Positions 1 to 64,000 of a stretch of 64,000 nt of DNA are shown piece after piece; positions within the stretch are counted from its first letter, which is position 1; every line of letters begins with the position of its first letter. The translations under genes and the position numbers were made by a program. The DNA is from Okamejei kenojei (lineage: Eukaryota). Below the pieces are notes generated by a model. The model was not told the DNA's origin and did no database searches. It saw only the letters and a program-made list of their open reading frames with translations. The stretch lies in contig CM069142.1 in assembly GCA_035221665.1 (NCBI GenBank), positions 30,938,001-31,002,000 on the forward strand. The letters run 5' to 3'.

Positions 1-562
1 GCACCAAGTGTACTTCAAAATGAAGTGTAGTTACTATTTTAATGCGTAAAATGAATTAAGATTCCACAAACAGCCAAGGGAGAAAACATGATTGATTTTG
101 GTTGAAGAATGGCTGCTATTGAGTATTTAATAGTAATCTGCATTATCTCCTCAACATTATCCTGAGAGGCCACTCTGAAATAAAATGTTAATTGCTTCTC
201 GATATTTAAACAATTGATTAAATGCTGAAGAGTGATTAAGTATACTTCTGATGATACTTTTATTTCCGCTTCTGCATTGAAACATCGATTTCAATGGTCT
301 TTAGTCAAGTTGGAACTCACGATAACTGTGGATGAGAATATCGCCATTGAGTGAAAGATAAATTCAGATTTATTGAATTGTAGATGGATGTTCCAATTAA
401 TTTGTGTTGGGCAGTACAGAGTGTCAATCTTTTTTTATCGTAGCATTTCTGCTTGTACATAATACTTTTGGGGGGCAAGATCATAATGGTTTTGAGAGAT
501 TGGCATTATAATTTTTTTTAAATGCATAAAAAATGTATTGATATGATTTTTGTGTTGTGCAG

Positions 563-667
563 GCAGGTAAACATGAAGCAATTGTGAAAAATGTGCATGA
601 TCTCCTTGCAAAATTGGCATGGGATTTTTCTCCGGAACAGCTAGATCATCTTTTTGATTGCTTTAAG
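563..667 (+). CDS. USP9X: USP9X (FAF-X deubiquitinase) internal coding exon, [35 protein letters not shown]
   Basis: AG at 561-562, GT at 668; 105 nt; peptide matches vertebrate USP9X as I recall it. Confidence 0.96.
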
Positions 668-749
668 GTAGAAATCTTTTCATCGTTAAATTAATTCATA
701 GCTCAATTAAAATACTTATTTATTTACTTTGCAACATTTTAAATTTAAG

Positions 750-956
750 GCAAGTTGGACAAATGCAAGCAAAAAGCAGCGTGAAAAGCTTCTAGAATTG
801 ATCCGTCGTCTAGCTGAGGATGACAAAGATGGTGTAATGGCACATAAGGTGTTAAATCTGCTGTGGAATTTAGCACATAGTGACGATGTACCAGTTGACA
901 TAATGGACCAGGCTTTAAGCGCACACATCAAAATCCTGGATTACAGTTGTTCTCAG
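750..956 (+). CDS. USP9X: USP9X exon [28 protein letters not shown]...ILDYSCSQ
   Basis: Within ORF 729..1013; AG/GT boundaries; 207 nt; follows an 82-bp intron. Confidence 0.97.
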
Positions 957-1497
957 GTAAGGGAAAAAAAAAATATTTTAACTTTTTTGTTTCATAATGA
1001 CATTGTGTTCTAGATTTTAACTGAGATGTGAACAAAAATTTGCTTATCCTTCCCTTTTGAAAGGTATCTTGTTATCAAGGCTTGTTATTCACTAACTTGG
1101 GACAAATATCTACTTGAACTTTAACTGGGAAACCCTTATTTATTGCCCTGCTGCTTACATGTCAGCTGAGTACTGTAATACTGGCTATCTAATATTCCTT
1201 GGCTGAATTGGTGTTGTACCTTGTCTTTGGAAAGCCACAATTACAGAAGGTTTTTTTGACTATTTAATGAATATTACCCGATCCTAAGAATGAGCAAACC
1301 ATTATAAACAATGTGCAAGTTATTAGATTTTATCGATAGCTGAAGATCATTTTCTCTGGAGTCTTTGGCTGAGCATTGAACATGTATTGAAGGAGTATAT
1401 GCAATATTAGATTTTTTTAATTTTATTTTTTAAAAGCTTATAATACATCTTTTGCTAACACAAAAATCGGTTAATCTAACTTCTCTTCTTAAGTTAG

Positions 1498-3685
1498 CAG
1501 TGCCCTCCATAATGTTTGGGACAAAGATCCATCATTTATTTATTTGCCTCTGTACTCCACAATTTGAGATTTGTAATAGGAAAAGAAAAATACATATGGT
1601 TAAAGTGCACATTGTCAGATTTTAATAAAGGGTATTTTTATACATTTTAGTTTCACCATGTAGAAATTACAGCTGTGTTTACACATAGTCCCCCATTTCA
1701 GGGCATCATAATGTTTGCGACACAGCAAAGTCATGTCATTAAAAGTAGTCATGTTTAATATTTTGTTGCATATCCTTTGCATGCAATGACTGCTTGAAGT
1801 CTGCGATTCATGGACATCGCCAGTTGCTGGGTGTCTTCTCTGGTGATGCGCTGCCAGGCCTGTATTGCAGCCATCTTTGGCGTATGCATATTTTGGAGGC
1901 TAGTCCCTTTCAGTTTTCTCTTCAGCAAATAAAAGGCATGCTCAATTGGGTTCAGATAGGGTGATTGACTTGGCCACTCAAGAATTGACCATTTTTTAGC
2001 TTTGAAAAACACCTTTGTTGCTTTAGCAGTATGTTTGCGATCATTGCCTTGCTGTAGAATGAACCACCGGCCAATGGGTTTTGAGGCATTTGTTTGAACC
2101 TGAGCAGATAGGACGTGTCTATACACTTCAGAATTTATTATGCCATCAGCAGTTATATCAATGAAAATAAGTGAGCCAGTACCTTCAGCAGCCATACATG
2201 TCCAGGCCATAACACTCCTGCCACCATGTTTCACAGGTGAGGTGGTATGCTTTGGATCTTGGGCAGTTCCTTCTCTCCGCCGTACTTTGCCCTTGCCATC
2301 ACTCTGATATAAGTTAATCTTTGTCTCCTCCGTCCTCAAGATTTTTTTCCAGAACTGCGGTTGGCCTTTTAAGTACTTCTTGGCAAACCGTAACGTGGCC
2401 ATCCTATATTTGTGGCTAACCAGTGGTTTGCATCTTGCAGTCTCGCCACTGTATTTCTGTTCAAAAAGTTTTCTGCGGACAGTGGTCATTGACAAATCCA
2501 CACCTGACTCCAGAAGAGTGTTTCTGATCTATCGGACAGGTGTTTGGGGATTTTTTTTTACTATAGAGAGAATTCTTCTGTCATCAGCTGTGGAGGTCCT
2601 CCTTTGCCTGCCAGTCCCTTTGCGATTAGTAAGCACCAGTGCTCTTATTCTTCTGAATTATGTTCCAAACAGTTGATTTTGGCAAGCCCAAGGTTTAGCT
2701 GATGTCTCTAACAGTTTTTGCAGTTTCTTGTTTCTCAGTCTCATAATGGCTTCTTTGACTTTCATTGGCACAACTGGTCCTCATGTTGATAAACAGCAAT
2801 AAAAGTTTCCAAAGGTGATGGAAAGACTGGAGGAAAGACTAGGTACTGAGAGTTCTGTTATACCTGCATTCAGGTCTCCAAATCTGAGGATGGACATTAT
2901 TGCCATAGAGGGAGTGCAGAGAAGGTTCACCAGACTGATTCCTGGGATGTCAGGACTGTCTTATGAAGAAAGACTGGATAGACTCGGTTTATACTCTCTG
3001 GAATTTAGGAGATTGAGAGGGGATCTTATAGAAACTTACAAAATTCTTAAGGGGTTGGACAGGCTAGATGCAGGAAGATTGTTCCCGATGTTGGGGAAGT
3101 CCAGGACAAGGGGTCACAGCTTAAGGATAAGGGGGAAATCCTTTAAGACCGAGATGAGAAAGACTTTTTTCACACAGAGAGTGGTGAGTCTCTGGAACTC
3201 TCTGCCACAGAGGGTAGTTGAGGCCAGTTCATTGGCTATATTTAAGAGTGAGTTGGATGTGGCCCTTGTGGCTAGGGGGATCAGAGGGTATGGAGAGAAG
3301 GCAGGTACGGGATACTGAGTTGGATGATCAGCCATGATCATATTGAATGGCGGTGCAGGCTCGAAGGGCTGAATGGCCTACTCCTGCACCTAATTTCTAT
3401 GTTTCTATGTAGGAGGCAATTAAACACACCTGAGCAATTACAAGTGCCTGTGAAGACATGTGTCCCAAACATTATGGTGCCCTGAAATGGGAGGACTATG
3501 TATAAACACATCTGTCATTTCTACATAGTGAAACCAAAATGTATAAAAATACCCTTTAATAAAATATGACAATGTGCATTTTAACCACATGTGATTTTTT
3601 TTTCTATTACAAATCTCAAATTATGGAGTACAGAGGCAAATAAAGAAATGATGTGTCTTTGTCTCAAACATTATGGAGGGCACAG
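1498..3685 (-). mobile_element. Tc1-like DNA transposon (IR/DR type), defective
   Basis: TIRs cagtgccctccataatgtttgggaca / tgtctcaaacattatggagggcacag, about 220 bp with internal direct repeats; transposase ORF 1755..2501 (WPSQSPYLNPIE; catalytic Asp residues altered); interrupted by a CR1. Confidence 0.93.
2871..3410 (+). mobile_element. CR1/HER-type LINE 3' fragment nested in the Tc1
   Basis: RT C-terminus VQRRFTRLIPGM...FFTQRVVSLWNSLP; (tttctatg)n tail; the empty site is visible in the second copy of this Tc1 family (tgcatg|aaggagg, ~61141). Confidence 0.92.
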
Positions 3686-4133
3686 TAAGTATTCCACCTT
3701 ATTTTTCCTTGTAGCCTCTTCCTGTTGTATTTTTGAATGAATTCATACCAAAATTACACCTGTGAATGGAAAACTCAGTTTTAACTATCATGATTAAATA
3801 TCCAACTGACTATAAATGACATTTAAAAAATAGCTAGATAAAGTGAATAAAGCATACTATGCTGCTCATTGTTGATGTGAATAAAGTGACCCGTCTAGGT
3901 TTCATTTGTTTTCAGCAAAAAATTCAAAGATGCGGCAGACTGAGCTATAGATATACTTCTCCTTCCATTCATCTAACCTTTAAATTTGTTTTAAGATGGA
4001 CGTACAGTCACTTGGCAGTTCACTATTGATGCTTCGTGACTTGTAGCTGTTCCCCATTTCTTACATGCAGTTTTAGTTTCAAACTAAAACGTGCTGTAAG
4101 AAAACTGAGGCAGTAAGAAAGTTTTTTTTTAAA

Positions 4134-4436
4134 TTTTAGTGATACTGTGCGGAAATAGGCCCTTCTGCCCAGCGAGTCCGCACCTAACCAGTGATCCCTG
4201 CACATTAATACTATCCTACACAAACTAAGGACAATTTACACCTATGTCAAGCTAATTAACCTACAAACTGTACGTCTTTGGAGTGTGTGAGGATACAGAA
4301 GATCTTGGCGAAAACATAGGCAGGTAACGGGGAAAACGTACAAATTCCATATAGACAGCACCCGTAGTCGGGATCGAACCCGGGTTTCTGGTGCTGTAAG
4401 GCAGCAAATCCACTGTGCTGCATACTGTGCCGTGCC
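4134..4436 (-). mobile_element. tRNA-derived SINE (HE1/V-SINE-like)
   Basis: Reverse complement has ggttcgatccc (B box), the core tttgtacgttttccccg...ccaaagacgtacag, and a gaagggcctatttccgcac tail shared with the CR1 3' end. Confidence 0.85.
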
Positions 4437-4546
4437 ATAAAGCATATGTATCTTTGAGGGGATATGTCATTATCAATGCTTATTGGTGGAAGTTTGTTAA
4501 ACTTTCTCTAACTTTTTAGAACTAATGTAAGTTGTTATTTAAATAG

Positions 4547-4683
4547 GATCGGGATACTCAAAAGATTCAGTGGATAGATCGTTTTGTGGAGGAACTCCGT
4601 ACAAATGACAAATGGGTCATTCCTGCTTTGAAACAAATTAGGGAAATCTGTAGTTTATTTTCTGAAGCACCACAAAATTTAAG
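4547..4683 (+). CDS. USP9X: USP9X exon [45 protein letters not shown](S)
   Basis: aaatag|GATCGG ... TTAAG|gtaag; 137 nt, ends in phase 2. Confidence 0.95.
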
Positions 4684-5991
4684 GTAAGAATAAAGACTGA
4701 TCACAATTTGTCATGTGGAATGCTGAAAGAGCCTGCTCTTCCAGAACTATTGATATTTCGCATCTAACATCAGGTAAAAAATTTTTAATGTCCTATTATT
4801 CCGTTCATTATCACAAGCTAGATTATTTCAATAAAAAAGATTTAAAATATTTATTTTTATGGTGTCTAATAGAAATTGTGATAGTTTACGTCTTTAGACA
4901 TGTCTTGAGACATGAGATACTAAAGCTCTTTTTAGTTAGCTGCCACATATGAAGAGCAACTATCTGCAGATGTAAAATGCATTATAAAGAATTAATCTAC
5001 TGGGTTAGATTTAAAAGGCAAGATGGTAAATTTCATAAGATGTTAATAAATAAAATGTTTCACGTGTTAAAGTAGACAAACTTTGGAAATATAAATTTTG
5101 ATTTTAAAAGGCAAGTTGTGGATTGATGTGCATTGGGACAACTTTTCTGTTCAATAGATAAGCATGCTAGAACTAAACAATTCCAAAGCACAGGCTGGTG
5201 CACAGCTTTCTATTCAGTTCACTATCAGCCACAAAATTTCTACACTGTGTTTGTCTGCTTGCTATGATGTTTGCCAAGAAGGGGCAGTGCAAACTTGTAC
5301 ACATTTTCAGATCTCAGAATAGGAATTCTGCCCACAGCACAAATTACATGGCAGAAATTGGCTCTCAGAAAAATGTTTTAATTAATTTTACATGTGTTTT
5401 TAATTTTTGAATTTGTAACATTTTTAGTTTTAACTAAACCATGTCCCCCAACGTGCGGAGGTGCGGGCGTCGTCACACTGGAGGGAATCACCCTGGAGAC
5501 AGGCGCCCCCCCGGAGCCAATCACCCCGATCACCCGGTCCCTCAACGCATCCCGTTTCCACCACTCACTTGCTGTGCCGGTCATTTGAAACTTTTTAAAA
5601 AATGCAATTGCATTAAGATTTAATGTGATGCAGGTGCCATCGACAAGGCAGGACTCTCACTTAACTTTTTTTTCTCTGTTTCCAGCCGGGCAACGCAGGC
5701 AGCTTTTTAGGTTGCCAAATGACAGTTTAGGTGGTCATTTAAGACGGCTTCCATGATGCGTGGGTTAGTGTGCTCGGACGAAGTGCTTAGTTACAAGTCG
5801 GAATTATATTCAATGAAGCATTCACATATTATTTCTGCTTCAAATAAAGTCACTAACTAAACATATTCACCAATCAAGACATGATATATACCACAATGTC
5901 AACTCTTTTTACACGTTGCAATGAATGCAATTTCTATTATTTCTTTCCACTTCCAAACAAAAATGTGGTTGGATTATTCAGCGTATGATCG

Positions 5992-6441
5992 ATCTCGGTG
6001 AGACCAAGCGGAGGCTTGGCGATCGCTTCGCACAACACCTCCACTCAGTTCGCAATAACCAACCTGATCTCCCGGTGGCTCAGCACTTCAGCTCCCCCTC
6101 CCATTCCGAATCCGACCTTTCTGTCCTGGGCCTCCTCCATGGCCAGAGTGAGGCCCACCGCACATTGGAGGAACAGCACCTCATATTTCACTTGGGTAGT
6201 TTACACCCCAGCGGTATGAACATTGGCTTCTCCAATTTCAGGTAGTCCTTGCTTTCTCCCTCCTTCCCCTCCCATTCCCAGCTCCCCCACAGCCTACAGA
6301 CTACGCTTCCGCCTTTTTTCCGCCCCCCCCCCCCCCCCCCCGACATCAGTCTGAAGAAGGGTCTCGACCTGAAACGTCACCTATTCCTTCGCTCCATAGA
6401 TGCTGCCTCACCCGCTGATTTTCTCTGGCTTTTTTTGTCTA
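5992..6441 (+). mobile_element. Penelope-like element 3' fragment (GIY-YIG endonuclease C-terminal part plus pLTR)
   Basis: GETKRRLGDRFAQH...PVAQHF...EEQHLIFHLGSLHPSGMN; downstream ctgaagaagggtctcgacctgaaacgtc. Confidence 0.88.
6351..6378 (+). ncRNA. Minimal hammerhead-ribozyme-like motif in a Penelope pLTR (representative copy)
   Basis: CUGAAGA, then stem II (ggtc-tc-gacc), then GAAAC-GUC; other copies at 18549, 40940, 42058 and 48973-49028; helix I pairing is weak. Confidence 0.6.
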
Positions 6442-7072
6442 TCACCCATTTACACAATTCTGTTATTCCACTTTCCTCACCCGCTCCCTACACATTAGGG
6501 GCAATTTTACAGAGACAAGTTAACCTACAAAGCCAATGCGTCTTTGGGATGTGGGAGGAAACGCTTACAGGGATAATGTGCAAATTCAACACAGACCGTG
6601 CCCGAGGGCAGGATCGAACTCAGATCTCTGGCGTGTGAAGCAGCAAGTCTACCAGCTGTGCCACTATATTTTGTTTTCCAACATGCAAACATTTATACAT
6701 TGATAACTTTTGTTACTAAAAAAAAGAAACTATCCATTTTCAGTCTTAAATCTCTAAGTGACGCTATGTCCCCCTTTACAGCTACCATATGTTTTAATTC
6801 AGTTCAAGACTATGGGGCAGTACATTGGCCATAAAGTTGCTGCCTAAAAGTGCCAGAGACCCGGAATTGATGCTGAATATGGATGCTGTCTATATGGAGT
6901 TTGCTCCTTTTCCCTCTGATCGCAGGGGTTTTCTCCGGGTGCTCTTGTTTCCTTCCACATTCCAAAAGTGTGCAGTAACCTTTTTCAGACCCACCCCAAA
7001 ACGTAATATTTTCCTTTTGCCCAGTCTGGCCGGTTGAGTTACTCCAGCTTTTTGTGTCTATATTGTTTAAAC

Positions 7073-7462
7073 CAAAGATCCTATTGCAAGCAAGGTAGAT
7101 CACTCGACGAAAAAGACGTAGTACGGTCATGGGCAGATTCACGGCTAATTTTCGGCCCCATTTCCGTGACCGGCTTCTGTCTCCACACCAAAAATCCCAT
7201 CGGATACTAGTACGGAGACGGAAACCGGGTACGGAAACATACTCGTAAAAATAAAAGTTATTTGGTAAAAAATTTTTCCTCATTTTCTGAATTTTAATTT
7301 ATTAACACAACTGTTCCCCCGCAAAGTTGATTACACTGCAGGTCGGGTCAGGTTGTGGAAATGGATGGAAAAAAAGGCCCACGTTCCGTTTCGTTGCATA
7401 CTACATGTCAGCCCATTGCATTTAGAAGGAGTGATCTATCTTGCTCTGCTATAGGACCTTTG
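7073..7462. mobile_element. Non-autonomous hAT-type MITE with 8-bp TSD
   Basis: Imperfect ~33-bp TIRs caaagatcctattgcaagcaaggtagatcactc / gagtgatctatcttgctctgctataggacctttg; TSD GTTTAAAC at 7065-7072 and 7463-7470. Confidence 0.85.
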
Positions 7463-7531
7463 GTTTAAACCAGCATCTGCAGTTCCTTCCTACACACACA
7501 ATACCATACGATAGAACTTTATTAATCCCAA

Positions 7532-7696
7532 NNNNNNNNNNNNNNNNNNNNNNNNNNNNNNNNNNNNNNNNNNNNNNNNNNNNNNNNNNNNNNNNNNNNN
7601 NNNNNNNNNNNNNNNNNNNNNNNNNNNNNNNNNNNNNNNNNNNNNNNNNNNNNNNNNNNNNNNNNNNNNNNNNNNNNNNNNNNNNNNNNNNNNNNN
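7532..7696. other. Assembly gap
   Basis: N run. Confidence 1.
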
Positions 7697-8246
7697 ATAT
7701 ACACTTTTGTTTTCTCGTTTATAACATTGTTTACAGGCTACTATGTTTACATATTCTATTGTGCGGCTGCAAGTATTTCATTGTTCTAACTGGGACGTGA
7801 GAGAATAAAACACTTGACTCTTGACTTGCGTCACTAATGTGTGGGATAGAACTAGTGTACGGGATAATCGGTGGTCGGCATGGGCCGAAGGGCCTGTTTC
7901 CACGCTGTATCTTTAAATTAAACTAAAAACACTAAAACCAGAGGGAGTCTAAAGAAAGCGTCTCTACCCGAAACATCACCCAATTTCTTCTATCCAGAGA
8001 TGCTGGCTGCTCCATGGAGTTCTCCCGCACAATTAAAGCATGGAATAGGCTTCACCTTACCATAGTTATCCAACCAGACACAACTAATTTTAAGGTAGCT
8101 CTTTTTTCCCCCGAGAACCCTTTTTTGTTCAAGTCCAAGAGTCAAGACAGTTTTAGGACAATGAAATTCTTACTTGCTGCAGCACAACATATGCAAACAT
8201 AATACAGAACAGGAGATAAAAGTTCAGTGTGTTTATATACCTTAGA

Positions 8247-8283
<37 letters not shown>

Positions 8284-9209
8284 AAATAAACAGATAACGT
8301 GCAATAGACTGTTATTGTTCAGAGTTTAGAGTTTGGTGGTGGACCCTCCACCACCTCCAGTTTAAATTCCATTTGGAATATTTTTGGAGGACCAGGAAAC
8401 CAAGAAGCAAGAGTTACTCCAGGGAGTTACTTCAGCTCCAGGGAGTGATTCTGCGTTGGGTTTCAGCGGTCGTAGCGAGGCGGCGACCGGACAGCAATGG
8501 CGGCCAGATCTACCACAATGCAAAGGGAGGGAGAAAGTACCTGGCGCCGACCAGTTACCATGGCAGTGCGCATGTGTAGGGCGGCCGTTGATGTGCTGGC
8601 AATAGTTGTGCGCATGTGTAGGGGGAGGATGTGCAGGCCGTGGCGGTGCGCATGTGCAAGGCGGCCGGCCGTACTGGCGTATGAGGAGCGTGTGGAGAGC
8701 GGAGACCCGGCGGCCTGAACACAAATGGCGGGCGGAGACGGAGAGTGACAGAGAGAGAGATAGAGAGGGGGCCCGCTCAGAGTTGAACAGCAGGTGTCCT
8801 GGGTGCTTGCCAGGCCGTGCAAAATGACACGGCTTTTAGGTTGCCTGGCGGGACTTTAGCTGGCCATTGGCAACCGGGCAATGTTAATTTCGAGCCCTGC
8901 AAGGCCATCTTTTGTTATCCAAATCTAATCATTAAACTTTCCTGTGCTGGGTTAGGCTGGCAGATTTTTCCCCTTTGTTATCCAAATCTAATCATTAAAC
9001 TTTGCTGTGCTGGGTCAGCAGAGATCACATTGTGATGTCAATTTCGGTTTTCGGAATCTTCACAGCAGCTTGTGTCAATGAGATCCCTGCTGCTGGAAGA
9101 GTCTCCCTGTCAAAGGCAGTTTTTTTTTTTTTTTTGGAATTGGCTTTTTTAAACTTTAAATATCAATAACTGTGAAATATAACATCAAATCGGAAGGAAA
9201 CGTATTAGA

Positions 9210-10588
9210 TGCAACCAATTGCCTTCAGAAGTCACCTAATTAGTAAATAGAGTCCACTTGTGTGTAATCTAATCTCAGTATAAATACAGCTGTTCTGTGA
9301 AGGCCTCAGAGGTTTGTTAGAGAACATTAGTGAACAAACAATGTTCCTTGGGAATCATGAAGCCCATGGAACACACCAGACAGGTCAGGGATGAAGTTGT
9401 GGAGAAGTTTAAAGCAGGGTTAGGTTATTAAAAAAAATCCCAAGCTTTGAACATCTCACGGAGCACTGTTCAATCCATCATCCGAAAATGGAAAGAGTAT
9501 GGCACAACTGCAAACCTACCAAGACATGGCCGTCCACCTAAACTGACAGGCCGGGCAAGGAGAGCATTGATCAGAGAAGCAGCCAAGAGGCCCATGGTAA
9601 CTCTGGAGGAGCTGCAGAGATCCACAGCTCAGGTGGGAGATTCTGTCCACAGGACAACTATTGCACTCCACAAATCGGGTCTTTATGGAAGAGTGGCAAG
9701 AAGAAAGCCATTGTTGAAACAAAGCCATAAGAAGTCCCGTTTGCAGTTTGCCACAAGCTATGTGGGGGACACAGCAAACATGTGGAGGAAGGTACTCTGG
9801 TCTGATGAGACCAAAATTGAAGTTTTTGGCATAAATGCAAAACGCTATGTGTGGTGGAAAACTAACACTGCACATCACCCTGAACGCACCATTCCCACTG
9901 TGAAACATGGTGGTGGCAGCATCATGCTGTGGGGATGCTTTTCTTCAGGAGGGACAGGGAAGCTGGTAATAGTTGATGGGAAGATGGATGGAGCCAAATA
10001 CAGGGCAATCTTGGAAGAAAACCTGTTAGAGTCTGCAAAAGACTTGAGAATGGGGTGGAGGTTCACCTTCCAGCAGGACAACAACCCTAAACATACAGCC
10101 AGAGCTACAATGGAATGGTTTAGATCAAAGCATATTCATGTGTTAGAATGGCCCAGTAAAAGTCCAGACCTAAATCCAATTGAGAATCTCTGGCAAGACT
10201 TGACAATTGCTGTTCACAGACGCTCTCCATCAAATCCGGCTGAGCTTGAGCTATTTTGCAAAGAAGAATGGGCAAAAATTTCAGTCTCTGGATGTGCAAA
10301 GCGGGTAGAGACATACCCCAAAAGACTTGCAGCTGTAATTGCAGCGAAAGGTGGTTCTACAAAGTATTGACTCAGGGGGGCTGAATACTTTTGCACGCCA
10401 CACTTTTCAGTTTTTTATTTGTAATAAAATTTGGAAACCATGTATCATATTCCTTCCACATCACAATTATGCACCACTTTGTGTTGGTCTATCACATAAA
10501 ATCCCAATAAAATACATTTACGTTTGTGGTTGTAACGTGACAAAATATGGAAAAGTTCAAGGGGTATGAATACTTTGGCAAGCCACTG
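9210..10588 (+). mobile_element. Tc1 transposon (second family), left TIR missing, near-intact transposase
   Basis: ATG at 9357 with a stop/frameshift near 9429, then ORF 9447..10370 with HTH/GRPP, WSDE, QQDN and SPDLNPIE; right end ...ggcaagccactg followed by TA. Confidence 0.93.
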
Positions 10589-10601
10589 TATATATATATA
10601 T

Positions 10602-11324
10602 ACTAGACCAACTTGGACCTGTTGGATCCCTGTCATACAGGAGGCCTGGTCCTCTAACGCAATATTCCACCACTAACCCGTAGCCCCCACGAGAAGCGTG
10701 GTCCCCCAACTCATCCCGCTCCCCAACATAAGATTCCACCACTCCCCTGCCTCCCCCAGCACTGGACTTAAAAAAAATTGTACTTCCCCTGTCTGCCGCA
10801 GCACTTCGAATTCACCCGCCCCCTCCTGTTGAAGCACTTGCTGCCAGGAGCTGGAGTGTTGTATGATGGCAACATTGTTGAAAATGTCGGGTGGAGGACT
10901 GTGATGGTGGAAACACCGAGTGTTCCTGTATTGCAATTTGGAATCAAAGTTTGTTGGAAGCTGGCAGGAAGGATTTTAACAGTAAAAATCTTGTTAAAGT
11001 TGGCTTTTTTTAACTTTGAATATCAATAACGTGAAATATAACATAAAATCTGAAGGAAACGTATTAGATGGACCGCAGGAAAAAGCTATAAGATTCTACA
11101 AAAATGTTCACGATATCGTGTTCCGTTTTGCCGAAAATACAATAACAGACACATACACGCACATAGAAACAAGATGAGACTAATCAGTATATACTAGACC
11201 AAGTGGAACCTGTTGGGCCCCGACCCCCAACGCGGGTCACCCACCCATAGCCCCCAACTGACCAGGCGTGGCTGACGGGTTCCTGTTGTGACATCACCCC
11301 CCCCCCCCAACACACTAACCCCGA

Positions 11325-11363
<39 letters not shown>

Positions 11364-11495
11364 CCCCCCACACACAATAACCCCCCCGCCCACACACTAA
11401 CCTCCCCCATACCAACACCCCCCACACACCAACACCCCCCCCCCCCCCCCCCCCACACATCAATATCCCCCACACAGACTAACCCTCCTACTCAC

Positions 11496-11537
<42 letters not shown>

Positions 11538-13010
11538 ACACACACTAACCCCTCGGGGCTCACGCTAACCCCCCCCCACACAGACTAACCCCCCCATGTC
11601 TCTCTGTCATTCTCTCTTCCCCATCACACACTCTTCCCCGTCAACACTCTCCCCCGTCACCCACTCCCCCAATCACCCACTCCCCCAATCACCCGCTCCC
11701 CCCAATCACCCGCTCCCCCCAATCACCCGCTTCCCCGTCACACACTCCCCCGTCACACACTCCCCCGTCGCACACTCCCCCGTCGCACACTCCCCCCGTC
11801 GCAACACTCCCCCGTCCCCCGTCGCACACTCCCCCGTCGCACACTCCCCCGTCACACACCCCCCCGTCGCACACTTCCCCCCCCCCACACACTTCCCCCC
11901 CCCGTCACACACACCCCCCCCGGTCACACGCTATCCCCTCCCCATCACACACTCACCCCCCGTTCCCCATCACACACTTCCCCCCAGTCACACGCTACCC
12001 TGTCACACACACCCCCGTCACCCACTCCCCCAATCACCCGCTCCCCCAATCACCCGCTCCCCCAATCACACGCTTCCCCGTCACACCACTCCCCCGTCAC
12101 ACACTCCCCCGTCGCACACTCCCCTGTCGCACACTCCCCCGTCGCACACTCCCCCGTCGCACTCCCCCCGTCGCACACTCCCCCGTCGCACACTCCCCCC
12201 GTCGCACACTTCCCCCCCCCCCCGTCGCACACTTCCCCCCCCCCCGTCACACACACTTCCCCCCCCCCCGTCACACACCCCCCCGGTCACACGCTATCCC
12301 CTCCCCATCACACACTCACTCCCGTCACACACTCCCTCCCCATCACACACTTCCCCCCCCCAGTCACACGCTACCCTGTCACACACACCCCCGTCACTCA
12401 CGCCCCCTCGTCACGCACATTCCCCCCATCACACACTTGTCTTCCCCACCTCCCTGTTAATTTTTTTTCCCAATGAAATAATCTTATCTTTAAAGAATTT
12501 GAAGAAAGAAGCTAAAAAATCTCACTCTCAATGTTTCTCTGTCACCTCCTTTTCCCTACCCTCAGTCATTCCTTCCCTCACCTCTCCCCTTTCGTACTCC
12601 CCCACTAAAGACAATGTTAAACATTTCTTCTCCCATCCCCCACTCCGTCAACTCTCATAGCTTGTGTATTGGCAGCAGAGATCACATTGTGATGACCTTT
12701 TTGGTTTATGGAATGTTCACTGCAGCGTGTGCCTGAGGTCCCTTTGTGGTGTCATTTTCGGTTTTCTGAATTTTCACAGCAGCTTGTGTAAATAACGACT
12801 GAGATGGCATTATGGCATCATCACTGGAAGCTGCTGGAAGAGGCTCCCTGTCAAAGGCAGTTATTATTTTCAAAGTTGTTTTTTTTAACTTTAAATATGA
12901 ATAACTTGAAATAAAATATCAAATCTGAAGGAAACTTATTAGATCTCAACGGGTAAAAAGCTGTAAGAACCTGCAAAAATATTAGCACTATCGAGTACCG
13001 TTTTGGTGAA
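10602..13010 (-). mobile_element. Tandem Helitron-like non-autonomous repeats (ends at ~10602 and ~11193; a related piece at ~8900-9209)
   Basis: Minus-strand ends read hairpin (gggcccaacaggttcc) + acttggtCTAG-T; shared block aaatctgaaggaaac(g/t)tattagat at ~9187, ~11047 and ~12921. Confidence 0.55.
11650..12432. repeat. C-rich minisatellite (~15-bp unit cccccgtc(g/a)cacact)
   Basis: Direct reading; accounts for the low-complexity ORFs here; the opposite strand is G4-prone. Confidence 0.9.
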
Positions 13011-13621
13011 AAGACAATCTTCTTGCGTATGGTGTGCAGAGCCTAAAGTTGTAAGACAACTTGTTCTGTTTGATCCTCCGTTTGGAAAATACAAGCAACG
13101 TGGTCCAGGAGCAAACAATGAGGAAGACGTGCCCCTTATTTAGTATCCTGTGTGTTTTTATTTCCCAAATATAACTCTTCATAAAATTTGCAATTATATA
13201 ATATAAAACATTCATATATTGCCATTTTAGTATAAGTTGTGTAACTTCATTTGTATTACAAGAACAGGCCATCAGTTATCCTTTACTCCAGGTCACACTG
13301 TTAACGTGGATTTTGCACAGGCTACAGCCCCTTTTTGTACAACTTTCCCCAGAAATTTGAACATAAAACAGTATAGCACAGGAAGTGGCCCTTCAGCCCA
13401 CAATGTCAGTGCCAAACATGATGGCAGGTTAAACTAATCTCTTATGAGGTGACTGCACTGTGCTTCAGCATATAGTCCTGGACCATAGTCTGTAACAATC
13501 TGCAGCATTCAATTGTGAATACCTGTTTGCAATAGCATCTTGGTGCCATCTGGAACAAGCAAATCAAAATTACTTACAGTATTGTTATGAGGTCCAATTT
13601 TCAGCCAACTATTTTCCAAGC

Positions 13622-15201
13622 TGAAGACATTTGTGCAAACCCAAAGAATTTGGTGGATTAACACTCTCTAATTTTTTGTATTATTATTGGGCAGCAAACG
13701 TCAAAAATGTGATTCACCTGTTGGGCAACTCTGCCCAGCAGGTGGATTGGATAGTAATGGAGAGAGAGGATTGCGCCCCATTTAATATAGGAGCAATCCT
13801 TCTCTCACCAACAAAATTGAATAATACAATATATAGTAAAAATCCAATTATTCATAGTACTATTAGAATTTGGAAACAAATAAAATTAACCCTTAAATTA
13901 TGAAATGTATCACTTCTCACCCCTATAGTTAATAATCCATCGTTTAAACCTTCTAGTATTGATAAATCATTTACATATTGGGAAAGAATAGGAATTAAAA
14001 CGTTCGGAGACATGTATGAAAATGGAAATTTCTTATCATTTCAACAACTACAACTTAAATACAACCTGAGAAGTAATCAATATTTTAAATATTTTCAAAT
14101 TTGTGATTATTTGCAAAAATATACACAAGAATATCAAAATTAGTCTCCAGACTTATTAGACAAAGCAACGTATATAAAAGCAGACTCAACTAATTTAATA
14201 TATCTGTATAATATTATCCCAAAATTAGAAATACCATCATCTGATAGAATTAGAAGAGATTGGGAACAAGAACTAGATATAAAAATCTCGAAAGAGAGTT
14301 GGGAAAAACACTTGCTATATGTGCACAAATGCTCGATCAATGTAAGACATATTTTAATCCAATTTAAAACTTTACATAGACTATATTATTCAAAAACTAA
14401 AATAAGTACATTTTTTCCAAATGTCTCCCCAATGTGTGATAAATGTCTATCCCAAGAAGCAACCATTCCTTTGTTTTTTGCATAAAAATTCAAAAATTCT
14501 GGAATTAAATCTTTGAAATTTTTGCAAAATTATTCAAAATTTGAAACCGAATGCAGACTTTATTATTTTTGGAACAATGGACGCCAGCTTGGAGCTGACT
14601 TTGTTCCAAAAGAGCTTTCTTAATTATGGCTAAACAATGGCAAAAAAACTTATACTTAAATTCTGGAAAAAACACTCCCACGCCAACGATAAAAATGTGG
14701 ATTTCAAATATGTCCGAAACGTTATACCTAGTAGAAGATATGAAACTCCTCCTTGCAGGCAAATCAGACCATTTCCAAAAGATTTGGTCTCCATTTATCG
14801 ACTTATTACAAGTATAGGGTGCAACACAACTCTGATAATAAATGGTATCAGGACCTGGTGAGGGGTGTGTAAAGATACGAAGGAGATACATCCCTTTTAT
14901 CTTAGCTTATTTTACTTTCTCATATTTTCTGTCTTCTGTTTTTATTTATTTTTAATTTTTATTTTCCTTTATTTTTTATTTTTTAGTCTTTCTTGTGTCT
15001 TATGCTTCTACGGGTTCTTCCGGATCACTCTCTCACGCACTTACTATCCTATCTAACTCTCTCTATTCTTCTTCTTATTCTTCTTCTTCTTAAAGTATAA
15101 AATAAGAAGTGGTACAGGAAATTAATTATGTTATTTTTGGCTTATATCTTTGTAATGTACATTACTTCTAATAAAGAAAATAAAAAAATTAAAAAAAAAT
15201 A
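13622..15201 (+). mobile_element. 5'-truncated L1-clade LINE with A-rich tail and 11-bp TSD
   Basis: CKPKEFGGLTLSNFLYYYWA... ORF2 3' region with stops; AATAAA plus A tract; TSD ATTTTCCAAGC at 13611-13621 and 15202-15212. Confidence 0.9.
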
Positions 15202-16501
15202 ATTTTCCAAGCCCATCGTTCTGCTGCAGCTCTCATCAGTGACATTCTAAATTTGACCACACAAAGTTTGATTTCCTTTATCTGGGCTATTTGGGATAAT
15301 TTTTTGCATACTTGTTGGATGTTTTGTCATTGACTTAAAGGTTTAATTCCAGAGACACCATCCGATTCAAAAGATGTAGTTGGTGTAATAATATTAACAC
15401 CAGTGCTGGTTCTCGTGTTTCTTGAGTTTATCAGTTTGTGCATTTAGCCCCAAAGAGATAAGTGTCTAATGTAGGCTAGAACTTCTATGCAGTATGAAAG
15501 AATGCTATCTTTCAGGAAGGGTTCTATGCCAAACCTGTTGTCTTGTGAGATCCTTCGCATCCATGCAACTTCCAGGCAACCTTACAATAATTATCCTTTA
15601 ACATCTAAAACAGATGATCTGATCATTTATTTCAGTGCTATTTGTGGGAGCATTTTATGGACGAACTTGTTGCTGTATTTTCTACACACAAAGATTACTA
15701 CCACTTTATTAACATGTCTATTATCAACATCAATGGCTTCTATTACTTGCTCCTAATTGAACAGGGTCTGATGAACCTCCTTGAACAGCTATTTTTGTGA
15801 AGTTGAGTTAGATGGAGATTTTCAACATTTAGCCCCAACGATGATGAAGGGATGGTGTTTATACTTATCAGAGTAAATCAAAGCTGTAGCTTCTGATGTT
15901 GTTGTGTGATTACGGCCCTTGTAGAGATAAACTGCTGGGAATTGCCATCATTTTTTGAAATGGTAAATGCTGTAACTATGGGAGTTGGGTGGGAGGGGAA
16001 TGCGCGGTGGTTAATGGGATGCTAGTTAAGTATATTATTTTGATCCAAGATATGTTTTTGGAATTAAGCTCATCCAGATGAGTGTGTTTTTATTATACTC
16101 CTTACTTGTGCTTTGTAGTTGGTAGGGAATAGGAATCAGATTTGCGCTCTGATGGCCTTCTTGTCAAAGCACTGACTCAATTTGCAGACTTGGCACATTT
16201 AACACACCATCTCTCTGTTGCCAAGGTTATTTATACAGGCCATTCCTAGAAAACTGTTGGTATCGTGATTTTTTCATTAAGCTGTGTCGCCTTTGTATGA
16301 GACAAGGAATGAGTTAATAAAAAAAAATGTTTTAACATTATTTCCATGAGGGAAAATTTTATTTCATATCTTGGATTTTTTAGTCACAATTTGTGAATTC
16401 TGTGAGAGTGAATTTCTAAACGCACGGGTCGTCTTTGTATGTTTATTCGAAATGACCTTAATATCCAGTGATGTTGATTAACACGTGTGCTTTCTTTGTA
16501 G

Positions 16502-16635
16502 TCAGACCCAAAGGAGTCCTCATATGTTCTATCGGCATGATTTGATTAACCAGCTTCAACACAATCATTCGTTGGTTACCTTGGTAGCTGAAAACCTATC
16601 TGCATATATGGAGAACATACGGCAGTTTCATAAAG
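16502..16635 (+). CDS. USP9X: USP9X exon [44 protein letters not shown]
   Basis: Within ORF 16485..16670; ttgtag|T ... AAAG|gtaaa; 134 nt. Confidence 0.95.
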
Positions 16636-16667
16636 GTAAAGATAATAATGTTGTGGAAATAAAATAT

Positions 16668-17779
16668 TAATAGAATATTGACTGGCCTTGAGGGGGATAC
16701 GACATATATTGCCTGAAGTAGATTCATATTGCCCGAGTCGAAGACGAGGGCAATATGGATCTAGTGAGGGCAATATATGTCGTATCCCCCGAAAGAGGAC
16801 AGTCAATATTGTTATTATTACCCATATCAGACATCTAGAGGAAAATCTCAACATCTCAGCTCGGCGGACTTCCACGTAAAAATTTAGCCAAAATGGACGC
16901 CAAAGTCTTCCTGTCTGCCGTTTGAATATCGACATCTAGACCCTTCTCATCAAATATTCTTGAATATACTGCTTGTTTCGTTCCTTCTTCGTGTTCTGCG
17001 CGTCTTTGTTTTGTAAAATCTCGTCAAATTGCTGTTCGTCAAAAGTCGTGAACCTCTTCTTGCCATTTTGCTCGAGCTTGCCACATTTTCGACCAGGGGA
17101 ATATAAGACTATATTTACCGCTGTTTTAACACTCCATCGTTTCAAGTGTTCTGCTGGCGAAGGTCAATTTTGTAAAAGCATTTGTTTTGTAATAATAAAT
17201 ATTAAAACCCTGTGGCACTCAAAAACGAAGGGAATAAATTTTGTAAAGCATAGCTCAGATGTGTGGATATGGGTAATAATAATATTATTCTATTGATATG
17301 GGTAATAATAAATATTATTACCCATATCACACATCTGAGCTATGCTTTTACAAAATTGTATTCCTTCGTTTTGAGTGCCAGCAGGGTTAACAGGGGAATA
17401 TTTTCTTGTATTCCCCTTTCTTGCGAACGCCTATGGACTTTACGTGTTAAAACAGCGGTAAATATAGTCTTATATTCCCCTGGTCTCACATCCGGGAACT
17501 TGGCAATGTGACGCTGCGTGGGAAATTTAGAATTTGTTCTCGACAAAACAAGCAAAATGGCAGCCTCCTGCGAGAAGAGGTTCGCGACTTTTGACAGAAG
17601 ATTTTCCTCTAGATGTCTGATATGGGTAATAATAACAATATTGACTGTCCTCTTTCGGGGGATATGACATATATTGCCCTCACTAGATCCATATTGCCCT
17701 CGTCTTCGACTCGGGCAATATGAATCTACTTCAGGCAATATATGTCGTATCCCCCTCAAGGCCAGTCAATATTCTATTA
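16668..17779. mobile_element. Palindromic non-autonomous element, probably Crypton-derived
   Basis: ~180-bp near-perfect terminal inverted arms, each itself a hairpin centred on gcccgagtcgaagacgagggc; inner inverted blocks; minus-strand peptide KRFTTFDEQQFDEILQNKDAQNTKK. Confidence 0.65.
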
Positions 17780-18234
17780 TTGTACCTTGGTTTTAGGTTT
17801 TTCACTGTATCTCGGTACACGTGAAAATGATCAACCAATACCAATATCACTGGGTTAAATCTAATTTGTGAAGAACTGGATTCCCATATCAAAGATTGAA
17901 TTCTGCAATTGAGTGTTAATTTGGGTAAAATTTGTGATAGAAAAATAAAATACAGAATTCCACATTCATAAAATAAGAACACGTGTGGAAGATTATTTTT
18001 CATCAAACCAGAGATTGATTGAGTTTGAGCTCCAGTTTGATTAAGTTTGAGCTCAAGAAATCTGCTACATTGCAACCTGAACTGCAGTACATTGGTGGAA
18101 GCAAGTGGTCAAGAAACTGAACAAAGAATGCTGAGAAGAACTGCACAATACTGTTGACTTTCGATTTTAAATTATATATTTTTATTTGTAGTGTTTCAAG
18201 TACAAACTTTAAATGTAATGTAATAGCAAGAAAC

Positions 18235-18642
18235 TGCAGGTGTGGGTTTACCAAAGAAAGACACAAAATTCTGGAGTAACTGCAGTCGGGACCCAAAATG
18301 TCACCTGTCCAGACATTCTGCCTGACCCGCTGAGTTACTCCAGCATTTTGTCTTTCTCGAGGTCAAATATAATGTTGGGCATAAAAATTGAGATATGAAT
18401 GAAGAAATGTAACTGTGTGTAGAAAAGAACTGTAGGTGCTGGTTTAAATCAAAGGTAAACACAAAATGCTGGAGTGACAGCAGGATAGGCAGCATCTCTG
18501 GAGAGAAGGAATGCTTGACATTTTGGGTCGAGACCCTTAGACTAGAGTCTGAAGAAGGGTCTCGACCCGAAACATCACGCATTCTTTCTCTCCAGAGATG
18601 CTGCCTGTCCTGCTGAGTTACTGCAGTATTTTGTGTCTACCC
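18235..18642. repeat. Cluster of inverted Penelope-derived pLTR repeats
   Basis: acaaaatgctggag...gggtcgagaccc / gggtctcgacccgaaac...attttgtgtctac in inverted orientation. Confidence 0.75.
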
Positions 18643-21600
18643 AAGAAACTTAACTGGTTTGCACTCAAAGTTGCTGGATTTTCATTTAGGAAGTGCAGAA
18701 TATCTGGCTTCCCAGAGTGCCATGCTCAAAATAATTCTCAATTCAACAGTAAATCACCGTCCTTCCTGATGACCATCTAAACCATCTATTTAGTCAACTT
18801 TCTTGAGTAGTTGTGCTATTGGCATGTCATGAGACGGTATTGTTGGACAATTGAATAGCTGTGACAAGTAGAACGATGCACAAAGTGACTAGTATGATGG
18901 GGAAAGTGTTGTAAAGTCATTCAGCATGGAAACAAAGTCCACATCGATTACTAAGCCCCCATTTTCACGAATCCAATTTTATTCGCCCTGCTTTCCTAAC
19001 AACTCGTCTCAAATGACCTACACTTTACGAGTGGTTTAGTGGCTAATTTGCCCAACTACACAATTTTAGGATGTAGCAGAAAAATGGAGCAAATAGAGGA
19101 AACCTACATGTGAAAACTTCAATACCAGAGGTCAAGATTTCCTTATCCATGTTTGACAGTCCATGAGTCTTGTTCTTTGAGTCAGTATTGTGGACTGTCA
19201 GGGTTTTCCTTTTACGTGTCGATAATGTGTGGCCTCCATAAGGTCTATGTCACCTATGTGACAGGATGCATTAATATATGTGGTATGTGTTTTGTGCTGT
19301 GCAAATTGAAATCTTTCTATTCCTCAATAAAACTCAGTTTTGTCTGACAGGTGAGTATTCTTTAGTTCCATTGCTGTGAAATATTTGTCATTGTATTCCT
19401 TTTGAAGGAATTTGAAGCTTGGTACAAAAATAAAGGCCTTAATTACTCAATATATCACATGGGTGTTGAAAGGACTACACACATAGCTTGTTTAGGTTTA
19501 AGAATTGAAGAATTGGGATTGGATAGAGCAGACTGCTTAAGTGTGAACTAGCCGCAGGATTACCTAGGCACTTGTGGTTCATGCAGAGCCTGAGCATTGA
19601 CTTTTTGCCAGAGGAATATAGTTGGTGAAATACAGCACAACAGCAAAGGGGTTTTGCTTTCCTCCACTAGTGGTTGCGGTGAAGAGGAGCTGGCCCCAGA
19701 GTTGAACCAAGTAAAGAGCCTCTTTACCCGCTGCTGGTCTGCTGGCGATTACGCCACATGGCAATGACTTGTGGTAATGCCTACGTGGCAGCCATTTGGC
19801 TCTCTCTTTTGCTATCATGTCATCTGCTAGCAAGATGACATTATAGCAAGCAACAGAAATCCATGAGTGGCTTTAATCTATGTTTTCAGTATGTGAATGG
19901 TGAAGGCTGTTCAGCTATGTTTCCAGCCAAGTTCTGATCCTGATATCAACTGCTACTCTCAACCAACCTTTTGGGGAGCAATGATCAGTATGACGTGACT
20001 GATACTCTCTGATTTAAATATTACTTGTTAGCAAAACAGAGTTTGAAGATTATGGGTCAGAAATTATTCTTGAAAAACTCAGATGCTGAAAGATATTTAT
20101 TTTGTTTCTTGTCTGAATAACTGCAGAAAATCAGATGATGTTTGGGTGGGAAAAAATGAATGTTGATGCATCCCTGACAATATCCAGTCATGATGGATAA
20201 ATCATACAAATTAAGACATGTATTTTTGAAAGCTAGGCTTGATTTGATTCTCCCTCTGCTTTCTGGCTACTTATCTTTGGACAATTTAAACACTATGGAC
20301 ATGGTGACATTATGGAGGCTTGCCAATGGCATCTGGCTGTGGGGCAGCAGGACAAAAATTGCTTGACTTTACCATGGGTTACTGCCAACCACTCCACATC
20401 AACACTGGCTTATTGGCATCAGTGTTTGACTTTGCATGGCATAGCGACATCAGTTGTTAGCTCTAGCCCATTAAAAACCTAGACTATATATATGCAGGTT
20501 TGATGTAGCTCGAGTCTCATCACCCACAGCATTGTTAACATTTATTATTAGTGGTTATAAGGGCAGTGGTGTCAATTCGGCCATTGAGAATTATATTACA
20601 ATTTGCCATTTTGATTAAAATGAATTATCTGGTGCTTAATTGCAATTAAAGTGTTGTCATTCAATAACAAACCTTTTGAAAACACCTTTTGATCAATTCT
20701 TTCTGCTTTGGCTCATGTTGCTGATCTGTAAAAAAGGGATATATCCACATTTTGATCCTTTTGCTCTTTAACTGAAGAAAGAGTTTAATTTCTTAATATA
20801 TCCTGTTCAAAAGATTAACTTTATTTTTTCATTATTGTATGAACCAGTTAACTTTTTCCTTGTAAATGTATTCCACATATTTGCCATGGTGTCACAGAAC
20901 TTCATACTGTACCCACTGTACGCACACAAAAAGCTGGAGTAACTCAGCGGGACAGGCAGCATCTCTGGAGAGAAGGAATGGGTGACGTTTCCGGTCAAGG
21001 CCCTTGTTCATACTGTACCCTCACAGGTCTAGGGACCTGGGTTCACACCTAACGTACTTCAATCATTCATGGGTTGAGGTGTCTTTATTAATTAGATAAT
21101 TGAAAGGAGCAATTTTGGATCATTTGGATGTTCCATTTAGGAGACTGTAGTTCTGTGAAACCAGCTTGTAGGACACGGCTGCTGGGGTCTCCATGAGGTC
21201 CCTTTAGTTCTAATTTGAATATATTGGGTCCATTCAAGTACATACCATTAGGGGGTCATGGCGTCATACAACATGGAAACCAGCCCTTCGGCTTAATCTG
21301 CCCATGCCAACCAAAATGCCCCTTGTGTGCTTCTCTCACCTACCCGTGTTAGGCCCATATCTCTCTAAACCTTTCCTATTCATGTACCTGTCCAAATATA
21401 TTTTAAATATTATAGTACCTGCCTTAACTACCTCCTCTGGCAGCTTGTTCATATACCCACCTCCCTCTTGTATGGAAAAAATTGACCCTCAGGTTCCTAT
21501 TAATTTTTTGTCTTGCTGAGAGACTTGAGTTCAAAGGCTGATGGAGTTAATTGGTAAGGTGAGAAGTGGCTGTGGAAATGTTGCAAGAGGTATCTGGTAT

Positions 21601-22145
21601 TGTCCAGTTAAAATTCACTTTAACTTGTGGAAAATAGACTATTTATAATTTGACGTCTCATAAATAAACTAGTAACAAATTATTGAATTTGTGGTTATAA
21701 AAGTGTTTGCAAAAATGAGTATCAAATTATACATGGTAGAAATAAATTGTGTCCTTTCATAAGTGGCTCCAGAGTGTTCTAATCCTTGGGTTAACTGTGC
21801 ATGTATCATTGTACCTAATGAAGACCAATCACTGTGTGGCTGCTGCTGTATATAATCAAATTCTGAGTTTCCCTGGTTTAACCAAAGCCTGATTTGTCTT
21901 TGTATTGACTTGATTTCTCAAAGTCTAACATGTATTAATGGATTCACCATGTGCTATTATCAAACATACATTGATCCCGAGATGTTTTTATGTTAATTTT
22001 TGTTAAAATATTAGTAAAATAAATACATTTTACTTGGTTTTGGCATTCAAATGAATGAGATTTGATGGTATTTCCTCTTGCAATCTTTTTTAATTGCGAA
22101 TCCAGTGAATTTCCTGTGCATTAATCGAGATTGTGCATCTTACAG

Positions 22146-22233
22146 AGAACCCAGAGTATGATCCACAAACCGTACGGTCAGGAAGCCGCTATAGTCATGT
22201 GCAAGAAGTCCAAGAAAGACTTAATTTCTTGAG
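22146..22233 (+). CDS. USP9X: USP9X exon (E)[28 protein letters not shown](R)
   Basis: tacag|AG ... TTGAG|gtgag; 88 nt; phases fit both neighbours. Confidence 0.95.
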
Positions 22234-22683
22234 GTGAGATAGTTTATATATCAAATTGATTTGGTAAGCATAAACGTAAAGGTTTTTTGCTGTTAATTCA
22301 CAAGGGAATGTATTGTAGCTAAAATAAGAATTAAAAATTTATAATGCAAAATATGCCATTTCAGATTTTATACCTCCAAAGACAACAAATTAACGTTTTT
22401 TTTGGTGTGGGAACAATGAAGAAATTACATTTATTTTGTTCAGTAAAGTGGGAAAGAAGGGAATCAGCTTTGTATTGTACAAAGAGGAAAAAATGTTTCC
22501 ACCTGGCTGGATGTACAAAAGTAAATAATTCCATGGTTGAAAAATATTAAACTAAAAGCTCTGTTTCATCAGGACTAGGATCATATTTGGAAGATGGGAT
22601 TTAAATTTGTGGAGGCGAATTTGAATCATATACGAAAGGGTGCCCCACGTATCAGATTGATCAATTTTTCCACAGCCCTATCA

Positions 22684-23451
22684 AGAGCTGCCAAGTAGTA
22701 AAGATTTTCCTTAATTTGTACGGAAATGCGATAAGAATATGGATGTACGGATTTGCTTTGTAAAATATGGATTTTTTTAAATCGGCCCGACTTCCTGTTT
22801 CATCTTGCTGCTTAAAAAATCAAGGATATAAAAAGTCATACGGTAACTCTAAAAATTATAGCAGATTAAATCTATTAGTATTTTAAATTTCAAGATCTGG
22901 ATGATTCTTTTTGTAAGCTTTGATCTGCCTGTCCCGCTACAAGTTTAAACAGCGCTGTCAGTTTAGCGCGCGGGAATTTAAACGTATAGCGCTATGGGTT
23001 CTAATTATAGCGCTGCCAGCTGAGCGCTATGGCCACAGCGCTATGGGTCACAGACTGTTCGGGGAGGGAGAAAAAAAGGAAGGAGAGAGGGAGGAGTGAG
23101 GGGGAGGGGGAAGGAGAGAGAGGGGGAGGGAAAGAAAGAGGGGAAGGTGGGAGGGAGAGGGTGGCGTCCAAAATGCCTTCTGCATAATCGTCTGGTGCTA
23201 AAAGCAGGAAGCAGCCGTTCAATCATAAGTATACAAAGAGATGGCAATGAATGCACTGTCAAGTAAGGTGCGTAGAAGACGTGTCAATTGGTGGCAAAGT
23301 TATGCTCTCTTGTACTCTTACGTGGGTATGACCGCACATTAAAAATAATTTCAGCAAAATGGTACCACGTAAAAATACTGATTTACTCAGCAAAATACTG
23401 ATTTTCAGGTACTAAAATACTGAAAAGCTCTGCCAAAACTTGGCAGCTCTG
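22684..23451. mobile_element. Non-autonomous DNA transposon (hAT-like TIRs)
   Basis: agagctgccaag ... cttggcagctctg; no clear TSD. Confidence 0.55.
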
Positions 23452-23879
23452 CCTGAATATAATCTGAGAACTCTGGAGAATGAAATGAAGAGGATCTTTC
23501 TTTGAAATTTCTTTTGCACAGCCAGCCACTGTCTCTTTGGTTGAAATGTTATATATTTATTAACTCTACCAGGATATTAAGTAGAAACAGATTTGTTGGA
23601 AGAAAATTACCTCTATGTGAAATTGTATTCTTGTAGTTACAGAATCAAAACGACCTGAGATTTTAAGATCATTTTTTCTTGTGTTGTGCTGAATAAATGT
23701 GTTATTTTCTAAGAATTCGGTAGGAAAATAATGTAAAAGAATATACTCAGCCATACCTATGCAATTATGTGTGAAGAAAGGTCTCAACACGAAACGTCAC
23801 CCATTCCTTCTCTCCAGAGATGCTGCCTGTCCCTCATCTTCAATTATAAAGGTGTATTTCACAGTGCTGAAACATAGAA

Positions 23880-24178
23880 ATGGGCGGCACAGTGGCACAG
23901 CGGTAGAGTTGCTGTTACAGCGCCAGAGACCTGGGTTTGATCCTGCCTATGGGTGCGGTCTGTATGGAGTTTGTACGTTCTCCCAGAAAGCACAAGAGTT
24001 TTCTCCGGGTGCTCCAATTTCCTTCCACACTCCAAAGACATACAGGTTTGTAGGTTAAATCACTTCTGTAAAGTGTTCCTAGTGTATAGGATAAGGCTAG
24101 TGTACGAGGTGATCACTGGTCACTGGTGGACTCGGTAGGCCGAAGGGCTTGTTTCCATGCTGTACCTCAAGACTAAAG
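23880..24178 (+). mobile_element. HE1/V-SINE-like SINE
   Basis: ggcacagtggcacagcggtagag...gggtttgatcc head, V-core and CR1-like tail. Confidence 0.85.
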
Positions 24179-24288
24179 AAAGTCCATAACCTATAATCTT
24201 GATCAATGTCATTGGGGGGATTTTGGACACCAGATAATAAAAATTTAAAAATCAAAAATATAATATCAAAGTATGTTTTGTTCTTTAG

Positions 24289-24631
24289 ATTTTTATTGAA
24301 GGATGGCCAGCTATGGTTGTGTGCTCCTCAAGCTAAGCAGATCTGGAAGTGTTTGGCTGAAAATGCTGTCTACCTTTGTGATCGTGAAGCCTGTTTTAAG
24401 TGGTTTTCAAAATTAATGGGAGACGAGCCTGACTTAGACCCAGACATTAACAAGGACTTCTTTGAAAACAATGTGCTACAACTGGACCCTTCTCTCTTAA
24501 CGGAAAATGGAATGAAGTGCTTTGAACGTTTTTTCAAAGCTGTGAACTGTCGAGAAGGGAAGCTAGTAGCAAAACGTCGTGCTTATATGATGGATGATCT
24601 TGAGTTAATTGGGCTGGAATATCTATGGAGG
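24289..24631 (+). CDS. USP9X: USP9X exon [19 protein letters not shown]...[11 protein letters not shown]
   Basis: Within ORF 24206..24658; ctttag|A ... AGG|gtaag; 343 nt. Confidence 0.97.
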
Positions 24632-26517
24632 GTAAGGACAGGTTTCACCTCCTTTTGATAATTGAATGGCTTTTTAAAAACTGTAACAATATATGATTGC
24701 TGATACATTGACAGGATGCTGTTTTACCTTATTTGGTATTGATAAACACATTTCCAGCATTTTTGTTCCTAGTTGGCTTTTATGGGTGAGCGGGAAAAAA
24801 ACGTGAAGTAAGAACAAGCAATGACTTATGAACTGTAGGCATTTGATACATTTTACAAAAAATGTGTGAATAGTCAATAAGTTTTAAAATTGGACATTTC
24901 GGTTAACCTAAAAAAAAGAATGTCCAGTATCAATCTTTAATCTTAATCAAAATTTAAAGGGTTGCTTTTGCTGGTCTGCTCAAAGAACGTTAGGTTATGG
25001 AGCAGGACAACAGAAACTAAGTTTGAAGATGTCTGTTGAAGAAAATGGCTGAAATTGAATGTGATAATTCCTCCACTGTTCTCTAGATTTGCTCTAGAGT
25101 AGATTTGTTTCTACATTAAAGAGTAGTCATGCAGCAGTGCAATAATACATTGTGTAATCAGGTTAATTGCTAAATTATAAATATTTAGTTCAATATATAT
25201 ATCATGTCATTAATCATTGTACTTTTATCGTTGATAAAGTACTATGTACTGCTTTTAATCAGGGCAGCTAGCTGATTTAATTTTTGCTGGAGATATTGCA
25301 CCATCCCAGCCCCCCCCTCCATGGTCCGTTATAATGATGGTTTACTGTATCCTATATTTTATTTTATTTTTAATGTGCCAATTTCATGAACATTTAGGAA
25401 AGTAATTTGTATAGGAATATGGAGTACAAAAGTAAGGAAGCCTTACAGCGATTTTGCCAGACTTTGGTAAAGCCATGCCTGGAGTATATGCCGGCAGTTT
25501 TTCTCTCTATACTTGAGTTTGCACTTTTAGATGGTGCAACACTAATACCTTAGGGTGAGGGCTTGTCCTGTGAGACATTGAGTTGGAGTGATTTGTGCTC
25601 ACTACGATTTAGAAGAATGAGCAGTGATGTCATTCAGACCCATTACAATTGGCAGGTGAGATGGGCTTGTCTCTGGCTGAAATCTCTTGTACCATCACAA
25701 TCTGTGGGTAAGGGGTCAGTTATTCCCAGCAATTGTAACCAGAAGGCCACGAATATGCAATCAAGACGTTCAATAAAAGCTGGGATGGTTAGATTTTTCA
25801 TACGATGGGAGATGAGAATTGAGCGGAAAAGAGGAGGAGGAGAATCAGCCGTAATCTTGTTATATAGCAGAACAGGGTTAGGGTTTGTTTCCTTTTATCC
25901 TTTCTTTGAGGTTGAGCTATTTATTGCAACTTGTATCCAGTTTAAGTGTAGGACAAATAATTAATGTTAGAGCCATTAAACAGAAGTTTCAGTTGGTTGA
26001 ATCAGGGTGAACAGTTTGCTTAATGCTCTGTGGAGTTGAGAAGAAGGAGAAGTGATTTCATTGAAACATGGAGGATATTAAGAGGATTGACAGGATGAAT
26101 GCTACGAGGATACTACTTGTTTGACAAACCAGAACTTGGCATAATTTCAGAATAGTGGATGCAGGTTGAAGAATAGCTTGAACGTCTACATTTTTCTCCT
26201 AACAAAGGCTTATTCTGTCATGCTATTGCTGACATTGCGCAAGATGTCACTGCATTCATTGTAACCTCAACATCCTTAGTTGAGCTGGGTGCAAATAGGT
26301 TTTCCTGTTTAGCTCTTCATTTGGATGTGTCTTATTCGTGTGCATGAATTTAACAGCATTACAAGAATTGGAAAGTTGCCAACAAAGAAAAATGAGTGAA
26401 CGGAACTATAGATTTGGTGTATGTATGGAAGATATTTCCAAGGGTTTTTTAAAGTTTAAATGAAAAGGCTCTTTGCCTCAAATTTGTCATATCTTTATTA
26501 TTGCCTGTTCTCAACAG

Positions 26518-26613
26518 GTTGTTATTCAAGGAAGTGATGACATTGCTAGTCGAGCAATAGATCTGCTGAAGGAAATATACACAAATCTTGGGCCGAGGTT
26601 GCAGGTTAATCAA
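26518..26613 (+). CDS. USP9X: USP9X exon [32 protein letters not shown]
   Basis: caacag|GTT ... CAA|gtaagt; 96 nt. Confidence 0.95.
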
Positions 26614-26899
26614 GTAAGTGTTCTAACCTGGAAGTTATCAAAATAAAAATATGATTTTACTCCTGATTAAATTGTATTCTGTGAAGTTAGACTAATGGAT
26701 TTTTTTCGTGCTGGTATTTTAAAAATTATTGTTTACTACTTAAGGTATCACAGCTGTTGTGCTTTTAAAATGTTTTAAACATTCTGAAAAGAACTTGATC
26801 CTCAAGTCTCAACTTTGAGAACTTGGATGTGCCCCTGTGTTTTCATCCAATATAGAGATGCTCATGACAAGCAAATAGATTGGATTAGAGGCAAGTATT

Positions 26900-29070
26900 C
26901 TTGTGTCCACAGTTTCCAAAAGAGATCTGCCATATATTGCACCTGTCTCTACGATTAATGTACAAGTCTTCCTTTACAAAGAGTCCAGGTGGTAGTATTG
27001 GCTTGGCTTTCAACAGAAGAAGATGGTTTGGTGTGAGTGCTTCCAGGTCCATTGGGTCATCGAACTCTTGGTAATGGGGCGATCATTTAAAATTGCTTCA
27101 ACTTCACAAATTAAATTTGCAATCTTTCATTGTCCAGAATTTGTTGGTTAAGAACAGAACGCAGCACATTTCGAACCATGCGGATCAATCGTTCCCAAAC
27201 ACCGCCGTGATAGGGGTCCTGCTGGGGGGGTTAAAGTACCACCTTATCCCTCGCTGAAGCATAGCACTCTGGATCTTGGTCTGATACAAGCCATTTAGTG
27301 CTTCTCTCAATTCTCTATTCGCTCCGATAAAATTTGTGCCATTGTCTGATCTGAAAGATGAAACTTGACCACGTCGACAGATGAATCTTCGTAATGCATG
27401 GATACAGGAGTCTGTGTCAAGTGTAGATGCAACTTCAAGATGTACTGTCCTGCTTGCCTTGGAGGTGAAGATTACACCATACCATTTAACAAAATTTCGT
27501 CCTCTGTCGATCTCTATCGGACTGAAGTAGTCTACTCCTACATCTGTAAATGGAGGCTTGTCTAGTAGAATCCTCCCCAGGAGCAAGTCTGCCATTTTTT
27601 GTTCTTCAATTATTCCCCGCTGTCGTTTACACACAACACAATCTGTTATGACCTTTCTTGCAGCAGAGTTTGCTTCGATAATCCAGTATTTTTTACGGAA
27701 GTGAGACAGCATATGATTTCTTCCTCCATGTCCGTTCACGGATATGTCATAACAGTGGTGTTGATATGTGAAGCTCCTTCGAGAGAATAATAGGATGTTT
27801 GGCCTCCTCAGGCATCGCTAGCCTATTCAAGCGACCATCTACTCTCAGACGTCCATCACCCAGCACCGGATCTAACTTGTACAAATGACTGCTTCTTTTG
27901 ACACAATTTTTACCAGTTTCTAGTACTGATAGTTCTTCTTGGAATCTTTGTCTTTGACTGAAAGAGATGACTGCGCTTTCTGCTTGGACAAAATCTTCAT
28001 AACATAAACACTGTCTGTGGTGTGTTGCTTTAAAGACTGTATCTCCTTTTCAACCTTTTCCTTTAATTTGCCGGGAGTTTTTTCAAAGCTACTCACAGCA
28101 CTCTGAATCTCCTTTCTCCTTCAAGTCAGCTGCAAGAGTGTTGTCCTTACTTTAAGAAGCCGAGCTACAGCAATCTTCAGATTCCTCCATGATGAGAAAT
28201 TGGTGCTCAGAGAGTTTGTGGAGTTCAATGGATTTTTGACAATGACGTTCATTGTGATGTCTTGTTTGATTTCTGGATCATTAGCAGAGATTGCAGATTC
28301 CAAGTGAAGTTTTGGCCATTCTCTGTCTGGCTTACAGAGAAACTCTGGTCCCTTGATCCATCTCTTGCAGCTTAAGAAGCGGTCTGCTGTTAGTCCTCTA
28401 GAGTCTTAATCTGCAGGATTTTTCTTTGTGCCAACATATCTCCATTGTGATACATCAGTAGCATCCCTTACAAAAGAGAACCTGTTTGCTATAAATGTTT
28501 GGAAGCATTTGGTTTCGTAGTTGATGTATTTAAGCACAGTTGTGCTATCGGTCCAGAAGATGGATTTGTCCAGTTGAAGCTGTAATTATTTTCGCAGCAT
28601 TGTGTCAACTCTGACAGCTAGACTGCAGCTGTAAGCTCCATTCTGGGAATCGTCATTTCTTTTAATGGTGCCACTGGATTTTCTCATTGTGGATGCAACG
28701 TGCACTTCTTTGTTATCTTCTTCCAGTCTTAGATATGAAACAGTACCGCAGCCACCTTCGCTGGCGTCTGAAAAGTAGTGCAGCTGTGCATATCTGAATT
28801 GTCCAAATTTTGTGGGCTTCATTCACCAGTCCACTTTAAACTCCGCCATCTTATTGAGATTTGCTAACCATCCTGTCCATCGCTGAGAGAAGGTTTGGGT
28901 TGTGTTTTCATCCCATTCAAGTCTTTTCTTACAGAGCTCCTGCACAATCAGCTTGGCTGGCAGAGTAAATGGTGTTAGAAATCCTGAAGGGTCATATATC
29001 GAACCATAGAGTGTATGGTCGTTCCTGTGCAGCAATTCTGAACTTGAACACATCTGTTTCAACACACAGT
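26900..29070 (-). mobile_element. Degenerate BEL/Pao LTR-retrotransposon pol fragment (RNase H/A17 region and integrase)
   Basis: SIYDPSGFLTPF, QLHYFSDASE, GH...C..C, GVDYFSP...VHLEV...SDNGTNFIGA in broken ORFs; no LTRs identified. Confidence 0.9.
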
Positions 29071-29282
29071 ATTACAAAATTGTTTTTTTAAACCTTTAAA
29101 CGAATTACAACCATGCATGAGTTGTAATAATGAAATCGGGATGTCGGGGGAGGGGCGGGGCTTGGGGGGGAGGGTCGAACGGGAGAAGAACAAAATGTGC
29201 GAATGTTGTTTTAGCCAATTGAACATGTTCAAGACCCTGTCCTTTTGCGATGACTAGCTGCTCCCAATATTCTCACAATTAG

Positions 29283-29494
29283 GTTGAGATTCATGAAGAC
29301 TTTATTCAGTCGTGTTTTGATCGATTGAAGGCCTCATATGACACGCTTTGTGTACTGGATGGCGATAAAGACAGTATTAATTGTGCAAGGCAGGAGGCAA
29401 TACGGATGGTACGTGTCTTGACAGTGCTGCGAGAGTACATAAATGAATGTGACAGTGACTACCATGAAGAACGAACAATTCTACCCATGTCTAG
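29283..29494 (+). CDS. USP9X: USP9X exon [31 protein letters not shown]...EERTILPMS(R)
   Basis: ttag|GTT ... TCTAG|gtatgt; 212 nt; overlaps ORF 29325..29567. Confidence 0.96.
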
Positions 29495-30209
29495 GTATGT
29501 ATATTTGAAGGGCTGCTTTCAAGTTAAGATAAACTATAATTTATGTTCTGACTTACTGATCAACTAAAGTATTTGCACACATGTCCCCAATCTGCTTTTT
29601 TGTATCATAATGTGTTTTCATTTTTATTTGCGAACATCTTACTAAATTTGTTAAACTTCATTCTTAATATTAAAGCAATAATTTATATTGAGGTAATATA
29701 AGATATAAATTTATAATTCATGTTGCACAATGCAGTCATGATAGTCTTTGTTACATAGTTGTAAACAGTATCAGCTGTGAATGTCAGTTTAAAACTTTTA
29801 TTGCCCTTTTGAGGGACTATTTTCTTATAATTTTGTTTTGTCTGGAGATCTGCTCTTCGTAAGATAATCCAACAATTGAGGAGGTTCGCTTTAAACCCAC
29901 AGATTGTTAGTTCAATTGATAACAGTTGTGAAGAAAGCAAAAAGTTTTCCCCATTCTGAAATAGAAGACTAAAAGACTGCCTGCAATTTAGTTTTGCAAT
30001 GTAATTAAATACATTTTGGGATCCGAATCGTCATCACAGATTGATGAATTGCATTAATTCTGAAATATCGCCAATTTTACTTGAACAAATCGATTCTGCA
30101 ATAATACTGCTCTAATTAATTTATAATGTCTTGTGCATATTCAGACTTTGGATTTCCAGTATTTTGTAATAGCTGAGAACTTGAAACTATTTGAGTTGTT
30201 TCCAAACAG

Positions 30210-30450
30210 AGCTTTTCGTGGAAAGCATGTGTCACTGGTTGTGCGGTTTCCAAATCAAGGACGTCAAGTAGAAGATTTGGATATTTGGTCTCACACAAAT
30301 GACACCATTGGGTCTGTTCGGCGCTGCATTCTGAGTAGAATAAAAGCCAATAGTGCACATACAAAAGTTGAACTGTTTATTGGTGGTGAACTTGTAGACC
30401 CTGCTGATGATAGAAAATTGATCGGACAGTTAAACCTGAAAGATAAAACA
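30210..30450 (+). CDS. USP9X: USP9X exon covering the ubiquitin-like domain region, [19 protein letters not shown]...QLNLKDKT
   Basis: aacag|A ... ACA|gtaagt; 241 nt; within ORF 30133..30501. Confidence 0.96.
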
Positions 30451-31416
30451 GTAAGTACTATATTAAAATATATATTTATAATTATAGTCAGTCAAAGCTA
30501 GACTGAAGCAACCCATTTCTGGTTTAATTTACACCCTGTAGGCATTCGTGCTATATTTTTACATTTTATAACTACCATTCAATTGAGATTAATATTTATA
30601 GAATGTTTCTCCATTTCTTTCTGACAAGAACATTGATTTGTCCATAAAATTATGAAGCATTGACTTTATACAAAAGTGAAAGTAGCTTCACAATTATCAA
30701 ATTATATTTTAGGGTTGTTCTTGTATCAATGACCCACAAGCTAATTGGGATGGTGTGTTGCTTGGTTATGGTTAACCATGCAACAGTAATATTGTCTGTT
30801 GAAAGATTTTGGTTCTGCATTGGGCATTTTGTTTTAACATTGTGCCCCTTTTCTGTAACATTCCCCTCCTGGAATACTAACAATTTGGTGGGAAGAATTT
30901 TGTTAGAAATAATTCTAATGCAAGTGAAAATAAATATCTAATTTCATTTGACAATTGTACATCAGTTGCATTTCTGGTGTTGAGATCTTTGACTTAGGAG
31001 ATTGTTTCTATTTTTAAATATAGCTTTGAAGCATAGGATTGATCAAGGTTGAGACAAAAGCCAATGTGAAACACTTATACATTTCCAGGAATGAGAGCAT
31101 GAATATAGCCAGCACTAAAAAGAGTTATTATAACAGAACAATACATTACTGATAGTGCTGCTATGTGCTTGCATGGTGTGATCATTTGCCTCCCTGTATG
31201 CTGTGTATTGCTTTGCCAGGAATCTGGTGCTGATCCAGCAATGAATTGTCCACAGCTTAGTATGGAGAGGCTGCCTATACAATCTGATTTAGTAAGTGGT
31301 GCAACAGCTCAGTGCTGAGATATTGGGCTTGCGCCTGAACCCTGGTTGGCACGGTGAATTTGAAACATTACTGGGCAGTGCCTGCTCCATGTGATGGCAG
31401 AGTGCTCAGATAATTG

Positions 31417-31870
31417 ACAATGGACAATAGGTGCAGGAGTTGGCCATTCGGCCCTCGAGCCAGCACTGCCATTCAATGTGATCATGGCTGATCATCCCCA
31501 ATCAGTACCCCGTTCCTGCCTTCTCCCCATATCCCCTGACTCCGCTATCTTTAAGAGCCCTATCTAGCTCTCTCTTGAAAGTATCCAGAGAACCGGCCTC
31601 CACGACCCTCTGAGGCAGAGAATTCCACACACTCACAACTCTCTGTGAGAAAAAGTGTTTCCTCGTCTCCGTTCTAAATGGCTTACCCCTTATTCTTAAA
31701 CTGTGGCCCCTGGTTCTGGACTCCCCCAACATCGGGAACATGTTTCCTGCCTCTAGCGTGTCCAAACCCTTAACAATCTTTTATGTTTCAATAAGATCCC
31801 CTCTCATCCTTCTAAACTCCAGAGTGTACAAGCCCAGCCGCTGCATTCTCTCAGCATATGACAGTCCCGT
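31417..31870 (-). mobile_element. CR1 LINE 3' fragment
   Basis: ORFs 31502..31765 and 31781..31996: LGLYTLEFRRMRGDLIET, FFSQRVVSVWNSLP. Confidence 0.9.
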
Positions 31871-32174
31871 CAATTTTTCTTGAACCTCCTGTTGGTTGCA
31901 ATGGAAGTAGCTGTGATTCCCTCCCCAACCCTTCTTGTTTGAATGCACAATGCTCCTCTGCCCAACAATACCACCGGTAACAAGTCCAATAGGCATAGCT
32001 GGCCTATTGCAACCGGGGTTGCAGCAGCATCCATCACATTAAACAGCAGGTGATGTAAGAGACAAAGTAGTTTGTCAAAACATGGAGCCGGTAATGCCAG
32101 TCACCAGCAATGTCCCACACCCTCTGCACTGACGAACCTGCAGCTCTGAGCTCCACATCTCACATTGTAGTTGC

Positions 32175-32880
32175 TGGGCCAGCCATCCATCGGGTGGCGC
32201 CGTACAATGGCTGCCTCGCCAACAGTCTGTCTCGTCCCTTTCTCTCTGTTTTTTGTAGTCTGTAGTTAAATGTTGTTTTAGTGTATCTTTAATTTTGTAT
32301 TATGTGGGGGGGGGGTAAACCTTTTATCTCTATCCTCGACGGAGATGCGACATTTTCCTTATCCTATCTCCGTCTGCACTGCTGGGGGCCTCTTGCTAGG
32401 AATCGACCTTTGGAGATTCAGTGGCGGGAACCTGCGGATTTAACATCTCGAAGCTGGTGATCCCTTTGCCAGGGATCGACTTCGGAAGCTCCAACCGCGG
32501 GAGCCTTCAGAGTTTAACATCATGGAGCTCACGATCACTGGTTAGGGACCGGCTTTGGGAGTTCCAAGCCGCAGGAGTTTAAACCACCCCAATCACGGGT
32601 GTTTCGATTGCCCCGACGTGGGAGCTTTGATTGCCCTGACTGCGGATGGTTTGATTCCCCTGACCGCGGGAGAAAAAGGAGGAAAGAAGATAAGACTTTA
32701 TTGCCTTCCATCACAGTGAGGAATGTGGGGCCGCTGTGATGGATGTTTATGTAAAATATTTATGTGGTTGCGTGTTTTGTTGCTTTTTTTGTATGACTGT
32801 ATGGCAAATCAAATTCCTCGTATGATTTACATACTTTTTTTGTTTTCATATTTGGCTAAAAAAATCAATAAAATTACAAT
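32175..32880 (+). repeat. Unclassified interspersed repeat with degenerate internal tandem units
   Basis: CpG-rich block with recurring gatcgac...gcgggag...tttaacat units, ending in aataaaattacaat. Confidence 0.45.
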
Positions 32881-33174
32881 CAGCCCACTCAGGCAACCTC
32901 TCCAACCAGTGTGTGGGTTAGTCATTTTGTAAGAACACCAGCGGAGGGCAGGGGTTGACATCAGGTTCCTAGCACAAATGTCAATTTTCCTTGAAGCATT
33001 TAGGAAATATGTATTATTGTTCAGATTAGGGAACCAAGTGCTGTAAAGACATGCTCTGTGGGACTGCTAAGTAAGATGCTATTATATTCATGTTTTGAGC
33101 TATTATTTGATATTTGTATCCTTTCTTTCAGGGTAAAATGCTTAGTAAATGCTTAGTAAAAAGTAAAATTTCTT

Positions 33175-35066
33175 AGTAAAAAAAGAATCTTAAGAAAGAA
33201 ATTAGGAAGGCTAAAAGAAGATATGAGGTTGCTTTGGCAAGAAAGGTGAAAGTAAACCCAAAGGGTTTCTACAGCTATATTAATAGCAAAAGGATAACGA
33301 GGGATAAAATTGGACCATTAGAGAACCAGAATGGACAGCTATCTGCAGAGCCAAAAGAGATGGGGGAGATATTGAACAATTTCTTTTCTTCGGTATTCAC
33401 CAAGGAGAAGGATATTGAACTCTGTGAGTTAAGGGGAAAAAGTAGAGTAGCTATGGAAACTATGAGATTCAAAGAGGAGGAAGTACTGACACTTTTGAAA
33501 AATATAAAGGTGGATAAGTCTCCAGGTCCTGACAGGATATTCCCTAGGACATTGAGGGAAGTTAGTGTAGAAATAGCAGGAGCTATGACAGAAATATTTC
33601 AAATGTCATTAGAAACGGGAATAGTGCCGGAGGATTGGCGTACTGCGCATGTTGTTCCAGTGTTTTAAAAGGGTTCAAAGAATAAACCTAGCAATTATAG
33701 ACCTATTAGTTTGACGTCAGTGGTGGGCAAATTAATGGAAAGGATACTTAGAGATAATATATATATAAGCATCTGGATAAACAGGGTCTGATCAGGAACA
33801 GTCAACATGGATTTGTGCCTGGAAGGTCATGTTTGACAAACCTTCTTGAATTTTTTGAAGCGGTAACTAGGGAAATTGATGAGGGTAAAGCAGTGGATGT
33901 TGTCTATATGGATTTCAGTAAGGCCTTTGACAAGGTTCCCCATGGAAGGTTGGTTAAGAAGGTTCAATCTTTGGGTGTTAATGGCGGAGTAGCAAGATGG
34001 ATTCAACAGTGGCTGAATGGGAGATGTCAGAGAGTAATGGTGGATGGCTGTTTGTCAGGTTGGAAGCCGGTGACCAGTGGGGTGCCTCAGGGATCTGTGT
34101 TGGGTCCACTGTTGTTTGTCATGTACATCAATGATCTGGATGATGGGGTGGAAAATTGGATAAGTAAGTATGCAGATGATACTAAGATAGGTGGTGGTGT
34201 GGATAATGATAGTAGATTTCAAAGTCGACAGAGAGATTTGGGCCATTTGGAAAAGTGGGCTGAAAGATGGCAGATGGAGTTTAATGCTGTTAAGTGTGAA
34301 GTGCTACATCTTGGCAGGACAAATCAAAATAGGAAGTACATGGTAAATGGTAGGGAATTGAGGAATGCTGTGGAACAGAGGGATCTAGGAATAACTGTGC
34401 ATAGTTCCCTGAAGGTGGAATCGCATGTAGATAGGGTGGTAAAGAAAGCCTTTGGTGTGCTGGCCTTTATAAATCAGAGCATTGAATATAGGAGTAGGGA
34501 AGTAATGTTAAAATTGTACAAGGCATTGGTAAGACCAATTCTGGAGTATGGTGTACAATTTTGGTCGCCTAGTTATAGGAAGGATGTCAACAAAATAGAG
34601 AGAGTACAGAGGAGATTTACTAGAATGTTGCCAGGGTTCCAACAAGTTATGTCTTTATTCTTTGGAGCGCAGAAGGTTAAGGGGGGACTTGATTGAGGTC
34701 TTTAAAATGATGAAAGGGATAGACAGAGTTGACGTGGATACGTTTTTCCCATTGAGGGTAGGGAAGATTCAAACAAGAGGGCATGACATGAGAATTAAGG
34801 GACAGAAGTTTCGGGGTAACGTGAGGGGGAGCTTCTTTACTCAGAGGGTGGTGGCTGTGTGGAATGAGCTTCCAGCAGAAGTGGTGGAGGCAGGATCGAT
34901 TTTAACATTTAAGTCTAAAGTGGATAGATATATGGACGTGAAGGGAATGGAGGGGTATGGTCTGAGTGCAGGTAGATGGGACTAGGGGAAAACAAATGGT
35001 CGGCACGGACTGGAAGGGCCGAGAGGGTCTGTTTCCGTGCTGTAATTGTTATATGGTTATATGGTT
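33175..35066 (+). mobile_element. 5'-truncated CR1/HER LINE (reverse transcriptase domain)
   Basis: KSPGPD, DFSKAFDKVPH, GVPQGSVLGP, KYADD; a few frameshifts; (tatggt)n tail; 3' end resembles the SINE tails. Confidence 0.95.
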
Positions 35067-35730
35067 AAATGTTCTTCAAAATGTTTGAAGGTGTACTTTA
35101 TTGTTTAAAAAAAAAAAAAGTAGGTGCCACTAGAATAGGATTAACTACTTCGGCCAACGTCATCTCCTTACACCCACTCCATGGATGAGTTAAGATTTCA
35201 ATTGGATTTTAATCCGTAGAAGATGTAGGCCAGAGGTGGACACTCCCTCAAAAGGAAAGAAAAACTCATTGTTGTGTAATCTTCAAAGATGACTTAAAAA
35301 CATTCTATATTTCCTGCAATTCATTTTATATCAATCCTTATTTCATCTGGGGGAAGAAGATTAATTTTGTGTTTTCAATATTTTTGAATTGCTATTGAAC
35401 AGTGAAGAAAAGTATGCCCAGTCCTTTATGCCCTTTGCTATCTGCGTGTATATAGGGTCGAACCATGACCTCATTGTTGACATTTTATGGTCACGCTAGA
35501 AAAATTCAAAGCACTTCCAGAAGAACAGGAACATATATGGATGTTTTCCTCTATGCATGAATCTTCTTTACAAAAGCCAAGCCGGCTGATAACTATATCC
35601 CTTCCTACTGTCATCTTGCTTCCAGCATTCATCTTCTTGGTCCACTACATTAGCATTGTGAGAGGAGGAGTCAAATGCCCCATCATCTTCCAATTTAGGT
35701 GATATTGTGCTCAAGATTACAATATTAATG

Positions 35731-37668
35731 GTAGACACAAATGCTGGAGAAACTCAGCGGGTGAGGCAACATCTATCGAGTCAAAACCCTTCTTCAAACT
35801 GATGTGAGGGTGGGGGCGGGAGGAAGAAAGGAAGAGGTGGACCAGAGGGCTGAGGGAGAACTGAGAAGGGGAGGAGAAATTAAGGACTACCTGAAATTAG
35901 AGAAGTCACTGTTCATACCGCTGGGTTGAAACTGCCCAAGCGAAATATGAGGTGCTGCTCCACCAATTTATGGTGGTTCTCACTCTAGCCATGGAGGAGG
36001 CCCAGGACAGAAAGGTCGGATTCGGATTGGGAGGGGGATTTGAAGTGCTGAGCCACCGGGAGATCAGGTTTGTTGCTCTCAGGGTGCTACCTCCTGCACC
36101 CACACACAAAATGTTAAATGGTCAGCTAGACATAGATCACAAGACCTACACCAACCCCAACCCAATTAGGAGCAGACGAGGCATTCAATCCAATTTGTGG
36201 TCCCAGCCACAAAGACAGATGTATACTGCAATTCGTTCTACCAACGCACTATTAAAGCATGGAATAATCTCCACCAAACCACGGTTGCCCAGCCAGATGC
36301 AACTAAATTTAAAGTGGCACTTTCTTCCCAATAACCCTCTCTGGCTAAACCCCTCCCTTCACCACCTCCAGTTTAAATTCCACTTAGAATATTTTGGAGG
36401 ACCAAGTAACCAAGAACCAAGAACCAAGAACTCACTGACTTCATCCATTTCGCCACTAACTTCCATCCGGAACTCAAATACACCTGGACCATTTACAACA
36501 TTTCCCTACCATTTCTTGACTTTACTATCTCCATCGCAGGTGATAGACTACTGACCAACATCGACTATAAAGCCACTGACTCCCATGGCTATCTGGACTA
36601 CACTTCTTTCCACCCTGTTTCCTGTAAGGACTCTAAACCCTATTCCCAATTCCTCCGTCTAAGCCGCATCTGCACCCAGGATGAGGTGTTCCACACCAGG
36701 GCATCGGAGATGTCCTCATTATTCAGGGAACAGTGGTTCCCCTGTTCTACCGCGGATGAGGCTCTCACCAGGGTCTGTTCTATACCCTGTGACTGGTCTC
36801 ACTCCCCATCTCCCCACTCGTAACAAGGGCAGAGTCCCCCTTGTCCTCACCTTCCACCCTACCAGCCGTCACATACAACAAATAATCCTCCGACATTTTC
36901 GCTACCTCCAACATGATCCCATCATTTGACACATCTTCCCATCTCCTCCCCTGACTGCTTTCCGCAGAGACTGCTCCCTCCGTAACTCCCTGGTCAATTC
37001 GTCGCCTCCCACCTGAACCACCCCTCTCCATGCACTTTTTCTTGCAACCGCAAGAAATGGCGCTTTACCTCACCCCTTGACTCCATTCAAGGACCCTAGC
37101 AATCTTTCCAGGTATGGCAGAGGTTCACCTGCACCTCTTCCAACGCCATCTATTGCATCCGCTGCTCTAGATGTCAGTTGCTCTACATCAGTGAGACCAA
37201 GCGTAAGCTTGGCGATCGCTTCGCCGAACACCTCTGCTCGGTTTGCAATAACCACCCTGATCTCCCGGTGGCTCAGCACTTCAACTCCCCCTCCCATTCC
37301 GAATCCGACCTTTCTGTCCTGGGCCTCCTCCATGGCTAGAGTGAGAACCACCATAAATTGGTGGAGCAGCACCTCATATTTCGCTTGGGCAGTTTGCACC
37401 CCAGCGGTATGAACAGTGACTTCTCTAATTTCAGGTAGTCCTTAATTTCTCCTCCCCTTCTCAGTTCTCCCTCAGCCCTCTGGCTCCACCTCTTCCTATC
37501 TTCCCCCCCCGCCCCCCCCCCCCCCCCCCCCCACCCTCACATCAGTCTGAAGAAGGGTTTCGACCCGAAACTTTACCTATTTCCTTTGCTCCATAGATGT
37601 TGCCTCACCCGCTGAGTTTCTCCACCTACCTTTGATTTTCCAGCATCTGCAGTTCCTTCTTAAACACA
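35731..37668. mobile_element. Penelope element (+ strand 36432-37668: RT C-terminus, GIY-YIG, pLTR) with an inverted 3' fragment (35731-36069) and an intervening LINE 3' end (36080-36431)
   Basis: PFLD...YKATDSHGYLDYTSFHP...YSQFLRL.RIC; ETKRKLGDRFAEH; LINE piece with FYQRTIKAWNNL and (accaaga)n tail. Confidence 0.85.
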
Positions 37669-39155
37669 CAATATTAATGGGATGTGTTTCTTCCTTATGT
37701 TAGCTTTTAACATTTTTCCTTTGGGTATGTATTAATATGTTGCAATGCTTTGAGAAAATTATATGGTATATTTATATTTTATGGGGTTGCACTGATCTAT
37801 AGGAGAGGTCCTTAAAAGTATGCGTTTTGTTATCAGTTCATGCCCCTTTTCCTTACTGAGATCTGAATGTCGTTTGTTGAATTTATTTGACGTTGTGAGC
37901 CCATAAAATCCAATGAGAAAGCGTCTATATTTGGCAGTACATATTGGCACCAGTTTCTTACAACGTCTGATAGATTCTAAGCAACCAATTAATAGTTATT
38001 TTAATTTTCATCTTTAAAAGCACAGATTGTCCTATCTAAACTCATGAATAATATTGAGCATCTCTGTATCCACACCGTAATTTGAAGACCCCCTTTTAAG
38101 CTTATCAAAACATCAGTGTTTCGTGTTTGAAGTCCATTTTCATTGTTTAATATAAGAAAGATTTGTAATGGCTTGTTTTGAAAAGCCCCCATTTTATTAC
38201 CACTGAAATGCATGTTTGGATATTGGGACAATTTTAGTTGGCAAACTGTCACACAAAATATTGAAACTCCAGTTAATCAAGCATACTATTTCAAGAATGT
38301 AAAACCATATAGTCTATTTATAGTGCTTTATATCAACCTGGACAATATTTAGAACTTCATTTAGAACTGAAAATTTAGATAGTATTGAATTGATATTTGT
38401 ACATTGGATTCAATGACAAAATTAGACTTGCTGCATCCTATTTGCAAATAGATATATCGGTAATTTGTATAAGGGAAGTCTAACTTACCCACTGCTTCTG
38501 TTCATTTTTTTGCAAATATTCAGTACTTGTATGTTTATGCTTGTTACATTGAGCTGTATTAAATAAATTAAACAAATCTACTTTGCTGTAATTCTTCCTC
38601 AGGGAATCTGTAAAAGAATGTTTCATCAGCTATAATGACACTTATTTTTTTAAATTTTACTTTGAGAGGACTAATGTTTATAGTTAATGTTTACACACCA
38701 ATACCAAAAGAGGCCATGTATTATTTTCTTTGAAAAATTAAACTAATTAAAATGAACAGCGTTAAGTAATTTCAAGTGGAATAAGTCCTTGACGAGCAGA
38801 AGTCAATTTTTACCACTTGAACAAAAGTTCCACAAACTGTATCTCACTTCATGGGGATACAGCAACAAATCTTAAGGTGGAAATCAATAGCTGCAGGAAA
38901 CAAATTACAAAAATGCTGATGCCTCAGCTCTGCACGGAACTGCTTTTCTTTTTATCAAAATAGCACGTCAAAATTGATGCGAATCAGAGTTGGCATGACC
39001 AGAATTGAGATACAAAATTGAACAAAAATAGAAGCAGAAAAAGATTAATAAGCACTCAAGTAGTAAATGGTACCATATAAAACATTTAAAATTATCTATT
39101 GAAGGATAAATATTGTATTACATCTGTTTTAATGAATGGTTCTTTTTTTTTTTAG

Positions 39156-39305
39156 CTTATTACAGCCAAGCTAACACAGATAAGTTCAAATATGCCATCA
39201 AGTCCTGATAGCTCATCTGATTCTTCAACTGGCTCACCTGGAAATCATGCCAACCACTACAGTGATGGGCCCAACCCTGAGGTAGAAAGCTGTTTACCTG
39301 GAGTG
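39156..39305 (+). CDS. USP9X: USP9X exon [50 protein letters not shown]
   Basis: poly-T tract then ag|CTT ... GTG|gtaag; 150 nt. Confidence 0.96.
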
Positions 39306-40573
39306 GTAAGCAAGTTACAATCTCAAAGCATTTTGTCATGTGTGTTTCTACAAATGTTTCACAAAAAAAAAAACATTACATCTGATAGAACCCTGTTTAG
39401 GCTGTTGCTGTGCTTCAAAGAGTCATAGCAACTGGCAATGCAGAGGAAGGCATTTTGGACCATTGAACCATGCTGATTGTAACATTTGCCAGCCTAATCT
39501 CATCTTCCAGCATCTGGCCATTAGTCCTGCAGTAATCAAAATAGTTTCAAAACCTGATTAAGACTTTTTCCCAAGACATTTCTACTACCAATTTCTGATG
39601 AAGGTTTAACTGTTCCTTTTTCCACAGATGTTGCTGAGTGTTACCAACTGTTTGCACTTAGATTTTCAGCATATACATTTTCTGTTACTCTTTATATTTA
39701 CTCTGGTCAGTTTTAGAATCAGATACTGTAGTCATTTGTTAAAACATATACTGGTTAATTTCTGTATGGTGTTCTGCAAGTGTTATGATGATCAAGGGTG
39801 TGACCGTGAACATGTAGATGAAGGATGACAAAACACCTTTTTTTAAAAAACAATTTTGCCATATCCTGAAGTGCTTTACTGCCAAAATAAAGCATTCCTT
39901 GCAGTGCAGTTACAATTGTAAACCTTGGAAACAAAATAGCAAAGTTGTGCGTAACATGCGAATGACTAAATTAATTTTGAGCAATTTTGATGTTGACTGA
40001 TGGAAAATATTAACCAGCTGTATGCTGTTTTATGCATACCCTATGAGTGCAGATAGGTCCATTTAATATTTAATCCCAAAGGTAGTACTGCTGACAATTC
40101 AGCATACATCAGTGCTGCATTGTCAGCTAAAATTTGGATTCCGGACTCTAAAGTGGGACTTGAATGTATAGTCTTTTGACTCATAAGCGTTAGTACTTAA
40201 TAAAAGGACGATTGAGGAGATGTGATTGTGACCTGGAAAGAACAGTTTTTGTGAAAACAGGACGTCTTCTCTCCAAATTGCATTAGTTTGAAAGATGTCC
40301 TCTGCACCTTTACAGATGGGTCTTAACTACTTACATTGGAAAAGTGATGTTTGATTGAAAACTTTTGGACTGGTGGTGGCAGTTGAGAAGATCCTGAAAG
40401 ACTTAATAAGCGATGCACACAGTAAAATGGATAGTTACATAATTTTTGTAAAATTTGCTGCTGGACGCAACATCGCAAATATCTCCAGTATCAAGTCATT
40501 TACAGACCCATCTGTAAAGGTGCAGAGGACATCTTTCAATGCCTAAATCCATGAGTCACCTACCAATTTCAAC

Positions 40574-42154
40574 TTCTCTACATCGGCGAGACCAGGCGCA
40601 GGCTTGGCGATCGCTTCGCCCAACACCTCCGCTCAGATTGCACTAACCAACCTTATCTCCCGGTGGTTCAGTACTGCAACTCCGCCTCCCATTCCAAATC
40701 GGACCTTTCTGTCCTGGGCCTCCTCCATTGCCAGAGTGAGGCCCAGCGCAAATTGGAGGAACAGCACCTCATATTTCGCTTGGGTAGATTTCACCCCGGT
40801 GGTATGAACATTGACTTCTCTAATTTCAGATAGTCCTTGCTTTCTCCCTCCTTCCCCTCCACCTTCCCAATTCTCCCACAAGCCTACTGTGTTCGCCTCT
40901 TCCTTTCTTTTTCCAGCCCCCCCTCCCCCCAACATCAGTCTGAAGAAGGGTCTCGACCCGAAACATCGCCTATTCCTTCTCTCAATATATGCTGCCTCAC
41001 CCGCTGAGTTTCTACAATATTTTCTGGTATCTAGACTTACCCCCTTAGTCTGGTTTAGTCAACCACTAAGTCAAACTCTGGTTCCAAAACCTTACTTTAT
41101 TGAAGAACAAACTGCAGGGACGGTTGCTGATCCACCCACACAAGACAACAATATCTCATGCTAACAGAACAGAAGTCACATTCAACCGGCACACCCCAAA
41201 GAATGACACGCCCTCTTGTACCCCTCCAAACTAAGGGCGTGACATTACTTGGGGGAGGCAACCCCAACAAACCAATCAAATATATTAATTATAACAGTAC
41301 ATAATTGACAGTTCCCTAACCCAATAATACAGTGGCTACTCCATTGTATAAGAAAGAAAAAGCTCTGAAAGGAAGCAAACAAGAACAAACATTGAAATAT
41401 GTGTCCTGGGATTCAAACAGTTTCTCCAAGGCTCAACAGTTCGACCAATCATTGATTAACAGGATGACCGTCTTGCAACATTATTTACGGTTATTTACAA
41501 AGTCTATGTCTGGTTTGCAGCCATCCAGCCATTCTATGCATTTTGCACCTAATTGACAGGGTTTGCAGATGTTCTTATTCTTTGCTTGCAAATTGTATCT
41601 AAGCTCTAGATACACTGGCACCTCTTCGCAGCTTGTCCCAGCTCTGCAGAGAGCAATTCCAATTGACCAAATCTCCCAGCAGCCCTGATGCTTTAATCCC
41701 ATTTAGAAGTCCTAGCCTCTCCAGTTTAGCCAGGATTAACACGCTCAGTTTGCACTAACCAACCTGATCTCCCGGTGGCTCAGCACTTCAACTCTCCCTC
41801 CCATTCCGAATCTGATCTTTCTGTCCTGGGCCCCCTCCATTGCCAGAGTGAGGCCCAGCGCAAATTGGAGGAACAGCAGCTCATACTTCGCTTGGGTAGT
41901 TTGCACCCCAGCGGTATGAACATTGACTTCTCTAATTTCACATAATCCTTGCTTTCTCCCTCCTTCCCCTCCCCCTTCCCAATTCTCCCACAAGCCTACT
42001 GTCTCCGCCTCTTCCTTTCTTTTTCCACTCCCCCCCCCCCCCCCCCCCGACATCAGTCTGAAGAAGGCTCTCGACCCGAAACGTCGCCTATTCCTTCTCT
42101 CAATAGATGCTGCCTCACCCGCTTAGTTTCTCCAGCATTTTTGTCTACCTTTGA
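40574..42154 (+). mobile_element. Two Penelope 3' fragments (40574-41023 and 41741-42154) flanking an unrelated ~715-bp insert
   Basis: GIY-YIG C-terminal and pLTR sequences as at 5992. Confidence 0.85.
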
Positions 42155-42350
42155 TATGTATTCGATGAGTTTGTGTTTCTGCACGGTTAGTAGGATTTAC
42201 TATGGATATCCAAAGAGATTATGGATGTGACCCCAGAAAAAAAGTTTGATACCTTTGATATGTATTCGATGAGTTTGTGTTTCTGCACGGTTAGTAGGAT
42301 TTACTATGGATATCCAAAGAGATTATGGATGTGGATGTGACCCCAGAAAA
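42147..42350. repeat. ~100-bp tandem duplication
   Basis: tacctttgatatgtattcgatgag...ggatgtgaccccagaaaa occurs twice. Confidence 0.9.
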
Positions 42351-43498
42351 GTTTAATTTAAGTGAGCCTATCTTCTTTCTTGCTATTTTCATTTGTAAAG
42401 CCTGGAGTAACCTTGGATCCCTGCTTTCATTAAAGATAAGAGAAAGTTTTCATTTGTTTGACCTGCAGTACACATTGGAATAAGGGGTGCAAATATCATT
42501 TTGATGGGAGGAAATTTCATGTAAAAGGATTCTCCGTCTTGTGTGGAAGCAAGAAATGTTTTTGTATGTGCTTGAGTTCTGCTGCAGTGTAAACTTGTTC
42601 TGTACCCATAGTTTGTGCCTAACCTGCTAAGTATTCCTAACATTTTCTTTTTATTTCAGATTTCCAGCACCTGTCATTTTTATTTTTCACTTGCTGTGTA
42701 GTTGGTTTATATTTATTACCTGTGACTTCATTGATTCTAGCAAAGCATAACTCAAGAAGCCTAGATGGTAATGGGCTGCAGTAGAGTAAATAAGGAGGAC
42801 CATTTTTCTTAGCAGAGCGTAAGAGGATAGATGTGAATGATTTTCACTCATTGCTGAAAATATTTATAGAGATAGAAATGTTCAACATGTTGTAAAATTG
42901 CTTGTATGTGTGTTTTAAGTCCCTTAAGCGACACTGCAGACGAGCAGCTGGAAAATGGGAATTGGCTGACCAGTTCTATTCAATATGCATTGTCAAATTA
43001 AATACTTCCTTTGAAAGATGCTATTTTTTGTATCTACAAACAAATTGAATAAATATTATTAGGTTCACAATCAACTTTGTGATTGCTTGTGCAGACCATC
43101 TGCTACCATTGCAATGTTGCACTTATTGTAAACAAATGACACAGTTTTGGGAAGGTCTCTGTGGATAAAGGACTTAATATACTTCGACCTTCAGCTCCAT
43201 TCCTGCGAGTATGAGGACAATTGTTGATTTTAGAAATGATTTTGCATTGCCTGTTTGGCAAAGACAAATAATTTTTGGCACACAAATAATTGAAGAAAGA
43301 TTTTTTAAGTATAATTTTCACATCGTAAGGATGTTCCAAACTACTGAACTAGCAGCATGTTTTTCATTTGTGATTTTTTTTTCCCAAATTAAGATACTGT
43401 AAGTTTCCCTGCAATGATGTCTCACCTGTTTGCATGTTCAGCTGTAATTGTGTAATAACTTAGATAACTTTGTTCTTTTTAATATGTTTCTTCTGTAG

Positions 43499-43619
43499 AT
43501 AATGTCCTTGCATCCCCGATACATTTCCTTCCTCTGGCAAGTTGCAGATCTGGGCAGTAGCTTAAACATGCCACTTCTGAGAGATGGTGCTCGTGTCCTC
43601 ATGAAACTCATGCCTCCTG
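43499..43619 (+). CDS. USP9X: USP9X exon [40 protein letters not shown](D)
   Basis: ctgtag|ATA ... CCTG|gtaag; 121 nt. Confidence 0.96.
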
Positions 43620-43749
43620 GTAAGATGCCTTTATAATAAAGGGTAGAACAAGATTTTGTTGTCTAGTGACATTGGTTGTGAGTATTGCTGTTGAGCTTTC
43701 AGTAATTTAAACCCTGAAGTCAACTGGTAATCATTTCCAAAGGTGCAAC

Positions 43750-43920
43750 TGGGGTGTAGTGGTACAATTGCTGCCTTACAGTGCCAGAGACCTGGGTTTG
43801 ATCCTGACTACGGGTGCTGTCTATATGGTGTTTGTACGTTCTCCCCATAACCTGCGTGGATTTTCTCAGGGATCTCCAGCTTTTTTCCACACTCCAAAGA
43901 CATACAGGTTTGTAGGTTAA
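43750..43920 (+). mobile_element. 5' half of an HE1-like SINE split by the DIRS insertion
   Basis: Ends ...catacaggtttgtaggttaa and resumes at 52872. Confidence 0.85.
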
Positions 43921-44819
43921 TAGTAAGATTAAACGAGAACTTACCAGTTCGAAGTTTGATCGTTATTTTATGAGGAGTAACGATGAGGGATTACGTGAAG
44001 AACCCCGCCTGGCGCTGGAAACGGCATACTTCAAAGCAGCGGCATGAAAAACACAGAACACAAATAGCCGGAGTAAGATAGTAAGGCTCATCATAGATTT
44101 AGACCTACCAGATGATCATTTATTTTATGAGGGTGGGGAGTGGAGGGCACGTAATCCCTCATCGTTACTCCTCATAAAATAACGATCAAACTTCGAACTG
44201 GTAAGTTCTCGTTTAATCTTACTATTTTACTTCGGAGTCACGTGAGTGACTACGTGAAGAGTTTGAAAGCTTTCTGTGTTTTTCGTGTCGTAGAATTTAT
44301 TCCATACGACAGTACGGCTCATTTAACACCAATAATGAGCGAATAACACATTTTCCCCAAACATTGCCTCAAGTTATGTGATAAATTATTTCACATTATA
44401 AAAAATGAAAATAATGCCCTTTCCATTGAAAGGCAAGTTTATCACAAATACCAATTGATATATATATTTTTATGGCATGACAAAGCAACAATTATAGAGA
44501 ACCGAACATTGCGTGTCTAAATCTGACACCATGACTGGTTCCTTTTTACTTTAACAGTAATCTACAGCCTCCTGCGGCCTTGCATCTTTGCTCGAGTGGC
44601 TCATCCTGTGCCATTCCTGTGAATGTATTTTCCTCATTAACAGAGTGATTTTTCCACCTTTCAGTGTCTAGTTCCTACTGAATGTATCCAATTTTTAACC
44701 ATCTAGAAATACATTCCTCTATAACTATCAGTTTTTACTGAACCCAATGTGGTTTTTGTGTGTAATAAGCAGTCTCATTGCCACAGAGACTCTTACCTAC
44801 TGCAACATTTTCATCAATG

Positions 44820-44821
<2 letters not shown>

Positions 44822-44866
<45 letters not shown>
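44822..44866. repeat. (CA)n microsatellite
   Basis: Direct reading. Confidence 0.95.
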
Positions 44867-44868
<2 letters not shown>

Positions 44869-45138
44869 CTTAAAGCCAGCAGGATATGCTTATAGTTTAC
44901 CTTCGTTTCAGGTCTTCTTGGTGTGCTTTGTTTGGTAGATTCATAAACATATATGATAATGCAATTTGTATCCACATGCAATTATAACGTAACATTTGCA
45001 ATGTTTGCACTCTTATATTGATACTAAAGTTATCAGAATTATTATTTTCAATGTTCAAGTTTTTTGAATCATAGATAGAGTTAGAGTCCATTTTCTTAAG
45101 GCATTTCAAGATTATTTATCTCCTGCCTTTATATTTTT

Positions 45139-45276
45139 NNNNNNNNNNNNNNNNNNNNNNNNNNNNNNNNNNNNNNNNNNNNNNNNNNNNNNNNNNNNNN
45201 NNNNNNNNNNNNNNNNNNNNNNNNNNNNNNNNNNNNNNNNNNNNNNNNNNNNNNNNNNNNNNNNNNNNNNNNNNNN
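45139..45276. other. Assembly gap (left boundary of the CACNG block)
   Basis: N run. Confidence 1.
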
Positions 45277-45300
45277 ATTTGGGCGGAATTCTTCCGATTT

Positions 45301-45454
45301 TTCCATCCCAATTCCGAATTCCGATTTTTTGTCTCAATATTCCGAGAAAAAAAATCGGAAAAAAAAAAACACACAGAAACTTTCTATGTGTTTTTTTTTT
45401 CCGATTTTTTTTTCTCGGAATATTGAGACAAAAAAAATCGGAATTGGGATGGAA
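45301..45454. repeat. ~155-bp palindrome (MITE-like hairpin)
   Basis: ttccatcccaattccg...gtctcaatattccgagaaa / tttctcggaatattgagac...cggaattgggatggaa. Confidence 0.85.
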
Positions 45455-45842
45455 CGGGCTGGAGCGTCTAGACTCAGAAGCGCAGGGGGAGAAGTAGGTG
45501 CGAGTCAGGTGGGCACCGGGGAGGAGGGTGGAGAGGGGGAAATCAACGATCATCCCGTGGGGTAGTAAGCCAAATACGTTCATTATCACTTCGGGGGCAG
45601 GGAGAGATGGTCCGGTCCGGCCCAGACGGGCAACACTCACCGGTCACCTCACCTCAGCGCCGCCGCCGCCGGGACTGTCAGCCCGGTGAGTGACCGCGAG
45701 CGCGTCAGGTCGGGTCGGGGCCAGCCCGTTCCCGCCTCACCAACACCGACACAGCCGCCGAGGCACCCAGCTGCTCAGTGCTCGGGCGGGTAACGGAGCA
45801 GAGCAGGGCCGGCTGGCTGGCTGGCTGGCTCCCGGGCCGGGC

Positions 45843-46056
45843 ATGGGGGGCGGCGTGGAGCGCGGCGTGCAGATGTTGCTGACCACGGTAGGGGCGTTCG
45901 GTGCCTTCAGCTTGATGACCATCGCCGTGGGCACCGACTACTGGCTGTACTCGCGGGGCGTGTGCCGGAGTAAGGGCGGCGGGGACAACGACACGGTCCA
46001 CAAGAACGAGGAGGTGATGACCCACTCGGGGCTCTGGAGGACCTGCTGTCTGGAAG
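45843..46056 (+). CDS. CACNG2: First coding exon of a type-I TARP / calcium-channel gamma subunit (CACNG2/stargazin-like; CACNG3 not excluded)
   Basis: [41 protein letters not shown]...[18 protein letters not shown](G), then a phase-1 donor G|gtagg; GC-rich upstream; no further exons seen. Confidence 0.8.
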
Positions 46057-46152
46057 GTAGGTGGCGGCGGAGCCCGTTCCCCTGGATCCTTGGCCTGGCC
46101 CGGGCTACCTGACAGTCCCTTCGGCCCACACATCGGGACCCCCCGCACGTCT

Positions 46153-46524
46153 CCCGGGACCCCGACCCTCCACTCCCCGGGGCCCCGACCCTCCACTCCC
46201 CGGGGCCCCGACCCTCCACTCCCCGGGGCCACGACCCCCACTCCCCGGGGCCCCGACCCTCCACTCCCCGGGGCCCCCGACCCTCCACTCCCCGGGGCCC
46301 CGACCCTCCACTCCCTGGGGCCCCGACCCTCCACTCCCCGGGGCCCCGACCCTCCACTCCCCGGGGCCCCGACCCTCCACTCCCCGGGGCCCCGACCCTC
46401 CACTCCCCGGGGCCCCGACCCTCCACTCCCCGGGGACCCCGACCCTCCACTCCCCGGGCCCCGACCCTCCACTCCCCGGGGCCCCGACCCTCCACTCCCG
46501 GGGCCCCGACCCTCCACTCCCCGG
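46153..46524. repeat. 23-bp GC-rich minisatellite, about 16 copies (ggggccccgaccctccactcccc)
   Basis: Period of 23 seen at 46164/46187/46210; accounts for the GSGGSG and PGAP ORFs. Confidence 0.93.
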
Positions 46525-47781
46525 GAACTCTGGACGTCCTCTCCTCCCCCTCCCACCCCCCAGGGACCCCCGGCCCTTCTCCCATCTGAGCCCCGCCATC
46601 TCCCCCTGTGTCTTCCGTTCCAGCCCCTCCAAATCCCTGCCCCATGCGCGGTTCCCATGTATTCCGATACCCAGAATAAACACAGTTATAACGGGGCAAC
46701 TGTCCTCCAAGAGCAGAATAAACACCCCAGTCCAAGGACAAACGCACTGGTAGCCGTGTCGGGAGAAGCGATACCTTGCTGGCGTGTTAACCCCCGTTGA
46801 AGCGCCTCTCGCACCTCTCACAGCGAGTAGCACCAACACAGCATTGTAACGCGGGAAATACTTCCCCAGCAGCAGCTGAAATCTCCACCCTGCTCTTTGA
46901 CACATCTCCGGAATTGTTGTGACCTTTCTGGCAAATATACAAACAAGGGGGGGTTCTCATTGTTAACTGTCAGAGCGCAGCAGGGGGAAGTAAGCGGTAG
47001 ATGAATAATAATCAGAACATGAAAACATAAGATGCCCACATCTCTCCCTCCTCCCTCCCCCCCCCCCCCCCCCCACCCCAACCCCCGGGCTTTACCATTC
47101 AAGAGAACACGATTGAAAGTACCACTGCCCTGTACTAAAACCCACTTGCTTTGACATGCTTATGCAAACATCAATTGATCGCTCTCGCGAATATGTTCTG
47201 CGCTCAAGTCCCTGCATCTCAAATTTCCAAAGATTCACTTCTGTTCGGGAAGAAGAAATGCCTTGCCACTGCCGACCGCATTCCCACGGCTCACACGCTA
47301 ACCCTGTTTGTGAGTACCCAGCCGCAGCACCATCAACGTGGCTCCTCTCCCAACCAGCTGTGCAATCTAGTGTGTTTCAATGTGATCACTCCATTCTTCT
47401 GAACACCAGAAAGCTTGGAGTTCGCTGTAACATGACTAAACAGAACAAGCCGTCAGTGAGAATCAATTTTTAAAAGGGACTTTCAGCTTCCAGACAAAAA
47501 TGGACAAATTATTTTTGGTCTGTATTGCCATGAAATACATCATTTTGAAACGTGTCACTCGGGCATGAGCCAGGAATGTGAAGGGTTTTAGTGGGAAGTA
47601 TCATCATATGGTTAAAAAAAAGAAAATGTTTTTTTTAAAAAGTAAAACGAGACAGATGCTGGGAATCTGAAATAAAACAAAAAATGCTAGAAGATCAGAC
47701 AACATCTGATCAGACAGGGAGTTAATGTTTCAGTTTGGTGCTTTTCCATCCAGAAACGAGAACGTTAGAAAGAGATCCCGT

Positions 47782-48098
47782 CAGCGGTGGAGTTGCTGCC
47801 TCAGCGCCAGAGACCGGGGTTCGCTCATGAATACGGGCGCGGTCTGTACGGAGTTTGTACGTTCTCCCCTGTGACCGCTTGGGTTTTCTCAGAGTGCTCC
47901 AGTTTCCTCCCACATTCCAAGGTCGTGCAGGTTTGCAGGTTAATTGGCTTCTGTAAATTGTCCCTAGGTGCAGGTTAATTGGCTTCTGTAAATTGTCCCT
48001 AGGATGTAGCACAGAACTAGTGGACAGGGGGGTAGTTGATTGGCACGGAGTCGCTGGGCCGAAGGGCCTGTTTCTACGCTGTATCTCGAAAACTAAAA
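47782..48098 (+). mobile_element. HE1-like SINE with an internal ~35-bp duplication
   Basis: SINE head and core; gcaggttaattggcttctgtaaattgtccctagg occurs twice. Confidence 0.8.
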
Positions 48099-48505
48099 TG
48101 AAAACATGTTTTAAGATGCAGAACATGGGTGGAGAGAAGATGGTGAAGGTCTTGACATCAGAAATAAAACAGAAAATGCTGAAAATGCTCAGCAGGTCAG
48201 GCAGCATCTGTAAAATGAAAGAAATAGTTCATAGTGAGACACAAGTAGCTGTAGATGCTGGAATCATGAGGAGAAAAAAACAAAGTGCTGGAGGATAGAC
48301 ACAAAATACTGGAGTAGCTCAGTGGGTCGAGCAGCATCTCTGGAGAAAATGGATAGGTGACGTTTTGGGTTGGGACCTTTCTTCAGACTGATTTTGTGAG
48401 GGCTTTGGCTGGAAGCGAGGGAAATTCAGGACGTATCAGGGCAGCAACAGATGACCTCAAGCAGGGAGGTTTCCTGATAGGCTGATTGTTGGCTAGGAAC
48501 AGTGA

Positions 48506-48857
48506 GCTAGATGCAGGAAGATTGTTCCCGATGTTGGGGAAGTCCAGGACAAGGGGTCACAGCTTAAGGATAAGGGGGAAATCCTTTAAGACCAAGATGA
48601 GAAAGACTTTTTTCACACAGAGAGTGGTGAGTCTCTGGAACTCTCTGCCACAGAGGGTAGTTGAGGCCAGTTCATTGGCTATATTTAAGAGTGAGTTGGA
48701 TGTGGCCCTTGTGGCTAAGGGGATCAGAGGGTATGGAGAGAAGGCAGGTACGGGATACTGAGTTGGATGATCAGCCATGATCATATTGAATGGCGGTGCA
48801 GGCTCGAAGGGCTGAATGGCCTACTCCTGGACCTAATTTCTATGTTTCTATGTTTCT
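48506..48857 (+). mobile_element. CR1 3' fragment nearly identical to 3063-3410
   Basis: ORF 48486..48761 differs from ORF 2815..3318 by about 2 residues over the shared part. Confidence 0.9.
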
Positions 48858-48906
48858 ACTCACAAACTGAGAGTTGACGAAGAAACTGCAGATGCTGGAG
48901 AATCGA

Positions 48907-49094
48907 GGGTTACACAAAATGCTGGAGAAACTCAGCGGGTGCAGCAGCATCTAAGGAGCGAAGGAGATAGGCGACGTTTTGGGTCGAGACCCTTCTTCAG
49001 ACTGAGAAGGGTCTCGACCCGAAACGTCGCCTATCTCCTTCGCTCCTTAGATGCTGCTGCACCCGCTGAGTTTCTCCAGCATTTTGTGTAACCC
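48907..49094. repeat. Near-perfect inverted pair of Penelope pLTR ends
   Basis: gggttacacaaaatgctgg...gggtcgagacccttct / agaagggtctcgaccc...ccagcattttgtgtaaccc. Confidence 0.88.
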
Positions 49095-49097
49095 CCC

Positions 49098-49228
49098 TGA
49101 GGTCACTTTCCCGCCCTCACTGACGTCACGTACCCCGCCCCTTACTGACGTCACCTGCCCCGCCCCTTACTGACGTCACCTGCCCCGCCCCCTTACTGAC
49201 GTCACGTGCCCCGCCCTCACTGACGTCA
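49098..49228. promoter_or_regulatory. Tandem array of five perfect CRE palindromes (TGACGTCA) alternating with GC boxes
   Basis: CRE at 49121, 49146, 49171, 49197 and 49221; ccccgccc between them; function untested. Confidence 0.5.
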
Positions 49229-49257
49229 GACTAATAGGATTCCGATTTTTCAATCTC

Positions 49258-49420
49258 NNNNNNNNNNNNNNNNNNNNNNNNNNNNNNNNNNNNNNNNNNN
49301 NNNNNNNNNNNNNNNNNNNNNNNNNNNNNNNNNNNNNNNNNNNNNNNNNNNNNNNNNNNNNNNNNNNNNNNNNNNNNNNNNNNNNNNNNNNNNNNNNNNN
49401 NNNNNNNNNNNNNNNNNNNN
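49258..49420. other. Assembly gap (right boundary of the CACNG block)
   Basis: N run. Confidence 1.
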
Positions 49421-52400
49421 CCTTTCCATATTGGGATATTATGAATGCATCTGATAACTTCTTGGTTAATATATTGTCCGTTTATAAGACGGTAACATTC
49501 TGAGCCCTATTATTGGCTCTATCAATTAGATACTTAGAAAATGCAATCCACAAGGAATTCACATATATCCAATATGATAAAATAACTATACTGTATATAC
49601 AGACCTCCAATTTCTTATAACAAAATATTGTTTTTTAGACTTATTTCTGCAAATTGCAGGTATAACACTTCTTTATACATAATTATTTTATTGATATATT
49701 GTTATATTGGTTAACATTCAAAAACTTCTTTGACCATCAGCTGTTGTGATGGTCTGGTCAACCTGTAGATAGTAAAATTCATATTTCCATGTCATGGAGG
49801 TTTTTTGTACAACAATAAATTACTGCAGGGTTTCTCAAACCTGGAGATCCCAGTGGGTGCAGCAGCATCCAAAGAGCGAAGGGAGACAGGCAACGACCTA
49901 GGTCGAGACCCCTTTTTTGACTTCAAAAAATTGCTGCCACTTTGAATCATCACTAGCAGTTCAAATCACACAATATTTATGAAACCATAAAGGACCCGTA
50001 TTAGGCCACCAAAATGCCTCTCGCAGTGTCCTGCTACATTTTCATCAGACACTGCCCTATAAACAAAAATGAGGAACACAAAGAAATCTTTTCCTCATGT
50101 AATTGGGAGAAAAGCATCCACCTTCACTGTTCTTGGTTTACCCACAAGAAATATTCGAAAGATCGGTGATTTAATCTGTATGTAATCAGATTAATCGTAA
50201 GTAATCCATATTAATGACAATATGTTTTTTTTTTTTTCCTCCCAAATTTGTTATCTTCCGATACCATTGTCTCTTCCTTAGAGATAAACAGGTGGACTAA
50301 ACTTTAAAATATGCCACATCTGTTTACTTAGATAATCCCATGATTGTTATTTGACTTATCTTGTGACCCACAAGAACCATTTGAAAGATCAGTGATTTAA
50401 TCTGTATACAACCAGATTAATCGCAAGTAATGCAAAATAATGACAATATGTTTTTCTCCCAAATTTGACCATTGTTAACATATGCCACAGCCGTGGTATT
50501 GTTCATCTTGATACGACATGGACAGTTCCATAATAAAACAATCGATCTTTTTAATCCATAACTCCTTATACTTCAACAATTAATACGAATGTTTGGAAAA
50601 TTTCTTAGGACAAACCATTTATGTTCGCCTGGTATTATTGTCTGCAGTCCGAACAAGAGACATATCAATTATTGTTATAAGAATAGATAATATTCTTATC
50701 TTTACCCAAACATTCACAGAAGCTGTACATCATCTGCAACACTTGCTTCAGTTTGCAACAGCTGTTAATCTTATAGTTGAAGCAGCTTATGAACCTTTTT
50801 TACATTACTTTAATAATGATAGCGTATCATTTGATATTTTGCATCAGCCTCTTCACAAGGCATCCATATTCTTATAAACTTCTGTATTCCTTCTTTTGGA
50901 ACTTTATTTATTTTTTACCTAATCCTAATGGAGGGACAAAGTATGTCGACAACAATTAGACATATTTGTATCATGGAACAATTTTCCCCCTCTCTTATGG
51001 TGCTTGAATTACTTCTGAATTCAGAATAGTAATTTATAAATATTTTATTAATGCCTGAGCATATGCTTTATGTAATGGGTCAGGTCCTTACCTCCCACCA
51101 GGTTTGTAATGGCAGGCACTAATTTGCAGCTGCTCTTATCTCTTCCAATTTAAATGTAATCGAGATAACCCATGACCATGACCTCCCACTTTAATTAATT
51201 TCAAGCACCTGAATATTGATTAACACTTTGTTAATCACAACAGTTTTTCCATGTTCTAGATGTTTCCATTTTCTTACACTGTGAAAGTGTAAATATAATG
51301 ATGTTTTGTATGGTTTATACCATGAAATCTTTACACTGAGGTAATTTTATAATATACATGTACGTACCCTTCTTATTAAATTACTTTTGAGTGCAAACCT
51401 GAAATCAATTTTTAAAAGTTTTCTTATACAGGTGAACCAATCCTTCCTTAGATATATTGGTTAATAATCATAATACACCTGTAATCCCCCATAATTGGAG
51501 ATTTCATGGACTTATTTTGTAACCAGATGTTTGCACCTTTTCAACGTACTTCAAGCCTTCTTTCCCCCAATTATATAGGTTTAGATAAGGCTATGTTTGG
51601 ATTATACCACTTCTGCCTTTGTTTTGATCCATTATCAAATCTTTCATTGGATCATAGTTTTTTCACCGCAAGTTAAAAAAGATCTTTGCCTTTGTTTTGA
51701 TCCATTATCAAAATTTTTCATTGGATCACAGTTTTTCTCCCCAAAGTTTAAAGATCAGTAGTCTTTTGTAATTAATATCTTTGATTCATCATAAGGCAGG
51801 TTTATTCTATAATAATCAGGAGTTTAATATCCTGATTTGTATTGATCTGCGAACCTATAGTGCAGATTTGGTAAATTATATATATTTCTTCCTATTGAGC
51901 TCCACAACTGATGGCAATTTATTTTATTTTGAAAGTATTACTTATTTGCACCATTTTGAAATACTTTGAAATTGTATTTCTTATATCTCATATTATTTGA
52001 GACATGGATATTTATAAACGGATTTACCGTTGATATTTTAATAAAACATAAAAGTTTTATCGTATTCTTGAAGTTGGTGAGATACCATATAATTAATGTT
52101 GGCAGCTAGGTTTTCTTCCATAGCCTCACCACTTCTTTTAGATAAAGCAAAATCTTTTGCTATCTCAGGCACATCTGGCCTCACTTTTTTATTTGTGGTT
52201 TGCATTCATAATTCACATCACCACTTGCAGGGTCTGTCTTTTGCAGCCCTGATCCACTTGGAATTATATCCAAAGAGACTTCCTCCACCCTAATCCAGGG
52301 TTCAATTCTCAATTTGGCACACAGCCATATTTTGTATATTTAAGCCCCTCAGGATCTTTTTTGGGTTGTTTGGGTACTGTGACCCTTGTCTCTTTTTATA

Positions 52401-52871
52401 TTTTGGAGTACTTTCTCCATATCGCGATTTTTATTAACTTTTTTTAAAGTACAGCCTTTCTGTCTTTTAAAATTCCCTGCCAAAAGATTGTGGAGCATTT
52501 TTACTTCTCTACCGTAATTTTAACGGTACCAGTATCGGAACCGGCCCCGTAATTAATCTCTCGTCCCGATCGCTGGGTATTCCCCTGGGACGTTCTTTTC
52601 AAAACTCCGTTATTTTAACAGAGTATATCTGTTCAATTTAAACTTTTAGTTTGTTTTTAAAATCCTTTAAAATCCTGGTTTCCACCAGGCACGGAGTTTT
52701 CCAGTCCTAAAAAAAAAAATTTTCAACTGCCTTACCTGCCGGTTCCGAACCTACCGCTGTCGAGGAGCTGTTCTGTGCAGCTCCTGCTTCTGCCGTCAGC
52801 GTCGACGTAATGCCGTTTCCAGCGCCAGGCGGGGTTCTTCACGTAGTCACTCACGTGACTCCGAAGTAAAA

Positions 52872-52988
52872 TTGGCTTGGTATAATTGTAAATTGTCCCT
52901 AGTGTGTGTAGGATAGTGTAAATGTGCGAGGACTCGATGGGCCGAAGGGCCTGTTTCCGCGCTGTATCTCCCAAAATAAACTAAACTG
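52872..52988 (+). mobile_element. 3' half of the split SINE
   Basis: ttggcttggtataattgtaaattgtccctag...gggccgaagggcctgtttccgcgctgtatctc. Confidence 0.85.
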
Positions 52989-53902
52989 AGGCTGCCACTG
53001 TTACTAGCATACGTCAGTAAAAAACTGCGAGTACAAGATTTGAGATATTTTTGGAGTTTCAATGTTATGGCAAATATCATTCAGGCCATGCTTTATTAGA
53101 TTATATGCCAAATCCAGTAGCATCATAAGCATTTGTGAACCATGTAGGTCAGTGGCTCTCAACCTTGTTTGCCCCATGCACCCCTTTCACCATATGTCAG
53201 AATGTCATTCCCCCCCTTTCCAAGATTGTCTGCCTCAAAAAGTGAATGATGTGTTTGTTGCTGAGTGAGTAACTTCAAATAGTGTTTGCTTTGTGAAAAG
53301 ATTAAGGTCAGTTAGACAATGCCTAAGATGTTTTATTCAATTTATATTTTGAATTTCACTGAATGTGGTTGATGGCATTGGCATTTGAACATGTACAGTT
53401 AAGCCAGTTAAAAGTGGAAATAAATGCCTAAGTTACAAGGAATGAAGTTTAAGGGATTATTGTGTAAATATTCAAATATGAAAAGTAGGTTCAGTACAAA
53501 AGGGGTAGGACACTGGGAGAAGCCGGATGATGAAAATGTAGAATATTGTCAGAGGTGCAGGCATTAAAAAAATCTGCATTGCTATAAAAAATCTTAATGA
53601 CATGACCAATGAAATATTTTTGAAATCAAGTCAAATAATTGTCAACAGGCACAAAATGAAATCCCACAGGGAGCAAAGTTAGGTTTACTGGTCTCTTTTA
53701 TTAAAGGCTGTGAATAGCAGTTACATAGTTTTCCATACTATGTTGAAATACAGGATTTTTTAAAACATATTTTGGAGATCTTTTGTAACAGTATGACTTG
53801 AGTATGTTTGAAATGAAACAATGGAAACATTCTGTTGCCTCTCTTTTCCCAATAATTGAGTTTTCTTTTAAACATAATCATCAATTTTTTTATCTTTTCC
53901 AG

Positions 53903-54033
53903 ATAACACTACCGTAGAAAAACTTAGGGCTATTTGCTTGGATCATTCAAAGCTTGGTGAAAGCAGCCTCAGTCCAAACTTGGACACGCTCTTCTTTGGA
54001 CAATCTGCCTCACAAGTGTTATATCTAACTGAG
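53903..54033 (+). CDS. USP9X: USP9X exon (D)[43 protein letters not shown]
   Basis: ttccag|AT ... GAG|gtatgt; 131 nt; phase 1 matches the preceding exon across a 10.3-kb intron. Confidence 0.95.
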
Positions 54034-54720
54034 GTATGTAGACCTGTTATGAAAAAAATCATGCAAGAGGCTGCAGTTTCTCTGCGATTATAGTAATAGA
54101 GAGAAAGCTGTGATTTGACAGTGTCTGTGATTGATCTGGTTTGAACTGTTAATTTGACCTACTGTTTTGTCTCTTAAACCATAAACTCCAGTGTTGGATA
54201 AAAAGTTATGTGATCACAAATTTTACCTCCTCCACATGTCTGTTTTATATTTGATATGATTCTGAAACGTGCAATTCTTATAGCTAGACAATAAAGTGTA
54301 AAAGTCCTTTGAAAGGTTCCTTAAATGCACTTAGCTTCAAAAATGATTATATATTTGGTAATATTTTTGTTTTAAGAATTCCAAGGTGTCTGAAGTTATA
54401 ATTATTTTATATTAAAATTGCATTATTTTTTACACTAAATTTAATAATTGATCATAATCTTTAAAGTTGTATGTTGCTTACAAAAGTTATCTTTTCTAAA
54501 ATTGAAAGTGTGAATACTGAACACAACTTTGCTGCATTGTAACAAGATTTTTCACGGCATAATTAATTGACCAAGTGTAATATTTAACCAAAATGTTAAA
54601 TTAGTTTTAAACATTTGCAGAAGAGCAAAAGTTACTATTCTGCTTTTATATCAAATAGTGATTTACTATTAAATTATCCGTTTAAAATTTCTTCTTTTAA
54701 CTTATCGCATTTCTGAACAG

Positions 54721-54999
54721 GTAGTATATGCCTTGTTAATGCCTGCTAGTGCACCTTTGGGAGAAGATGCAAGTGATTTCCAATATAACTTCTTAAAAAG
54801 TGGTGGTGTGTCCCTTGTTCTGGGCATGCTTACGAGGAATAATTTTCTGCTAAATGCTGATGTGGAGACACGAAGGGCTGCCTATCTTAATGCACTAAAA
54901 ATAGCCAAGTTATTGCTCACAGCTGTTGGATATGGCCACGTTAGAGCTGTGGCAGAAGCATTTCAGCCAGTTGTGGAAGGATCAAGCAATGTTTCGCCA
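54721..54999 (+). CDS. USP9X: USP9X exon [29 protein letters not shown]...VEGSSNVSP
   Basis: gaacag|GTA ... CCA|gtatgt; 279 nt; overlaps ORF 54733..55083. Confidence 0.96.
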
Positions 55000-55342
55000 G
55001 TATGTATCTTTTCTTATGTAAAATATTGCTTATTTCCTGTGATAATTCTATGTCAATGGCAAAAGAATGATGGCTTATTTTGAGACATTGACACTAAGGC
55101 AGAGCGGTTTTCCTATTTATTTAATAAGCCAAAGAACAGCAGTGTATTTAGTGATATGCATTATTTTGGTGATGGAAGCGTCATCGGGATGACTTTTACT
55201 GGAGATTGGCTTCCTTTGAATTCCAATAAAAAATGTGGACTTAGTTACTTATGCAAATCCTCTTTTCTACCGCTAAATGTGTAGTTTTAAATATCTCAAC
55301 ATTTTTGGTGTTGCGTTTTGATTCCTGTTTCCATTTTATTGA

Positions 55343-57394
55343 TATGCTGTGGGCCGAGCATCGAAAAAAAAGCATCTAGAATTTAATTTTTGTGACCCAT
55401 GTCTGGTATTTACCTGAAATTTGGTGCAGATTTAGATAAAATATCATTAAGAAGGAATTCGTAACTCGTCAGTGCCAAATGTTGCACACTAATTAATTAA
55501 GATAATTAGAAAATTTATTAGAAAAAGTAACAGCGCTTACTAGTGCTCAATAATAGGCAGTCTAATATTACTCTGTGGGGAGCTGGATTCCATGCTGCGG
55601 CAATTTACTTCCTGGCTCAAGGAGATCACATAACGGGGAGAGGGAGAGGGAGAGATGGAGAGTCCGGGACGGAGCAGCCAGCCTTCCGCCCAGTAGCTAC
55701 CCGCCAACCACCACCTCCAACGGTTGCGCCTGTGCCGAAGGACACAGTGGCTGGCTGGCTGGTGGGCGGGCCGACAGAAGGCGCTGAGGTGGCCGGTCCC
55801 GGCGGCCGCTCGCAGCCACCCGAGCTACTTCCCTCCCCGGCCACAATGCGGTGGCTCCGCACCCGGAGCGCCGCGGCAGCGGTGAGTGAGTGAGTTGCTG
55901 CCATGATCTCCGACCCCCTCCTTCTCAACGCTCCTGCCCTCCCCGCAACTTTACCCCTGGCGGCTCAACCAAGTTTGCAACTTTTGCAGCCCAGGCCATG
56001 CTGACCCGGGTTTCACCAGCTCATGAACCCGCCTAATTAATGGGTGGGTGCAGATCCTGTGCATTCCCTACTGACTGCCAATTATGTTCCTCTGGTAGAC
56101 ACACTTGCTGGAGTAACTCAGCGGGTCAAGCAGCATCTCTGGGGAAAATGGATAGGCGACGTTTCAGGACCAGACCCTTCTTCACTTTGAGAGTGAGGGG
56201 AGAGAGAAACTAAAGATATCTGTGTTTCTCAGTCTGAAGAAGAGATTCGACCCCAAACGTCACCTATTCCTTTTCTCCAGAGATGCTGCCTGTCCCGCTG
56301 AGCTTTTCCAGCATCGTGCGTCTACCAGAGGAAAGTAACTTTGTTTTAGGTACTTTGCACGAACCAAGGTCCAGGATCTCTGTACTTGATCTGGATGAGT
56401 AAGTACACTGTTCATTAAGTCTTAATAGCCTCAATCACTGCCTGACGTCTGGCTGTCTCCCAAGCCATCTCGGATAATGAAGCACGACCCGTGGTACATT
56501 TTGGGGTCTCGGTGTGGCATATCCCCACTGCATTGCCGGGAACCTGTTGATTAAAATCGATCCAACCACTGAGCTCCATGTAACTGAAATGAACAGGCGG
56601 ACCTTTCTCATCCCACGGTAATCGATGAGATGTGTTGTATTTTTCGCTCCCGGGTTTAAATCAATTCAAACTTGGACACACTAAACAGCAAAAGTAAACT
56701 GTAAATAATCATTTATTTTCCCAATCTTTTGGTTTAGATTTCATGATATGTCATGAATGGCTAGTTTACAAACAGAAACATTGCATTTTTATTTGTTAAT
56801 ACACGATGTACGAATGAAAACACTTCAATCTCACAATAATAATCATGTCTTGGATCGGTCTTCATTTTGGGGAACATTGTTAGTACTCAAAGTATTCAAA
56901 GTATTCTTATCCAGAGTCTTCATCAAAGTTGAACTCTTTCAAACTTATGCATGCACTGTAATCTGCAGTTCACTCTCTTGCAAAGATTAGATGACAACTT
57001 GCTGAAAGTTCACAATAATCATCAATCATACTGTCATGGTTTATTATGGTGTAGATAATCATGTGAGGTAATTTGTATTATTGTATTGACAGTTAAAACC
57101 TCTTGCACTAACCTTCCGCCATGATCCCAGAGTGCTCTCTGCCTAGCTAGCCTGAAACAAAGCGTGTGATTGGTCAATTGCCGTCCGACTCAATGTCAAA
57201 CATGTATTGATTGGACAATTACTACTCAGAAAATTTGAGGTTTTTTTCATATTTTAAAATTATGTGCAGGTTTTGTTCTTGACGAGTTTCAGGTATGATT
57301 TATATAATATTTCTACACAATATGTTAAAAATAAAGGTAGATACATGATTTGGGTCACAAAATGAAACGAAAAAGCACCTCGGCCCACAGCCTA
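55343..57394. mobile_element. Non-autonomous DNA transposon, Academ-like
   Basis: TIRs ta(t)gctgtgggccgag / ctcggcccacagccta; subterminal ttttgtgaccca / tgggtcacaaaa; 3-bp TSD TGA; contains an inverted Penelope pair at 56095-56327. Confidence 0.6.
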
Positions 57395-57585
57395 TGAGGC
57401 TTGATTTATGTAGCTGAGATAATTTTTGTGGACATAATTACATTTAGTAACTTAATATTTGAAATAGAAATTGACGAATTGTTTGCATGTGTAAATTTCA
57501 GATTTTTGATCATGTGTAAATTTCAGATTTTTGATCAAGTATAGCGTGTGCTATACAAACATTGCCTTTTTTGTTTTCAAAACAG

Positions 57586-57711
57586 ATAAATCATGCTACA
57601 CATAGCCAAGCTGTAGTTCTGCAAAATGCGCTGCACAACATTCCTAATCCTACTTCTGAATGTATGTTGAGAAATGTAGCCATCCGCCTTGCCCAGCAGA
57701 TTTCAGACGAG
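57586..57711 (+). CDS. USP9X: USP9X exon [42 protein letters not shown]
   Basis: aacag|ATA ... GAG|gtatgt; 126 nt; the next constitutive exon was not found in the window. Confidence 0.95.
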
Positions 57712-59656
57712 GTATGTATTCTTCTTTAATATGTGAAACATTATATTTTTTAACCTCAAGCAATGCACTATTGTAAATGGTATTTCATATTTATCAAGAT
57801 GTAATTCAAGATGTATAACTGATATGGAAAATAATTGTCAGTGTTTAATAGATCTGTATTCTTGCAGAACCCTTAAAAGAAAGTTGCTTGTTTCAGAAGT
57901 ATTAAGTAATATAAAAAATACAATCGTTAGTGAACCAGGTGCATCCCTGAAGAAGGGTTTCGGCCCGAAACGTTGCCTATTTCCTTCGCTCAACAGATGC
58001 AGCCGCAGCCGCTGAGTTTTTCCAGGACTTTTGTCTACCTTCGATTTTCCAGCATCTGCAGTTCCTTCTTAAGCATCCCTCCAAGGTCTTCGGCAAACAG
58101 TGGCTACATGTGCAGTTAAAGAAAATGGGGCTAATTCCATTTAAAAAATCAGTGCTGGAGCAACTTAGCTGGTCAGTCTGCATCTTCGGCAGACGATTGA
58201 TTTTCAGGTCGGGATTTTCTTCAGATTAATTGTAGTATTGGGGAGAAAGCTGGATAAGAGGCGAGGGTGGGACAATGCCTGGCGGGTGATAGGTGGATGT
58301 AGGGGAGGGCGGCTTGATTGGCAGATGGGTAGACACAGGCCAGGGGTGAAAAGACAAAAGGCTCTAAGATAAGGAGAGAAGAATGAAATTTGATGTCCGA
58401 GGAAGGGTTGACGGAGGAAAGGGATGCAGGATAATGAGAGAAATTACAATGGTAGTTGGGTTAACATAATGTTGCTTTCCCTAGACCACCAAAGAAATTT
58501 CAATATTCATGAGAGAAAAAGTTTGATTTAGCCTCAACCAGCTTTATTTGGGTTTTCAGTCAAAACATTATACCGTTGTCAAAATCTGTCATATAGTACC
58601 ATCTGATTGCAAGAATCAATTTGTGGCATTATTTCTTGATCAAGTATGAATCATAGTAGAGTTGGGAGGGAAAAAGCATTTTTGATTCCCACATAAATCC
58701 AGATTTTCGTTTTTTTTTAAACAAAAATAAAAGGACTCCACATTGCAGATAAGAGAAATGCTGCCTCAGCCAGAGACCAGGATTCAAACCTGACCTTGGG
58801 AGCTGTCTGTACGGATTTTAAAAGCTCTGTGTGATTGCACGTGTCAATTGTGCACTCCTGGTTTTCTGCCACATTTCAAAAATATGTGGGTTGTTCAGTT
58901 TATAATTGGCCACCTTAATTGTGTGCAACTGAGTTTGAGAATTTTGGACAGATTTGATGAGATTTAGAATGTAATTAATGTAGATTTGTGCAAATGGCTG
59001 GTTGATTGTCAGTGGCTTCAATGGCTGAAGAGCTTGTTTGTATGTTGTATCTCATTATGATTCTATAACACTTGTGAATGATTTAAAAAAAAAAGAAAAC
59101 TTCAAAGTTGCTATTTTTTTTCCATGAGCTGATTGTTTTCAATCCAGAGAAGAAAAAATCTTCTTTGGGTAGTTGCTTGTGGGAGGCTAATGGAGAAAAT
59201 AACCTAATTTTGATGGCCTTGAACAATTCTTAAAATTGAGGAAGTTTACTATTTCTTATGCTTTACTGTTCTAAAACAGATTATTTAAATTATAATTATT
59301 TAAATAACTATTTAAACTATTTAAATAATCTCAAGTTCTGAATGCTGACTGTGCAGTTCCAATTCTTCTGAAATATGAGACATATGGTCCTTGTTTATTC
59401 TAGGACATTATCAAAAATAAGGTGAAAGACTATAGATTTTTCTCCTTGTATTATTTCTCAATCATCACTAATCTCCCCAATTTGCTTCTTTATAGACCAC
59501 TGAGAAGTGGAGCCATGTCTGTTTACAAATTAGGAGCAGGAAAGGGTCCTCAAGTCTGTTCTGCCATTCAATGAGATCCAGGCTGATTATATTACATGAA
59601 CTCGGCATTTAATTGCATCTTTAGAAATATGGACCTAATCTGTATGGCTACACTTA

Positions 59657-61381
59657 CAGTGCCCTCCATAATGTTTGGAACAAAGACCCATCATTTATTT
59701 GTTAAAGAAGGAACTGCAGATGCTGGAGAATCTTGGGTACACAAAAGGCTGGAGAAACTCAGCGGGTGCAGCAGCATCTAAGGAGCGAAGGAGATAGGCG
59801 ACGTTTCGGGTCGAGACCCTTATTTATTTGGCTCTGTACTCCACAATTTGAGATTTGTAATGGAAAACATCACATGTTAAAGTACTCATAGTCAGATTTT
59901 AATAAGGGCTATTTTTATACATTTTGGTTTCACCATGTAAAAATTACATAGTCCCGTCCCGCCCCCCAACCCCCCCCCCCCTCATTTCAGGGCACCATGT
60001 TGTTTGGGACATAGCAATATCATGTGAATGAAAGTAGTCATGTTTAGTATTTTGTTGCATATCTTTTGCATGCAATGACTGCTTGAAGTCTGCGATTCAT
60101 GGACATCACCAATTGCTGGGTGTCGTCTCTGATGATCTTCTGCCAGGCCTGTATTGCAGCCATCTGTAGCTTATACTTGTTGTGGGGGTTAGTCCCTTTC
60201 AGCTTTCTCTTCAGCATATAAAAGGCATGCTCAATTGGGTTCAGATCGGGCGATTGACTTGGCCACTCAAGAATTAACCATTTTTTAGTTTTGAAAAACT
60301 CCTTAGTTGCTTTAGCAGTATGTTTGGGACCATTGTCCAGCTGTAGAATGAACCGCCGGCCAATGTGTTTTGAGGCATTTGTTTGAACTTGAGCAGATAG
60401 GATGTGTCTATACACGTCAGAATTCTTTATGCCTCTACCATCAGCAGTTGTATCATCAATGAAGATAAGTGAGCCAGTACCTTCAGCAGCCATACATGCC
60501 CAGGCCATAACACCCCCACCACCGTGTTTCACAGATGAGGTGGTATACTTTGGATCTTGGACAATTCCTTCTCTACTCCATACTTTGCTTTTGCCATCAC
60601 TCTGATATAAGCTAATATTTGTCTCATCTGTCCACAAGGCCTTTTACCAGAACTGTGGTTGCTCTTTAAAGTACTTCTTGGCAATCTAACCTGGCCATCT
60701 ATTTTTGTGGCTATCCATTGGTTTGCATCTTGCAGTGTAGCATCTGTATTTCTGTTCATGAAGTCTTCTGCGGACAGTGGTCATTGACAAATCCACACCA
60801 GACTCCTGAAGAGTGTTTCTGATCTGTCGGACAGATGTTTTGGGATTTTTCTTTATTATAGAGAGAATTCTTCTGTCATCTGCTGTGGAGGCCTTCCTTG
60901 GCCTGCCAGTCCATTTGTGAGCTCACCAGTGCTCTCTTTCTTCTTAATGATGTTCCAAACAGTTGATTTTGGTAAGCCAAAGATTTGGCTGATGTCTCTA
61001 ACAGTTTTATTCGTGTTTCTCAGTCTCATCATGGCTTCTTTGACTTTAATTGGCACAACTTTGGTCCTCATGTTGATAAACAGCAATAAAAGTTTCCAAA
61101 GATGTGAGGAAAGACTACGTGCTGAGAGCTCTCTTTTACCTGCATGAAGGAGGCAATTAAACACACCTGAGCAATTACAAACACCTGTGAAGCCATGTTA
61201 CCCAAACATTATGGTGCCCTGAAATGGTGGACCAAAAATGTATACAAATGGCCTTTTACAAAATAAGACAATGTGCACTTTAACCACATCTGACTTTTTC
61301 TATTACAAATCTCAAATTGTGGAGTGCAGTGGCAAATAAATAAATCTTGGGTCTTTGTCCCAAACATTATGGAGGGCACTG
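59657..61381 (-). mobile_element. Tc1 element of the same family as 1498-3685, full length, TA TSD, frameshifted transposase
   Basis: TA|cagtgccctccataatg ... cattatggagggcactg|TA; ORFs 60044..60637 (WTDET, QLDN, SPDLNPIE) and 60856..61164; Penelope piece inserted in the left TIR (59701-59820). Confidence 0.94.
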
Positions 61382-64000
61382 TATTTGTGATCAATTTGTT
61401 CTTTTAGAAACAAACATAATTAACATTTTTCCACAACAGAATCTTCAGCAGGGGGAATGTTTGAATACATTGCAGTGATGTGGTTGGTGTGAATTATTAG
61501 ATTGATAATTTACTCATGTGGTTTGTATGATGGCAACCACATCAAACAGCAAGAGAGCTGTTAAGAATACATAAAGGAGTAATCATGGAACACTCCAGAG
61601 AACAAAAGAGGCTAAAATTCAGGACCTAAATCTTTGACAGGGAGGGAGGTGGTGCACAAACACATGTTCGACCATTCATATTGGATGCATGGTTTGTTGA
61701 AGGGGTAGGGGAGTCTGGGAAAACACAGATGAGATCTGCTTTCAATGTAGAATGATACCAACACAACCGAGTGTGCTATGACCTGTAATGTTACCCAATT
61801 GTTACATTTTAGAAATTTCCTTCTGTCTGATTAGCAGTTAAAGCCATATTGCCTTGGATTAAGAATGTTTAGTTCACTTGATTTCTCCAGTGTAACACGT
61901 ATGTGCCACTGTAAGAATTGTGTATTGTTAAATGCTATATAATAGCTTAATACTCAAAGAAAAGCAGAAGGCTCTTGAGCCTTAGCTGTTGGTTTTAAAG
62001 AAATGCCTGGCCATTCATGTCATTTGTCTGAGAGGTCTTGCTGTGACTGTTTGCATAATGGAAATATTATGGAACATCGAATTTTACACACCGGGTTCGG
62101 AAATTGCTTAATCTTTCCCCGTACATCTCCTTTAAACTTTCTCCCTCTCACGAAGCTATGCCCCCTACTATTTTGCATATTTTTGCAAAATATTCCCACT
62201 GTCTATACTATTTATCCTCATATGCGGCTTAACTAAAGTTTTATAAAACTGCAATGTGATTTCATAATTCATTAATATTAAACATTTTATAGTATCTGAA
62301 CTGCAATAAATATTCATGCTACGCCTAATTATTGAATAAACACCATGGTTATTGAAAATAATGCAAATGTTGTTAACTTTATTTGACTGTTTTGTGCATT
62401 TTGACAATTTGTGTAATTAGAAAAATAATAATATAATGTTTGAAATGTATCTGTAAGATATGTTTATTGTGATGGTATCAAACTGGTCAAAACATTTATT
62501 GATTAATGTGAATTGATGTTGTTCAAGTGATGTTACTGAGATTTTAATTGCTTTTTTCCATCCAATTCTTTTCATTTTTCCTTTTCTATAGGCACTAACT
62601 CATGCTGAGGTACGGTTCCATGGGTTCTGGACAATTGTAATCTTGCTTAAGTGCTAATTCTTGACATGGGCCTAGATAGTCCTGCAGGCTGTTTGACATT
62701 GGACGGCATCTCAACTGACTATTCCAGTCGTCCTGTATATCCTTTGCACGTTGGCCCGCAAACAATTGCTGAGTGTAGCAATCAGAAGCAGGAACTCTAC
62801 ATTTTCTTCCTTCTCTAAACTGGAGTGCTGAGATTAATGCGATGTACTTTTATACTTAGCTCTTTATCAGCTAACTCAGCATAAACTAAGATTTCTTGAT
62901 TTGCTTGGCTGAATACAATTTCAAGATAGTATGTTTAGAAACTTTTTAATCTTCTTTTGATCTGGCAATTTTTTTCCCCAATATGATTAAAAGGAAAATT
63001 AAAAATAAATTAACATTAATTGTGAACTTCACATTATATTGTTATAACTTGCTGTGATTACTGAGTTAAACTAACCAGAAGGGTTGTAAAGGGCTGGTAT
63101 ATGCTACATTAGCTGATTTTAACTAAAGCAGTTGAGGTGCTGTCATTGGCTTCAACACTCCCATGTTAAGTGATATTAACAAAAACGTGGTTGTGTCTCT
63201 GCTCTGGATTCTTATTTAGTGATGAAAGTATGCATTTCAGTTCAGAATCAATTAAATCAGGGGGAACCTTACTCTTGAGGTCACCTTTTAAAAATATGAA
63301 AGATACATTTGGTCTGTGGTGGGGATTTGGTGAAAGGCAGTAACTGGAATATTAATACCACATACCATTTAGGGCAGCCATTGTAAACTTATTAAACTAC
63401 TAATAGATATTAGTTCACAATCTATACAGCCAACCAAGTTAGAAGTTAATTGCAGAAGACCTGATGGTGATGGGCAGTTAATATTTTAAAATTATGAAAC
63501 CAAACTAACGCGGCAAATGGTGCAACAAATGAGCATCAACATTCGTGAACATCCGTGAATTTTACTTGAAAACTTTATTTTTTATTATTATACAGGGCTG
63601 ATTAGTTTTTTGACCAATGGTTTAAAATCTTATGCAGTGCTGAAATTGTTGTAACAGCAGGTTAAGGATTACTTTTCCTTCTCAACAGTTGCAATTAATT
63701 ATTGAATGTTTTGGTGTTTAAGTGGGGAAGTATCAAAGGCCTTAATCTAATTCTAACTTAATATAAATTCTGAACATGTCGCCAAATCTGGCTTGAAATT
63801 GGCATCCACTTTTTTAATATTCAATGTCATCTGCAGAAATGTGTGCGATATGCTAATTGATTAGAGTATATTTGAGTATAAAGATATAAATAGTCTTCTG
63901 TAAGCTCTTGCTGAAAGCCCTAATTTATGAAATGCTGAACTTCCTATAACCAAAATGTTTTGATTGTGAATATAAAAAGGCAGGAGCATAAGGAAGATTA

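Follow-up and report, generated by a model that had tools for sequence, protein, structure and literature searches.

A model in which Cryptons move as circles was reportedly put forward by Goodwin et al. in 2003. The same model is described in passages of PMC3212892 and PMC13565253, and the latter states there that the mechanism of Crypton movement is without experimental demonstration. According to passages of PMC3212892, PMC13465315, and PMC9977147, Cryptons have a tyrosine recombinase, and their presumed route of movement is as circles, by way of a short shared core. For CryptonF-1_cRei of Chlamydomonas, both clean excision and a rising copy number were observed (PMC9977147, in the part concerned). 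Passages of PMC3212892 and PMC5753468 describe abundant nonautonomous CryptonA families in medaka (CryptonA-1N1_OL and CryptonA-1N2_OL) and abundant families in salmon (Crypton-N1_SSa plus CryptonA-N2_SSa), respectively, so that the statement of an earlier note on this DNA that vertebrate Cryptons are mostly relics is incomplete; human Eulor5 and Eulor6 are given as fossils in the same part of PMC5753468. Kojima and Jurka reported no terminal repeats in animal Cryptons, and passages of their paper list only fragments and one unanalyzed intact frame for cartilaginous fishes (PMC3212892). Our literature search found no description of mirrors or head-to-head pairs of Cryptons, nor of hairpin ends, which terminal alignments in Repbase, Dfam, figures, or supplements may already show, and found no young Crypton family in sharks or rays (cartilaginous fishes). 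The word "hairpin" has no occurrence in the main text of PMC3212892, PMC5753468, or PMC13465315.

We analyzed a palindrome in an intron of USP9X, using the window, which is the whole stretch of DNA under analysis (64 kb). The results indicate that the palindrome probably consists of two members of one young CryptonA family, each internally deleted, placed head to head. The adjacent USP9X coding exon (16502-16635, plus strand) was identified by Pfam (PF25010, E = 6e-9) and by a tblastn exon map against bird USP9X (16500-16634), and it had unique contigs in the sequencing runs X1, X3, and X13. A USP9X exon was 86% identical to that of birds, 83 to 85% to that of amphibians, and mostly 77 to 82% to that of bony fishes, which, together with repeats of a kind found in skates and rays, suggests a cartilaginous fish as the host. 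By tblastn, the USP9X exons keep their order on both sides of the palindrome. The splice donor GT of the exon is at 16636-16637 and the next USP9X exon is near 22145, giving an intron of about 5.5 kb. The palindrome arm begins at +33, in agreement with the 33 bases in the earlier note.

The geometry reported in the note was recovered. The inverted arms, 16668-16848 and 17599-17779, are 181 nt long with a single mismatch at 16782/17665 (180/181). Each arm also forms a hairpin, centered on 16731-16751 in the left arm, with a z score of -13.3, and none of 200 shuffled sequences folded equally well. The inner block 17093-17132 matches 17444-17483 at 40 of 40 positions, the alignment of 17205-17285 to 17311-17390 has 75 matching positions, a single mismatch, and 9 gaps of one base each, and the repeated motif gatatgggtaataata is present at 17266, 17295, and 17619. 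A direct repeat of the short Crypton type had been overlooked when the note reported no clear target site duplication: TATTA is found at 16665-16669 (plus strand; the left copy, a putative crossover core) and again at 17775-17779. Since TATTA occurs at 107 places in the window, the repeat is weak evidence alone. No further copy of the element was found within the 64-kb window.

The note had also pointed to a minus-strand peptide resembling Crypton/DUF3504 recombinases. The peptide is present as described, and it matched one protein among four candidates, P0001 (493 amino acids; E = 6.6e-7). Relic pieces 84 to 92% identical to P0001 were found in both monomers in opposite directions. None of the four relic peptides matched Pfam (0/4), and the relics are thus linked to the recombinase by the homologue search. 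P0001 itself passes the DUF3504 cutoff (38 versus 29.7 bits) with weak matches to QRICH1 and phage integrase, as do P0002, P0003, and P0014 for the DUF3504 cutoff, while GCR1_C, DDE, reverse transcriptase, and RNase H were absent among the four Pfam families listed for P0001. In an alignment of 19 relatives (P0001 and 18 others), R189/R190, H312, and Y347 are invariant and R315 and H338 are nearly so. The parent recombinase carries the R-H-R-Y catalytic residues, with the motif suggesting which arginine is catalytic. There were 60 further relatives of P0001, of which the nearest named ones were sea urchin KIAA1958-like proteins with 57 to 59% identity. The predicted model of P0001, which is of low confidence (mean pLDDT 63), matched QRICH1 first and Cre next, with the integron integrase at rank 32.

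The P0001 match, the DUF3504 score, and the relics in both monomers bear out the Crypton/DUF3504 origin claimed for the peptide, and the monomers are almost certainly of the CryptonA type. Homologues of the peptide are recombinases, and no connection to DDE came up. A miniature inverted-repeat element (MITE) of a DDE transposon was also considered and rejected, as each arm is the 3' end of one of two monomers, and these carry the coding relic of a tyrosine recombinase. Because the relics lie on opposite strands, both halves are read as deleted CryptonA-type copies whose 5' ends meet centrally. The relics in both halves read outward from the center, in keeping with the head-to-head layout of the note. 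P0001 and P0002 are intact recombinases very close to the relics, and named relatives reach only 57 to 59% (sea urchin). Horizontal transfer would be a possibility if P0001 and P0002 come from hosts not closely related to this animal.

The right monomer (R; 17313-17781, plus strand) was defined from the sequence and from family contigs as a complete nonautonomous CryptonA copy of 469 bp with TATTATT at both ends. It consists of a 5' end starting with TATTATTACCC, a coding stub, a 24-nt mirror, and a hairpin of about 150 nt. The recombinase relic at 17521-17595 (plus strand) covers residues 2 to 26 and is identical to P0001 at 21 of 25 positions. The mirror of the 5' terminus is at 17611-17634 (plus strand; 96% identity), with a P value of 0.003, which is the minimum for 300 shuffles. 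On the noncoding strand, the predicted fold of the 3'-terminal hairpin at 17632-17779 (minus strand) contains a GAA loop together with G·A pairs. At 17499-17502, just 5' of the coding stub, family contigs have an 11-nt insertion or short tandem repeats.

The left monomer (L; 16668-17312, minus strand) is a nonautonomous CryptonA copy with its 3' end toward the exon, as delimited by the relics, the L-R alignment, and the flank contigs. It has a copy of AAATATTA, an 8-bp direct repeat, at each boundary (16662-16669 and 17310-17317); the sequence is present at 11 places in the window. Its 3'-terminal hairpin, read on the noncoding strand, is at 16668-16815 (plus strand) with the GAA loop at 16740-16742, and one family contig begins exactly at 16668, the hairpin end. 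Tandem G·A/A·G pairs share one axis, at 16735-36/16746-47, 16715-16/16766-67, and 16690-91/16791-92. The opposite strand has T·C mismatches where the noncoding strand has G·A pairs, and the predicted folding energy was -54.8 kcal/mol for the noncoding strand and -47.9 kcal/mol for its complement. Adjoining the hairpin, the mirror of the 5' terminus at 16813-16836 (plus strand) is identical to 17313-17336 at 23 of 24 positions. The frameshifted recombinase relic at 16856-17068 (minus strand) covers residues ~14 to 88, with pieces matching P0001 at 21/22, 20/23, and 6/6 positions. The 5' region and center (17061-17312, minus strand) form a gap-riddled, partly doubled image of 17311-17562 in the alignment and probably contain untrue letters; alignment pieces 2 to 4 of this region scored far above 300 shuffles against R, and their differences were nearly all gaps. 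R has a deletion of its own, and L holds coding sequence absent from R.

Four runs (X1, X3, X6, and X13) were compared with 16250-17598, a stretch holding one arm. The two same-species DNA runs came from two studies and had flank depths of 7.42 and 26.2, and the window itself may derive from the better of them. For the stub present only in L, single contigs reached 146 to 194 times the flank depth, alike in the two studies, which is a rough measure. For the R parts 17345-17417, 17415-17490, and 17481-17541, contigs with no other letters had 296 to 531 times the flank depth. These depths agreed between the two runs. Summed depths at two places were ~4,400 to 8,500 times the flank, which are not copy numbers and merely hint at thousands. 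The family is young, abundant, and interspersed in multiple copies. The recent activity suggested in the note therefore holds for the family, with its near-identical copies at high depth. It does not hold for arm identity as a date of the locus, because hundreds of copies are near identical.

In X6, 5' contigs begin at 17314 and one loose end carries a separate 5' flank. Because the 5' contigs start as monomers and one has its own flank, the monomer is the unit of the family and each arm is simply the 3' end of a separate copy, so the single nested element of the note was not sustained. A third deletion derivative was also seen in X6, in which 17533 is joined to 16927. X13, from a second species, has a more diverged form whose loose ends stay in the coding frame past 16856, a hint only of an autonomous copy. 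Its exon contig extends 287 letters past 16639 with no listed arm match, which weakly hints that the second species has no insertion in this USP9X intron.

It may be asked whether the 1.1-kb dimer is itself mobile, with the arms as the long terminal inverted repeats of a Crypton derivative. In its favor, the TATTA direct repeat flanks the whole, both outer joints resemble regular 3' joints, the arms are nearly identical (180/181), and a related locus, L005, has inverted ends. Against this, 5' ends branch at 17314, one with its own flank, which is the behavior of monomers. A tyrosine recombinase acting on two inverted 3' ends would produce inversion, not excision. We consider the mobile dimer improbable and prefer two separate monomers.

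We then analyzed the inner letters of the palindrome (16850-17312). Where L and R could be aligned, there were 235 matches, 3 mismatches (substitutions), and 32 gaps, and the 5' end is present two to three times in pieces within the center. Within the L stub, small indels set the contigs apart from the window at about five places, including 16878, ~16948-16966, and 16982; high-depth records of the stub had 0 to 1 other letters besides indels, and at 16982 all depth in X1, X3, and X6 contradicts the window. Positions 17150-17284 had no cover in any of the four runs and no joint was seen at the center; such a hole is no proof, and contigs fitting both 5' regions had been placed on one of them. 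Such an excess of gaps over substitutions (32 against 3) is a pattern very unlike ordinary decay. A fold-back of this kind is difficult to sequence, and in nanopore data, reads of inverted duplications drop bases on the second arm (PMC7229812, in the passage concerned). Taken together, the inner part of the left monomer is likely to be mostly long-read error, and because its letters are probably sequencing error, the "nested" center is unreliable. On the other side, contigs drop rare variants, and the L indels could therefore be real. Elsewhere the assembly is clean, as shown by transposon copies with long open frames at 1500-3683, 9432-10370, and 60044-60643. The first of these has inverted ends of ~225 nt, and from their motifs we take all three to be of the Tc1/mariner type. 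Two other fold-backs were seen in the window: one of 189 nt at 48907-49094 (97%), made of a short repeat also found around 18250-18640, in clean assembly near a gap at 49258, and an A/T-run-rich palindrome of 154 nt at 45301-45454 (88%), directly 3' of the N gap at 45139-45276.

On the other hand, both the pair and its scrambled center may be real, having arisen as an inverted duplication by template switching or through a hairpin-capped intermediate and then eroded by slippage. Real palindromes do rearrange at their center, and unstable ones erode in this way. An 8-bp direct repeat bounds L, a fold-back-like end is present in the relative L005, and a single-copy variant can be lost from contigs. 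In addition, both arms share C at 16787, where 59 to 95% of the family depth has T; this shared minority base fits one subfamily, conversion, or polishing alike. However, L has coding sequence missing from R and so is not a copy of R as written, the indels also occur in the unpaired stub and are mostly of one base in short runs, and gaps outnumber substitutions 32 to 3. A real center therefore seems quite unlikely to us, and we favor two monomers with a misread inner left part.

The reality of the pair was examined at its outer junctions. At the left junction, unique flank contigs extend past the boundary by 21 letters in X1 and 24 letters in X3, entering the reversed 3' end with no loose end. 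These contigs fall below the bar for junction bridging, which was 31 letters on both sides, and in the runs examined no record spanned the element or bridged the left junction by 31 letters on each side. The right junction reads as a regular 3' joint in the window sequence, and the inverted flank expected after R from a read fold-back was absent from the window. With regard to the concern raised in the note that the palindrome could be an assembly fold-back, the short-read contigs thus speak for a real joint on the left only. Word shares were 0.65 to 0.70, between the values expected with the right flank (0.77) and without it (0.59). We consider a real pair of monomers at the USP9X site likely.

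In a competing explanation, only the left monomer is real and the right one was added by assembly, gap filling, or polishing from reads of other copies. The inner region is plainly of poor quality, the left junction alone was observed in contigs, the sequence beyond 17779 also fits the 5' flank of a single minus-strand copy, and polishing could give the shared C at 16787. Yet R has its own deletion, an exact match to a separate subfamily, and the full TATTATT core. Moreover, a lone monomer would not explain garbled reads, and the inverted flank expected after R is missing. We regard an added right monomer as unlikely, with slightly more in its favor than a real scrambled center.

If the pair is real, deleting 16670-17317, between the two AAATATTA copies, leaves R with a regular left joint. 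The sequence thus fits R having arrived first and L having then entered its end in the opposite direction, and the reverse order fits as well, the center being compatible with either. Inverted nests occur in relatives, because two were seen: in P0014, an inverted 5' end of this family type is fused into the recombinase gene (~first 70 residues; E = 2e-11), and in L005, an inverted 3' half-hairpin replaces the 5' end, giving 89-bp inverted ends at 998-1086 and 2983-3071.

To compare the end design with that of relatives, we used a metagenome scan, taking the best 80 of 152 recombinase-relative loci (31 to 52% identity); the 80 loci are not independent, since several are from one family, and many of their contigs are short. 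Between R and the 80 loci, DNA similarity gave one weak match (E = 0.09), and being near nil, it leaves only the design to be compared and not the sequence. The strict motif, defined as a stem, a G·A pair, a short stem, and a GNA loop, was found in 6 of the 80 loci, always on the noncoding strand, and in none of 400 base shuffles. Long hairpins were present in 20 of the 80 loci (24 hairpins) and contained 35 two-by-two loops. Of these loops, 22 were G·A/G·A, with 19 on the noncoding strand and 3 on the coding strand. For the mirror test, 13 loci were chosen, 3 were dropped because they had too little upstream DNA, and 1 of the remaining 10 was significant (L056). The best match in L077 fell on the independently defined 5' boundary (P = 0.34), and in the L003/L006/L077 family a mirrored joint is visible by eye. 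A mirror in L062 (P = 0.03) was T rich and was rejected. Nine Rfam matches, all under the gathering score, were set aside as generic hairpin hits. In viral contigs, the hairpin tip had no match and no recombinase relative was found among 33 candidate stretches. Eulor5 and Eulor6 may carry a similar hairpin tip. The contig of L018 (1-100) begins with the outer half of its own 3' hairpin joined to the 5' start and ends in the hairpin loop, and it is possibly a circle or tandem joint of a distant CryptonA.

The same design raises the question of whether the monomers are Helitron2/Helentron-type rolling-circle elements for which the recombinase gene would be cargo. In the layout of Helitron2, too, the terminal 5' repeat has a mirror in subterminal position, upstream of a 3' hairpin (passages of PMC3627910). 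By the Helitron2/Helentron measure, the repeats should be 8 to 15 bp long and 20 to 30 bp from the end, but the mirror here is 24 to 28 nt long and ~145 nt from the end, which does not fit. The recombinase catalytic residues are kept across the 19 relatives, and the L077 element, at ~2 kb with five frames of at least 80 amino acids, has little room beyond the recombinase. Rolling-circle elements are the least probable of the alternatives, and CryptonA monomers remain the preferred reading.

For the host gene, the note had proposed that the pre-mRNA would form long double-stranded RNA. RNA folding agreed with this as a prediction, giving a stem of ~181 bp with -666 kcal/mol over 1,161 nt, and the USP9X donor is outside the predicted stem. 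In X6, which is RNA only by guess, there was no cover on the exon, and three A>G places were not outstanding. Any effect on the splicing or editing of USP9X is speculative. Also inside a USP9X intron and on the same strand (plus), a GC-rich first exon with a PMP22_Claudin match (E = 5e-12) was seen at 45843-46056. It presumably belongs to a CACNG/stargazin-type gene and, lying just 3' of the N gap at 45139-45276, represents either a nested gene or a scaffold misjoin.

How such monomers may move can be proposed from the design of their ends. A full-length copy elsewhere would supply the recombinase, most likely joining both ends at the TATTA(TT) core. The circle would then integrate at a similar AT-rich site, leaving behind a short direct repeat without a true duplication of the target. 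R has TATTATT at its two ends and the outer joints have TATTA; no empty site was seen, and the AT-rich context makes the short-repeat reading weak. When the ends of R were joined in silico, the joint paired with the mirror and lengthened the stem, with -71.2 kcal/mol for the noncoding strand and -64.0 kcal/mol for the coding strand. In the joined form, the joint would thus pair with the mirror and hairpin on the noncoding strand, and the site may be read as folded DNA. One strand would be exchanged and replication would complete the reaction, as in the integron attC sites described in passages of PMC4792948. The pair would most likely have come from one copy entering the end of the other in the opposite direction, as that end would already be a recombinase site.

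A folded single strand as the substrate is a reading that the predicted folds make plausible, and we hold it tentatively. The predicted P0001 model, in which IntI is below Cre, lends the folded-strand step no support. More tentative still is a wider proposal, in which CryptonA elements would recombine as folded single strands in the manner of integrons, with the joined ends and the mirror under the hairpin and the G·A pairs and GAA loop marking the reactive strand. The family would have hundreds to thousands of copies and an intact relative, P0001. The pair would be a product of that chemistry, whether by entry of a copy into the end of a copy or through a hairpin-capped intermediate, and the chemistry could build Cryptons with long inverted ends. 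The locus offers a donor of 469 bp that is complete and has defined ends, a vertebrate family that is young and of high copy number, and a natural intact recombinase, P0001, with 84 to 92% identity to the relics in its N-terminal part. Should the hairpin design prove to be the substrate, this would be a case of a tyrosine recombinase of eukaryotes that acts on single-stranded DNA in folded form, and the published view that terminal repeats are absent from animal Cryptons would need correcting.

Several known systems share part of this design, each compared here through passages of the paper cited. Helitron2 elements also have asymmetric inverted repeats and a 3' hairpin, but the sizes differ several-fold and the relic here is a tyrosine recombinase, not a Rep-helicase (PMC3627910). 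DIRS retrotransposons likewise combine a tyrosine recombinase with an internal stretch complementary to the joined ends (PMC13465315), whereas P0001 is without a reverse transcriptase or RNase H match and a long terminal hairpin lies next to the mirror here. If our reading is right, integron attC sites and IntI would be alike in having an imperfect palindrome, unpaired features on one strand, a tyrosine recombinase, and resolution by replication; the present element differs in being a eukaryotic transposon, in having the site only on the joined ends, and in having tandem G·A pairs in place of single flipped-out bases (PMC4792948). CryptonF-1_cRei also inserts through a short core common to the element end and the target, and its copy number rises despite a recombinase enzyme; it belongs to another Crypton group, and the passages on it mention no hairpin or mirror (PMC9977147). 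Closest are the medaka and salmon CryptonA families, as presented in parts of PMC3212892 and PMC5753468, with which this family shares a DUF3504-type parent without a C-terminal domain, a vertebrate host, the apparent lack of a true target site duplication, and short internally deleted copies that far outnumber the long ones. The absence of terminal repeats in animal Cryptons, which is a reported absence and not a positive criterion, does not extend to this family. Unlike the animal Cryptons in the published passages, this family has, besides a short direct repeat, an asymmetric inverted repeat of 24 nt and a hairpin of 150 nt in each monomer.

Follow-up and report, generated by a model that had tools for sequence, protein, structure and literature searches.

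A DIRS1-like retrotransposon with exact ends and a decayed interior in a USP9X intron of Okamejei kenojei

How does a retrotransposon come to carry exact ends around an interior that has decayed? The question arises at 43921-52871 of a 64-kb stretch of Okamejei kenojei DNA, the whole of which we call the window, where the first-pass annotation had described a DIRS-type element lying within a SINE. Its identity as a tyrosine-recombinase retrotransposon of the DIRS1-like type is well supported, the terminal anatomy being exact and bearing the textbook signature, and it is a further member of a known, little-studied type whose anatomy has already been described. Its size and contents had been misread because the N gaps and a foreign contig were overlooked: the element measures about 4.67 kb, against 8.95 kb for the flagged stretch, about half of which is unrelated DNA enclosed by two assembly gaps. 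The element is oriented on the minus strand, antisense to USP9X and inside one of its introns. This host gene spans 24203-55083 on the plus strand, with exon-containing frames at 24203-24658, 30127-30501 and 54673-55083 and a match to PDB 7yxx (E 1.8e-77); the third frame, which gives no Pfam match, we take to be a USP9X exon by similarity.

Terminal anatomy and insertion site

The left terminus (52810-52872, minus strand) consists of a divergent lITR part that starts with ATT (52846-52872) and a conserved part (52810-52845). At the element 3' end the same ATT core (AAT on the plus strand) occupies 43919-43921 and belongs to a right extension, rE, of about 45 nt which matches the rICR only (43919-43963, minus strand, with the boundary set by alignment with the left end). 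It is followed on the same strand by a divergent part of the right ITR, in which 21 of 26 aligned nucleotides match the left end (43964-43991), and by a conserved part (43992-44027) from which a looser similarity extends inward to about 44063. The two conserved parts are exact inverses of each other over 36 nt, as had been reported for the inverted core common to both termini. The two internal inverted matches (43921-43997 with 44148-44224, 77 bp, and 52836-52871 with 44225-44260, 36 bp) are likewise exact, and their true extents are 2 nt and 1 nt longer: the rICR (44148-44226, minus strand) complements 79 nt of the element 3' end (43919-43997) and the lICR (44224-44260, minus strand) 37 nt of its 5' end (52836-52872), the two overlapping by 3 nt at the junction, 44224-44226. 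The ATT core is present at both element ends and at this junction, and the empty SINE site holds it once. Across the two ITRs and the two ICR halves, the shared core is exact over 6 nt in all four sequences and forms a 10-mer in three of them. The lICR starts with a repeat of the final 10 nt of the conserved ITR.

Non-identical ITRs, an ICR near the 3' end that is complementary to both extremities, its 3-nt junction overlap, the rE, the NTT junction trinucleotide (here the ATT core) at the start and end of the element and the absence of a TSD all agree with the DIRS1-like type, bearing out the earlier assignment to the DIRS1 group; a PAT-like, Ngaro or VIPER identity was rejected, the terminal repeats being inverted and without split direct repeats. 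According to Piednoel 2011 (PMC3266345), a perfect ICR junction and an absent TSD are the normal state of this family, whose members share with our copy the divergent and conserved ITR parts, the rE, the 3-nt ICR overlap, the ATT ends and the lack of a TSD, and whose published lengths of 3,974-6,283 nt include its ~4.67 kb. From the elements described there it differs in that all reading frames are destroyed while the ends are perfect, and in that the core exact in both ITRs and ICR halves is 6 nt rather than at least 10 nt, a feature that is descriptive and not defining. As far as Additional file 3 tabulates them, the mollusc elements LgDIRS1, LgDIRS3, AcaDIRS1 and AcaDIRS2 come close in geometry, with a conserved ITR of about 30-36 nt (36 here), an rICR of 86-88 nt (79 here), an rE of 48-49 nt (about 45 here) and an ATT core in both, although the host here is a vertebrate. 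In contrast, the seven vertebrate elements given in that file have conserved ITRs of 112-148 nt, rICRs of 56-65 nt and rEs of 26-34 nt. The mollusc-type geometry is a lead only.

The element is flanked on the plus strand by the two parts of a SINE copy (5' part, 43758-43918; 3' part, 52873-52980), both of which align with other copies in the window and which we take to be of an HE1/V-SINE-like family. On removal of the element the flanks rejoin, as had been proposed, into one colinear copy that is 76-78% identical to each of the three near-full copies from the window that were aligned. The accompanying claim that there is no TSD is right in that no target has been duplicated, but the same 3 nt (AAT on the plus strand) do flank both sides, as the crossover core; a 3-nt TSD was rejected, since the ICR junction template supplies the second AAT copy and the empty site has one. 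Extended homology to the target was also rejected, and this restriction of the similarity between target and junction to the 3-nt core argues against a specific targeting of this SINE site by the element, which we regard as very unlikely. Such targeting would accord with the reported preference of DIRS-1 for pre-existing DIRS-1 copies and with the fact that this SINE family holds only 41 of the 3,187 AAT/ATT sites outside the element; against it, we have a single event that was picked out after the fact, and the three other near-full aligned copies in the window are all uninterrupted, so that the preference for SINEs suggested earlier is not supported.

Coding remnants and the interrupted interior

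The RT and RNase H remnants of the first-pass annotation are recovered, at the level of motifs only. On the minus strand a decayed reverse transcriptase region (51080-51330) carries YLDY, from YLDD, at 51167, and a decayed RNase H region (50460-50670) carries its motif at 50503, 664 nt away; at motif level the two are co-oriented in the pol order RT then RNase H, as in DIRS1-like elements. When motif scores were compared with 2,000 shuffles, none reached the RNase H score of 36 out of 41, obtained with a motif chosen after the window had been seen, and none the score of 50 for the RT and RNase H pair, the plus-strand control being at the null level. Another RNase H-like score, at 30950 on the plus strand, was set aside as it lacked supporting context.

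The other coding remnants, all on the minus strand, are putative, called by eye against DIRS protein sequences: a gag-like remnant (51950-52200) with no Pfam match, a decayed methyltransferase-like region (49960-50467) that the published motifs do not single out, and a decayed tyrosine-recombinase-like C-terminal region (44560-45138) whose HSTR equivalent at 44647 ranks only fourth in a scan with the published HSTR motif. Scanning with the DLFAS, AFPP and HSTR motifs did not single out the positions so assigned. The methyltransferase-like region contains an internal duplication (50123-50250 versus 50351-50467, 102 of 117 nt identical) and the recombinase-like region is interrupted by a CA repeat (44822-44867). 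There is also a 73-nt tandem duplication (51614-51760, 64 of 70 nt identical) and, nested in the interior on the plus strand, a piece of a repeat that occurs abundantly across the window, from which it has diverged (78%; 49827-49922). The longest stop-free run on the sense strand is 72 codons, and the element's own ORFs are non-functional.

Database searches, on which the first-pass annotation had let the RT and RNase H claim depend, gave no DIRS match. Pfam yielded nothing relevant in six whole frames (one unrelated match, E 0.13) or in any of nine fragments; PHROGs matched one of five fragments, with function unknown (E 0.21), and no DIRS domain; phmmer, run with one of the three sense frames of the right contig against 1.84 billion proteins, returned no match; and homologous-protein searches on three stretches returned 391, 3 and 4 candidates, none of them at E 10.

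The element is broken by two runs of N, 138 at 45139-45276 and 163 at 49258-49420, which bound a non-DIRS host contig of 3,981 nt (45277-49257, GC 0.549) that is probably mis-scaffolded. This contig contains an intact CACNG2/CACNG3 (TARP gamma-2/3) first coding exon, from ATG to GT donor (45843-46056, plus strand; E 9e-36 to gamma-3 and 2e-35 to gamma-2; PF00822), and a palindrome at 48907-49094 whose reading as a hammerhead found only generic hairpin models in Rfam. The description of an AT-rich, ORF-less and internally duplicated body holds for the ~4.67 kb of the element but not for the rest of the 8.95 kb, made up of the gaps and this GC-rich contig with its exon. Contamination was rejected as the origin of the contig, 348 nt of which are 99% identical to 3063-3410 of the window. 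Its being host-species DNA would also suit a view of the CACNG segment as genuine cargo, or as a true insertion that reached the DIRS copy later, as would the 15/16-nt direct match between the contig ends (45292-45307 and 49240-49255) and the CCTTT that adjoins both gaps, possibly a short duplication. We consider this view most improbable: N runs bound the contig on either side, it resembles a native CpG-island first exon followed by ordinary intron repeats, it lies on the same strand within the USP9X intron, and the shared end repeats would account for a mis-join as well. A scaffolding error is most likely, and such a probable assembly error would disturb the annotation of two conserved genes. 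The distance from AFPP to HSTR, a limited argument because it rests on by-eye motif assignments, is 5,433 nt as assembled, 1,151 nt if the two element contigs abut and 1,009 nt after removing two insertions; it is 971-1,100 nt in the 11 tabulated of 28 published elements, as far as Additional file 3 of Piednoel 2011 (PMC3266345) gives them.

Preserved ends around a decayed body

Among paired terminal positions there are no mismatches (0/152), whereas two duplications in the interior have 21/187 (pooled Fisher p 3e-6, a rough value since the pairs overlap); the long-range terminal pairs alone give 0/63, for which the interior rate yields p ~6e-4. Each end has about 400 nt that are CpG-rich and strongly folding, with 47 CpG in 800 terminal nt versus 37 in 3,872 interior nt and with sharp boundaries. 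The CpG-rich 5' leader (52473-52809, minus strand) is not templated by the ICR, yet it is predicted to fold well, into a multibranch structure with four short hairpins (z -5.3 as RNA, z -7.8 as DNA); the folding strength of the ends is equalled by one window of the interior (z -5.1), and 3 of 35 windows are at or below -5. Rfam gave no match at the gathering threshold in 40000-56000, and no family for the leader beyond one chance match (E 1.6).

We propose that this is probably a non-autonomous DIRS1-like copy which was integrated in trans after its genes had decayed, by means of the RT and tyrosine recombinase of an intact relative. According to the published DIRS-1 model, the element, here on the minus strand, would be transcribed without its extreme ends; the 3' end of the single-stranded cDNA would extend on the right ITR and then switch to the lICR, running across the ICR so that the left end, ATT and the right end are all copied in a single pass; and the joined ends would recombine with an ATT in the genome, so that the element is bordered by ATT on either side without target duplication. 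Because the ICR would recopy the ends in every cycle, their perfect match would date the last jump, and the stops, duplications, microsatellite and nested repeat would date an older loss of coding capacity. The cis signals, ~400 nt at either end, may have been retained through selection in a non-autonomous lineage or through exchange with an active partner. The earlier suggestion that the element moved recently in trans remains the best reading, with "recently" meaning only under about 2-5% divergence.

Two other elements of the DIRS order move, or presumably move, with no proteins of their own. The name of one, zebrafish DIRS-N1, contains an N which, by convention, presumably stands for non-autonomous. 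This element is named in PMC5400779, and Chlamydomonas TOC1 is an active nonautonomous DIRS (bioRxiv 2022.06.16.496473), although TOC elements have split direct repeats. In Dictyostelium DIRS-1 (Malicki 2020, PMC7192593), for which trans activity and the requirement for the ICR were demonstrated, the ICR likewise serves as template for the two ends (33 + 55 nt in DIRS-1, 37 + 79 nt here) and the proteins act in trans on a truncated donor without gag, RT and RH; ours, unlike that construct, is a natural, near-full-length decayed copy known from sequence alone.

Against integration in trans stand the single copy found in the 64-kb window, the break of the assembly inside the element, the lack of a database match for any DIRS domain and the 79-nt hairpin, which could be homogenised in place. 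This hairpin, which the rICR and the right end 150 nt away can form by pairing, also favours an old resident that was inserted intact and decayed where it stands, gene conversion having later renewed its ends from within the element or from a young member of the family, and the interior does bear the marks of a long stay in methylated DNA (CpG loss, CA repeat and nested repeat). Such a history is unlikely, as it requires separate conversions at both ends, several kb apart and of ~400 nt each, with the untemplated leader included. It is quite unlikely, too, that the assembly collapsed or joined young multi-copy DIRS ends onto an old interior, or joined two loci across gaps: this would fit the two gaps and foreign contig within the element and the fact that each flank is half of a common repeat, but either end runs on, within its own contig, into decayed coding sequence, nothing is lost or doubled where the SINE halves meet apart from the 3-nt core, and the interior pieces fit in length.

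A fold in the spacer and its possible role

For a copy integrated in trans, the ends are of particular interest. The spacer between the ICR and the right ITR repeats the ICR region in inverted and degenerate form. This anti-ICR (44040-44147; 73 of 85 aligned nt identical, alignment score 64 versus a best of 38.5 in 2,000 shuffles) is predicted to fold back over the ICR junction. Within it, 44068-44085 reproduce the end-to-end junction at 16/18 positions and can pair with 44218-44235, and a 19-nt arm at 44272-44290 pairs with 44040-44058 (17/19), closing a 3' hairpin. The two cleanest helices contain four mismatches, each of which turns into a G-T pair on the cDNA strand; along the full alignment the count is 5 versus 2, which is not significant. 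We did not find such an anti-ICR described, and this extra copy distinguishes the element from those in the available portions of Piednoel 2011 (PMC3266345), which make no mention of it.

In single-stranded cDNA the anti-ICR would pair over the ICR junction, and the 10-nt lICR landing site would be left in a bulge, held beside the right ITR. So folded, it would either guide the template switch by which the two ends are rebuilt or, by analogy with integron attC, present the junction to the recombinase in double-stranded form within one strand. Folded integron attC sites make a double-stranded recombination site from a single strand. It is possible, though doubtful, that all of this belongs together, the copy being a natural footprint of what DIRS needs in cis, the anti-ICR a functional fold, and the lineage a mollusc-type DIRS branch that has long been spreading in a vertebrate without a protein of its own.

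Tests of DIRS replication come from a single system, in which the primer and the way the ends are restored have yet to be established (PMC7192593). A copy that was probably mobilised in nature, with drifted coding DNA but ~400 nt intact at each end, points to the cis elements involved, including the 5' leader structure and the 3' hairpin. DIRS copies with decayed genes, such as this one, evade screens that require recognisable RT, MT and YR domains.

Termini and insertion site

The terminal anatomy of the element is the canonical DIRS1-like arrangement. Both reverse-complement matches named in the first-pass annotation are exact and grow slightly at their ends, 43919-43997 pairing with 44148-44226 over 79 nt (rICR, complement of the 3' end) and 52836-52872 with 44224-44260 over 37 nt (lICR, complement of the 5' end), without a mismatch in either case and with an overlap of the two ICR halves at 44224-44226. 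The 36-nt inverted match said to be common to both ends (43992-44027 and 52810-52845) is likewise exact, and the terminal and ICR match lengths are far above chance expectation. The element, on the minus strand (52872 to 43919), starts and ends with ATT, which is also the ICR junction and is present once in the empty site. Removal of the element restores, as had been claimed, one uninterrupted SINE copy, with 76-78% identity to the three other near-full copies aligned; we take this SINE to resemble the HE1 family of sharks and rays.

In Piednoel et al. (2011, PMC3266345), the ICR halves of DIRS1-like elements overlap over a 3-bp circular junction, a right extension accompanies ITRs with divergent and conserved parts, and the element integrates by recombination with a genomic site of the same 3 bp, no duplication of the target being formed; the ends are NTT, most commonly ATT (23/28 elements). 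The proportions of the present copy (conserved ITR 36, lICR 37, rICR 79, right extension about 45) are nearer to those of four of the five mollusc elements than to those of the seven vertebrate elements (PMC3266345, Additional file 3), which is a lead and not a placement.

The proposed preference for SINEs is unsupported, because this is a single event spotted post hoc and target and junction share no similarity past the 3-nt core. The target family holds 41 of the 3,187 AAT/ATT sites of the window outside the element, and the literature searches listed no report of SINE-targeting DIRS.

Assembly gaps and the middle contig

The flagged interval had been described as one DIRS element, which is correct for its ends and not for a contiguous body, since two N gaps (45139-45276 and 49258-49420) enclose a contig of 3,981 nt (GC 0.549). 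Besides ordinary host repeats and a 23-nt VNTR, this middle contig carries the first coding exon of CACNG2 or CACNG3 in intact form (E 9e-36). The whole interval lies within USP9X, a plus-strand gene that marks the host as a vertebrate. Without gaps and middle contig the element measures 4,672 nt, the published range being 3,974-6,283 (PMC3266345). The distance between the AFPP and HSTR protein motifs, positioned by eye, is 5,433 nt as assembled, 1,151 nt with the halves abutting and 1,009 nt after further subtraction of a CA repeat and a nested repeat fragment, the published values being 971-1,100 (tabulated for 11 of 28 elements, Additional file 3). Because this length and spacing fit the published values, the middle contig is foreign to the element. 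Mis-scaffolding is the simplest and most likely cause of its position, and a real insertion into the element is a less likely one.

The stretch 45277-49257 comprises CACNG2/3 exon 1, a CpG island and the start of intron 1, between two gaps in a USP9X intron. At its left end lies a 150-nt imperfect palindrome (45301-45454), with a related 16-mer at the right end (49240-49257); both gaps may contain an unassembled repeat. The C-rich VNTR (46107-46612) is immediately downstream of the exon, and five 25-nt repeats adjoining the gap (49097-49228) each contain a GC box and a TGACGTCA motif, presumably CRE-like. A third gap in the window (7532-7696, 165 N) is of similar size with unrelated flanks.

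Among other repeats, an abundant one at 48907-49094 forms a near-perfect inverted pair of 90 nt, and its related copies are numerous (e.g. 59701-59824, 18428-18636 and 42053-42141); it has a putative hammerhead-like core of the kind present in Penelope elements, and Rfam returned generic hairpin matches only. Two CR1/L2-type LINE 3' pieces (48506-48853 and 3063-3410) are 99% identical across 348 nt and belong to a young family. Tc1-type transposase frames occur at 9432-10370 (an open frame of 312 codons that carries both an HTH and a DDE domain), 1755-2528 and 60044-60643, CR1-type LINE reverse transcriptase frames at 33180-34985 (RVT_1, E 8e-27), and a minus-strand LTR-retrotransposon integrase fragment (rve, H2C2), which we take to be probably BEL/Pao-like, at 27185-27817.

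An old interior between intact ends

The sense strand of the element has no stop-free run longer than 72 codons, and database searches (Pfam, PHROGs, phmmer and homologue searches) did not identify its coding core. The RT and RNase H remnants noticed earlier hold at the level of motif and spacing and lack database similarity. The RNase H motif, taken from a published alignment (PMC2685390, Additional file 6) and picked after the window was seen, scores 36/41 at 50503, the highest value on both strands of the window; none of 2,000 dinucleotide shuffles attains it. The same holds for the joint score with a YLDD-like site lying 640-700 nt upstream (0 of 2,000 shuffles), and the plus-strand control was at null level. 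Scans for the DLFAS, AFPP and HSTR motifs did not single out the positions assigned by eye. The gag, methyltransferase and tyrosine recombinase remnants are putative, assumed from resemblance by eye to DIRS sequences, and their order is canonical.

No mismatch occurs among the 152 positions of the terminal pairings (95% upper bound 2.0%, or 4.6% if restricted to the 63 positions whose partners lie several kb away), versus 15/117 and 6/70 differences in the two internal duplications. There are 47 CpG in the two 400-nt ends together, versus 37 in 3,872 interior nt. A multibranch fold is predicted for the 5' leader (52473-52809; z -5.3 as RNA, -7.8 as DNA). In a sliding scan z <= -5 was reached by 3 of 35 windows, one over the leader, one over the 3' hairpin and a third, AT-rich one in the interior (51913-52152, z -5.1), so that folding alone does not cleanly separate ends from interior.

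In the DIRS-1 model of Malicki et al. (2020, PMC7192593), the transcript lacks the ends, for which the ICR serves as the template. Transposition requires the ICR, the proteins work in trans, and single-stranded cDNA is formed that is mostly linear. Since the ends are rebuilt on the ICR, end-ICR identity would be reset at every jump in this model. Perfect ends around a long-dead interior make it likely that the last jump, recent in a relative sense only, took place after the decay, with proteins supplied by a partner, the ends having been preserved either by selection over many cycles or by a single uptake from an active partner. In-place conversion of an old copy is an improbable source of the same pattern, and an assembly chimera is slightly less probable still.

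An anti-ICR in the spacer

The spacer 44040-44147 repeats the ICR region in inverted and degenerate form (anti-ICR), with identity at 73 of 85 aligned nt and an alignment score of 64 versus a best of 38.5 among 2,000 shuffles; within it, the end-to-end junction is matched at 16/18 nt. With the right end omitted, the region is predicted to fold back as a single long hairpin with imperfect pairing (z -6.3 for plus-strand DNA, -6.8 for sense RNA), in which the 10-nt landing site of the lICR is mostly left out of the main helix; inclusion of the full right end gives a perfect 79-nt helix that displaces this predicted hairpin. The 12 mismatches of the anti-ICR alignment are wobbles on the cDNA strand in five cases, on the RNA strand in two and on neither in five. 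In element sense, an AATAAA (44119-44124, minus strand) falls inside the anti-ICR arm, where hairpin formation would leave it base-paired; the corresponding rICR/terminus sequence has no such hexamer, and a second AATAAA in element sense starts at 44301.

The anti-ICR may steer the template switch; it may also be the relic of an old fold-back duplication. No description of it was found in the DIRS literature searched, although the primary Goodwin and Poulter papers, Cappello 1985 or Repbase may already have one; the sole 3' hairpin mentioned in the literature searched is one of 14 nt in DIRS-1 (PMC7192593). The literature searched on cartilaginous fish (including PMC4350176, PMC5499810 and PMC6817897) yielded no structural description of DIRS, although figures or supplements may list some. 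Non-autonomous DIRS-order elements are already in print, as TOC1 (bioRxiv 2022.06.16.496473) and under the name DIRS-N1 (PMC5400779), and Xenopus commonly carries DIRS families that are degenerate (bioRxiv 2021.08.05.455354). The skate element is a real DIRS1-like copy of a kind already known, with one probable assembly error and one unexplained structural detail.
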